NCBI RefSeq assembly: GCF_030028105.1
Contig: NC_092384.1
Location: forward strand, 17,615,629 to 17,679,628
DNA: 64,000 bases
Reading direction: 5' to 3'
Source: Mobula birostris
Lineage: Eukaryota
Positions 1 to 64,000 of this stretch are shown here, one piece after another. Every line of letters begins with the position of its first letter. Positions within the stretch are counted from its first letter, which is position 1. The notes beneath the pieces are model-generated. The model searched no databases and was not told where the DNA came from. It worked only from the letters and a program-made list of their open reading frames with translations. The position numbers and the translations under genes were made by a program.

Positions 1-932
1 GACCTCTACTTTTCGCCTGGATGTGGGGGAAGAAGGGTGGGTTGGCAAGTTTGCAGACGACACAAAGGTTGGGGGTGTTGTAGATAGTGTAGAGGATTGT
101 CAAAGATTGCAGAGAGACATTGATAGGATGCAGAAGTGGGCTGAGAAGTGGCAGATGGAGTTCAACCCGGAGAAGTGTGAGGTGGTACACTTTGGAAGGA
201 CAAACTCCAAGGCAGAGTACTTGATAGTGTGGAGGAGCAGAAGGATCTCGGGGTACATGTCCACAGATCCTTGAAAGTTGCCTCACAGGTTGACAGGGTA
301 GTTAAGAAAGCTTATGGGGTATTAGCTTTCATAAGTCGAGGGACAGAGTTTAAGAGTCGCGATGTAATGTTGCAGCTCTATTAAACTCTGGTTAGGCCAC
401 ACTTGGAGTACTGTGTCCAGTTCTGGTCACCTCACTATAGGAAGGATGTGGAAGCATTGGAAATGGTAGAGAGGAGATTTACCAGGATGCGGCCTGGTTT
501 AGAAAGTATGCATTATGATCAGGGATTAAGGGAGCTAAGGCTTTATTCTTTGAAGAGAAGGAGGATGAGAGGAGACATGATAGATGTGTACAAGATAATA
601 AGAGGAATAGATAGAGTGGATAGTCAGCGCCTCTTCCCCAGGGCACCACTGCTCAATACAAGAGGACATGGCTTTAAGGTAAGGGGTGGGAAGTTCAAGG
701 GGGATATTGGAGGAAGGTTTTTTACTCAGAGTGGTTGGTGCGTGGAATGCACTGCCTGAGTCAGTGGTGGAGGCAGATACACTAGAGAAGTTTAAGAGAC
801 TACTAGACAGGTATATGGAGGAATCTAAGGTGGGGGCTTATATGGGAGGCATGGTTTGAGGGTCGGCACAACATTGCAGGCCGAAGGGCCTCTACTGTGC
901 TGTACTATTCTGTGCTCTATGCTCTATGCTCT
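1..932 (+). mobile_element. CR1 LINE, 3' part (RT C-terminus plus 3' UTR)
   Basis: ORFs 23-274 (KFADDTK, KWQMEFNPEKCEV) and 403-759 ([16 protein letters not shown]) are CR1 RT motifs; ends in a (CTATG)n-type tail at about 900-932. Confidence 0.92.
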
Positions 933-1840
933 AAGCGCTTGAACTGGCATGACAAAATAAAGGCTTTATGTGGAACATCTGTAAAATCAGTTTAGAGCAC
1001 GTTTACACACCGGGCATCCTTGCCAGACGGAAGGGATACGCGGAAACACGGAGGATCCTGAAGGAAAACAACATCAGATTTCAGGCCCTGTATCCAGCTC
1101 GGCTAAGAGTCTTTAACTACGAAGGGACAAAAAGCTACGCTGCAGTGGAGGAGGCAACAATGGATTTGGCCGTTCGGGGCTACCCATAAAAGTTATCACC
1201 CAAGCGGAGTCGTTACTGGAGTAGATTGCGCTGTGGACATGGCAGCCAGTGGAGCGAGGACGCTCCATTCGAACCACAGTGCCAAGCTATAAGGAAAAGC
1301 TGGCAGTATTCAGACGCGAACGTACAGAGAGTACAGAGAACGTACAGAAAATCAGCATATAAGTTACGTAAACAACAAGCAGACAATACAATTCATAGAA
1401 TAAAGAATCCAAAAACAAAGCTTCTGGAGAATACATTAGGGAAAATTCAAGAGGGTTTTGAAACATATTATCGAGCGCTGTACTCTCAACCCCGAGTCTC
1501 CAACGAGCCCCATATAGACACTTTCTTGATCCACCCAAGCTCACGGATTTACAAAATGCATGCCTATTAGAACCAATAACTGCCAAAGAACTGAAAGCGG
1601 CCATCTCTAGATTAAAGACCGGAAAGTCTCCAGGCTCAGATGGGTTTACCTCAGAGTAGTACAAATCGCTGAAGTCACAGCTAGTTCCATTATTACTCAA
1701 CACCTTTAATTGGATCTTACAGAGAGGAGAAATTCCACTTTCCTGGAGAGAGACGATTATCTCAGTTATTCCTAAAGACGGGAAAGATAAACTAGAATGC
1801 GGTAATTACCGGCGAATCAGTGCTCTTAATTGGACTATGT

Positions 1841-2464
1841 TGTGATGGAAATGAGACAGATTCCTTGGGTCGCAAAGGCCAAGAATTCTGGACACACAGC
1901 TTTAACAATAAGGAGTTTATTTACAAGGGGAGAAGAGATTGGGAACAACAGAAGCGGCTGCAATATTCGCACAAACGCGCTTAGAATAGACGAGCGTGGG
2001 AAAAGTCGGGTTGGCAGTACAATACACGGGAAAATGGTGTGGGGAGAGAGTACAGGTACATATAAAAGTAAGAGAAAAGTAACTACGAAACCTGCCACCC
2101 CTTGGCTACGGGCAGGCAGGGCTCTCTGCTACAGGGACAACAATAAACTCTCCCAAAACTCTATTCAATTCACAGCTCACCACATGTCCCCAGCACTATT
2201 CTGCAGTCTTCAGCAGGAGGGGGTCCCTCGAGGATGGCAAAAAAGAGAGCGATCCAAGCACATGTAGCACCCTTCATAGGTCAGGAGCTGGAGGATCTAG
2301 CCGAGGTGTTTCACGTGGGGGGGGCAACGACTTGGTGCTAAACGGGTTAATACAATTAAGGTGGCCAATGTTTAGGTGTGTATTGATTATTTGGGAGGGG
2401 TGAAATGTTGACTGGCATGTGGTGTGCCTTCCGACCAGGTAGAGGGCGGTGCTGAGCCGTGACA
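1841..2464 (-). mobile_element. Solo-LTR-like insertion inside the L1 RT
   Basis: Interrupts the L1 motif ISALNLDY/DYKLFTSIL; TG...CA ends; AATAAA near the minus-strand 3' end; no clean TSD found. Confidence 0.5.
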
Positions 2465-4227
2465 GGCAGGGCTCTCTGGATACAGACTACAAATTATTTA
2501 CATCTATATTAGCGGGTAGACTGTACAAGCTTCTACCTGGCCTCGTCCACTTAGACCAGACTGGATTCATTTAGCAAAAAAAAATCAGGACATCATAAGG
2601 AGAACTTTACACCAACTGGAACAGGTTATTAAGAACGGGACACAGAAATTGATAGTGGGATTAGACGCTGAGAAAGCTTCTGATTCAGTTAGTTGGGTAT
2701 TCCTTTACAGACTGTTAGGAAGATTCGGCTTTCAAGGAAGTTTATTAAAGTAATCCAGACTTTATATGACAGCCCTACAGCTCGAATTAAGATAAATGGG
2801 GACCTCTCTGACTCTTTTGTTTTAGAGAGAGGAACTAGACAGGGATGCCCAACTTCGCATCTCTATTTTGCACTAAACGTTGAACCTCTTGCCCAACTAG
2901 TAAGACAGAGCGAAATTGTAAATGGTATCAAGGTGGCAGGGATTGAAAAGAAGATGGCGCTATTCGCAGATGGCGTTTTAGTCTATTTGAGTGAACCAGA
3001 AAAATTATTTAGAGGATTGTTTACACTGTTGGTTGAGTTCGGGGAAATATCAAGTTATACAATTAATGTAAAGAAAACATAGGTTTTGTCCTTAAATTAT
3101 ACAGCATCCAAAATACTGCAGGATACATATGATCTTAAGTGGGAAGCTAAATCATTAAAATATTTAGGAATAACTCTGCCAGAAGATCTTTCAACATTGT
3201 CACAGGTAAACTAATTTCAGAAATAAAGCAGGTATACATAGGTGGAATCTTATCCCCTTTTTAAGTTTAATTCAAGGATAAATACCATAAAAATGAATAT
3301 TCTCCCTCGGCTACTTTACCTTTTCCGGATTTTACCTGTGGAGGTGGACGGTAATCAATTCAGAGAATGGGACAAATGGATTTCCCGCTTTATCTGGCAA
3401 GGGAAAAAAACTAGAATCCGATTTAACACCTTACAGTTAGGAAAGGAAGGAGGAGGTATGGCATTTCCTTGTTTGAGAAATTATTTTTGTGCTTCACAGA
3501 TAACCCCTCTGTTATATTCGTGCAATAGGGTATGTAAGGCTAGATGGAAGAAAATAGAATTTGGATTGTTTGGCAGCTTTCCTCCACAGGCCTCAATAGC
3601 AGACAAAGGATTGATGGCCCAATTGGAAAAGATTAAAAACAGCTGGATAAATTTCATATTGAAAGTATGGCAGACAGTGGCTAATTCATGTGGAATCAAT
3701 AACATGTCAAGCCTTTTCAGATAGTTTGTTTATGATACCGAATTTCCTCCCAACAGTGGAGATAAAAGATTTGAACTGTGGATCAAGAAAGGTCTTACAA
3801 CCTACCTCTCATTCACGCAAAAAATTGCATTACAAAGTTTTCAATCCCTGCAGGACAAACATGGCCTGGAACAGAATTACTTTTCAGGTACCTTCAAGTA
3901 CGACATCATATAAACCAGAGTTGTAGATATACAGGCTTATCAACAGTAGAATTGGAATTTTTCAAGATTCACAATTCGACTTACGGTTCAATACTAAGCA
4001 AATCAGCTTCTCGATTATATAATGCCCTCTCTCATGCCAAAAAAAGGAAATACATTGTATATTAAAGAGAAGTGGGAGAAAATAGCAGGGTCGGTACTTT
4101 CAGAGGAGGCTGGGGGAAAACTATGCAGCTTCCAGTGGTCTTCGACTAACTCTTTGACTTGGAGAGAACATTGTTGGAAAAATATTATAAGATACTTCAA
4201 GACGCCATACCAGAAAAAAAAATATAA

Positions 4228-4527
4228 TGTACTGGGTGGGCACAGGAGTACATTCAGCCAGAGTCTCATTCCACCGAGATGCAGCACTGAGCGTCATAGG
4301 AAGATATTCCTGCCTGTGGCCATCAAACTTTACAACTCCTCCCTTGGAGGGGCTGACACCGCAAGCCAGTAGGCTGGTCCTGGACTTATTTCATAATTTA
4401 CTGGGATAATTTACATATTACTATTTAACTATTTATAGTTCTATTTCTATTTAGTATTTATGGTGCAACTGTAACGAAAACCAATTTCCCCCGGGATGAA
4501 AAAAGTATGACTGTGACTACTATGAGC
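4228..4527 (+). mobile_element. Rex1/Babar-like LINE 3' fragment inserted in L1
   Basis: LIPPRCSTERHRKIFLPVAIKLYNS; ATGACT-repeat tail; AATATAA on both sides (4221-4227, 4528-4534) as probable TSD. Confidence 0.7.
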
Positions 4528-6465
4528 AATATAAAGACAGAAATGTGGCGTGTTGAAGAAGGTGTGGCTCCAAGGAGGCAAATCATTTCCATATTTTTTA
4601 GGATTGCCCTAAATTAAGTTTATATTGTGAAGGTATTCACAGAACATTAGTTAAGGTATTTAAGACTCAGATAACTCTGAAAATTGAGAATCTCTATGTG
4701 GGGCATGTATTGTTTTTTGGAACACAAGAAAGATATCAAGCTGCTGCAGGCCCTTTTAGCGGCAAGTAAGAAATCAATCGCCAGAAAGTGGTTAAATCCA
4801 ATCTACATTAGAAGATTGGCATGAAATCATTTTGGAAATATTTAACATGGAAAAGATGACCTAATCACAGAGAATTCAAAAGAAAAAAAATCAAATTTGC
4901 AATAAATGGATTGAATTTATAACCCCAGAGCGAGCAGACTTTAGATGACTCTCCTAATGGTTTATACTGTTTGACTCAGCAACATAGTAATAATGTTAAC
5001 GTAAGGACCCTTCACACAAATGTTTACTGATTTTTTTTTTTGGAAAATGTGGAATTAACACAAGTAAAGAAAAGATCTGGGGAAATTTTGGACCAGAAGA
5101 GACACATGGAAATTAGTATTCAACCTCTATTATTAATATTTTATAACAACTATTATCATTATTTAGATTAATAAAGTGGAATTACAATTGCACATAAACA
5201 TCTATTTGATTGCCTAATTATTTTCTATATGATTTCAATGTGCACTTGTGAATGTACATATTAAAATAGATTTACTCATATAAAAAATGGAAAAGGTCAT
5301 ATATGAAAAAAAAGTTTGTGTATTACTTGTGAATACCTTATCCAAATAAAAATAAAAGAAAAAAAAAGAAAAAAAAGGAATGATCGGGTCTGTGCAATAG
5401 ACCGGAAGAGGAGATTCCGACTGAGCATATCAGACATTATCACCTTGAACGGCTGGGCAGTAGACAGGGACGGAATGGCTTATTGCTGTTCTTTTCTTAA
5501 TTTTCTTTCTTTTATTTTATTTTATGACAATTTTCTCTAATGAATCGGAAAAATAACCGTTTATCTTGCCAATTGTTACATGTGATATCCATCTTTGAAG
5601 ATTGCAAGAAACGAAACGCAGCGATGCTCTAGCCTGCACTCATCGATATTCTATAGCTCTGAACCGCAATTGGATTCTCAGCTTCACAGCTTCTTTGATG
5701 TATTTACATCTGCGTAAAATGTATGTTTGCTTTGATCTTTGGATGCCGGTGCGCATTTCGAATCGGGAATCTGCAGAGTGGCGTAAGTCAGTTTGTCAGC
5801 TCCACTTCCAGTAGTCTGTGAAAGTAATGCAAAATCAGTGGTTAGTCGAACACCTAGTGACCAGTTGAATCACACGATTGTAAAATAATTTAGAGATGTA
5901 CTCATAAGTAATGAACTTTAGGTTGCTTACGCTTTATGCACAATTTATGTCAACGTTGTTTCAAGATTTCACTTTATGATTTATATATTAGAGTTTCTTT
6001 CCTTACTTAAAAAGAACTTTAACCAAATCAAGTTAGGAGAGCAAAGAAATTCTTGAAGTAGCAGTAATGGTACAAACTAACTGGCTAACTTATAATAACA
6101 TCGCATTTTCTGTCATTTGAGTCATCCTGTTTCGTCTATAGAGCTCACAAGTATTTACTCAGCTACACCTGCCAACACAGTTCCAAATGCACATGGGCGT
6201 TGTCGGCAGTGGACAGCGCATAACTGATAGAGTGAACGTTGGCACTTTGTTCAGTCAGGCTCTCTGATTACAGTTTTGTAACAATTCGGTATTTCCGGTA
6301 GTTCAGTTCTCTTCGGTTATTATCAGACACTCGTCTTTATTATGGAGCTGATAATGGGCGTTGGGAAGGATGACATTCCCAGTTTCGTGCCTTTTGGCGT
6401 TTCCTCACGTGCAAATTATATGTGAAATTAAAATCGTAAAAGCAAGGAAAAAGTAATCTCTAGAG

Positions 6466-7660
6466 ATTCTGCAGATGCTGGAAATCTTGAAGACTGCAAA
6501 CAACATACTGAAGGAAATCATTAGGTAAGGCAACATGCAAGTATGTAAATAAATTGGCGGTTGTTTCTGGCAAAGACGCTTTATCAGGATTGGAAAAGAG
6601 GGACAGAACCTAAATTATAAAGGTGTGGTGGGGATGCGGGAAAAATAGCAGGTGACAGGTGAAACCAGGTAAATGCTAAGGTATGTGGATGATTGGTGAA
6701 AGAATGACGTAAGAAGCTGGGAGGTGACGAGTGGAAAAGGTAAACCGTATGTAAGGGGTTTCTCCTTTATGTTACTGTTTAGGCTAATCAAAATGGTTCC
6801 TTTGTTATGTTACTGCTGAGAAAGTGCTTCTCTCTCTCTCTCTCTCTCGCAGCTTGTTTGGGTTATAAAGAGAATAGTATTCATTTGCTAACCAATTGGG
6901 ATAGATGCTCTTCTTTCTTGTGTGTACGTAAGCTATTGTTTAGCGGACTTTGGGCGAGACTGCGCGTGGGGATAGAGACAGGAGACGCGATGTTGTAAAT
7001 TGGGCGGCGGGACGGACCCCGAGCGGGAGTCCGAGGCCCAGGGTCTTCGGCGAGGAGAGAAGACGAAGACAGACTCGCGTGGAGCATCTGGTCGCCACCT
7101 TGGTTGGTCCCAGGCGGCGGGTCGAGGAGGTCGGGGAGGATCGAATGGTGGGAAGAAGACTACCTTAGCTGATCTCCTACTGTTGCGCACGAAGCAGTTG
7201 AGCTTTGATAAGTTTGGCGCCTTTTACTTTCATTTTATGTTTTATTTCTATTAATTACATAGTTCCAGTAACATCTATAAAGTGTAATCAGTTAATCACA
7301 TATGGTGTATGGTCTGTTATTTGGCGGGGTGGGGTACATCACACAGCATCCACACAAACTTGATTACCCAGCTTGGCGGGGCCGAAGGCTGCTCTCCCTA
7401 GACGAAAGCGAGCTGAGCGAGCCTGAGGCTTGCCAGCAGGCTACACGTGTCTGAAGGAATCGGGTACGGGAGGATTGTGGTCCCTGCAAAGCAAAAGAAG
7501 GAGGAGCCCGAGGGTGGGGACAGCCTGATGGGTAGATGACGAGAAGATAAAAGGGGAAATGGAGAATGAAAGAAAAAGAACGGAACGATAGGGAAATTCC
7601 CAAAGGTTAGAGAAATCGACGTTTATGCCTTCAGGTTTGAGTCTCCCGAGATGGAAGAAA
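6466..7660. repeat. Non-autonomous interspersed repeat (CTGCAGATGCTGGAAATC family) interrupted by an LTR-like element
   Basis: The CTGCAGATGCTGGA-type terminus recurs degenerately near 24290 and, reversed, near 32560-32590; purine-rich body. Confidence 0.5.
6750..7522 (+). mobile_element. LTR-like element (probable solo LTR)
   Basis: Begins TGTAAGGGG and ends GGGGACA; contains a (CT)n tract and a GC-rich core; TSD not evident. Confidence 0.45.
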
Positions 7661-7749
7661 ATATTATGCTTTTACCAGAATATTAAATTGTATGAGGCGA
7701 TAGGTTAGTTTTCACTGAAAGGGGATTAGCTACGACGCGTTTTATATTT

Positions 7750-8140
7750 TGTTACCACAAGACCACCCACTCCCCCACCTTCTCACCATAACCTTTGATG
7801 CCCTGTCTACTCAGATACCTATCAATCTCTGCCTTAAATACACCCAATGACTTGACCTCCACTGCTGCCCGTGGCAACAAATTCCATAGATTCACCACCC
7901 TCCGACTAAAATAATTTCTTCGCATTTCTGTTCTGAATGGGCGCCCTTCAATCCTTAAGTCATGCCCTCTCGTACTAGACTCCCCCATCATGGGAAACAA
8001 CTTTGCCACATCCACTCTGTCCATGCCTTTCAACATTCAAAATGTTTCTATGAGGTCTCCCCTCATTCTTCTAAACTCCAAGAGCAGACAAACGTTCCTC
8101 GTATGTTAACCCTCTCATTCCCGGAATCATTCTAGTGAAT
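7750..8140 (-). mobile_element. CR1 3' fragment
   Basis: ORF 7752-8036 LFPMMGESSTRGHDLRI...FSRRVVNLWN. Confidence 0.85.
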
Positions 8141-8224
8141 CTTCTCTGTATTTTGTTACAGTGTCAATGGTATGCTTAAGTTTGTAAAATTAACTTCCTC
8201 TTGGATGATGATTTTATATATAAA

Positions 8225-8360
8225 CCCTTTGGGGTACTCCAGTTTCCTCCCAGGTTCCAAAGACTTACAGGTTAGGAGGTCAATTGGTCACGTAAGTGTT
8301 ACTGAGCAGCATGGACTAATTGTACCGCAGAGCCTGCAACCATGCTATATCTCTGATGCA
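8225..8360 (+). mobile_element. SINE central/3' fragment (V-SINE-like)
   Basis: GGGTACTCCAGTTTCCTCCCA...TCCAAAGAC...GGTTAG core; reversed relative at about 36090-36140. Confidence 0.55.
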
Positions 8361-10097
8361 AGTCTATATCATAATCATGCTAATCTCCCTGCTTTACCTG
8401 GGAATAGATAACGCGCTCCTTCGGTTGTCGATCTTTGCGAAATCGTTTGCTGGCGCTGTGGTTTAGTGAAGCATAGGCAGTGGTGTGCTCAACCGGTGCT
8501 TGTTCAGCCTGTTAGAAAAACATATTTAATACAGCTAACTGAGGCGGAACTTAGTGATCATAAACTAAATTAGAATTCTAAAACATAACACCAAGGATAA
8601 AAAAATTGTTTGAAAAACATTTTGTCTGCGCACAATGATACTGTCCATACATTATGCCGAAGGTGGGATCTCGACCGTTTCAGGCTGGAAATCGCTATGT
8701 TTAGATTTTCAGATCACCGCTTATAACAGTCCTAGGGATAGGATGGTGTTCTCAGTTCTGGCCATCTCTGTTTTTTTTTCATCTCCTAAATCCTATCTCT
8801 TACGTCGCTCTAAATTCTGTGCATGGGCACAGGCCTATCTTGGCACAGGATCTATCTTTTACGCATGCGTCGCATTATTGTACTCATTGTCCTGATCAGA
8901 ATTCGTCTGAAACTCTGACCCTTACAGTTCATATTATTTAAATTAAGGATATTGGAGCAAATGGCAAGTCCTGATGCTAAGTGTCGCTTAACTCAAGCCC
9001 GTCACACGGGAGCGGCATCCTGGGCTTTCGTTGATATGATAGGTTTTCCTGGTGAATCACTTAAATTGCGATCGAAGTAGATAGAGCCAATGGACGTGGT
9101 TGTTGCAGTAAATGATAAAAATGGCAATTGTTTTGCTGAAATAATGGCATACATTCCAGAATAATAAAGTAATAGTAAAAATTTAATCATGAATGCTTCA
9201 GCTTCAACTTAAATATTACTGTAAGAAGTAGCCCTAAATTTTCGGAAGTTTTACAAACACTGCTAGAAATTTTAGCGGTATTCTACCATTATGAAATCAG
9301 TGATGTGTGCATGACTACCTTATCTTTGCTGCTACAGTCGCTTCATTTGCATCTAAAGTCGTTACGTAAAATTAAAACGAAATTTGTTGAACTGGGTAAG
9401 TGATTAATGAAATACTAGAAGACAAATGTTATCAGGAGAATGAATCCAGGCGGAAAAAAAAACATTGAGGTGCGGGAAACATGAAGTAAAACAGAGAAAT
9501 AGAATACAGAAAATTTTAGTAGATCAGGAACCACCAGTTAAACAGAAATAGTTAACGTTCACTTTGCATTCTGCGGTCGTCATTCTAGACTGTCAACTGG
9601 TTCTGTTTCCAAAATCGGTCAGTAGCTACAGATTATTTTCTGGTTTGAATCCAAATGGGAGAGGACAATACTTTTTATCCGTTTTAGGCTTTGCTTCCCA
9701 AATTGAGAATGATAATCATTCAGCGTAGCATCGTGGACTAGAAGGTGTCATGTGGGGTTTCGTTTAACAATGTGGTTATCATTGTTCACCACATACTACA
9801 AGGTCTTGTTGCAAGTATATTCGATTCCATTGCAGGTTACGCACTGCTGTGCGTATCTTTTTGCAGATCAGGGTTAAAACTGCACTTAATATTGCAAGAA
9901 CCATTTCAGTAAAACAAGATTCCGTTACATTTTTACCTTGATGCTGTCCGTCAGTCAAATATAACATACATTACGACTTGATTCGTGCACGTATGGTACT
10001 TTCCCATTGCCCAGTCAACTGCGATTCTCGTAATCTAGCATTAAGTAGTTTCTCACACTCTCAGATATGTGTTGAATTACTCGTCAAAACAACTCAC

Positions 10098-10215
10098 CTT
10101 CCGATGGTAAATATTACCGTTCACCTGACAATCCAACCGGTTATGAACCGGTGTGGAATCTTGAAAGGTTCCAAGAAGCATATGCAAGAATATTCAAATA
10201 AATCTTGGATATATA
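10098..10215 (-). CDS. Candidate cytoplasmic exon 2: YISKIYLNILAYASWNLSRFHTGS* (stop 10141-10143), or 27-nt mini-exon VNGNIYHRK (10098-10124)
   Basis: Acceptors TTTTCAAG| (10215) or TTGTCAG| (10124); consensus donor AAG|GTGAGT at 10097. Confidence 0.4.
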
Positions 10216-10353
10216 CTTGAAAATAAATTCTTGACGTGGAAAATTGTTTTATTTTCCCTACCACGCTCCAAAGTGTTATGCAATAAAATACATTCATAAT
10301 ATCTTTGCTATGCAAATATCCCGCTCTGAAACAAGACGAGTCGCTTCACCTAC

Positions 10354-10397
10354 CGGGTCTTCATTCTGACATCCCTCCAAAGAATTTGTGTTACCCC
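10354..10397 (-). CDS. IgSF receptor cytoplasmic exon 1 (GGNTNSLEGCQNEDP)
   Basis: Long pyrimidine tract TTTTTGTTCTCTTTTCTGAAG|; donor CCG|GTAGGT; phase 1-0 in frame. Confidence 0.75.
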
Positions 10398-11031
10398 CTT
10401 CAGAAAAGAGAACAAAAATAAATGATTTGCATTGTAAACATTGAACATTTTTCATTTGATACCAATATAATTAATCTTGTAAGTGGAACTGCTGAAGGTA
10501 CGGATCTTGCAGAAAATATTTGTTGGTAACAGTCGTACTGTGTTCTGCATTAAGCTGGTGCTAAGCTCAAAAGGCATTGACTTTCCACGAGGATGTAAAA
10601 TGATCATAGCATAACAGCGGCGGTGCTGTACTTAAGTATGGCAAACAAAATGGAAATTAAAACCAATGGGACGGGCATAAGTTGGTCAATGTTCTTTGCA
10701 CAATCAGAGGGAGTTTAGATATACGCCAAGACGTTTACGTTTCAAAATACGGATCTACCATTGTATGGAAAAGACATTTGAAGAACTCCAAAGGGATATA
10801 ACGGCATTCGTAAATGAGATATGAAATAATTCCAGTGGAATCGTGAAATAGTTAAATTTTAAGATCAAGCATGTATTGTGACAGAATATTATCACTGAAA
10901 TTCGGCTTCGAAAATCGTGATCCATGTCCAATCATTCTGTAAATGTCATTTACTGTTTTAAAGTTAAATATCATCAAAGCTTCTATTTTATACGAATAGA
11001 GGTGATGTATAGAAGCGATCAGTTTCCTTAC

Positions 11032-11130
11032 CGTGTGATCTCTTTAACTTCAGTCTCAGCAAAAGTATTATCAGAATTAAAATTGCCGATCCGCCCGCTG
11101 CACGTTCGAGAATCAATCTGGTATCAGCGC
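11032..11130 (-). CDS. IgSF receptor exon: transmembrane segment GADTRLILERAAGGSAILILIILLLRLKLKRSH
   Basis: 99 nt, phase 1-1 (CTTTTTCAAG| and G|GTAAGG); hydrophobic stretch followed by basic stop-transfer RLKLKR. Confidence 0.85.
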
Positions 11131-12222
11131 CTTGAAAAAGAAACCGTGAACCATTGATACAACTAAACACAAATACACACATGACAATCAATAGTGCAAA
11201 CTATTCTTTAGGCTCCTTTCATATCTCACCACACACAATGATTGGAAAATGCACAGAATATACAATATAGAACAAAGATATCCGAATTTAGTTTCTCCAG
11301 ACACATACGAGCTATTTTCTGAGACTAAGAATAGGCTCGGCTGCATCTTCCTATACTTCTCTTGACAATAGATATCAGCAAAACTATAGAACGTGTAAAC
11401 ATCAAACCAAATACGATTCTGATCTCGATTCAACCGGTAAAATCATGTCTGTCAAGAAGATTCTTTCGTACGATCAAAACCTAAAGGTAACTCGTTGACT
11501 CGCCACAGGAGTCCCGGTGCAGCAACAATTCGCTTCCGCATTACATGCTGAAATTACTCGTTAACTTCATGAGATTATAACACTGTACTCTCTAAGCCTC
11601 CTGAATGTGTATCGAGCATATTAAACGTATATTCCCACTGTTATGGTTTCCACAGGTTTAGGAGTGACAAACCCGAATTCATGGAAAACTGCGTAATGAA
11701 AACATAGACCAAACTAAGTCACCCATTTGAATTCTGTTGCCTACTATTATTAGAAGGTAATTACGCGGAGATTAGATTTTGACAAAGTCTGTCCACAGTT
11801 TCGCCCCCTATGCATTCGTTTCAGGTGGCAATTAAGTGTCACGCCTCGGTGTTCAGGAATTCCTATCTTGATTCAGATTTTGCCCCATCTCCACATTTTT
11901 TTCCGGTAAAACTATGTCAATTAAGTACACCTTCGCTTATCAGCAGATGGTTTCCCCCGTTGTTATATCACCATGAGATTCAGAGTTTGTTTTGCTTTGT
12001 CTCATTTTTGACTAATCTCCAGAATTTTGTTACCTTACAAGTACTACACGAATTTAATTTCTTAATTCATCCTACACGATTTAAGCTGAGGGTATAAGAA
12101 ATTTGTTTTAACACCATTCACATTGAATGTTCGCTGCAAACAAGTAATCTTAAAATTCCGCCCTTCGTCTGTGTTTGGGTAGCTATTCCGCCCCTGTTCT
12201 TAACCAGGTTTGATCTACCCAC

Positions 12223-12268
12223 CTATATTGTTTGGAAACGTTTCCAACTTCCCGGAACGCTGGAGATT
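12223..12268 (-). CDS. Candidate stalk exon (E)SPAFREVGNVSKQY(R)
   Basis: TTTTAACACGTTCAG| and AG|GTGGGT; phase 1-2, in frame only with the alternative TM acceptor at 11117. Confidence 0.4.
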
Positions 12269-12396
12269 CTGAACGTGTTAAAAACTCAGAGTAGCACACA
12301 AAATACTGAAGGTACGCAGCAGATCAGGAGAGGAATAAAGTAACGACGTTTAGATCCGAGACCTGATGTCAGGACGCAATCAAGACACCATCTTAC

Positions 12397-12690
12397 CTTG
12401 CTCCAGGATGTGGCTGAAACAAGCAGGCACCGTGAGGGAGACATGCAACACCAGACAGATGTAAACATCTTTTCTCCAAGCAGACTGATTAATTTCCAAT
12501 AAACTGTAAGCCTCATATAAACCCTTCGCCGTCTGGTTAATATCCGTTTTTATTCCAGTGTGAATTTGCTTGTTATTTTTTTGCCAGACGATTTGTAATT
12601 CCTTCGGGTAGAAGGCAGCTGTTTTACAAAGGAGTTTCCGAGGAGACGAAAACTCTGCAATAGGAACGATTTCCAATGGAGTTGGGGGAG
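12397..12690 (-). CDS. IgSF receptor exon: C1-set domain
   Basis: 294 nt, phase 1-1 (TTCAAG|CT and G|GTAAGA); LLCKTAAFYP, IVW, YICLVLH (C1 hallmarks FYP and YxCxVxH). Confidence 0.92.
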
Positions 12691-14139
12691 CTTGAATTAA
12701 AAAAGTTATTTTGGGTGTTACAATCCACTTAGTTCAAATAAATTCCTTTATCTTCCCGCCAATTTCTATGACATCTCGGTATCAAATTAGTTACCCGCCA
12801 TAGGTTCCCAGTATTTTATAAATTATTTTAAGTTCAGGTTCAATTTCATAGTTAATAAACCACACAGATGTACATGGCTAAATGAAACATATTTCTTTAT
12901 ACTTCATACTATATACTTCCTTTTCTTCTGGGGTCAACGGCAAAATGCAGTCCATGTATTCACACACAGCACGTGCAGTCACCACCCAGTACATACAGTG
13001 CAAAAAAAAAACAAAGTAAAATCGAGTCACCGTGCAGAGACAGATGAAAGGAAGAATTTGAAGAAGGCACAGAGCAGGCGAATCTAAGGGGTGAGAAATG
13101 AGAAATACATTCTGTTTTGAATGGTCTTTCAGCTTTATCACATGATTCTCTTTGCGGCAGCGCGTTGGCTTTGGAAAATATTCCTTTCTGCATTTTTTCA
13201 TTTCCAATCAAAACTGAACGATAAAACCCAAAATATGACAGATGTCCACACTCCGAACGCAAGAAGCTCTTGAACATTGGTTTAATATTCTGGCAACTCA
13301 TTTGCTCAGGTTGTTTTTCAGAGCTTACGTTGGAGCTTTCCAATGATCAACATTCACTGATAGAGCTTTCCTCGGAATGTATATCATTGCTAGAAAATTT
13401 CTCCCGCATCTAATGTGTTGAATGTGGCAAATCCTACCCTCCATGAAACAACTAGGAACGGGAAAGCGGAGATGATATTAAACGCATCTATTCTACATTT
13501 CTATTCTTTCATAAACCTGTCGGCCTGCAGCAAAATGGTCGAAAATGACCTGGTACTGCTATACGATCGATGAAGCCCTGCAGAAAGGCAACCCAGGAGC
13601 TGAACGATCTCCGCTTCTCTCTGCAGAGATTTCACTGAAAGGTAAGCCCAAAATTCACGATCGTGTAAATGTGGACTGCTTCCGCTACAACTATGGTTCG
13701 TATTTAACTTAGGAAAGTCTACTTTCAGATTTCTTTATAAATATTTCACAACATTTAGCATTTCGCTCTGCCTACAATGGCCATCCTGAGATCACGGTTG
13801 CCGTACAGCACTGCCATGGGCCATATACAGATGACAGATGTTTATGTGCTTGTTGCCGTGAGGCAAATTAGTTTGTATAAATCCTCATGGCCCGAGATGG
13901 AGTCCCATCCGAAGTCTTGCGAGGCTCTTGCATAATTTGAAGGTGCCTTGATAGAGGTATTCAAAATATCCTGACCCACGGGTGAGGAGCCGGAACTGGA
14001 CATGACTAATTTTTGCAGATGTTCAAGAAACGCTCTAAGAATACGCTGCAATCTTTCAGGCTGGTGAGCCTGACGCTTGTAAAGGGTAACTTGTTGGAAA
14101 TATTCCAAGTGACAGGATACATAACTATTTAGATAGGTG

Positions 14140-14600
14140 CGGGAATAGCCATCAAGATCATGTGCATGGTAAGCAGTGTCTGGCTTATCTTAACGAGCTT
14201 TTTGAGGAGTTTACCACAGATCATGTTGAAGGAAATACAGTAGATGTTGTCTACATGGCAAAACCTTGTGCACAGTCCGGAATGAGAGGCTGATCAAGAT
14301 GGTTCGGTTGGCATTCAGGATGAAGTAGTAAATTGGTTTTCACATTGGCTTAGTGGGAAAGCCAGGGAGTGGTAGTGGACGGCTTCTCTCTGACTGGAGG
14401 CCTGTAACCAGAGGTGTGCCACGGGAATCGGTGCTGGTTACGTTGTCAGTTGTCATCGATATTAATGATTTGTATGATAATGGATTAAACTGGTTCAGGA
14501 AATTTGCAGATCTGGACAGTAGAGAATACATGCAATGTGATATGGGACAGCTGTTAAAATGGACTGTAAAATTACAGCTGGAATTTATTCGCTTCCGAAT
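14140..14600 (+). mobile_element. Degenerate CR1 RT fragment in the V-C1 intron
   Basis: WRPVTRGVP...VLVTLSVVIDINDL...FRKFAD. Confidence 0.75.
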
Positions 14601-15024
14601 TCCATTTGTGCGCAATTCTCTACCCTTTACATTTAAGCCTATCAAAATTCATCTCGATTTTACGATTTCTATGTCTCTCCCTATTTTGAAAGGGGAAAGA
14701 GGTATAGATTTTGAAAACTTTTGCAAAACACATTTGGATTGATAATTTGCAGCGCTTGCGACAAATAGGTAAATTATATTGCTATTAATACTTCTGGATC
14801 TGGGTGAGTTTGTAACCTTGACATATCCTGTAAGAGAGTTGATAAAATTGTTCATGACTTGCATCCTGTGTAATGGGAAATCGAGCTTTCCAACTACAGC
14901 CACTCACATTAGTAACAATATTATTTCGACATCTTGCCTGCAAAGCAAATGGACTTGAAAATTAATTCCTTGTTTTTGAAGCACCATCCCGATAATAATG
15001 CTAAAGTCGAAGGGTATCACTAAC

Positions 15025-15189
15025 CTTGGACATTAGCTTTAAATAGGAGATTGCCGATCGATAGGTCTGCACTAACAGCAGTTGTAAGGAGTACGATACA
15101 ACAAACAGAATCAACGTTATTTCTCGTCCAATTGACGCTGCCTGAAATGTGATAATTTTCTTCTGTTCTTTTCAACTCTACAATTGGAG
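15025..15189 (-). CDS. Candidate cassette exon (55 codons) after V: APIVELKRTEE...VCCIVLLTTAVSADLSIGNLLFKANVQ
   Basis: Open, phase 1-1 (CTACAAG|CT and CAAG|GTTAGT); 145-bp intron from V; function uncertain. Confidence 0.4.
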
Positions 15190-15334
15190 CTTGTAGAATG
15201 GGGTTTACTTTAACGCGTGAAACAAATCCATTCTCGCCTTTTGTTTTATCAAAGAGTAACATTACATATTAATCTCATCATTAGCTTTAATTTAACTTGC
15301 ACAAAAGAGAAAATCTCCTCGCAGCCGCACTCAC

Positions 15335-15640
15335 CGAACACAGTGAGCTTGGAGCCACTTCCATTCCAGAAAGATTGTTCCCGATACTTTGTTCCACAGT
15401 AGTACATTCCGGAATCGGCGAATTTCACATCCAGAAGAAGAAGCTTTCCTCTTGTTTTGTCGAGACTAAATCGTTTTCTGCCATCACTTTCTAAAAATGC
15501 ATTCTCGCCTTCCCTCCACCAAAGAAAGTTAACAATATCTTTTGATATTGGAGTACTGCAGTGCAAGGTAACATTCGTTCCGCCCGGAACGTCCAAGTTC
15601 TTAGGGAATTGATATACTCTGAACGCAAGCACTGGGACTG
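15335..15640 (-). CDS. IgSF receptor exon 2: V-set domain with germline-fused J-like G strand
   Basis: 306 nt, phase 1-1 (TTTTCCGGCAG| and G|GTGAGT); VTLHC, LWW, DSGMYYC, then WNGSGSKLTVF (GxG J motif). Confidence 0.93.
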
Positions 15641-15848
15641 CTGCCGGAAAATAAACAAGAGCATTAATAACAGCTACACAAAGGGAATAAATAAGAACCT
15701 AAAGACGGGCTGTATGTTACTGGATAACGAAGAGACAAAGACGACCGAATTGCTCAACCGCTGAAACTAGGTATGCAGCGGGAACCCAGGTTTAAATTTT
15801 CTAAAATGGAATACTCAGTTCAGAAACGGAACATTTAACTTAGCATAC

Positions 15849-15876
15849 ATAGACAGGTAATAGCCAGAAGCGCCAT
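15849..15876 (-). CDS. IgSF receptor exon 1: signal peptide MALLAITCL(S)
   Basis: ATG at 15876; phase-1 donor T|GTATGC; joins the V exon in frame to give the hydrophobic leader MALLAITCLSVPVLA. Confidence 0.75.
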
Positions 15877-16479
15877 GTACGAAACCGTAAATTTCTCTGA
15901 CATATTACAGAAACCTAACCGAGCAATTTTGGGATACAAGTGATATTCTGAAGAGTTTGTGGAAGGAATAAAAATTCAAGAGTAAATATATGAACCGTGT
16001 AATCATGACGTAGGATGACGCCTCACCAAGACAGAAGCAGGTGTTTCAAAGATCGTTATACTGGGCAGACAGGGCAGTGAGAGCTCTTCCCTTTTCAATT
16101 GTTAAAGGGCCATCCAGTGCTTTCAAAATTATGTTCGGATTTTGTGCACTATGCTGAATTCAGGAATTATCCATTTCTTTATTTCGAACTAAATTCAAAT
16201 CTGTGCTCTGCCAAGTGATCCCAAATATGGAAATCCGCCGTGGAGTCATAAATATCTAATAAAATCTGCGGTTTTGAACTGGATGGGTAAGATGGCACGA
16301 GCGACCAATGCGACTAACGGTGAATTCTTGCAAACGTCCACGATTTTTTTCTTCTTCTTCTCCTTCTTTTAAAAAGCATTTTATATATAATTAATGTGTG
16401 CGCGATTGGAGCCTGCAATAAACAAATTGATAATGTGCCTTTGGACCAATTGAGGGATCTGGCGCTTTTGGTCTCTCCG

Positions 16480-17130
16480 AAGGGATTATGCGTGGTTGAG
16501 AAAGAAGTTGAGAACTGAATATGCGGCTTACTGATGGAGCATGAATCCAATCAGCTCCGGTATTCGCCTATCTCGCAATAAAAGCGTCGAGCAAGATTAA
16601 AAATAAACGTGGATGATAGCGCAAAGCGAACGGGCGTTCAGAGCATCTGTCTGCGTTGAACTCCTCTCCCTCTCCTTTTCAGTTGCCCGAAGAAGATCAT
16701 AGAATCTTGGGTCGCGGGCAATCGGCACGATCTGTGGATTTGATTCATTTTTAGAGGACTGCTATTTCATTTTATGTGTGTTTCTGGCTACACCATTTTT
16801 GTTGCTAATTTGGACGCGTTTGATGGAGCGCTTCGACGCTAATTGGTTCTGCGGACTACAGCAAAATCTTACACCGAACTGAACGACGCCGAACGTTCCT
16901 AGATTGTTTAAGGACTCTGGTTTGATGTTTACTATTCTGTGTGTTATTCGTTCGTTTTTGCCGTCTGCACGATCTGTTCCTTTATTCCCATAGGATGTTT
17001 CATACATTTTTTCAAGAATGTATCCATGGTGTTTCTTTTTTTCCTGGCTGCATGCGGGAAAACAAATCTCAGGCTGTATACTGCCGACATACTTTGATAG
17101 CAAATATACGTTGACAATGAATCTGACAAA
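16480..17130 (+). repeat. Degraded SINE/LINE-tail-like repeat
   Basis: GAACTGAA motifs; 3' end AATCTCAGGCTGTATACTG...ACTTTGATA resembles a recurrent repeat tail. Confidence 0.4.
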
Positions 17131-18412
17131 ATAATAACAAGCTTCTTTCATTTCAATTTAGCTTCGCTGTGTTGCTCCGTTTCAATCATATGCCATCGGG
17201 CAATGATCAACTCCCACCACCAACCCCCCGCGTCCTATGCATTCTCTTGATTATATTTTAGCTCATCTCCCTCTTTCGTTCGAACTCTAGCTGCTCCTGC
17301 AAGGACATTCTGTAACTCCAAACTGAATTTTGATAGCCATGATTCATATCTCACCACTGCACTAACGGTTCCAGAAAACGAGGAGAGCATGTGCGCTCTT
17401 ATGAAAAGAAAGACTTTAAGCCGTGACGGGTCAGGTGGGTGTTGCATAAATTAATTTTTTTTCTCCTGATAATTTCCTTTAGGGTTTGTTTATAAAAGTC
17501 CGATTGAAGAAATACTGTTTAATATCTGGAAAAGAAAACCGAAAAGAAATCGATGAGCACGACTGGTTTGAACAGTAAGTGCATTCCCTCGGACACCGTC
17601 ATTCACATATCTCCGGTGCAATGTATGATTTTGGATTCTGAGCAGTCATGAAACTGCAGAAGGAAAATGACATATGGTCGAGCAGTAGGTGTATTACTTC
17701 AGCAATTTTATGAAATGTAAACGCTCGATCATTCGGAGGCGGTATACATTTTATGAAACAAAAGCATAATAATATGGAAACTTCATAAATATATTCTAGG
17801 GATGGATTTGTCGGGTTGTTTTTGGACAAAGTCGGCCCCATGGTTTTCAGCTTCCTCGCTCGCTGCTCTGGCCATTTCGCACGTAGAACTCGGCGAGAAG
17901 CAGTAACAAGTGTGGTCTCTGATAGAAAAAAAATAGGATACCGGATAGAGGATGCTGATCACAATGAAGAGAGAGCTTAGATTTGAAATTATACGTCATT
18001 CAGTTTAATGATGATGGTAACACAGATTCGGGAACTATTGCGACAAAATCTATAAAGGGTGCATTGAGGTCACCGCAACTGTTTAACTACAGTTCCAAGG
18101 ATTCATTTTACATTCAATCAGCATGAGTGGAACACAGGGTAATGCTGCTATTTCAAACATTTCTTAAATTTGCAAAAAGTAACAGGAAGACAGAAAGAGA
18201 ATCAATCGGAGCTAATAGTTAACCCGGTACAGACAAAATAAGCATTCGAATGATAATCATGCAACCATTTGTCTGACACGGCAACGCATACACTTTAACT
18301 CGTTTCTAAAATAAGAATGCAGAATATTCTTCAAACCACCGTGATTGGCGGTGAAACTATGCTGAACTTCTTGCGAAAGAAGTAAGGACTCTGATTACCA
18401 ATTCGATCGCCA

Positions 18413-20520
18413 ACTCATTTTCAACAGTTGTGCAATTCGAAATTTTCAACAGTTATGCGGAGCTTGTATCTTCCTGTCAGGATTAAAGGCAAAGAGGATA
18501 GGAATAAGGATCCTTGGTTCTCAACCGATATTGCAACTCTGATACAGAAGAAGAGGGAGTTGCATGACATGTATAGGAAACAGGGAGTAAATAAGGTGCT
18601 TGAGAAGTATAAAAAGTGCAAGAAAATACTTAAGAAGGAAATCAGGAGGGCTAAAAGAAGACATGAGGTGGCCTTGGCAGTCAACGTGAAGGATAATCGA
18701 AAGAGCTTTTACAGGTATATTAAGAGTAAAAATTTGTAACGGGTAAAATTGGTCCTCTTGAAGATCAGAGTGGTCGGCTATGTGCGGAACCAAAAGAAGT
18801 GGGGGAGATCTTAAATAGGTTTTTTGCGTCTGTATTGACGAAGGAAACTGGCATGAAGTCTATGGAATTGAGGGAATCAAGTAGTGAGATCCTGGAAACT
18901 GTACAGATTGAAAAGGAGGAGGTGCTTGTTGTCTTGAGGAAAATTAAAGTGGATAAATCCCCGGGACCTGACAGGGTGTTCCCTCGGACCTTGAAGGAGA
19001 CTAGTGTTGAAATTGCGGGGGCCCTGGCAGAAATATTTAAAATGTCGCTGTCTACCGGTGAGGTGCCGGAGGATTGGAGAGTGGCTCATGTTGTTCCGTT
19101 GCTTTAAAAAGGATCGAAAAGTAATCCGGGAAATTATAGGCCGGTAAATTTGACGTCAGTAATTAGTAAATTATTGAAGGGAATACTGAGAGACAGAATC
19201 TACAAGCATTTGGATAGACAAGGACTCATTACGGAGAGTCAACATGGCTTTGTGCGTGGTAGGTCATGTTTGACCAATCTATTGGAGTTTTTCGAGGAGG
19301 TTACCAGGAAAGGGGATGAAGGGAAGGCAGTGGATGTTGTCTATATGGACTTCAGTAAGCCTTCGACAAGGTCCCGCATGGGAGGTTAGTTAGGAAAATT
19401 CAGTCGCTAGGTATACATGGAGAGGTGGTAAATTGGATTAGACATTGGCTCAATGGAAAAAACCAAAGAGCGGTAGTAGAGAATTGCTTCTCTGAGTGGA
19501 GGCCTGTGACTAGTGGTGTGCTACAGGGATCAGTGCTGGGTCCATTGTTATTTGTCATCTATATCAATGATCTGGATGATAATGTGGTAAATTGTATCAG
19601 CAAATTTGCTGATGTTACAAAGATTGGAGGTGTTGTGGACAATGAGGATGGTTTTCAAAGCTTGCAGATGGATTTGGACCAGCTGGAAAAAAATGGGCTG
19701 AAAAATGGCAGATGCGTTTAATACAGACAAGTGTGAGGTATTGCACTTTGGAACGACAAACCAAGGAAGAACATACAGGGTTAATGGTAAGGCACTGAGG
19801 AGTGCAGTAGAACAGAGGAATCTGGGAATACAGATGCAAAATTCCCTGAAAGTGGCGTCACAGGTAGATAGGGTCGTAAAGAGAGGTTTTGGTACATTGG
19901 CCTTTATTAATCAGAGAGCTGTAATGTTATGATGAGGTTGTATAAGGCATTGGTGAGGCCGAATCTAGAGTATTGTGTTCATTTTTGGTCACCAAATTAC
20001 AGGAAGGATATTAATAAGTTTGAAAGGGTGCAGAGAAGGTTTACAAGGATGTTGCAGGGACTTGGGAAACTCAGTTACAGAGAAAGGTTGAATAGGTTAA
20101 CACTGTATTTCCTGGAGCGTAGAAGAATGAGGGGAGATTTGATAGAGGTATATAAAATTATGACGGATATAGATAGAGTGAATGTAAACAGACTTTTTCC
20201 ACTGAAGCAAGCGGAGAAAAAAAAACGGAGGACATGGGTTAAGGGTGGGGGGGTGGAGTTTAAGGGAAACATGGGGGGGTGCTTCTTCACACAGAGAGTG
20301 GTGGGAGTGTGGAATGAGCTGCCAGACGAGGTGGTAAATGCGAGTTCTTTTTTAACATTCAAGAATAAATTCGACAGGTACATGGATGGGAGGTACATGG
20401 AGGGACATCGTCCGTGTGCAGGTCAGGGGACTAGGCAGAATATGGTGCGGCACAGCCAAGAAGGGCCAAAAGGCCTGTTTCTGTGCTGTAGCTTTTCTAT
20501 GGTTTCTATGGTTCTATGGA
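18413..20520 (+). mobile_element. 5'-truncated CR1 (ORF2 RT region, frameshifted)
   Basis: KSPGPD, HGFVRGRSCLTNL, QGSVLGPLLF, KFAD; (TTCTATGG)n tail; possible 7-bp TSD ATCGCCA (18406-18412, 20521-20527); close relative of 47715-51958. Confidence 0.93.
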
Positions 20521-23500
20521 ATCGCCACGAATCAGCGGGGACATTGCGCTGTTTTTATTGACACGGTATCGCCGTCACTGAACTGTATCTCCTGCCCTCT
20601 CCGAAATGAAATCGTGTAGGTGCTTCGAGCATGAAGTTGTTCGCAGTTAACACATATTTTATCCTTGGATCCCAGTGGATGTAATTAAGGTCGGGTTGTT
20701 GATAAGTTCGTCCAGGACAGGATGAATCAATGCCGAGCTTCCATTTGCTTCCTACGAACAGAGTCAACATTCTCATTACCGTGCCTATCGCCACACCATT
20801 TTACCCAGTTATGCATCGGAAATTTCCATGAATCGTTTGGGATGTTATGCCACTTTCACAGACACATGGTCGCCATCATTTAATTCAATCTCATGTCCTC
20901 TCAGAAATGAAATCGATCACAAAAACACACATCCAGCTGGATGTAATTGAGGTAGGGAAGTTGAGGAGGCTGGCTGGAAGAGGACACGACATTGTTAATA
21001 TTGTTAATCTTATCCTGCTGCAGATCTGGATGAATTGTAAGAGAAAAAAAAACTAATGACAGACAGTTTAATTTTACCTTTCAAGTGATTTGAGATGTCT
21101 AATACAGATATGAGACTGCGGCAGAAAACTCCGCTTCCAGCGGATAAGTTTTCTGCCGAGACCGGGAGTGGTAGGGGAGGAGGGGTGGGTTGCGGGCCTG
21201 GTCTTGATCATCAGAGATCAAAGGTGACAGTACCGTGATTAATTCCTCATGAACCACTGCCTGTTCTCTATTAGTCGATTCTACATGGCCTGTAGGAATG
21301 CAACAGTAACTTGGATCGAGCACTAAGCACTTAACAATAAGCTGGCTGAAAAAATTATCTCGTTTGAGCACATGTGAGATGGTTGTGGTTGCTCTTAGGC
21401 GACAATTAAGTAAGACTGCACATGCATCATTAATTTCAATTGGTTTGGATGCAGTCCCTGTATCTCTATGGTTTCATCAGCATAGATCTGCTCAGTGTTA
21501 ACTGGCGTTAAAAAGCACAGGATAGTATAAGAAAATGGGTGCTTTTTAAGTACTTAGTTTATCGGTTTATGAATTCCCATCCTTGAATATGTCTGATAAT
21601 ATCAAAAAAATCAAGATGTTTACCTGTGAAGCCCCGCTCTGGTTTGGTCTGCGAATCTCGATTTGTGATTCGTGAGACGCTTTAGTCCGCTGCCCGAGAT
21701 AATCCATTGAAAGGTCGCGCCTTTAAATGCCTCTACCTTTATTGGAAACATATTCCCAAGCGTTTTCAAAAATGTCATTCTTTAAGAGAACAGCACAGCT
21801 GCGCCAAACCTGTTATAAGCAAATCAAACCACGCAAACACTAATCACACCGACCTAACCCATGTTAATCCTTGCATCCATATGCTTCTCCAAATGTCTAT
21901 TAAAAGCCTCTTTTGTACTTGCCGCTACCACCATACCAGTCAGGTCATGCCAGGCATCCTCAACTCTCAAAGTAAAAGACCTGCCACTCACAGTCCCCCG
22001 AACCTATCCCCTACCACCGTCAATATATGCCCTCTGGTGTAAGACATTTCAACTCTGGGTAACAGATACTCTCTGTACACTCTATCTATACCTCTCATAA
22101 TCTTGTGAATCTCTATCTGATCTCCCCTCAGCCCCCGACGCGCCGAAGAAAACAACCCAAGTTTGTCAGCCTCTCATGATAGCACAAATATTTCAACTGA
22201 ATTTACATTATTATTTTGGTAAAATATTAGGGAGATGTGTTGCAGTTACTCCGACTGCAAATATAAGCTATTGTTTGATACCATTGGGCAAATGTGATGG
22301 GAATATCCCAGCACTCTTGGCTCCATCGGCTCAGTGAGAAATCGCGTGAACACTTGAAGTTCATAGTTTTTCACTCGGCCATAAACAGCAATGTTTTGTG
22401 TTTTCCCCTCTCCAGAGAAGGTTCCTGACTTGTCTAGAATTCCCAAACTTTTCTGTTTAATTCGGTTTGCAAACATCGGTAGCGCTCATTTCCGTTAATT
22501 ACACTTCTTTCCGTTAAAGACCTAACTAGATATAAGCTGAACATGTGAAGGCATGACCTTCTTTCCCCTTTCGTTTGTCTTTAAATGTATCGTGGAAATA
22601 TTTTAGTTAAAAGACAACTCTCGACATTGTCTCATCATGTCATTTTTCTACCTGCTCTTTACCCCATTAGCACTGCGTTTAATATCAGATGAACGAGTAC
22701 AGCACAGGATTTGGACCTTCGGCAAAGCTGTCTGTCGCGACACAATGTCAAATCAAAATAAATGTTTACTAGCTGCGTATGATCTTTATCTCACATGTCA
22801 CTGCACATTCGTGTGCCCATTCAAAAGCCTCTTTCGTACAGTATCTTCTTCTGATTTCACCTTCTCTAAGGATCAATTCCCTCGAGTAAGGTATGTCTAA
22901 TTCCCAGTGCTCCTGCAGTTTATGCGAATTGAAGTCTTCGTAACAATTTGTCACGTGTTTTTGCGAGTCCGTATGAAAGAAAAACCATTCCGGTTAAGTG
23001 AATGCGCAGGACATTCAACTAATTCTCAAATGCATTTTCCAACTCGTCTTAGTCTGGAACACGTTAAAGTCATCAAATAAGAAACAGATATTATTTCATG
23101 TAATCTACGAATTCTGATGTGATTTACACCACCACCACTTTGGAAGATTGAGTCTAATACACTTAAGAGTTATACCAAAATCCCCAGGGCTACATTATCC
23201 GGGTGAGCGGAAATCATCGTCCATTTTTTACCCGTATTTCCTCAATTAAGTAATCAGAATATGTGTTCCCACACCCACCCCCACCCCCGAGATCATATTT
23301 ACATTGCCTTTTAATTTGTAAAGTAAGTTGATCACTATTCAATATTCTCGGAGAATGACTCACACATAAATATCAGCTATTCAGTTGTTCTTAAAACATT
23401 ATTTAGTGTAGTTATCTCCAGAATGAACATGTCGGAGAATCAGGAAGTATAGACGCCGCAGCACAGCTTCAGAAACATTTAACTGACAGAAGCAGGCTTC

Positions 23501-24926
23501 CAAAAATTGGTATTTTAAACTCATTGTCGTTCTCTTAAACGCAAACGAGCAGTCTGCAACATACGTGTTTCAGAGAGGCGCAATCTTTGACCACAGATAT
23601 TCCATGATGTCACCAACAGACTCGCGAGTGCAATTCTATTCTCAGAGACTGTCTTACTTTCCATAAACGCAAAGTATAATTACAGTCTTTATAAACTGAC
23701 GGGTTAATTAAAACCTCGAATCTTTTTATAGAAAACTTGCACAAGCTCGCATGCAAACATTCGCATTTGCGAATTACAAACAGAAAGTTAACATTTATCT
23801 CCTTTGAGAGGATCCGAAACTGCATCGTCATGGCACATAATAATATAATCTGATGGCATTTCACATGGGCAGTGGAAATAGAAATTGAAAACACCCAGGC
23901 ACTCACGAATACACGCATGTAAATATGTTAATTTATGTACTTGGATTCATGATTCACGGATGTGGGGATTGAACTTGGTTCTCCAGAAACACGATTCCTT
24001 GCACATATTCCTAGCATTCCATATTCAATAGTCAGCAAGCTGAACGATTACTCTATTTACTTATCTATTTTGTTAGGTCACTTAATATTCGCTGAAATGG
24101 AATTTTAATCTCTGTTGCTTACTCTATCGTAGTCCATAAATCTCCTGATCTCCGCAGGTTTAAATAATCCGTGAGTTGAGTACGCCATTTCGAAGAACAT
24201 TCATCTGCTGAGGCACATAGCATGAAACGATGGTTGGCTGGTGATGCTGGATATAGATTCTCGTGGTCGATAATGACAAACACTACAGCTATCAGTGCTG
24301 GAATCCAACAAGTAAAGGAGAGGGATAATGGGAGCAATTAGAGGAGAAGTGCAAGGCACATAAGCCCAGGGTCAGATTGGGGACAGGAAATGCTTCGTGT
24401 GAATTCAGTGTGGGGTGAATGGATGGAACTAGGAGGGGGCGGTAAGGAACACGTGCGTAGGAGCTGAGGTAAGTGTGAATAGCGTCAACCTACAACAACA
24501 AACTCGGTCGGTAATTTTGTGGTTTGCAGAATGTATAGGTGGAATATGAGTCCAGATATAAGCTACAAAATGCTAACCTTGATTGAAAAGGACTTGGTGC
24601 AAGACTAGAAAGACATGCAGCAAGGTACAATGAATTGGTTTAGCCACAATTGCGAACTATTATGAACATTTTTGGGGGAAGGAGTACAGCGAAGCATCTC
24701 TAAATTGGGTCAAGCAGCACCTATGAAGCGAAGTGGAAGGTCGAGTTTTCTGGACTAGACTTGATCAGGACTGGAAATAACGAAGAGAGTTAGCCAGTAT
24801 TAAAAGCTCGTGAAGCAATTGGAGCAAGAGATGGAGAGTAATAGGTGGAGCCTGGTGAGGAAGTGATAGGCAGCTAAAGGGGCGAGATTTAGTATGATCC
24901 AAGAGGCTGGTCGTGATAGGTGGAAG

Positions 24927-25532
24927 TGAAGGGGGTGAAGGGGTAGGTAAATATGGGTATAGACTAAGAACAATGATTAATTAATGATCAATCACCTTGT
25001 GGGCGCCTTAGCTTACTGTTTTGGACAGTCAAAAAGAAGCTTTACCCAGCAACCGCTGACGTACTAGTGATTGTTCTCTAAACATAGGTAAAGGCTCAAA
25101 TAAGGAACTATCTAATCTTGCAGAAACAGCTCGATGTATAGCTAAATATGGGAAGTATATTGTTGGGGCTAGAATGTTCTGGAAGAAAGGGGAAGGGTCT
25201 GAATGAGGAACTGATGGGCTAGCTTTGGCTTAAAATAAGTATAACTAACTGACCAATGATTATCTTACATCGAATTGTGTCTTAACATGTGATTGAAATG
25301 ATTCTAATATTATCTAAACTTGTAATCGTATGATTTCATGCTACCTGATCAATGTTATAAAATGTGGAGAATTGTGTAATTCGGGGCAGTGTCTGGACTG
25401 GCTCTTTTGGGAGATCACTCTGTAACTTCGCCCATAGCATGCTCTGAGTAAAGAATAAAGGTTTGAAAAAGAATTACGTGTGTTCGTGTTCTTGTGGTAC
25501 TTTGTCTTTGCATCGGACTGTCCAGTACGACA
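24927..25532 (+). repeat. ERV 5' LTR
   Basis: TG...CA; AATAAA near 25454; about 90% identical to 31526-32124. Confidence 0.92.
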
Positions 25533-25535
25533 ACT

Positions 25536-25555
25536 TGGCGAGCCAGCCAGGAGTC
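25536..25555 (+). promoter_or_regulatory. Primer binding site complementary to tRNA-Arg(ACG)
   Basis: TGGCGAGCCAGCCAGGAGTC, 3 nt after the LTR; matches the reverse complement of the vertebrate tRNA-Arg(ACG) 3' end (from recall). Confidence 0.85.
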
Positions 25556-26218
25556 CAAGACGAGGATGTCAGCGTTCGACTCGGTGGCGGTGACCTGAGA
25601 CAGGTGGGCCCACAAGGTAAGATTTACCTTGACCTCTCTCATTAATTGCCCACCTTGAGGATCCCCTCGTCTGTCGGGTAATCTTCTGATGCACTCCTTC
25701 CGAAACCTGAGTTGAGGATCGCCTGAGTACCACAGGTTAAAAGAGGGGCTAGCGTCCCCAACGAAGTATAAGGTAAAGTAAGGGGTTACAGTCCCCGACG
25801 ATGTATTGTGAGTATTAAAGCCTGCCGGTGCTAACAAATTGGGCAGCGGGTCATTGGTAGTGATCTATTACATTTTCTTTGAGTGTGTTACAGCAAATTG
25901 TTCAGCGGGTTAGTGGCAGTAACCTATTACATTTTGGAGCTGGTAACCATTCTAATTGGCGTGGGGGGCCGGGCGTGTAGCGAAGTAAATTGACCAGCAC
26001 AGAGCAGAGCAGACGTTTGGACAAACACAGGGGAAGTGGCTTTCCTCTGCAATATATCCGGATGCTGTAAATACGTTTTGGGGTATACTTGTGACAATTT
26101 GCCTGTCTCAGCACCCTGCCTTAGACCGGTTGTTAAGAGGGGAAATCCCCCACGCGAAGGTCAGGACCCTAAAGTGGGAGTGAGAAAAGGAGGCGACTAA
26201 CCCACCCGATTAGGGAGC

Positions 26219-27650
26219 ATGGGACAAAGATTAGATAAGTCTGTAAATAACACGCCATTGTTTAAACTTTGTAAGGATGACCCAGAGAGAGAGAATGATT
26301 ACCGAAGGTTATCAGCATGACTAAATAAGAAATTGGGGAGTGACATTTGGCCTCAGGGTGGGACCTGGGATTTGGATAAATGTCTAGAGGTAGAAGAAGC
26401 AAATAGGAAGCGTAATACAGAACAAAAATGGAAGGTTTTAATGTCCAATTGGAGAAAAGCGGCCGAAGAATTAAATAACAGATCTAAGCAAAGAAGCTGG
26501 GAGCATAACGCATCGTCGCAGAGGGATTAGTGTATGTGACAATGAAGGAAATTAGAAACCGTGGGAAATATTTAATGGACTGTGTGAGGATCACGATAAG
26601 AATAAGGAAAAACAGGATAGGGGATAAAGAGATAGGTGGGCTAAGGATAGACGGAAGGATGATGATGAAGCCGGCAAAAGTAAAACTGAGGTACCTCTTG
26701 ACCGGTCTGGACTGCCCATGCCCTTTAATGAAAATGTCACTAAGGAGAAGGAGGTATTGCACATTCCCGTTGCCTGCATTCCAACCCATGGCGCCACCAC
26801 CCTCATATAACGTTACTGCTGCCCAACCCCAGGCTCCTCCGAATACACCGTCCCCAAGCCCAATAGCCTCCCGAGCCAGTGGATAACTTCGGCGACGGGG
26901 GAGTAATAGGCGCCAGGCTAGGAGGCGACGAAACCTTTTGGTGGGAGATGGCCCCTGACAGGCCTTGAGACGGATACTGATTATGACCCTAGTATTGAAA
27001 ATGATGATTCCGAAGACTTGAGACCCAGAGGGAGAGGGATCCCTGGGCAATTTCCCACAGAACCGTTCCCAACCCTAGGGTAGGACAGCCGAACCAGGCG
27101 GATACTATTCAGGTTTAAAGACCTTGGAAGCCCCAAGAAATGTGTATGATCATGAATCAGGTCCCGAACAGGGAAAATGATCCCGAGGGATCTATCGATT
27201 GGTACAACCCAAATGTTTCAGGTGACTCCCCATGATCTTTTCAGCTTGTGCTGTATGGCTGTTACGACCAGTGAACAGAAGAAATGAAAATAAGCTATAG
27301 GGGATCATGACAATTAGGAGGCCTTTTCCACCGCAACCCTGCCCGCAGAACGGATGTGCAAAATAACGAAGGCACTAAAGAAGGCTTTGCAGCACCCCAT
27401 AGACATCGTTATGGTCCTTGAGTGCCGCCAAAGGCGGGAGAAGACGGTTGCGATTTTTGGGAACGCTTCTGCTCCCTTTATGCAACCTACTCTGGAGATG
27501 CCGCCTATAATGCCGGCAATACTTCGCCCCAGTTTAATTCGATGATATTACAGTGCCTCCCCGAGGATGTCTCCAAGGCTATTAGAATTATATGGACTGG
27601 CCCGATAGGAATAAGCAGGCCATGAAAAGGGCAGTTGAGCATTTTTTGAG
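26219..27650 (+). pseudogene. gag: ERV gag (MA, late domain, CA), disrupted and truncated
   Basis: MGQ start, WPQGGTWDL matrix motif, PPSY late domain (26797-26808), RPWKPQE capsid start; stops and frameshifts. Confidence 0.8.
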
Positions 27651-27689
27651 TCATGCGGGGATTCCAAGCTAACCAGAGTAGAGCATGAA

Positions 27690-30221
27690 ATTGTGCAGCC
27701 TATACATCCGGTGGTCCCTACGATTTTAAGCAACATTCCACCGGACTCCCAAGTTTTCATTATAGTCGATCTGCAGCATGCGTTTTTTTGCAATACCCCT
27801 TGCTCCTGAGTCACAGTACCTTTTTTCATCTACCTTTCAAGACCAGCAGTACACTTGGACTAGGTTACGCCAAGAGTTCGTGCACTCGTCCACCATTTTC
27901 TCGCAGATATTACATAGGCAGCTTAGAGATTTACAATTTCCCGGAGGCTCTACGGTAATACAGTACGTAGATGACCTCCTACTGGCACGCCCATCAGAAA
28001 CCTCAAACGTGCAGGACACCAATACGCTTCTGAACGCTCTGCTTTCATGGGGATATGTGATTCCCCCCCGAAAAGTAAAGAAAGCCCAACGGCAAGTGAG
28101 ATTGCTGGGAACCCTTTTGAGTGCAACCGAAAGGCAGCTCATCCCAGAAAGGGTAACCAGAATCCTTGCGACCCCCTGCCATCTACGCCGAAAGCCATGC
28201 GTGCTTTCCTTGCGCTGGTAAACTTTTGCAGACAGTGGATTCCCAATTTGGTTATGTATACAAAACATTTGAGCCCTCTGGTTTCCAGTTCGCTTGCGGG
28301 GCCCCTAAAGCTAACTGAGCAACAGAGAGAGGCTTTTGAGGAATTGAAGAAATCCCTCTCGAGTGCACCTGCTCTCGGCCGCCCGCTCTATGACCGTCCG
28401 TTCCAACTTTTTGTGAATGTTTCAGATGATTGGACCACTGCAGTGCTCACTCAGATTCATGGGGATAGACGGAAGCCTATTGCCTATTATTCCATTAAGT
28501 TAGACCCCGTAGCGCAGGGATTACCCCCTGTTCGCAGATGCTCCCGGCCGTTTACTTCCTAGTTACGGCTGTTTCCAACATCACTCTCCAACAGCCAGTT
28601 ACAGTGTATTCGTCCCACACCATGGCAGCGCTGCTGACCACCCACCAAACCCAACATCTGACTCAGACCAGACTAAGCCGTTATGAAATAGCATTACTTA
28701 ATAACCCACTCCTCACCTTTGCATACAGTGATACCATCAACCCGTGCTACATTTTTAGAGATGGCACCTGTTGAGTTGACTGAGCCTCCTCATGACTGCC
28801 TGCTTAGGAACCATTTCCTCACCTCCTCCGGAACCCCCATCCAGAATGCCATGTGTGTAAGGAGCCTCCTTCAGGCCATACTCCTCCCCGAAATAAATTA
28901 GCCATTATTAACTGTTCGGCTCATCTAAAAGACGAATCTGCAGTGACTGAAGGAATTAACAGAGCAGATTTGACTGCCAAGCAGGCTGCGCAGGAGGCGA
29001 CTGCTATAGTCTTAAATGCAGAACATTTGGCCTTCACCCTGACTAAAACACCACGAGCGCCGGGCACTCCAGACGGGGCTACAGTTCAAAAACTCCAGGG
29101 GGACGCCCCTGATTCACAAAAACAACTTTGGAAGACACACGGGTGTGCGCATTCGGTGTCCACAGGCCTCTGGCATACCCCAGTTGGCCAGGTTGTATTC
29201 CTAATACATTGCTGCCTATGTTGCCCGATTGCCTGCATACGGACACCCACCTTGGCAAGGGGGGAATGAGTAATATTTTGCTCCGCACATGGTGGCACCC
29301 TAGGCTGAAGGAAGCTGCTGCAGCAAAATTACAAGCCTGTTTGATTTGCCAAAAGAAAAACGCAGAAAAGGGAGTAACGTGCGCCCCAGGGAAAACCTCC
29401 TTGCCAAGTGACCCTTTTGAATGTATTCAGCTTGATTTTATCGAACTACCACGCGTGTACAGTTATAAGCATTACTTAGTGATTGTATATGTGTTCAATA
29501 AATGGATTGAAGCCTTTCCGACCACCAATAATAAAGCTTCTACGGTGGTGAGGTTGGTGCTTACAGTGATTATACCGAGATTCAGATTGCCCAGGCAAAT
29601 AAGTTTGGATAATGGCCCTCACTTTGTAGGAAATATAAATAAAGAACTATGTAAGGTGCTGAGCATCGAACAGCAGTTTCATTGTGCTTACCACCCGAAA
29701 GCTGCAGGAATAGTGGAACGGGCCAACGGCACCCTGATAAACAAGCTGTCTAAGTTAATGTCCGAAACCGGACTGAGTTGGCTGAAGGCCCTTCCGCTGG
29801 CTTTATACCATATGAGAATTACCCCGCACTCCACTACAGGGGTGTCTGCAGCTAAAGTTTTTATGGGCGCCCGGGAAGGACCTCATGGGACGCTGACATG
29901 CAGCCTCCCACCCAAATTGATCAAAATGTCATGGGGGACGAATTGCAGAAGTACTTTAGCGAACTAACATCCTCGTTAAAGTTTCTTCACTCCCAAGTAC
30001 AGAATGCCCTTAAGGAGCCTGGAGGTCAGGGAACGGAGTGGCCAGAGTTGAAAATTGGAGATTCGATACTGATTAGGGATTGGGAGCGCTCCAATCTTAG
30101 ACCCCGGTGGATAGGGCCATTCCAGATACTACTGCAAACCCCAACGGTCGTTAAGGTTCGAGGGAACAGCCGCTGGATCCACCTAAGTGATTGCAAACGA
30201 TGGGCTCCGCAGGTGGACTAA
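27690..30221 (+). pseudogene. pol: ERV pol remnant (RT C-terminal part, connection, partial RNase H, integrase)
   Basis: VDLQHAFFAIPL, QYVDDLLLA, PIAYYS, HHCC (HTDTH...CLIC), DFI/DNG/VER catalytic core, GPF motif. Confidence 0.9.
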
Positions 30222-31513
30222 AGACTATTACTGGACTTTTCACTATCATAACTGCCTCCGCGGTATTAAGCCTGGAGTACAATTTATTTTATAAGACTCA
30301 TATACGTCTGGATGGTAACCGTACTGCGTGTTATCCTTTGGTAAAATCTGTAGAAGCATTGTTTGTTGCTAACCCATCAGGGCTAAATTGGGTGGAACAT
30401 GACTAAATAGTGGAGAATAGATGGGGGCAGAATGTAAGGGGATAAGAGGAAAGCTTAAAAGGGGGGCTATGGGAAAGTGCCTGAAGAGAGTGGGTGGTGA
30501 GACTACTGGCGAGGGCATTGGGGATTATCCCTTCTGTTTTGCAGGGGAGGGAAAGGGATGCGTCCTTGTCAGGGTTCTCCTGGAGATACCTTGCCTGAAG
30601 AAACATTGTCCAGACCTCAGATGTAGGATAGACCAGGGAATATTCTCTTGCAAATGTATCCACGAGCAATGCGTGCCCCTCTTTAAGGGAATTCAGTATG
30701 TATGTGGATATTGCAATGGGACTCATGTGTCGGCAGGTTCAGAGACTTTTGAATATTCTTCCCTGTATCCACAGGAGCACTTGTGGTATGACAAAATAGT
30801 GATTTACAAAAATACCTGTGACGGAGCCAAGACAGGATATGTGTTATTGTTCAACGGTACCTATACTACAGCTACCACCACTATGCCTAACCTTCTCGCA
30901 GTAGGAACGATTGGACCACTTCCTGTTCCCTGCCCTCATGTTGCCCACGTTCAACGGCGACTGACAGCTTGAGCCGTGAGTAGGAATTCTGTACTGACTG
31001 GAGGAATCCTGTTGCTCTTCTCTGGGCTATGGGTTTGCGAGCACTCTCTCTCTAGGGGGTTCGGCAGGTAAAGAACCACAACTTGCTCATTTGTGGGCTG
31101 GCGCATTGGGAAACAGTACGATGGAAGGTCTGGAGGCTGTTAACAGAGAACTGGTGGCGTTGCAACTCTACGCACAGCAGACCAGGTGCACTATGGATTA
31201 TCCGTTGGCCCAACAGGGAGACAAATGTATCACCATGTTACTGACGAATCATACGACGTGACCCATGCCATTCAGTCCATTAAGAAACAATTGGATGATT
31301 TCAGGCAAGGTTCGGCGAAGGGGGATGGCTGGTTAGGATGGTTGCAAGGAGGATCATGGAGGTCTTATTTACTGCATGGGCTGATTATTCTCATTGTTAT
31401 AATTATTGCTTGCTGTGTGGTAATAACCTGCCTAAATGCTGGCTGCTGACTTCTCACGGAAAGACTGATGGCACTCTGCTCTACCCCCATTTGATTGGTT
31501 ATCATGGTATGAT
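30191..31513 (+). pseudogene. env: ERV env remnant
   Basis: Signal-like LFTIITASAVLS; Cys-rich SU with CGYC; VQRR cleavage-like site; heptad ELVALQLYAQQTR; membrane anchor YLLHGLIILIVIIIACCVV; stops. Confidence 0.8.
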
Positions 31514-31525
31514 AAAAAGGGAGAA
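31514..31525 (+). promoter_or_regulatory. ERV polypurine tract
   Basis: AAAAAGGGAGAA immediately before the 3' LTR. Confidence 0.85.
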
Positions 31526-32124
31526 TTAAGGGGTGAAGGGGTAGGCAAATAGGGGTATAGACTAAGAACAATGATTAATTAATGATCAATCACCTTGTGG
31601 GCGCCTTAGCTTACTGTTTTGGACAGTCAAAAAGAAGCTTTACCCAGCAACCAGTGACGTACTAGTGATTGTTCTCTAAAGATAGGCAAAGGCTCAAATA
31701 AGGAACTATCTGATCTTTTAGAAGCAGCTCAAGGTATAGCTAAATATGGGAAGTATGCTGTAGGGGCTAGAATGTTCTAAGAAAAGCGGAAGGGTCCGAA
31801 TGAGGAACTGATGGTCTAGCTTTGGCTTAAAATAATTATAACTTACTGACCTATGATTATTTAACATATAATTGTTTGTTAGCATGTGATTGAAATAATT
31901 CTAATGTTATTTAAACTTGTAATCGCAAGATTTCCTGATCAATGTTATAAATTGTGGAGAATTGTGTAATTCGGGGGCAATGTCTGGACTGGCTCTTTTG
32001 GGAGATCAGTCTGTAACTTCCCCCATAGCATGCTATGAGTAAAGAGTAAAGGTTTGAAAAAAGAATTACGTGCGTTAGTGTTTTTGTGGTACTTTGTCTT
32101 TGCATCGTTCGGTCCAGTACGACA
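31526..32124 (+). repeat. ERV 3' LTR
   Basis: Starts TT (mutated TG), ends ACGACA, followed by TSD GAAG. Confidence 0.92.
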
Positions 32125-32759
32125 GAAGCAAAAAGACGGAAGAAGTCAGACGATTTCAACAGTGAGGAATTCTCGGTCATGTGACGTATCACAGGTACAG
32201 CCAGCATTTCACAAGATACCTCCCGCGTCCGTCGTCCACTTATAAATATTTAGAATGTTAATTCTACGAATACTCCATGATCACGAGCTTCGAATGGTAG
32301 AGTGCACAATATTGACCACTCAAAGCAGTTTAGACATTATCATAATACTTCGGTTTTTTCAGCTTTCTCCTTAATCGCTATGATCGTCATTTTCTGTTCT
32401 TCATTCGTCACTCTGCATGCTTACAAATAACATGGAAGCTTAAAGGGTCTAGGATCCTCCCCCTCGATCATGGCTGATCCAATCATATTCTCAGGCCGCG
32501 TTTTCTTTTTCCTCCGCAGCTCATATCGGTATGCTGAATTCCTCCATCATTTTGGGTGTGTTGCTTGGATTTCCTGCATCTGGAGATTTTCTCTTGCTCA
32601 TATCCGTATTAGTCAGCTTTGCAATGTCACTGTTCAGTTGCTTTCTAAAATTCACCAGCGAATTATTATTGTGAGTTTGGTCTTGTAAGTTAAAAGGCTG
32701 GATCAATGAAGAAAATCATTATTTCAAGTTATCACTTAACAAAGGTTCAAAAAACTAAG

Positions 32760-34920
32760 TAGCGATAGCGATCTAGAAGATTATGAGGCTAGCAGAAAGG
32801 AGCTTAAGAATGTAATTAGGAGAACCAGAAGGGGCCACGAGAAGTCCTTGGCGAGCAGATTTAAAGAAAATCCCAAGGCATTCTACAAGTATGTGAAGTG
32901 CAAGAGGATAAGACGTGAGAGTATACGACCAATCAAGTGTGACAGTGGAAAAGTGGAAATGTGGAAAAGGTTGAGGGAGGACTTGATAGAGGTATTTAAA
33001 ATTATGAGGGCGATAGATAGAGTTGACGTGGATAGGCGTTTTCCATTGAGAGTGGGGGAGATTGAAACAAGAGGACATGAGTTGAGAGTTAAAGGGGAAA
33101 AGTTTAGGGGTAACATGAGGGAGAAACTCTTTATTCAGAGAGTGGTAGCTATGTAGAACGAGCTTCCAGCAGAAGTGTTTGAGGCAGGTTCGATGTTGTC
33201 ATTTAAAGTTAAATTGGATAGCTGTATGGACAGGAAAAGAATGGAGGGTGGTGGGCTGAGTGCAGGTCGGTGGGACTAGGGGCGGGTAAGAGTTTGGCAC
33301 GGACTAGAAGGGCCAAGATGGCCTGTTTCCTTGCTGTAATTGTTATATGGTTATATGGTTATATTTAAGTGTGTATGGAACCGGAGGAGATAGCAGAGGT
33401 ACGTAATGAACACTTTACTTCAGTATTCACTACCAAAAAGCATCTTGGCCATTGTAGGGATGACTTTCAGCAGATTAAAAAGCTTGACGATGTAGACATT
33501 AAGGAAGAGGATGTGCTGGAGCTTTTGGAAAACATCAAGTTGCGTAAGTCTCCGAGACCGGACGAGACAGGGTAGTTCCAGAGGAGTGATGGGTTGCAGA
33601 TGTTGATCCCGTACTCAAGAAATGGAGTAGAGATAGCCCAGGAAATTGCAAACCAGTGAGTCTTACCTCAGTGGCTGGTAAGTTGATGGAAAAGATCCTG
33701 AGAGGCAGGATTTATGAACATTTGGAGATGTATAATATGTTAAGGAATAGTCACTATGGCTTTGTCAAAGGAAGGTCGTGCTTTATGAGCCTGACTGAAT
33801 TTTTTGAGGATGTGACTAAACACATTGATGAAGGTAGAGCAGTAAATGTAGTGTACATGGACTTCAGCAAGGCATTTGACAAGGTATCCCATGCAAGGCT
33901 TATTAAGAAAGTAAGGAGGCACGGGATCCAAGGGGCCCTTGCTTTGTGGATCCAGAACTGACTTGCCCAGAGAAGGCAAAGTGCGGTTGTCGACAGGTCA
34001 TATTCTGCATGGACGCCGGGGCCATTACTCTTAATGATTTTTATAAATGACCTGCATGAGGAAGTGGAGGGATGGGTTAATAAATTTGCTGATGGCAAAA
34101 AAAAAGTCTTGGGGTGTTGTCGATAATGTGCAGGGCAATCAGAGGTTACAGCGGGACTTTAATACGTTGCAAAACTGAGCTGAGAAATGGCAGATGGAGC
34201 TCAACACTGATAAGTGTGAGACGGTTCACTTTGCTCGGTCAAATATGATAGCAGAATATAGTATTAATGGTAAGACTGTTGGCATTGTAAAGAATCAGAG
34301 TGATCCTTGTGTCCAAGTCCATTTGACACTAAAAGCTGCTGCGCAGGTTGACTCTGTTGTTAAGAAGGCATACGGTGCATTGGCCTTCATCAACCTTGGA
34401 ATTGAGTTTAAGAGCTGAGTAGTAATGTTCCAGCTATATAGCACCCTGGTCAGATCCCACTTGGAGTACTGTGCTCAGTTCTGGACACCACACTACAAGA
34501 AGGATGTGAAAAGTATAGAAAAGGTGCAAAGGAGATTTACAAGGATGTTGCCTGGATTAGGGAGCATGCCTTATGAGAATAGGTTGATTGCACTCGGCTT
34601 TTTCTTCGTAGAGCGGCGGAGGATGAGAAGTAACCTGATAGAGGTTTATAGGATGATGAGAGGTATTGATCATGTGGATAGTCAGAGGCTTATTCCCAGG
34701 GTTGAAATAGCTAACACGAGAGGGAACAGTTTTACGGTGCTTGGAAGTAGGTACAGAGGAGATGTCAGGGGTAAGTTTTTTTCTTACACAGAGAGTGATG
34801 AGTGCATGGATTAGGCTGCTGGGGATAGTGGTGGAGGCGGATACAATAGTGTCCTTTAACAGCCTCATTTAGCAGATGGGTACAAGGATCTTAGAAAAAT
34901 AGAGGGCTCAGGGTAACCTT
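32760..34920 (+). mobile_element. Degenerate CR1 with a nested CR1 3' fragment at about 32956-33366
   Basis: RT motifs [27 protein letters not shown]; nested piece has a TATATGGT tail and is flanked by AAGTG. Confidence 0.85.
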
Positions 34921-35269
34921 AGGTAATTTCTATGATAATTTCTATGGTAATTTCTATTGTGCGCTGATGGGCCTGTATTGTGCTGTATATTTTCTATGTT
35001 TCAAACTTTGCGTTCCTCCTGTTCGATTTTTTAGATATTTTGTCAGAATTGTGTATGGCACCGACCAACTTGTCAGGTCGTGAAAAGAAAGCTGTTATTA
35101 CTGAAGCAGATGGACTCCTAGGTTAGACTAAACGAAACCTGGAGGGAACATGGTTTTCTTAAGTTAATTTGGATTACAGCTATGGGCTGTTGGATCTATT
35201 CTAGTGTTGACAGTGTTTTATTTCAACACTGGAAGCCACTAATTATACGATACGTTATTTTATTGGTTG

Positions 35270-35900
35270 AATGCAAAACTCAGCCGCTGCCTGAATTAGA
35301 TTTACGTAGAGACATAGAAAACCTAGAGCACAATACATGTCCTTCGGCCCACAATGCTGTGTCAAACATGTACTTACTTTAGAAATTAACTGGGGTTACC
35401 CAAAACCCTCTGTTTTTCTAAGCTCCATGTACCTATCCAGGAATCTCTTAAAAGACGCTATTGTATCCTCCCCCACTTCCGTCACCGCCAACCTATTCCA
35501 TGCACTCAGCACTCTGTAAAAAGCTTACCCCTGCAGTTTCCTCTGTACCAGCTTCCAAGCACCATAAGACTGTTCACTGACTATCTGACCATCTGACTAC
35601 CCACACGATGAATGCCTATCATCATCTTCTACACTTCTATCAAGTCAGCTTTCAGCTTCCGTCGCTCCAAAGAAAACAGGCATGCTCCCCAATCCAGGGA
35701 ACATGCTTGAAAATCCCCTCTGCACCCATTCTATAGTTTCCACATCATTCCTGCAGTGAGATAACCAGAATTGAGAACAGTGTTCCAAGTGGGGTCTGAC
35801 CAGGATCCTATATAGCTGTAGCATTACCTCTCGGCTCTTCAACTCAAGAGCATGGTTGATGAAGTCCAATGCACCGTATGCCTTCTTAACCACAGAGTCA
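35270..35900 (-). mobile_element. CR1 3' fragment
   Basis: ORF 35645-35893 KAYGALDFI...RPHLEHCSQFW. Confidence 0.8.
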
Positions 35901-36919
35901 ACCAGCGCAGTTGAAAAAGATAAAGTTTCAAGATTAGCTTTACATGTCTTATATGCTTCGAAATATCCAGAAAAGAAGTGTCAAAATCAAATCACCGAGG
36001 ATATGTTGGGCAGACTACAAGTGTTGCTAAGCACCTGGCACCAAGATAGCATGCCCACAAATCATCTACCTTAAAAGTAGATCTCTGGAATGTGGGTGGA
36101 AACCGGAGCACCTGGAGGAAACCCAGGAGTCCAAGGGAGAACATACAACCTCCTAACAGACAGCGTCGGCAATCGACCCTTCATCTTACAGATGGTGCTT
36201 TAAAGCATTGTGGTAATCACTAAGCTAATGTGTCGCCGCAAAAGAAACTTTGAAAGAATTCATAAGGTGCATCCAGCTCAACCATCGCTTCCGAATATAC
36301 TGTACCTGAGAATTGTGAGTAGATGAAGTAAATTGAGAGGTAGCACCAATGACCGAGGACTTCCTCTGAGACAGGCAGTATCACCACCGTGTTAGATGAG
36401 AGAAATGGTCAGTACTGGTCCAGCTGTCCATACTTACATGGCTCAATACAACTTGTTGTACGGTATAATCAGGTTGTATTTACAAAATATACGGTGAGTC
36501 TTGGCAAGAATCAATTTCACTAGACGATTAATCTGCAATCCGAGCTAAGTAGCAAGGTGGAATGTTAGCCTTAATCTATATAATATTTCCAAGTTGTGCA
36601 TATTCCATTGCAAATGAGACCGAAGGTTTCGAACAGGGTAGAATATACAGTATAATCCATAAATAGTGGAGCACACAGTGGGACAAAACAGGTGATTGTG
36701 ATGAGTGCCCTATTTTCAGTGGCTAGGGTAAAGGAATGAGAACAAAACATTTACAAGAGGTGTCGAAAGGAGCATTCGGTGGTTGGGGCGGCTGGTAGTT
36801 AACAGGGAGGTCTGCCAGAAGATAAACAGAGAGAAGCTGGAGAGGAACAGCATCGATGGTGGTAAATATGTAATACTGGAAGGGTAAAAGAATAATCTGC
36901 CCGGAGCAGCATAGAAACA

Positions 36920-39900
36920 AAGAAACATAGAAAACCTACAGAACAATACAGGCACTTCGGCCCACAAATTTGTGCCGAATATGTCCCTACCTTAGATATT
37001 ACTAGGCTTACCTAGAGCCCTCTATTTTTCTAAGCTCCATGTACCTATCCAAAAGTATCTTAAAAGATCCTATCGTATCCGCCTCAACCACTGTTGGCGG
37101 TAAACCATTCTGCGCACTGACCACTCTCTGATTAAAACACATACCTCTGGCATCCCCTCTGTACCTACTCCCCAGCACCTTAAACCTATGTCCTCTTGTG
37201 GCAACCATTTCAGCCCTGGGGAAAAGGCTCTGACGATCCACGCGATCAATGCCTCTCCTCACCTTATGCACCTCTATCAGGTCACCTCTCATCCTCCGTC
37301 GCTCCAAGGAGAAAAGGCCGAGTTCACTCAACCTATTCTCATAAGGCATGCTCCCCAATACAGGCTACATCCTTGTAAATCTCCTCTGCACCCTTTCTAT
37401 GGATTCCACATCTTTCTTTTAGTGAGGCGACCAGAACTGAGCACAATGCTCAAAGTGGGGTCTGATCAGGCTGCAACATTACCTCTCTGCTTCTAAATTC
37501 AATTCCACGATTGATGAAGGCCAATACACCGTATGCCTTTTTTACCACAGAGTCAACTTGCGCAGCTGCTTTGAGCGTCCTATGGACTCGGACCCCAACA
37601 TCCCTCTGATCCTCCACACTGTCAAGAGTCTTACCATTAGTACTATATTCTCCCATCATATTTGACCTACCAAAATGAACCACTTCAGACTTTTCTGGGA
37701 TTAACTCCATCTGCTACTTCTCAGCCCAGTTTTTCATCCTATCAATATCCCGCAGAAACCTCTGACAGCCCTCCGCACTATCCACAACACCTCCAACGTT
37801 TGTGTCATCAGCAAACTTACTAAACCATACGTCTGCTTCCTCAACCAGGTCATTATAAAAATTATGAAGGGTATGGGTCCCAGAACAGATCCCTGAGGCA
37901 CTCCACTGGTGACCGGCCTCCATTCAGAATATGACCCGTCTACAACTGCTCTTTGCCTTCTCTGGGCAAGCCAGTTCTGGCTCCATAAAGCAATGTCCCC
38001 TTGGATCCCATGCCTCCTTACTTTCTGAATAAACATTGTATGGGGTGCCTTATCAAATGCCTTGCTGAAATCCATATACACTACATTTACTGCTGTTCCT
38101 TCATCAATATGACTAGTCACAACCTCAAAAAATTCAATCAGGCTCTTAAGGCACGACCTGCAAAGAACCGGATTTGATCAGGGACCTCGAGGTAAAGGAG
38201 CCATTAGGAGGTAGTGACCATAATATGGTAAGTTTTAATCTACAATTTGAGAGGGACAAGGGAAACTCAGAAGTGTCAATATTACAGTTGAACAAAGGGA
38301 ACTATGGTGCTATGAGGGAGGAGCTGGTCAAAGTTCAATGGAACAATACCCTAGCAGGGATGACAGTGGAACAGCAACAGCAAGTGTTTCTGGAAATAAT
38401 GCGGAAGGTGCAGGTTCAGTTCGTTCCACAGAGGAAGGAAGATCCTAAGGGGAGTAAGGGAGGCAGTGGCTGACAAGGGAAGTAATGGACAGCATAAAAA
38501 TAAAAGAGAAGAAGTATAACATAGCAAAGACGAGTGGGAAGCCAGAGGATTGGGAAACTTTTAGAGAGCAACAGAAGGTAACTAAAAAGGCAATACGCGG
38601 AGAAAAAATGAGGTACGAGGGTAAACTAGCCAAGAATGTAAAGGAGGATAGTAAAAGCTTCTTTAGGTATGTGAAAAGTTAAAAAATAGTGAAGACCAAA
38701 ATTGGGCCCTTGAAGACAAAAGCAGGTGAATTTATTACGGGGAACAAGGAAATGGCAGACGAGTTGAACAGGTACTTTGGATCTGTCTTCACTAGGGAAT
38801 TCACAAACAATCTCCCAGATGTAATAGTGGCCAAATGACCTAGGGTAATGGATGAATTGAAGGAAATTAATATTAGGCAGGAATTAGTGTTGGATAGGCT
38901 GTTGGGTCTGAAGGCTGATAAATCCCCGGTACCTGATGGTCTGCATCCCAGGGTACTTAAGGAGGTGGCTTTAGAAATCGTGGATGCATTGGTAATCATT
39001 TTCCAATGTTCTATAGATTCAGGATCAGTTCCAGTGGATTGGAGGGTGGTTAATGTTGTCCCTCACTTCAAGAAAGGAGGAAGAGAGAAAACAGGGAATT
39101 ATAGACCACTTAGCCTGACGTCAGTGGTGGGAAACATGATGGAGTCAATTATAAAAGATGAAATTACGACACATCTGGATAGCAGTAACAGGATCGGTCC
39201 AAGTCAGCATGGATTTACGAAGGGGAAATCGTGCTTGACTAATCTTCTGGAATTTTTTGAGGATGTAACTATGAAAATGGACAAGGGAGAGCCAGTGGAT
39301 GTAAGTGTACCTGGACTTTCAGAAAGCCTTTGATAAAGTCCCACATAGGAGATTAGTGGGCAAAATTAGGGCACAAGGTATTGAGGGCAGAGTACTGACA
39401 TGGATTGAAAATTGGTTGGCTGACAGAAAACAAAGTGTAGCGATTAACGGGTCCCTTTCGGAATGGCAGGTGGTGACCAGTGGGATACTGCAGGGTTCGG
39501 TGCTGGGACTGCAGCTGTTTACAACGTATATTAATGATTTAGATGAGGGAATTAAAAGTAACATTAGCAAATTTGCTGATGACACAAAGCTGAGTGGCAG
39601 TGTGAAATGTGAGGAGGATGTTATGAGAATGCAGGGTGACTTGGACAGGCTGGGTGAGTGGGCAGATGCATGGCAGATGCAGTTTAATGTGGATAAATGT
39701 GAGGTTATCCACTTTGGTGGTAAGAACGGGAAGGCAGGTTATTATCTAAATGGAGTCAAGTTAGGAAAAGGGGAAGCACAACGAGATCTAAGTGTTCTTG
39801 TACATCAGTCACTGAAAGCATGCATGCAAGTACAGCAGGCAGTGGGAAAAAAAAGCTAGTGGCATGCTGGCCTTCATAACAAGGGGAATTGAGTATAAGA

Positions 39901-42900
39901 GCAAAGAGGTTCTTCTACAGCTGTACAGGGCCCTGCTGAGACCACACCTGGAGTACTGTGTGCAGTTTTGGTCTCCAAATTTGAGGAAAGACATTCTTGC
40001 TATTGAGGGACTGCAGCGTAGGTTCACAAGGTTAATTCCCGGGATGGCAGGACTGTCATATGTCGAAGGATTGGAGCGACTAGGCTTGTATACTCTGGAA
40101 TTTAGAAGGCTGAGAGGGGATCTTATTGAAACATATAAGATTATTAAGGGATTGGACACGCTGCAGGCAGGAAGCATGTTCCCACTGATGGGTGAGTCCA
40201 GAACCAGAGGCCACAGTTTAAAAATTATGGGTAGGCCATTTAGAACGGAGTTGAGGAAAAACTTTTCACTCAGAGAGCGGTGGATATATGGAATGCTCTG
40301 CTCCAGAAGGCTGTGGAGGCCAAGTCTCTGGATGCTTTCAAAAAAGAGATGGATAGAGCTCTGAAAGATAGTGGAACCAAAGGTTATGGGGATGAGGCAG
40401 GAGCCGGATACTGATAGTGGATGATCACAGCGAATGGCGGTGCTGGGTCGAAGGGCCGAATGGCCTACTCCTGCATCTATTGTCTATTGTCTATTGTCTG
40501 CCCTTGACAAAGAGATGCTGACTATTCCTAATCATATCATACCTATCCAAATGTTCATAAATCCTGCCTCTCAGGATCTTTTCCTTCAACTTACCAACCA
40601 CTGAGGTAACAGTCATTGGTCTATAATTTCTGCGCTATCTCTACTCCCTTTCTTGAATAAAGGGACAACATCCGCAACCCTTCAATCCCCCGGAACCTTT
40701 CCAGTCCCCATTCATGATGCGAAGATCATCGCTAGAGTCTCAGCAATCTCCTCCCTCGCCTCCTATAGTAAACTGGGGTACATCTTATCCGGTGCCGGCG
40801 ACTTATCCAACTTGATGCTTTCCAAAAGCTCCAGCACATCCTCTCTATTAATATCTACATGCTCAAAATTCTCAGTCTGCTGCAAGTCATCACACAATCA
40901 CCAAGATCCTTTTCCATAATGAATACTGAAGTAAATTATTCATAAAGTACCTCAACTATTTCCGCTGGTTCCATACATACTTTCCCATTGTCACACTCGA
41001 TAGGTCATATTCTTTCATGTCTTATCCTGTTGCTCTTCACATACTTGTAGAACGCCTTAGGGTTTTTCTTAATTCTGCCCGCCAGAACTTCTCATGGCCC
41101 CGTCTGGCTCTCCTAATTTCCTTCTTAAGCTACTTCCAATTAGCTTTATAACCTTCTAGATCTCTAACATTACCTAGCTCTCTGAAACTTTTGTAAGGTT
41201 TTCTACTTGACTAGATTTGTCACAGTCTTTGAACACCACGGTTCCTGTGCCCTACCATAACTTCCCTGTCTCATTAGAACGTACCTGTGCAGAACTCCAC
41301 ATAAATATCCCCTGAACATTTGACACATTCCATCTGTACTTTCCCTTGAGAACGTCTGTTCCCAATTTAAGCTTCCAATTTCCTGCCTGATAGCCTCATA
41401 ATTCCGCATACTCCAATTAAACACGTTTCTAACTTGTCTGTTCCTATCTCCAATGCCATTGTAAGGGTGACAAAATTATGATCACTGTCTCCAAAATGCT
41501 CTCCTACTGAGAGATCTGACACTGGACCAGATGCATTTCCCAATACCAAATCAAGTACAGCCTCTCCTCTTGTAGGCTTATCTATATATTTTGTCAAGAG
41601 TCCTTCCTGAACTCACGTAACAAATCCACCCCATCTAAACCCCTTGCTCTAGGGAGATACCAATCGATATTTGGGAAATTAAAATCTCCCATCACGACAA
41701 CTCTTATTATTACACCTTTCCAGGATCTGTTTTCCTATCTGCTCCTCGATATCCCTGTTACAGTTGGGCGACCTATAAAAAACACCCAGTAAAGTTATTA
41801 AACTCTTCCTGTTCGTAACCTCCACACACAGAGGCTTCGTAGACAATCCCTCCATGGCGTCCGCCTTTTCTGCATCCATAACACTACCTCTGAATAAACG
41901 TGCCACGCCCCCACCTCTTTAGCCTCCCTGTCCTGTCTGAAACATCTAAAAGCCGGCACTTGAAGTAACCATTCCTGTCCCCGCGACATCCAAGTCTCTG
42001 TAATGGCCACCGCATCATATCTCCAAGTACTGATCCACGCTCTAAGCTCATCCGCTTTGTTCACAACACTCCTTGCATTAAAATAGACGCATCTCAAACC
42101 TTCGGTCTGAGCGAGTCCCTTCTCTATCACTTGCCTATCCTCCTTCTCGCACTGTATATAGGCTTCCGCTATTTGGGAGCCAAATTCCTCTTCCCCAGTT
42201 TCTTCAGTTCTGTTCCCACCCTCTAACAATTCTAGTTTAAACTCTCCCCAGTAGCCTTAGCAAATCTTTTATACAGGTCACACCTGCCCCAAAAGAGGTC
42301 CCGATGACCCAGAAATCTGAATCCCTGGCCCCTGCTCCAATCCCTCAGCCGTGCATTTATTCTTCATCTCATTCTATTCCTATACTCACTGTCACCTGGC
42401 ACAGTCAGTAATCCCGAGATTACTACCTTTGCGGTTCTGCTTCTCAACTTCCTTCCTAATTCCCCGTACTCTTTTATCTGAACTTCTTCCATTTTCATTG
42501 GTACCAATATGTACCACGACCTCTGGTTGTTCTCCTTCCCACTGCAGGATGTCCTGTACACTATCTGAAACATCCCGGACCCTGGCACCTGGGAGGTAAA
42601 CTACCATCCGAGATTGTTTCCTGCGTCCGCAGAATCGCCCGTCTGACTCCCTAACTATAGAGACGCCTATCACTACTGCCTTCCTCTTCCTGTCTCTACC
42701 CTTCTCAGCCACAGGGACAGACTCTGTGGAAGAGGTACGGCCACTGTCGCTTCCCCCAGGGAGGCTATCTCAAACAGGAGGACTTTCTGTTAAGGGGTAC
42801 AGCCACAGGGGTATTCTCTAGTACCCGACTCTTCCCCTTCCCCCTCCTGACTGTGACCCACCTGTCTGTCTCCCGTGGCCCCGGTGTGACTATCTGCTTA

Positions 42901-43340
42901 TAACTCCTTTCAATCATCTCCCCGCTCTCCCTGACCAGACGAACGTCATGGAGCTGCATCTCCAGCTTCCCAACTGGGTCCCGTAGGGGCTGCAGCTCGA
43001 CACACCTGCTGCAGATATGGCCATCCGGGAGGCTGGGAAACTCCAGGACCTCCCACATCTGACACCGAGCACAGAAAACAAGCCTCACATATATCCTTCC
43101 TCCTTTCGGCAAATAAAACCGGTAAACCTACCTCGCCTCGTCCCGTTACCGCCTAAGGCAGTTGAGCCAAAGACCTATCACTCTTCCTCCTCTCACTCCG
43201 CTGCCCGCTGGTTATGGCGGTCTTCTTATGAAACCTTTTGCGCTCTACTGGCTGACATCACGCGCCTGCGCAGTCTTGCCTCTTTTTTACCACGGACGGT
43301 AAAAATTGCCTTGGCTCCGAAAATCAGCCGTCCACTCGCA
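36920..43340 (-). mobile_element. Formerly full-length CR1 (5' UTR, esterase ORF1, APE, RT), degenerate, split by a plus-strand CR1
   Basis: ORF1 CARC/CSRC, VIGVS, VHIGTNE; APE YFNARS, DHN; RT resumes across the insert (GCACGACCTG|CCCTTGAC). Confidence 0.88.
38161..40500 (+). mobile_element. 5'-truncated CR1 of another subfamily nested in the minus-strand CR1
   Basis: GSDHN, QHGFTKGKSCLTNL, KFADDTK; (CTATTGT)n tail at 40477-40497. Confidence 0.92.
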
Positions 43341-43940
43341 GCCTTCATCCTCCGAATCAAAAAAATATATATTGCCTCTCAGGCTTCATATAACTATGCT
43401 TTGTTCTTCACCAACGGAGAGGATTATCACGATCCAGATCCAAAATCTGGGTCGCAAATTCACAGTAGAAATTAATGTAGTATTTATCCAGTCACCAAAC
43501 ACACGAATGCAGCAGAATTAGACTATTCGCAGAGAGAATATGAATTGCATCTGTTCACCGGGACCCAGAGAACCGCGCTTCTTCATCAATAGGGAATAAT
43601 CATTTCGGATCTGTATGTTCATTAATAACAGCCTCCAAGCACTGTAAGATGAACAGTCAACCGATTAGAATATATACATGTGAAGGAGAAAACATGAAAC
43701 GATGTGGTTCTGCAAAGAAAAGGAGTGTCTGTCGGGCAATGTAATTGGTGGAAACGCACAAATTTCACAACCACCGATATTGAGGAGGGTTCACTTCAAG
43801 AGGCAAGACTGTGACAACGTAGTTAAACGAAGTTGTTTTTACCGCGCTTTTCTGTTCAATGTCTGAGTTCAATAAATTAGTTATTACGGCTTTTCTTAAA
43901 TATAAAACGTCTCAACCATTTTTATTTGCGAAGATCTATA

Positions 43941-44870
43941 TAGGTGACTCCGAAGTTCTGGGACGATTCCAGGGTTATTGAACATGTCGGCTAACACAGC
44001 GCTTTGAAACTGCCGGAGTTCTGGCAAAATGCCATTGCTTGGTTTGCACAAGTCGAGGCCCAATTCGCATTATGAGAAATATTCACCGACGACAACAAGT
44101 TCCACTATGCGCTTGAGTTACTCAGCAACACCACGGCTGCGAGAGGGGATCTACCAATAAAAATGCCAGAACACGATAAATACCGACCTCTGAAAATTCA
44201 GCTTTTACAGACTTTTGGACCATCTGAACCTGGGCACGCCAAACAATTGTTCTCTATGCCCGTTCTCTGGGATGCTAAGCTCTATGAGCTCATGGACCAC
44301 TTGCTGTCTCTCCTAGGAAATGAGCAATCTTGTTTCATTTTTTAAAGAATTCTTTATGCAGCAAATTCCTGATCAATTTCGAGTAGCACTGGCTAATACA
44401 CCCCTGAAGGACCATAGCGAGCTTGCTAAAATTACTGGTAGTCTACACACAGCCAGTCAATTGGACTCGGACACGGAGACTGGAATTGGATTCGAACTCG
44501 GAACCTGAACTTCGACCCGGACACGGAGCCTGGATTTAGACTCGGAACTGTTAGTCGATCTTAAGAACTGCCGGCCTGTGGATATCTTGGAATTGGTCTC
44601 GTTACCCTGCTCTCCCTGTAAGTTCCGCACAACGTTTCTGTTAAACACATGTACCACCGCAAGTGAGTTTATTCGACTGCGAATTTCTAAACCTCACCAA
44701 ACCCACAAGCTCCATTATCACCACAACCTCGATCCAGGTTTGATCGAGGGACGACTGCACAGGGGCGTCAGCGATTTAGACAAGCAGGAAGAGTTTAAAA
44801 GCAGATCATGTTACAAGGGTGGTGGAAGCGGACCCAAGTGCAGTACACCGTCACGTATGTATCATTAACA
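43941..44870 (+). mobile_element. Internally deleted Ty3/Gypsy remnant (gag N-terminus)
   Basis: LKLPEFW...WFAQVEAQF Gypsy-gag motif from about 44004; degenerate tRNA-Trp-like PBS TAGGTGACTCCGA at 43941. Confidence 0.7.
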
Positions 44871-45019
44871 AAAGCGTGTCAATTAACAGTTGCCTGGAAG
44901 GGCGGGAATAGAGGATTAGATGCTTACGTGGCCGTGAACATCCTCGCCTCCGTGGGGTACGTCAGGACGTCTTTGCCGTTACCCTGAGGCTGGACTGTTC
45001 CCTCCCCTTCCCTTCACCT

Positions 45020-45190
45020 TCTTCCTGAAGCCTTGTCTGAAGCCTTTGCCTGAAGCCTCTGCCTGTAGCCTCTGCTTGCAACCTCTGCCTGAGGACTTGC
45101 CTGAAAACTGTGCCTGAGGCCTTGCCTGCAACCTCTGCCTGAGCTGTTAACTGCATACTCTGCCTGAAACCTTGCCTGCAACCTCGCCTG
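45020..45190. repeat. Imperfect about 12-bp minisatellite (GCCTGAAGCCTT-like)
   Basis: About 14 degenerate TGCCTG(A/C) units. Confidence 0.7.
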
Positions 45191-45804
45191 CGTCCTCGCC
45201 TGTATCGCTGTGAAGTTCCACTGCCGGAGCAAGACTGGAAGCTTGCTGTGTCCAGATAAAGAACTCTGTTTCGTTGTTTGGAACTGTCTCTTTGTGTCCT
45301 CGCCTTCCCTAGGTAGGTCGGGACGTTTGCCGCTACCTAGTGTTCAAACTGTATCTGTGTCCACGCCATCGCCAAGTAGGTCTGGCCATTTGTCGCTACT
45401 TTTTGTTAGTCGTGTTCAGCATTCTGTGTAGAGACCCGGCCCAAGTCCCATTACCCAGGAGAGGTCCCGGCTCTGTGTGCCATGTCCGAGTCCCGGGCCT
45501 AACTCCTGTTCCCAAGGAAGGGTCCTGGCTCTGTGTTCCATGTCCCTCTGTTCCTGTCTCTCAAGTCCAAGGCTTCGTGTTCCCGTGCTCCTGACCAAGG
45601 CTTTGTGTTCCTGTCCTGTCTCCCAAGATTACGTCATGTCTTCGCCTAGTTCTGGAGTCCAAGCCCGAAGTCCCAGGTCTGGCTTAGAGTGCGAACCCAA
45701 GCCTTCCAAAATTTAAAAAATCGTTTTTATCACATAACCAGACATGGGTTTCTTGTAAAAAATTATAGCAGGTTGGAATCGGTTAATAATTTTAAATGTT
45801 TTAG

Positions 45805-46320
45805 AACATAGAACATAGAATAGTAGAGCACATTAAAGGCCCTTCGGCCCACAATGATGTGCCGACCCACAAGCCCTGCCTCCCATATAACCCCCCAACT
45901 TAAATTCCTCTATAGACCTTTCGAGTAGTCTCTTAAACGTCACGAGCGTTTCCGCCTCCACCACTGACTCGGGCAGTGTATTCCACGAACCAACCTCTCT
46001 CTGAGTAAAAATCTTCCTCTAATATCCCCCTTGAACTTCCTACCCCTAACCTTAAAGCCACGTCCTCTTCTATTGAGCAGTGATACCCCGTGGAAGAGGC
46101 GCTGGCTATCCACACCATCTATTCCTCTTAATATCTTGTACACCTCTATCATGTCTCCTCTCATCCTCCTTCTCTCCAAAGAGTAAAGCCCTAGCTCCCT
46201 TAATCTCTGATCATAATCCATGCACTCGAAACCAGGCAGCATCCTGGTAAATCTCCTCTGTACCCCTTCCAATGTTACCACATCCTTCTTACAGTGAGGC
46301 AACCAGAACTGGACTCACTG
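45805..46320 (-). mobile_element. CR1 3' fragment
   Basis: ORF 45940-46302 RRFTRMLPG...RRRMRGD; AGAACAT tail repeats; same family as 1-932. Confidence 0.9.
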
Positions 46321-47927
46321 TTCCAACCAACACACATCAAAGTTGTTGGTGAACGCAGCAGCCCAGGCAGCATCCCTAGGAAGTGGTACAGGAAGATAAG
46401 CACTGGATGAGATTGTAACTATGATTTATGGAGGCCCGTATATAATTGGCCTGCCTAAAGTATCTGCAGTCGTGCTTCTATAGCAAATAGAATAAATTAA
46501 ATAGTTAACTTCTTTGCGAGTTATCAAAATTGATACAGAGGAAAAATTCCCCTGTCAGCTATGGAGCACGTAAATCATGTATATTTAATAAATATACTGT
46601 GTGAATTCTTTAAACACAACGTGACCGTGGTACACCAGTCATCATGCAGCCCTAACGGTGTGTGATCTTGGTTTAATGGCTATCACATCCGATACAGTTG
46701 GAAATGAGGCTCTGCTGCGCACTTTCTCTTCGTACGAGGGTAACACTGCACAAGGCTTAGAAATTAATTTATTCATGAGAGCCCTGCATTACCTCGCTAT
46801 GTACTTTTGTAACATTTTCACTCTGGGATTGAACCCCATTATATCTAATTTCTTATTCATTCCTCATTAAGACCACTCTACTCCCATATATTTATTAGAT
46901 CCTCACTAAATTCTTTTTTATTCTTTCTAAAAGAATGAAAAATCGTAGATGTCTCCACAGCATCGCCCATCTGCCTGCCTCTAACATCTAAAACATTCCT
47001 TTAACTCTTATGACATGGAATACATTTTTCAGTGTATTCTGTAATTATATACAAAAGAAAATTTAAGATTACTTTGTAATGCATATTTAAACAGCTTTGT
47101 TCCATAGAGGACCTTAAAATTCTGCGAAAATGAATAGTTTTCTTTGCTAAATGTAATGCATCTGCCCCTTTTTGAATGCAAATATTTTCTGCCTATCCAT
47201 TTTCCTCTTGGCATGTTTTCACAGTATTTCCTTTGATGCTTTTCGGACAATTAAAAACAACACAAATTATTTTGTAAAACGATAAGTAGACAAAATGATG
47301 ATCATGCATTTGAACGTCTTTTCTAAAGTTAAACAGGCTGAAGTTATGGATCTATATCTGCTACTGTGCGATCGAGAATCTCCGGAGGGAAGGCCTCAAA
47401 TCCTCGGCCTCATCTATTTTCTGTTGCTGGGGCCGGGGTGGAAGCGCTCGGCAGAGCTGGTGCTCAGTGCATTGGTGTCGGAGAGCTGGTCGGAGGTTCG
47501 GAGTTTTCGGACGGACTCGCAGTCGGACTGTGGTCGGATGCTTCCGGAATGCTGCTTCGACCCCTGGAGCGTAGAAGAATGAAGGGAGATTTGATAGAGG
47601 TATATAAAATTATGATGGGTATAGATAGAGTGAATGCAAGCAGGCTTTTTCCACTGAGGCAAGGGGAGAAAAAAACCAGAGGACATGGGTTAGGGGTGAG
47701 GGGGGAAAAGTTTACCATAGAAACCATAGAAACTACAGCACAGAAACAGGCCTTTTGGCCCTTCTTGGCTCTGCTGAACCATTTTCTGCCTAGTCCCACT
47801 GACCTGCACACGGACCATATCCCTCCATACACCTCCCATACATGTATCTGTCCAATTTATTCTTAAATGTTAAAAAAGAACCCGCATTTACCACCTCATC
47901 TGGCAGCTCATTCCATACTCCCCCACT

Positions 47928-50618
47928 CTATATGTGAAGAAGCCCCCCCCCAATGTTCCCTTTAAACTTTTCCCCCCTCGCCCTTAACCCATCTCCTCTG
48001 GTTTTCTTCTCCCATTGCCTCAGTGGAAAAAGTCTGTTTGCATTCACTCTATCTATACCCATCATAATTTTATATACCTCTATCAAATCTCCCCTCATTC
48101 TTCTACGCTCCAGGGAATAAAGTCCTAACCTATTCAACCTTTCTCTGTAACTGAGTTTCCCAAGTCCTGGCAACATCCCTGTAAACCTTCTCTGCACTCT
48201 TTCAACCTTATTTATATCCTTCCTGTAATTTGGTGACCAAAACTGATCACAAAACTCCAGATTCGGCCTCACCAATGCCTTATACAACCTCATCATAACA
48301 TTCCAGCTCTTACACTCAATACTTTGATTAATAAAGGCCAATGTACCAAAAGCTCTCTTTACGAACCTGTCAACTTATGACGCCACTTTTAGGGAATTTT
48401 GTATCTGTATTCCCAGATCCCTCTGTTCAACAGCACTCCTCAGTGCCTTACCATTAACCGTGTATGTTCTACCTTGGTTTGTCCTTCCAACGTGCAATAC
48501 CTCACACTTGTCTGTATTAAACTCATTCTGCCATTTTTCAGCTCATTTTTCCAGCTTGTCCAAGTCTGTCTGCAGGCTCTGAAAACCTTCCTCACTGTCT
48601 ACTACACCTCCAATCTTTGTATCATCAGCAAATTTGCTAATCCAATTTACCACATTATCATCCAGATCATTGATATAGATGACAAATAACAATGGACCCA
48701 GCACTAATTCCTGTGGCACACCACTAGTCACAGGCCTCCACTCAGAGAAGCAATTCTCTACCACCACTCTCTGGCTTCTTCCAGTGAGCCAATGTCTAAT
48801 CCAATTTACCACCTCTCCATGTATACCTAGCGACTGAATTTTTCTAACTAACCTCCCATGCTGGACCTTGTCAAAGGCCTTACTGAAATCCATGTAGACA
48901 ATATCCACTGCCTTCCCTTCATCCACTTTCCTGGTAACCTCCTCGAAAAACTCCAATAGATTGGTCAAACATGACCTACCACGCACAAACCCATGTTGAC
49001 TCTCCCCAATAAGTCCCTGTCTATCCAAATGCTTGTAGATTCTGTCTCTTAGTACTCCCTGCAATAACTTACCCACTACCGACGTTAAACACACCGGCCT
49101 ATAATTTCCCGGATTACTTTTCGATCCTTTTTTAAACAACGGAACAACATGAGCCACTCTCCAATCGTCCAGCACCTCACCAGTAGACAGCGACATTTTA
49201 AATATTTCTGCCAGGGCCCCCGCAATTTCAACACGAGTCTCCTTCAAGGTCCGAGGGAACACTCTGTCAGGTCCCGGGGATTTATCCACTTTAATTTTCC
49301 TCAAGACAGCAAGCACCTCCTCCTTTTCAATCTGTACAGTTTCCAGGATCTCACTACTTGATTCCCTCAATTCCATAGACTTCATGTCAGTTTCCTTAGT
49401 AAATACAGACGCAAAAAACCTATTTAAGATCTCCCCCATTTCCTTTGGTTCCGCACATAGCCGACCACTCTGATCTTCAAGAGGACCAATTTTATCCCTT
49501 ACAATCCTTTTGCTCTTAATATACCTGTAACAGCTCTTTGGATCATCCTTCACTTTGACTGCCAAGGCAACCTCATGTCCTCTTTTAGCCCTCCTGATTA
49601 CTTTCTTAAGTATTTTCTTGCACTTCTTATACTCCTCAAGCACCTGATTTACTCCCTGTTTCCTATAAGTTTCATACAACTCCCTCTTCTTCTTTATCAG
49701 AGTTGCAATATCCCTTGAGAACTAAGGTTCCTTATTCCTATTCAATTTGCCTTTAATCCTGACAGGAACATACAAACTCTGCACTCTCAAAATTTCCCCT
49801 TTGAAGACTTCCCACCTACTAATCACATCTTTGCCAGAGAACAACCTGTCCCAATCCACGCTTTCTAGATCCTTTCTCATTTCTTCAAAGTTGGCCTTCT
49901 TCCAGTTCAGAACCTCAACCCTAGGACCAGATCTATCCTTGTCCATGATCAAATTGAAACTAATGGTGTTATGATCACTGGAACCAAAGTGCTCCCCTAC
50001 ACAGACTTCCGTCACTTGTCCTAACTCGTTTCCTAACAGGAGATCCAATATTGCATCCCCTCTAGTTGGTCCCTCTATATATTGATTTAGAAAACTTTCC
50101 TGAACACATTTTACAAACTCTAAACCATCTAGACCCCTAACAGTATGGGAGTCCCAATCAATGTATAGAAAGTTAAAATCCCCTACCACCACAACTTTAT
50201 GTTTCCTGCAGTTGCCTGCTATCTCTCTGCGGATTTGTTCTTCCAAGTCCCGTTGACTATTGGGTGGTCTGTAATCCAATTCCACTAATGTGGCCATACC
50301 TTTCCTGTTTCTCAGCTCCACCCATAAGGACTCGGTAGACAAGCCCTCTAATCTGTCCTGCCTGAGCACTGCTGTAATATTTTCCCTAACAAGCAATGCT
50401 ACTCCCCCACCTTTCATTCCTCTGCCTCGATCACATCTGAAACATCGGAACCCTGGAATATTAAGCTGCCAGTCCTGCCCCTTCTGCAGCCAAGTTTCAC
50501 TAATTGCTATAACGTCATAATTCCACGTGTCAATCCACGCCCTCAACTCATCCGCCTTCCCCGCAATACTCTTAGCATTGAAATATATACACCTCAGAAG
50601 ATATTTACGACCACTCAC
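47928..50618 (-). pseudogene. CR1 ORF2 (APE plus RT) with three in-frame stops and a terminal poly-G frameshift
   Basis: The three ORF segments share one frame; stops at 49722-49724, 48543-48545 and about 48377; GSSDHN, FADD. Confidence 0.9.
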
Positions 50619-50720
50619 AACCTTTCTATCAGCGGATTTGCTTGAACTCTTTACATCAAATCATTTTCACCCCAGCCACACTGTCAGCTCTGCCACTCTG
50701 GTTCCCATCCCCCTGCAAAT

Positions 50721-51689
50721 CTAGTTTAACGCCTCCCCAATAGCACTAACTAACCTCCCTGAAAGGATATTGGTCCCCCTGTAGTTCAAGTGTAACCCGT
50801 CTCTCTTGTACAGGTCCCACCTGCCCCAGAAGAGGTCCCAATGGTCCTGAAATCTGAAACCCTGTCCCCTACACCAGTTCCTCAGCCACTTATTCATCCT
50901 CCAGAGCATCCTATTCCTACCCTCACTGGCACCTAGCACAGGTAGCAATCCTGAGGTTACCACCCTTGAGGTCCTGCTTTTCAACTTCCTACCAAGCTCT
51001 CTATACTCACTGTCCAGGACCTCCTCACTCTTCCTTGCTATGTCATTGGTACCGATGTGCACCACAACATCTGGCTGGTATCCCTCCCACTTCAGAATGT
51101 CGTGCAATCGATCAGAGACATCCTTGACCCTGTCACCCGGGAGACAACAAACCATCCTGGATTCTCTGTCACAACCACAGAACCTCCTATCTGCACCTCT
51201 GACTATTGAATCCCCTATCACTACCGCTCTCCTCTTTTTCCACCCTCCCTTCTGCACTGCAGAGCCAGACCCAGTGCCAGAGATCCGGCTACTGCAGCTT
51301 GTCCCAAGTAAGTCATTCCCCCCCCCCCCAACAGTATCCAATGCGGTATACTTGTTGTTGAGGGGAATGGTCACAGGGGAACCCTGCTCTGCCTGCCCTT
51401 TCCTCTTCCCTCGCCTGACAGTAACCCAATTTCCTGTCCTCTGCTCCTTTGGCGTAACTACCTCCCTGTAGCTACGATCTATAATCTCCTCATCCTCCCG
51501 AATGATCCGCAGGTCATCCAGATCCTGCTCCAGTTCCCTAACGCGGTCTGTCAGGAGCTGCAGCTGGATGCACTTCTTGCAGGTGTCGTTGTCAGGGACA
51601 CCGGAGGGCTCCCTGACTTCCCACATCCTGCAAGAGGAGCATTCCAAAATCCTGCCTGGCATTCTCACTGCACTAAACAATCTGAACAA
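50721..51689 (-). CDS. CR1 ORF1: Cys-motif plus coiled coil plus SGNH/GDSL esterase, 322 aa, open
   Basis: CSSC/CKKC; VIGDS, HIGTND, DGLH blocks. Confidence 0.9.
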   Translation of the reverse strand: MFRLFSAVRMPGRILECSSCRMWEVREPSGVPDNDTCKKCIQLQLLTDRVRELEQDLDDLRIIREDEEIIDRSYREVVTPKEQRTGNWVTVRRGKRKGQAEQGSPVTIPLNNKYTALDTVGGGGNDLLGTSCSSRISGTGSGSAVQKGGWKKRRAVVIGDSIVRGADRRFCGCDRESRMVCCLPGDRVKDVSDRLHDILKWEGYQPDVVVHIGTNDIARKSEEVLDSEYRELGRKLKSRTSRVVTSGLLPVLGASEGRNRMLWRMNKWLRNWCRGQGFRFQDHWDLFWGRWDLYKRDGLHLNYRGTNILSGRLVSAIGEALN

Positions 51690-53649
51690 AAAACTTACCG
51701 GAACCTACCCTGGGCTCTGCCTGTTCTCGCCGAAGCCTGTTTGAGCCAAAGCCGTCCCACTCTGACTCAGTCCACTCCAACGATGGCCGCTACATCGATG
51801 GCCGCTGTATATGGTAGTCTGCTTTTAAACCTTGGCGCGCTACATCACGCGCCTGCGCTGTGCAGACCCTTCTCACCGAGCAGTGTTTAAAAAAAAACAT
51901 TTTTTTCTACCCGATCTCTTCACTCCCTTCTTCTCAGCTGCTTGCTTCGACTGAAACCGAACATTAGGGGGGGCTTCTTCACACAGAGAGTGGTGGGAGT
52001 ATGGAATGAGCTGCCAGATGAGGTGGTAAATGCGGGTTCTTTTTTAATATTTAAGAATAAATTGGACGGATACATGGATGGGAGGTGTATGGAGGGATAT
52101 GGTCCATGTGCAGGTCAGTGGGACTAGGCAGAAAATGGTTCGGCACAGCCAAGAAGGGCCAAAAGGCCTTTTTTTGTGCTGTAGTTTCTATGGTTTCTAT
52201 GGTTTCTATGGCAAGTTTGCGGCGCTGGAGGTTTACCGCCTGCGTGAGATGATGGAACCTTCGAGAGACTTTGAGATTTTACCGTGCCCATCGTCTGTTC
52301 TTATCAAATTACGGTATTGCTTTGCACTGTTGGAACAATATGTTATAATTATGTGTTTTTTGTCAGTTTTTCAGTCTTGGTTTGTCATGTGTTTCTGTGA
52401 TATCATTCTGGTACAACATTGTATCATTTCATAATGCATGCATTACTAAATGACAATAAAAGAGGACTGTGTGTCCTCATAATCTAATTTAATCTAATCT
52501 GATATGTAGGTATTCAGAAATCCCAGCTGTTTCAATGTCTTGCTTTGTGCATCACCTTTTCATGTTTTAATCATACTGCCCACAATTCAATGGATCTCGA
52601 ATTTGAATTATACGAGGGGTTATTGATAAATTCGTGGCCTAAGGTAGAAGGAGATGAGTTAGTAACTTCAAATGTTCTGCATAATCGCTTACTGCATGTG
52701 CAAGCAACGAGAGCTGTATAAATCACCACCGTCTACCCTAGGCCACGAATTTACCAATCACGCTCCATATGTTACAATAGTAATAGAAATTATGCATTCC
52801 AGTTCTCTCGGAATTATAGCGAAAAATGTCAATATGCTATCAACTGCTACAAATCACTAAAGAACTCAATGACTCATTCTTTTTTATGCTTCATGGTCTG
52901 AACGTAAAATGACATACAGAATATGAAGTAAAAAGATGGACAATTGTAGATAAATTTATAATGTCGGAATGTAGAAAATATTAAAATACTTCCATTAGTC
53001 AGGTGAAACATTTGTATTTTAAGTCAGGGTTTACACTTTCCTAGACAATTGTTAATCACATTATGCTATCAAAATGTCATATCTTTCTTAATGAGGTTAA
53101 TTTTCTGTCGTCAAGCCCCTTTAGTCCACACTTACTTTTTTTTTATATATGAGATTTTTTAAAAACAGAGAGCATTCCTACCATTGAGTACCTTGTATAT
53201 TCGTTCTGCAAAAATTATCAACTGACCTAAAATTGCCAAACCACCCTGAGTACAAGCGAGTATAAGCATAGTCGTACGATCATCTACAGTCTAGTGTATG
53301 GTGTACTGTAGGTGGCTGATAATATGCTGTGCTTAAAGAGTTGAGCATGATAACATCAAATTCATAGGAGAAAACAAAATGTAAAACAATAGGTGGACTC
53401 TTTTACAGGTACACGGATTAGAGTACTTGTGATTGTTCAAAATCTACAAATCTCAAAATTGTTAAATTTTCTGATTTGTCATGTTCTATAATATGGGATT
53501 ACCCCCAAGAAATGCAATTTCACCCCATTTCTCAATCCTTTTTGTCTTGAATATGAGAATAGTTCTAAGCAGAGTAAATACATTTTCATAACGTGCTGTA
53601 GATTTAAATCTTCATATCTTACGCACATTTAGGATGATTGACTGACTAT

Positions 53650-56600
53650 TTTGAGTCAGTATGGGTAGAAGTCAGGAACAGGAAATGAGGAGTTGCTCTA
53701 TTGGGAGTATCTTTTGGGCCTCCCTGATAGCAGCAGAGATACCGAGGAGCAGATTGGGAGGCAGATTTTGAAAAGGTGCAAAAATAACAGGGTTGTTATC
53801 ATGGGTGACTTTAAATTCCCTAATATTGATTGTCACCTAATTAGTTCCAATGGTCTAGACGGGACAGAGTTTGTTAAGTGCGTCCAGGACGGATTCCTGT
53901 CACAGTATGTTGACAGCCGACTAGTGGGAATGCCATACTAGAGCTAGTATAAGGTAACGAACCGGGTCAGGTCACAGATCTCTCAATGGGTTAGCACCTG
54001 GGGGGACAATGACCACCGCTCCTTGGCCTTTAGCATTATCGTGGAAAAGCGCAGAATCAGAGAAGTCAGGAATATTTTGAATTGGGGAAGGGAAAATTAT
54101 AAGACTATAAGGCTAGAACTTACGGTTGAGAATTGGAATGATGTTTTTGCAGGGAAATGTACTATGGAAATGAGGTCGATGTCTAGGGATCTCCTGCAGG
54201 ATGTTAGGGATAAATTTGTCCCGATGAGGAAGATAAAGAATGGTAAGGTGAAAGAACCATGGGTGACAAGTGAGGTGGAGGATCCAGTCAGGCGGAAGAT
54301 GGCAGCATACGTGAGGTTTAGGAAGCAAGAATCAGATCAGTCCATTGAGGAATATAGGGTAGTAAAAATGAGCTTAAGAAGGGGCTGAGGAGAGCGAGAA
54401 GGGGACATGAGAAGGCCTTGGCAATTAGGGTAAAGGAAAACCCCAAGGCATTCTTCAATTATGTGAAGAACAAAAGGGCAGGACTTTCATATGATGAAAG
54501 ACTGGATCGGCTAGGCTTATACTCGTTGTAATTTAGAAGATTGAGGGGGGATCTTTTTGAAACGTATAAAATCCTAAAGGGATTGAACAAGCCAGATGCA
54601 GGAAGATTGTTCCCGATGTTGGGGAAGTCCAGAATGAGAGGTCACAGTTTGAGGATAAAGGAGAAGCCTTTTAGGACCGAGATTAGGAAAAACTTCTTCA
54701 TACAGAGAGTGGTGAATCTGTGGAATTCTCCGCCACAGGAAACAGTTGAGGCCGGTTCATTGGCTATATTTAAGAGGGAGTTAGATAGGGCCCTTGTGGC
54801 TAAGGGGATCAGGGGGTATGGAAAGAAGGCAGGTACAGGGTTCTGAGTTGGATGATCAGCCATGATCATACTGAATGGCGGTGCAGGCTCGAAGGGCTGA
54901 ATGGCCTACTCCTGCACCTATTTTCTATGTTTCTATGTCCGATTAGAGATAAAGGTGGCACGATATGCCTAGAGGCTCTGGAAGTGAGCGAGGTCCTCAA
55001 TGAATACTTCTGTCAGGTATTTACCAATGAGAGGGAACTTGATGACGGTGAGGACAATACGACTGAGGTTGATGTTCAGGAGCATATCGATATTAAGGGA
55101 GAGGAGGTGTTAGAGTTGTTAAAATACATTAGGACTGATAAGTCCCCGGGGCCTGACGGAATATTCCTCAGCCTGCTCCACGAGGCGAGGGAAAAGAATT
55201 CTGAGCTTCTGGCTAGGATCCTTATGTCCTCGTTGTCGAAAGGAACAGTACCAGGGGTTGGAGGGAGGCGAATGTCGTACCCTTGCTCAAAAAAGGTAGT
55301 ACGGATAGTCCAGATAATTAAAGACCAGTAAGCCGGACGTCTGTAGTGGGAAAGCTGTTGGAAAAGATTCTTAGAGATAGGATCTATGGCATTTAGAGAA
55401 TCATGGTCTGATCAGGGACAGTCAGCATGGCTATGTGAAGGGCAGTTCATGTCTAACAAGCCTGATAGAGTTCTTTGAGGAGGTGACCAGGCATATAGAT
55501 GAGGGTAGTGCAGTGGATGTGATCTACATGGATTTTAGTAAGGCATTTGACTAGGTTCCACACGGTTAGGCTTAGTCAGAGAGTCAGAAGGCATGGGATC
55601 CAGGGAAGTTTGGCCAGTTGTATTCCGAATTGGCTTACCTGTAGAAGGCAGAGGGTCGTGTTAGAGGGAGTGCATTCAGATTGAAGGTTATGACTAGTGG
55701 TGTCATAGGATCGATTCTGCGACACCTACTTTTCGTGGTTTTTATTAACGACCTGGATGTGGGGGTAGAAGTGTGGGTTGTCAAGTTTACAAACGACACA
55801 AAGGTTGGTGGTGTTGTGGACAGTGCAGAGGACTATCCAAGATTGCAGAGAGACAATGAGAGAATTAAAAAGTGGACTGCGAAATGGCAGATGGAGTTCA
55901 ACCCGGAGAAGTGTGAGGTGGTACACTTTGGAAGGACATACTCCAAGGCAGAGTACAAAGTACATGGCAGTAAACTTGGAAGTGTGGAGGAGCAGAAGGA
56001 TCTGGGGGTACATGTCCACAGATCTCTGAAAATTGCCTCACAGCTATAGAGCGTAGTTAAGAAATCTTATGTAGTGTTAGCTTTCATAAGTCGAGGGATA
56101 AAGTTTAAGAGTCGCGGGGTAATGATGTAGGCCACGTTTGAGTACTCTCATTAGGCCAGACTTGGAGTACTGTGTCCAATTCTGGTCGCCCTACTGCAGG
56201 AAGGATGGTGAAGCATTGGAAAGGGTACAGAGGAGATTTACCAGGATGCCGTGTTGTTTATAGAGTATGCATTATGATCAGAGATAAAAGAGCTAGTGCT
56301 TTACTCTCCAGATTAAAGAAGGATGAGAGGAGACATGATGGAGGTATACAAGATATTAAGAGGAATTGATAAAGTGGAAGTCCAGCGCCTCTTCTCCAGG
56401 GCGCCACTGCTCAATACAAGAGGAAGTGGCTTTAAGATAAGGGGTGGAAAGTTCAAGGGGAATATTAGAGGAAGGTTTTTACTTAGAGAGTTGTTGGTGC
56501 ATGGAATGCACTGCCTGAGTCAGTGGTAGGGGCAGATACACTAGTGAAATTTAAGAGACTACTAGACAGGTATATGGAGGAATTTAATGTGGGGGGTTAC

Positions 56601-56680
56601 ATGGGAGGCAGGGTTTAAGGGTTGGCACAATTTTGTGGGCCGAAGGGCCTGTACTGTGCTGTACTGTTCTATGTTCTATA
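53650..56680 (+). mobile_element. Degenerate CR1 (APE end to 3' UTR) with nested CR1 3' fragment at about 54486-54938
   Basis: GDFKFP, KSPGPDG, KFTNDTK; TTCTATG tails at about 54935 and 56675. Confidence 0.88.
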
Positions 56681-56986
56681 ATATTTTATTAGTTTTCCTC
56701 AAGCAACTTCAGACTCATCTGATCCAATGATCTCCGGGAAGATAGCCGACTCTTCTGCGAAGCATACTATAGAAATTCAAAGTTCAAAGAAAATTTACTT
56801 TCAAAGTACGTATATGTTACTGTATAAAACCCTGACATTCATTGACTGGCAGGCATACTCAATAAATCCATGGAATAATAAAATTAACATGATCAATGAA
56901 CCACTTCACCAAAGTGGACGTACAGCCAGTTTGAAAGTCTACAAACTGAGCAAATGCAAAAGGAAAGACATAATAAGAAGTAAATT

Positions 56987-57740
56987 GTCATAAGGGGGCT
57001 CTGGTAGGGACCTAATTGCAAGGCACAGACAATGACGTCCTAGGAACCAGACTTGGAGTGTCAAGAAGCCAAGGGAAGTCAGGATGAAACGATGCTGGAC
57101 ATGGACACAGACCATGGACGAGACAAGGACACCGGGCCTGGGCTAGCACTTGGACTGGGAGCGTAGGACTTGTGCGAGGAACTTGGAACAAGGAGCCTGG
57201 ACTAGGTCTCCGAGCCAGAGACTGGACAGGGACCCAGAACATGGGTCTTGACTCTGGCTCGGAATCAGGATCCAGGTGAGGTCTCGGGACGAGGAACAGA
57301 CGAGACACAAAAATAGTACAGGGAATATGAAACCTTGACATGGACTGGAGGAGGCTCTAGGACGAGGCTTGGACAAGGAGAGGTTCTTGAGCGTGACGAG
57401 AGACTCTAGGACTGGACGAGCAATTTCCAGTCAGGGCGAGGTACTCCAGCACTGGGCTGGGCGTGGAACTTCGGGTTCCGCTGGGCTCGGCTCTTGACCC
57501 TTGGACTGGACGAGGTACGCCTGACGGGACGTGGCTCCAGGACCCGGCTTGGCTCGGCACTTAGGTACTTGGCTAGACTCGGCCCTTGGATTGGGCTTGG
57601 CTAGGCTCTTGGGTACTTGGCTGGGCTCGGCTCTTGGATACTTAGCTGGACTCGGCCCTTGGACAGTGCTTGGCTGGGCTCTTGGGTACTTGGACTGGGC
57701 TTAGCTGGCTCTTAGGTACTTGACTAGGCTCTCTGGTACC
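56987..57740. mobile_element. LTR-like element with an internal about 12-bp minisatellite (57540-57735)
   Basis: Starts TGTCATAAGGGG; GGACT/CTTGG repeats; reverse-strand resemblance to 45420-45700. Confidence 0.5.
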
Positions 57741-57744
57741 ATCG

Positions 57745-60700
57745 ACAGTGATGCTTGCTTACATCGATTTTCGCATAGCTTTTGACTCCAATTTACAGAG
57801 GTAAAATGATGAAGATCCTGAAAGCTTACCGAGTGCCAGACCATCTACTGAGAGCAATAGAGTCCAGCTATAACAAAACCACAGCGAAAGTTGCATCACC
57901 AGATGGAGAAACAGCAGTGTTCGAGCTCCTAGCTGGTGTGCTGCAAGGAGACAATATGGCACCCTACATCATTATAATCGTCCTTGACTACGCTCTACGT
58001 CAAGCTTGGTTTTACCATAAAACCAGGAAGAGCCAAAAGGGTCAGACTAGTTACACTCACAGATCTGGATTTTGCAGATGACATAGTCCTGCTCTCTGGC
58101 CAGATGGATGAAGCACAGCAGCTACTGATAAACGTGGAAATTGAGTGCAATAAAGTTGGAGTTCACCTAAACGCTGAAAGAGACAGAGTACATGGTGTTC
58201 AACTGCGACGAAGATACTCTCAAGACCGTAAAGAATGATACTATTAGGGAAGTCTTTGACGACAAGTACCTCAGGTCAAGAATGAGTCTTAACCACGCGA
58301 ATCTTAAGTCAGTATTCCCCAAACTCCATCAGAACTTGGGCTTTGCGACGAGAGGGGAGGACGCGTTGGACCTTGTTTACGCAAACATTCCCGACGCGTG
58401 CCCGGCGGAGCCCCGCTCCCACTTCGATTACTCAGACCACATCTCTGTGAAGCCAACCCCAGCATACATACCGCTCGTTAGGCGCTCCAGACCAGCTCAG
58501 AAGCAGGTGAAAACCTGGCCAGCAGGAGCATTCTCTGCTCTTCAAGACTGCTTTGAGTACACTGACTGGCACATGTTCAGGGAGGCGGCAGCCGATGGCG
58601 ACTCTACCAGCTTAGAGGAGTACACGGCATCGGTGACTAGCTACTTTAGCAAGTGCATCGATAACGTCACTGTGGCCAAAACCATCACTACACGCTCTAA
58701 CCAGAAGCCATGGATGACTGCGGGGGTGCGTGCGCTGCTGAGGACCCGTGACTCCGCCTTTAGAGCAGGGGCAAGGCCGCGCTAACAACATTGAGGGCCA
58801 TACTGGTCCGGGCCATCAGAGAGGCAAAGCGTGTACACGCCTAGCGAATCCACAGCCACTTCCAGGACAGCAGCGACATGCGGCGCATGCGGAAAGGCAT
58901 TCAGGACATCACTAACTACAAGACAACACCACCTGCCTGTGCTGGTGATGCCTCCCTCCCAGGTGCGTTGAACAACTTCTACGCCCGTTTTGAGGCAGAA
59001 AATAATGTGGCGGTAAGGAAGACCACCATTCCTCCAATTGACAAGGTGCTGTGTCTTACCGTGGCTGATGTGAGGAGAACCCTGTGCAGGGTCAACCCAC
59101 GGATGGCTGCTGGACCAGACAATATTCCTGGCAGAGTGCTTAGAGGATGTGCAGACCAGCTAGCAGAATTCTCTCTGACATCTTCAACTTCTCCCTGAGC
59201 AGCACCGTCGTTCCTCCGTGCTTCAGGGTAGCCACCATCGTCCCCGTGCAGAAGTCATCAGTGTTCTGCCGCAACGACTACCGTCTCATTGCACTCACAT
59301 CCATCATCATGAAGTGTTTTGAGAGGCTCGTCATGAGGCATAGCAAGACCCTGCTGCCCCACTCACTGGATCCCCTGCAGTTCGCGTACTGCCCCAACAG
59401 TTCAACAGATGACACCTGACCCTCACCCACCTGGACAAGAAAGACAAGTACGTTCAAATGCTGTTCATAGACTTCAGTTCAGCATTCAACACAATCATTC
59501 CTCAGAAACTGACTGGAAAGCTGAGCCTACTGGGCCTGAATTCTGCTCTCTACAATTGGATCCTAGACTTCCTGACGGGGAGACTCAGTCAGTCCAGTTT
59601 GGAAGCAGCATCTCCGACACCATCACACTGAGCACGGGGGCCTCACAGGGCTGTGTGCTCAGTCCACTGCTGTTCACTATGCTGACCCACGACTGTGCTG
59701 CAACACACAGCCTGAAACACATCATCAAGTTTGCCGCCGATACGACCGTGGTGGGTCTCATCAGAAAGAACGATGAATCCGCATACAGAGAGGAGGTGCA
59801 TCCGCTAACGGACTGGTGCTGAGCCAACAACCTGTCTCTGGAATATGAAAAAAAAACAAAAGAGATGGTTGTTGACTTAAGGAGGACACGGAGCGACCAC
59901 TCTCTGCTGAACATCGGCGATTCCTCCATAGAGATTGTTAAGAGCATCAAAGTTCTTGGTGTTCATGTGGCAGAGAATCTCACTTGGTCCCTCAATACGA
60001 GCTCCATAGCAAAGAAAGCCCAGCAGCTTTCTGTGCAGGCTGAGAAATGACCATCTCCCACCCCCCCACCCCCATCCTCACTACATTCTACAGAGGTTGT
60101 ATTGAGAGCGTCCTGAGCAGCTGCATCACTGCCTGGTTCGGAAATTGCACCTTCTCGGATCGCAAGATCCTGCAGCGGATAGTGAGGTCAGCTGAGAACA
60201 TCATCAGAGTCTCTTCTCACGCCATTACAGATATTTACACCGCACGCTGCATCTGTAAAACAAACAGTATTATGGAGGACCCCACGCACCCCTCATACAA
60301 ACCCTTCTCCCTCCTGCCACCTGGCAAAAGGCACTGAAGCATTCGGGGTCTCACAACCAGACTTTGTAACAGTTTCTAAATCCCAAGCCATCAGACTCCT
60401 CAATACCCAGAACCTGGACTGACACCAACCTACTGCCTTCTACTTGTTTATTATTTATTGTAGTGCCTGCATTGTTTTGTGCACCTTATGCAGTCCTGCG
60501 TAGGTCTGTAGTCTAGTGTAGTATTTGTGTTTTTTTACGTAGCTCAGTGTAGTTTTTGTATCGTTTTATGTAGCACCATAGTCCTGAAAAACGTTGTCTC
60601 GTTTTTACTGTGCACTGTACCAGCAGGTGTGGTCTAAATAACAATAAAAAGTGACTTGACTTGACTTGACTTGACTTGACTTAAGTTCGGAGAAGAACAT

Positions 60701-61230
60701 AAAGATATGTAAGGCGCTGGTGTGGAGGGCTACGAACGACATTAAGGAAATCTGGGAGTCGAACCAGAGCAGAGGGCTTACAAAGAGGATCTTCATCGCA
60801 GTCATAGAGTTCATTCTCATGTACGGATGCGACACGTGGACACTCACCAAGACTATGCGAAAGTCTCTAGTTGGTTGATCTACACGAATGCTCCGGAGTT
60901 GGCAACAGCATATGTCGAACATCGAGCTCTATGACGACCTACCGATGCTCACCACTAAAGTCGAGGCGAGAAGACTGGAACTAGCGGGGCACTGCCTTTG
61001 CCCCCTTGATCTATCTGCCAGCCTAGTCATCATATGGGAGCACAAGCATTGTGGGGATTAACCCTGGGTGCTCTCCCAAGACTATGGCCAACACGCTGCC
61101 AGAAGACAGCGGCACGGCTAATGTAGATGAACTGAGCACACTGATGAGGGAAAGGGAGAAGTGGAGAGTCTGTCATCGTGACTGATGCCGGCCCCTTAGG
61201 CCTGCGTCGACGTGGTAGTAGTAGTAGTAC
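57745..61230 (+). mobile_element. RTE-clade LINE (RT to (GTA)n tail) split by a Rex1-like element
   Basis: GVLQGD, DLDFADDIVLL; reading resumes at about 60683 (AGTTCGGAGAAG); GTAGTAGTAG tail at 61215-61229. Confidence 0.85.
58288..60680 (+). mobile_element. Rex1/Babar-like LINE, 5'-truncated
   Basis: [34 protein letters not shown]; (GACTT)n tail at 60652-60681. Confidence 0.88.
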
Positions 61231-62063
61231 GGTGGAGATACGTGCAGTGGAAGAGAGCCTGTAACTAATTGAACAAATGAGAATTCAGTGGATACAATGG
61301 TTTTGGACTCCCGAAATGCTGTTTTTATAGATGTTGCATAAGAGTTTATGAGCGGAAATGAAGCAGTGGGAATGAGTTTAACGTACAGACATGCTTACAG
61401 AAAGAAAAAAAAGGAACAAATACATCTTTTCTTCGTGATTGTAAGAGATTAGTGGAGTTTTGCAGAGATCATAGATGGTGTCCCATTTTTTCACAGCGTA
61501 TGTTGCTGATATGGAGGAGGGAATTAAATGTAACATTTCCAAATTTGTGTTGTAGACATAGTTGAGGGGAGAGGTCAGGGCAGTTCGTGAATTGTCATGA
61601 GGATGAAAAGAGGCTCCAATGACATTTTGACAATATGGATGTGTATGGCAACTATTAATAGGTTATCCAATTTGTTTCTAAAAGCAATGATAGATTCTGA
61701 ATGATAATAGATTGAGAAAGGGGCAGGTGCATTGAGACCCATTTGACCTTTTACACTGTTTACTAAAAAGTTTCAAATACAACAAGCATGTAGGAAGGCA
61801 AGTTATTCAATGTGTTTCAATACGTACGTATAATGTCAGAGAAAGGTATAAAATATACATCCTGAAATTCCTTTTCTTCACAAACATCCACGAAAACAGA
61901 ACAGTGCCCCAAAGAATGAATGACAGTTAAATGTTAGAACCACAAACCCTCCTGCCAACTCCCGCCTGCCACACACGAACAGCAGCAAGATAATACCACC
62001 TCTCCACCCTAAACAGCAAAAAGCATCGGCGCCCCACATCAAAAACAAATACTACTCCTTTAT

Positions 62064-62214
62064 NNNNNNNNNNNNNNNNNNNNNNNNNNNNNNNNNNNNN
62101 NNNNNNNNNNNNNNNNNNNNNNNNNNNNNNNNNNNNNNNNNNNNNNNNNNNNNNNNNNNNNNNNNNNNNNNNNNNNNNNNNNNNNNNNNNNNNNNNNNNN
62201 NNNNNNNNNNNNNN
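62064..62214. other. Assembly gap (151 N)
   Basis: Run of N. Confidence 1.
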
Positions 62215-64000
62215 AATGGAATTCAGGTTTCCTGGACAAATAAATAGCTTCTGTAAAAATAAAGATTTGAAGTTTGGAAATAGTGATTTACAAACTAAAT
62301 ACAACTATAGCCTTGTTAAAGTAAGTTGAATAATATTGATAGTTAAACATAAAGTAATCACAAACGTTGATGCAATATTCATATAAGTTATTTTTAGCTG
62401 ATAAACCAAGCACATTTTATTGTATTTAACATACCGTAAAACAAAACAGATTATGTAATCATCTGTATAATAAAGAAGGTGCTTTTATTCATATACCTTT
62501 AATCAATGTCATTCTGATACAGAATTTAGTAAAAACAAATGTTCTGTGAACGAAACTGTTCACAATTACATGGAAGCATTTCTGTTGATGTGTTGTTGTG
62601 ATTTTACCTATTTGTAATTTCACCAAAATTGCAATCAGGGGCTCTGCAAAAATCTGTGGAGAACATGGTCGTAGTCTGATATTTAGTTCGGCACAACTTC
62701 GTGGGCCTAAGGTCTTATACTGTGCTGTAGGATTTCAATGATTCTATGTTTATTCACAGATAAATATTCATGCAATACCACAGTAAGCAATATCACATTA
62801 GTATCCAAAGATGTTAGTTCCAGAAGGTGTCATTGAAAAGAGTAATGGTTTGTAAAATACTGATTTTGAAGCAATATCAATGCTGTTGTGTAACAAGGAC
62901 TTTTTACAAGGATATTATACCACACCAGTAACCACAACGCAGAGCAAAAGCCAAATGCAAACCCAAAACATGTTATGCAATTGTTTCTATTTTGTGAAAT
63001 ATCGTAATATAGCACAATTTTATTTCACCAGCATGACAATCTAAATAAATCATTATTAAGATCATTTGTATACATTGTATTTACATTGTAAGGATGTGCA
63101 CAGAACTTGAAATATTTAATATTGAAACATCTGATATTTCATTTGTTCTGGTTACGAAAGAGACGAGTGAACCTTCTTTCATCTACCTTTCAGGCGATGC
63201 AATCTAGTTCACAATAAGTTAGAAAACAATTATCCTATTATTATTTATGTGTCTGTTTCCAGACAGTAAAACTCCAGTTTAAATCGTCAATATATAGAGG
63301 GTATACTAATGGTCCCAGAATGAATCCTCTCGGACATCACCAACACCATTGTAAAAGTACCCTTCATCATATTTCGATATCTCTATTATAGCTCATACTA
63401 TGAAGATAATGTGATTAGGAATGTTAACTTAAATCTTTAGTTATATGCCACTATGTTTTCTGACTAGACAGATTCATAAATTAAATGTATATATTACACA
63501 ATGCATAATGATCAAACCACATTCCATTCCATTCCCTGAGTGCGCACTGGCAATATTTAAACCAAAGGGAACATCATCAACACTTAATCTTTTCCAGTAG
63601 ACAGTCAACATAAAAGCTTGAAAAACACTACCGACACAGAAACAGAAAATAGTGAAAATATTCAGCAGGTCAGGCACTACCCGTAAAGAGAATAAATGGA
63701 TTAGTTCCAGAACAATCATAATGTTTATGAAAATATAGATCTACCTGAGCATTAACTCTGCTTCTCTGCCGTAGATACTGCCTGACCCCTGCTATACACT
63801 TCCACCAATTTACTGATTTGTTTTACAGTGCTTCAACCCCAAAAGATTAAATATTAGCTTTCTTTGTCACATCTTCTTTGAAATTAGTAAAGTGTGTCAT
63901 TTGAGTCAAATCAATTCAGCGAACGTTCTGGTGGCTGCAGACTACAAGTGTCAGCATCCTTCCAGCCCCAACATTGCATGGCCACAATTTACTGCCCCTC

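Follow-up and report, generated by a model that had tools for sequence, protein, structure and literature searches.

A 64,000-nucleotide stretch of Mobula birostris DNA (contig NC_092384.1; hereafter the window) carries on its minus strand, between positions 5684 and 15903, an intact gene of seven coding exons. Once spliced, these form a clean open reading frame of 1041 nt encoding 346 amino acids, a length equal to that of paralogue P0020, in which a split leader is followed by a VJ domain, a C1 domain, a transmembrane (TM) segment and a tail of inhibitory type. Exon 1 (15849..15903) contains the start codon (15901-15903) and the bulk of the leader, and ends in phase 1. A GT-AG, phase-1 leader intron of 208 bp (15641..15848) separates it from exon 2 (15335..15640), which encodes the last six leader residues and a V domain with a germline-joined J-like strand, W-N-G-S-G-S-K-L-T-V-F. 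Exon 3 (12397..12690) encodes a C1-set domain and a membrane-proximal stalk with an unpaired cysteine (VPACFS, residue 211), and exon 4 (11032..11130) the TM segment, LILERAAGGSAILILIILLL, with Glu-Arg near its outer end and a basic stop-transfer stretch behind it. Exon 5 (10354..10397), conserved in the alignment of paralogues, is the first cytoplasmic exon, GNTNSLEGCQNEDP; its donor, CCG/GTAGGT, leaves phase 0.

These five exons had been proposed in an earlier note on this DNA, and their boundaries were confirmed: AG acceptors precede the internal exons, GT donors follow all of them, the cumulative phases are 1, 1, 1, 1 and 0, and the in-frame splice yields an identical peptide. Both ends of that model, however, had to be extended. 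The start had been placed at 15876, where exon 1 has a second in-frame ATG (15874-15876), but the conserved start is the in-frame ATG at 15903 (MSEKFTVSY-MALL...), used in all batoid relatives; this ATG and the MSEKFTVSYMALL leader are common to P0002, P0020, P0151 and P0153. At the other end, where exon 5 had been taken as the last, two more phase-0 coding exons were found downstream by tblastn with the tails of paralogues. Exon 6 (8398..8508; E=3e-15) is in frame and contributes 37 tail codons with the motifs TAYASL (ITSM-like) and VIYSQ, running in phase 0 to 0 from an AG acceptor before GCT to a GT donor after CAG. Exon 7 (5684..5815; E=1e-17 to 4e-20), with canonical splice sites, supplies the last 43 codons, with the ITIM LTYATL, the ITSM-like TFYADV and a TGA stop at 5684-5686. 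An AATAAA at 5516..5521, 163 nt past the stop, is the candidate polyadenylation signal of this long form, in which positions 10098-10353 are intron. Chance is excluded as an explanation of the exon series because a Mobula hypostoma gene model (P0002) is 89% identical to the spliced product (E=8e-173); identity to P0020 and P0158 is 65-67%. The locus is a real, intact ray gene. It is also, as the earlier note had held, the only V/C1 copy in the 64-kb window, where neither a second family gene nor a relic C1 was detected and where Rfam and tandem-repeat scans gave nothing relevant.

A second 3' end is possible. Reading through the exon-5 donor (10248..10353, minus strand) would add 19 codons before a stop at 10294-10296, with an AATAAA at 10248-10253, about 40 nt past that stop; intronic polyadenylation at this site would give a tail-less isoform of 285 amino acids. 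The NCBI models of the closest relative, P0002, and of the M. birostris paralogue P0153 are of this kind: both lack the ITIM exons, end in the same read-through and stop at the same codon position, so that the main product could be tail-less. Taken further, the functional product would be this short form, with the donor skipped and the intronic AATAAA used, and it would act as an activating or decoy partner of inhibitory paralogues through charged residues of its TM segment. The TM glutamate is indeed common to P0002, with an arginine added in the present gene, and the family does include short-tailed members with charged TM residues. Nevertheless, we consider it unlikely that the short form is the functional product. 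Exons 6 and 7 are intact, in phase and flanked by good splice sites, and the tail is 79% identical to that of the stingray (Hypanus) paralogue P0158, whereas exons out of use would be expected to decay; the exon-5 donor is serviceable; and Glu-Arg lies at the membrane edge, while residues that pair with adaptors usually lie in mid-helix. Gene predictors run on into an intron when downstream exons are missed, and the current models of the closest relatives may stop short of their ITIM exons, with consequences for annotation.

The TM segment has a hydropathy of 2.2 over 19 residues. At its outer end Glu-Arg stands where paralogues have Ala-Cys, which is unusual for an inhibitory receptor. A switch from inhibitory to activating function, with a near-miss ITIM, was considered as well and was weakened by the genuine ITIM exons downstream. 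In the long form, the comparison with P0158 gave 79% identity for the tail, with the TM segment alike, 71% for C1 and 50% for V. The tail is therefore among the best-conserved parts, an argument that selection acts on the signalling exons. A search with the tail alone retrieved relatives within the chondrichthyan family described below and none outside it.

The two extracellular domains were assigned by Pfam as V-set (exon 2, E=7e-10) and C1-set (exon 3, E=2.4e-12), and they scored 133 and 138 bits, respectively, against the family profiles. The V exon gave full-length PDB matches to TCR alpha/beta and to CD79b. In agreement with the earlier note, exon 2 runs from V straight into the J-like strand without a heptamer-spacer-nonamer; the RSS scan picked out CACTGTG at 15345, a coincidental heptamer that represents the codons for L-T-V of the J-like strand and has no nonamer. 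The V domain is compact, with 54 residues between its cysteines and no C'' strand in the model, and asparagine stands where the FGXG J motif has F/W. Three features identify a C1-set domain (Hatherley 2009; PMC2785349): 13 residues separating the B-strand Cys from the C-strand Trp, a BC-loop motif (F/Y)(F/Y/H)P, and xVxH after the F-strand Cys. In exon 3, C-KTAAFYPKELQIV-W spans 13 residues, FYP is present and the F-strand Cys reads C-L-V-L-H. An AF2 model of an orthologue's ectodomain (pLDDT 91.5, pTM 0.81) predicts two Ig domains in an extended arrangement. Identity to Mobula models is 85% for V, and C1 is 95% identical between close relatives, which suggests that V evolves faster than C1. 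Two rankings of structures were of little use: with V-only and C1-only profiles, whole-chain PDB rankings were taken up mainly by proteins of many domains (titin, contactin, antibody heavy chains) and did not discriminate families, and re-ranking with VIA-align returned antibody light chains only (Z about 15), since these fill Foldseek's top 1000.

The relatives of this gene, about 80 representative proteins that make up one family, come without exception from sharks, rays and chimaeras. In the tree, the gene groups with 100/97 support beside M. hypostoma and M. birostris models, followed by Hypanus and Hemitrygon, within a myliobatiform clade that forms its orthogroup in the family. Family alignments share the hallmarks WW(R/K)xGE, DSG.YYC, N-G-(S/T)-G-S-x-L-x-V, PPTPL, FYP and xVxH, all of which occur in the present gene together with the seven-exon plan and the ITIM/ITSM tail exons of full-length paralogues. 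A search with the family alignment recovered family members only and no link to bony-vertebrate proteins. Conservation of the ITIM/ITSM tails extends from chimaera to rays; other members combine a short tail with a charge in the TM segment (R in P0035, P0055 and P0174/5; K in P0156; D in P0152 and P0168), a mixture that, as judged from the predicted proteins, is the pattern of paired receptors. Public databases name these models SIRP-alpha-like, SIRP-beta-1-like, Ig-lambda-like, TCR-beta-like, PD-L1-like or tapasin-related-like; such automatic names are inconsistent and misleading. Literature searches on SIRP, shark, ITIM, nonrearranging and PRARP topics found no description of the family. The present gene is one more copy of a large family already predicted in databases and not a new kind of molecule. 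The earlier note's view, that it encodes a non-rearranging membrane receptor of innate type with V and C1 domains, from a chondrichthyan family as yet poorly characterised, is supported, the relatives all belonging to sharks, rays or chimaeras and none being a characterised gene.

Combined, these observations make it probable that the gene encodes a 346-amino-acid type I membrane protein belonging to a chondrichthyan multigene family of SIRP-type paired receptors, and that it acts as an inhibitory receptor. At the cell surface, the germline-fixed V domain would bind a putative ligand; Src-family kinases would phosphorylate the tail tyrosines, and the phosphotyrosines would recruit SH2 phosphatases of the SHP-1/SHP-2 type, dampening activation of the receptor-bearing cell. 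The short-tailed sister genes with Arg, Lys or Asp in the TM segment would signal in the opposite sense by way of adaptor chains, and Cys211 may allow dimerisation. The corrected exon model documents a member of a large, apparently undescribed chondrichthyan family in which, much as in the SIRPs of bony vertebrates, a VJ-C1 ectodomain is combined with signalling modules of inhibitory or activating type. C1-set domains are almost confined to antigen-recognition molecules, and the family, once it is correctly named and has its place in domain-wise trees and synteny maps, could reveal whether a V-C1 membrane protein was ancestral to both SIRP-type and antigen receptors.

In sequence and fold, Ig light chains, TCR, UrIg2, SIRP and B7 all lie at about the same distance from the ectodomain (18-25% identity). 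Neither domain lies near any Ig/TCR, SIRP or UrIg sequence, in support of the earlier note. SIRP is the nearest counterpart in architecture and signalling design. The same note proposed a TCR-chain-like architecture, but the ITIM/ITSM exons of the tail, which it missed, make the design SIRP-like (inhibitory) instead. With SIRP the gene shares a V domain with a J-like GxG strand followed by true C1-set sequence, type I membrane topology, several tail tyrosines in ITIM/ITSM contexts, and sister genes with short tails and a charged TM residue, as in paired receptors. The V-C1 geometry is predicted to be extended, and the model's highest TM-scores, 0.76-0.79, are to SIRP-beta1/SIRP-alpha. Unlike SIRP, which has two C1 domains (V-C1-C1) and occurs in bony vertebrates, the present gene has one, its V is compact and lacks the C'' strand, and its family was found only in cartilaginous fish.

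This likeness raises the question of whether the gene corresponds to the tetrapod SIRP genes by true orthology, or direct co-orthology, and has lost one of the C1 domains. Many members are automatically named SIRP-alpha-like or SIRP-beta-1-like, the design matches in its V domain with J-like strand, its C1, its ITIM tail and its activating partners, and the TM-scores rank SIRP first. Some members (P0178, P0183) are even V-C1-C1, and the skate protein P0183 aligns to SIRP-alpha across all three domains in one stretch. Both C1 domains of these three-domain members, however, have scores similar to those of the single C1 found elsewhere in the family, which points to a recent duplication and not to the ancient d2/d3 pair. 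Bit scores hardly separate SIRP-alpha (57.5 bits), UrIg2 (58.4) and kappa light chains (about 54); SIRP is about 21% identical, no nearer than Ig light chains or UrIg2; and a search with the tail found no homology beyond the family. Direct orthology to SIRP thus appears rather unlikely, and a SIRP-type receptor of a separate chondrichthyan family remains the preferred reading.

Ig light chains and TCR chains share with the gene the leader/V(J)/C1 exon plan with phase-1 introns and a cysteine past the C domain, as found in chains linked by interchain disulfides, and they gave the best E-values by profile and by Foldseek. They differ in having a V/J split and RSS, and in the J motif, where the present gene replaces the interface F/W by an asparagine with a conserved glycosylation sequon; their tails carry no counterpart of the ITIMs. 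Against light chains in particular, the modelled ectodomain lacks the C'' strand, has V and C1 extended instead of bent, and reaches TM-scores of 0.40-0.47. Descent from a rearranging Ig light-chain or TCR gene, through germline joining, would account for the split leader, the VJ and C1 exons, the intron phases and the top matches (Ig lambda/kappa light chains and TCR beta), and cartilaginous fish do carry germline-joined Ig genes. Yet identity to light chains is only 20-25%, and no RSS remnants are left in the gene. The family is old and diverse, from chimaera to rays, with hallmarks of its own in WW(R/K)xGE, the N-G-(T/S)-G-S J motif (Asn for F/W) and PPTPL, its V domain lacks C'', and its TM segment and ITIM tail are without parallel in IgL/TCR. 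We regard a rearranging ancestor as extremely improbable.

Two further groups of non-rearranging receptors bear comparison with the proposed SIRP-type receptor. NKp30/NCR3, NITR and PRARP are likewise innate immune receptors bearing a germline VJ-type domain, and inhibitory and activating variants both exist for NITR and PRARP. These receptors are not known to have a C1-set domain (V only, V-I or V-C2), and in this they differ from the present gene, which has one. PRARP and NKp30 are cited in PMC10751288.

The second group comprises UrIg and UrIg2 (PMC12227049, PDB 9dmx), elasmobranch genes that likewise have a split leader, a single-exon VJ and then C1-type domains. A split leader is a hallmark of antigen-receptor genes (PMC12227049), and the 208-bp phase-1 leader intron of the present gene is short, as the split-leader introns of Ig/TCR V genes and of UrIg/UrIg2 typically are. 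Both the C1 exon and the family profile had UrIg2 among their best PDB matches; its C domains gave at best about 26 bits per domain against the C1 exon, a weak score no higher than those of IgM or light-chain C domains. UrIg, which is secreted, has three C domains and UrIg2 nine to eleven (PMC12227049), whereas the present gene has one C1 and an ITIM tail; UrIg is a single conserved locus, whereas the present gene belongs to a large multigene family. These cartilaginous-fish non-rearranging VJ-C1 genes are now used to reconstruct the origin of Ig/TCR (PMC12227049). The family studied here, notably its stalk-cysteine orthogroup, might itself be a surviving non-rearranging V(J)-C1-TM lineage that left the antigen-receptor stem before or around the RAG invasion, forming disulfide-linked, TCR-like dimers with complementary TM charges in sister proteins (Lys in P0156; Asp in P0152/P0168). 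This stem-lineage origin seems decidedly improbable to us; if true, the family would model the architecture of the pre-RAG receptor more closely than UrIg and UrIg2 do.

The minus strand between 9900 and 16100 was read and the five exons proposed in the earlier note (15849-15876, 15335-15640, 12397-12690, 11032-11130 and 10354-10397) were joined by script. AG precedes each internal exon and GT follows each exon, with cumulative phases of 1, 1, 1, 1 and 0; the in-frame product matched exactly the peptide given in that note. Pfam places exon 2 in the V-set (E=7e-10) and exon 3 in the C1-set (E=2.4e-12). Within exon 2 the V part runs directly into the J-like part, as had been claimed, and a heptamer-spacer-nonamer scan for recombination signal sequences (RSS) found no signal. 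An exact RSS-like heptamer, CACTGTG at 15345-15351 (-), corresponds to the L-T-V codons that close the J-like strand; it has no nonamer at 12 or 23 bp and was judged coincidental.

The extent of the gene required correction, since the five exons are real but an upstream ATG and two downstream coding exons had been missed. Relatives matched by the V exon start with MSEKFTVSY-MALL, and an equivalent in-frame ATG lies at 15903. Paralogues of full length, P0020 (346 aa) among them, extend about 80 residues beyond the exon-5 peptide, and tblastn with paralogue tails located two further minus-strand exons in the window: exon 6 at 8398-8508 (ag|GCT...CAG|gt, 37 codons) and exon 7 at 5684-5815 (ag|ACT..., 43 codons followed by a TGA at 5684-5686). 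Joined, the seven exons form a clean ORF of 1041 nt encoding 346 aa, with an AATAAA 163 nt downstream of the stop. Intron phases are 1, 1, 1, 1, 0 and 0, phase-1 introns flanking the Ig-domain exons and phase-0 introns the tail exons. The protein itself was absent from the database proteins.

In the NCBI models of the closest relative, P0002 of M. hypostoma (285 aa), and of the M. birostris paralogue P0153, exon 5 is not spliced to exon 6; both run through the exon-5 donor for 19 codons. The same read-through is open in the window gene (10248-10353, minus strand), with a stop at 10294-10296, positioned as in both models, and an AATAAA about 40 nt past it. A conserved intronic polyadenylation site in this segment may generate a tail-less receptor isoform, or the read-through ends of the two models may be a prediction artefact. 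Against the short form, exons 6 and 7 are intact with good splice sites, and conservation of the tail with respect to the stingray (Hypanus) paralogue P0158 is among the highest in the protein (79% identity, similar to the transmembrane segment, versus 71% for C1 and 50% for V). The long form is favoured on these grounds.

The tail encoded by the long form contains the motifs TAYASL, VIYSQ, LTYATL (an ITIM) and TFYADV (ITSM-like). The ectodomain carries four N-glycosylation sequons, one of them within the J-like motif (N-G-S). In its stalk (VPACFS) a single further cysteine, Cys211, lies outside the disulfide pairs of the two domains and could form a disulfide-linked dimer. The C1 domain has the features described for C1-sets by Hatherley et al. 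2009 (PMC2785349), namely FYP, xVxH and a spacing of 13 residues between Cys and Trp. The V domain is compact: its two cysteines enclose 54 residues, and an AlphaFold2 (AF2) model shows no C'' strand. Alignment to a lambda chain showed that the family J-like motif has Asn at the position of the Ig/TCR interface Phe/Trp, as part of a conserved N-G-(S/T) sequon, which argues, by inference from sequence, against Ig/TCR-style V-V pairing.

When the V exon was searched by phmmer against 1.84 billion representatives, matches were of two sorts: giant multi-Ig proteins, whose score is summed over many domains, and full-length single-stretch V matches of 224-460 aa. Word-indexed searches retrieved 30 proteins with P0002 as query and 47 with a 15-member alignment, all from rays (Mobula, Hypanus, Hemitrygon, Pristis, Amblyraja, Leucoraja), sharks (Heterodontus, Scyliorhinus, Heptranchias, Mustelus, Chiloscyllium, Pristiophorus) or chimaera (Callorhinchus). 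All ten unnamed representatives looked up were chondrichthyan, and no member outside cartilaginous fish was found in these searches. Paralogues of one species share one chromosome-scale contig; within the 64 kb the gene is single-copy, as first reported, since tblastn with each exon's peptide revealed no second V or C1.

A scripted census showed a V-C1 layout in most members and V-C1-C1 in a few (P0178, P0183); tails with an LTYAAL-type ITIM and TxYAxL recurred from chimaera to rays. Other members (e.g. P0035, P0055, P0174/5, P0156, P0152, P0168) have a short tail and an Arg, Lys or Asp within the transmembrane segment. Judged from sequence, such a combination marks a family of paired inhibitory and activating receptors. 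The close stingray/manta paralogues P0152 and P0168 (Asp) and P0156 (Lys), from which the last ITIM exon has been lost, carry opposite charges at one transmembrane position (AYTVDG vs SYTLKG), so that chains may pair or different adaptors may be used.

An IQ-TREE analysis of 61 family ectodomains placed the window gene as sister to P0002 and the M. birostris model P0151 (support 100/97), followed by Hypanus P0152 and Hemitrygon P0155. The orthogroup, with 85% identity in V and 95% in C1, has in common FRVYQFP, FWNG(S/T)G and the stalk cysteine. Its members carry a Glu at the outer end of the transmembrane segment, accompanied by an Arg in the window copy; paralogues have Ala-Cys there. Family members have already been predicted by public pipelines, and a literature search found no paper describing the family; the specific value of the window gene lies in its corrected seven-exon model, the orthogroup-specific stalk cysteine and the transmembrane charges.

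The best-supported reading is that the product is an inhibitory innate immune receptor. Its germline-fixed V domain would bind a putative ligand, tyrosines in ITIM/ITSM contexts would become phosphorylated and the tail would then recruit SH2 phosphatases, the activating counterpart being supplied by short-tailed paralogues with a charged transmembrane residue. We infer all these signalling steps from motifs and by analogy with SIRP, KIR, LILR and NITR-type paired receptors.

The remainder of the window is transposon-rich. A LINE at 48543-51689 (-), probably a CR1/L2-type copy of fairly recent origin interrupted by a few frame changes, has three consecutive ORFs, for a GDSL-esterase/OSK-like protein, an endonuclease (Exo_endo_phos) and a reverse transcriptase. 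LTR-retrotransposon pol remnants (RNase H, integrase zinc-binding and core domains) occupy 28047-30972 (+), and a separate reverse transcriptase fragment 39305-39859 (+). Four ORFs of 183-210 aa (19929-20561 (+), 58192-58785 (+), 26484-27050 (-) and 30421-30972 (+)) had no Pfam match at E<=0.001 and are probably transposon-derived or due to chance. Imperfect minisatellites lie at 45020-45190 (periods 13/25/50/64) and 57546-57730 (periods 25/48/73), and a run of 151 N at 62064-62214 is an assembly gap or masked stretch. An Rfam scan of the window gave no matches.

The V exon alone had its best full-length PDB matches in TCR alpha, CD79b and TCR beta (about 29-31 bits), and top single-domain matches of the C1 exon were the IgM constant domain (34 bits), UrIg2 (26 bits), light-chain/IgG constant domains and SIRP-alpha. 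With the family profile the best single stretch was an Ig lambda chain (73 bits), then UrIg2 (53 bits), and whole-chain scores were 105.6 bits for SIRP-alpha and about 89 for light chains; a three-domain skate member scored 58.4 bits with UrIg2, 57.5 with SIRP-alpha and about 54 with kappa chains. The AF2 model, of an orthologue's ectodomain built from a 60-sequence family alignment, was confident (pLDDT 91.5, pTM 0.81). Its best Foldseek E-values were to light chains and TCR beta, though with TM-scores of 0.40-0.47, because the model has an extended V-C junction, not a bent one. The highest TM-scores were obtained with SIRP-beta1 (0.79), SIRP-alpha (0.76-0.78), CADM, TAPBPL and PD-L1, all at 18-24% identity. 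Sequence and modelled structure thus suggest that the family has no close relative among known families, hence its chaotic automatic names: SIRP-alpha-like, SIRP-beta-1-like, NCR3LG1-like, Ig lambda-1 light chain-like, M1-specific TCR beta chain-like, PD-L1-like, CD276 homolog, tapasin-related-like and MHC class II DP alpha-like.

The gene resembles UrIg and UrIg2 in its single-exon VJ and split leader; however, these have three or nine-to-eleven C domains, whereas the window gene has one C1, and UrIg is secreted whereas the window gene has a transmembrane segment (PMC12227049). UrIg and UrIg2 are also single loci, in contrast to the multigene family described here. The membrane V-C1 receptor proposed in the earlier note is supported, but with its ITIM-containing tail the gene is nearest, in architecture and signalling design, to the SIRP family and not to a TCR chain.
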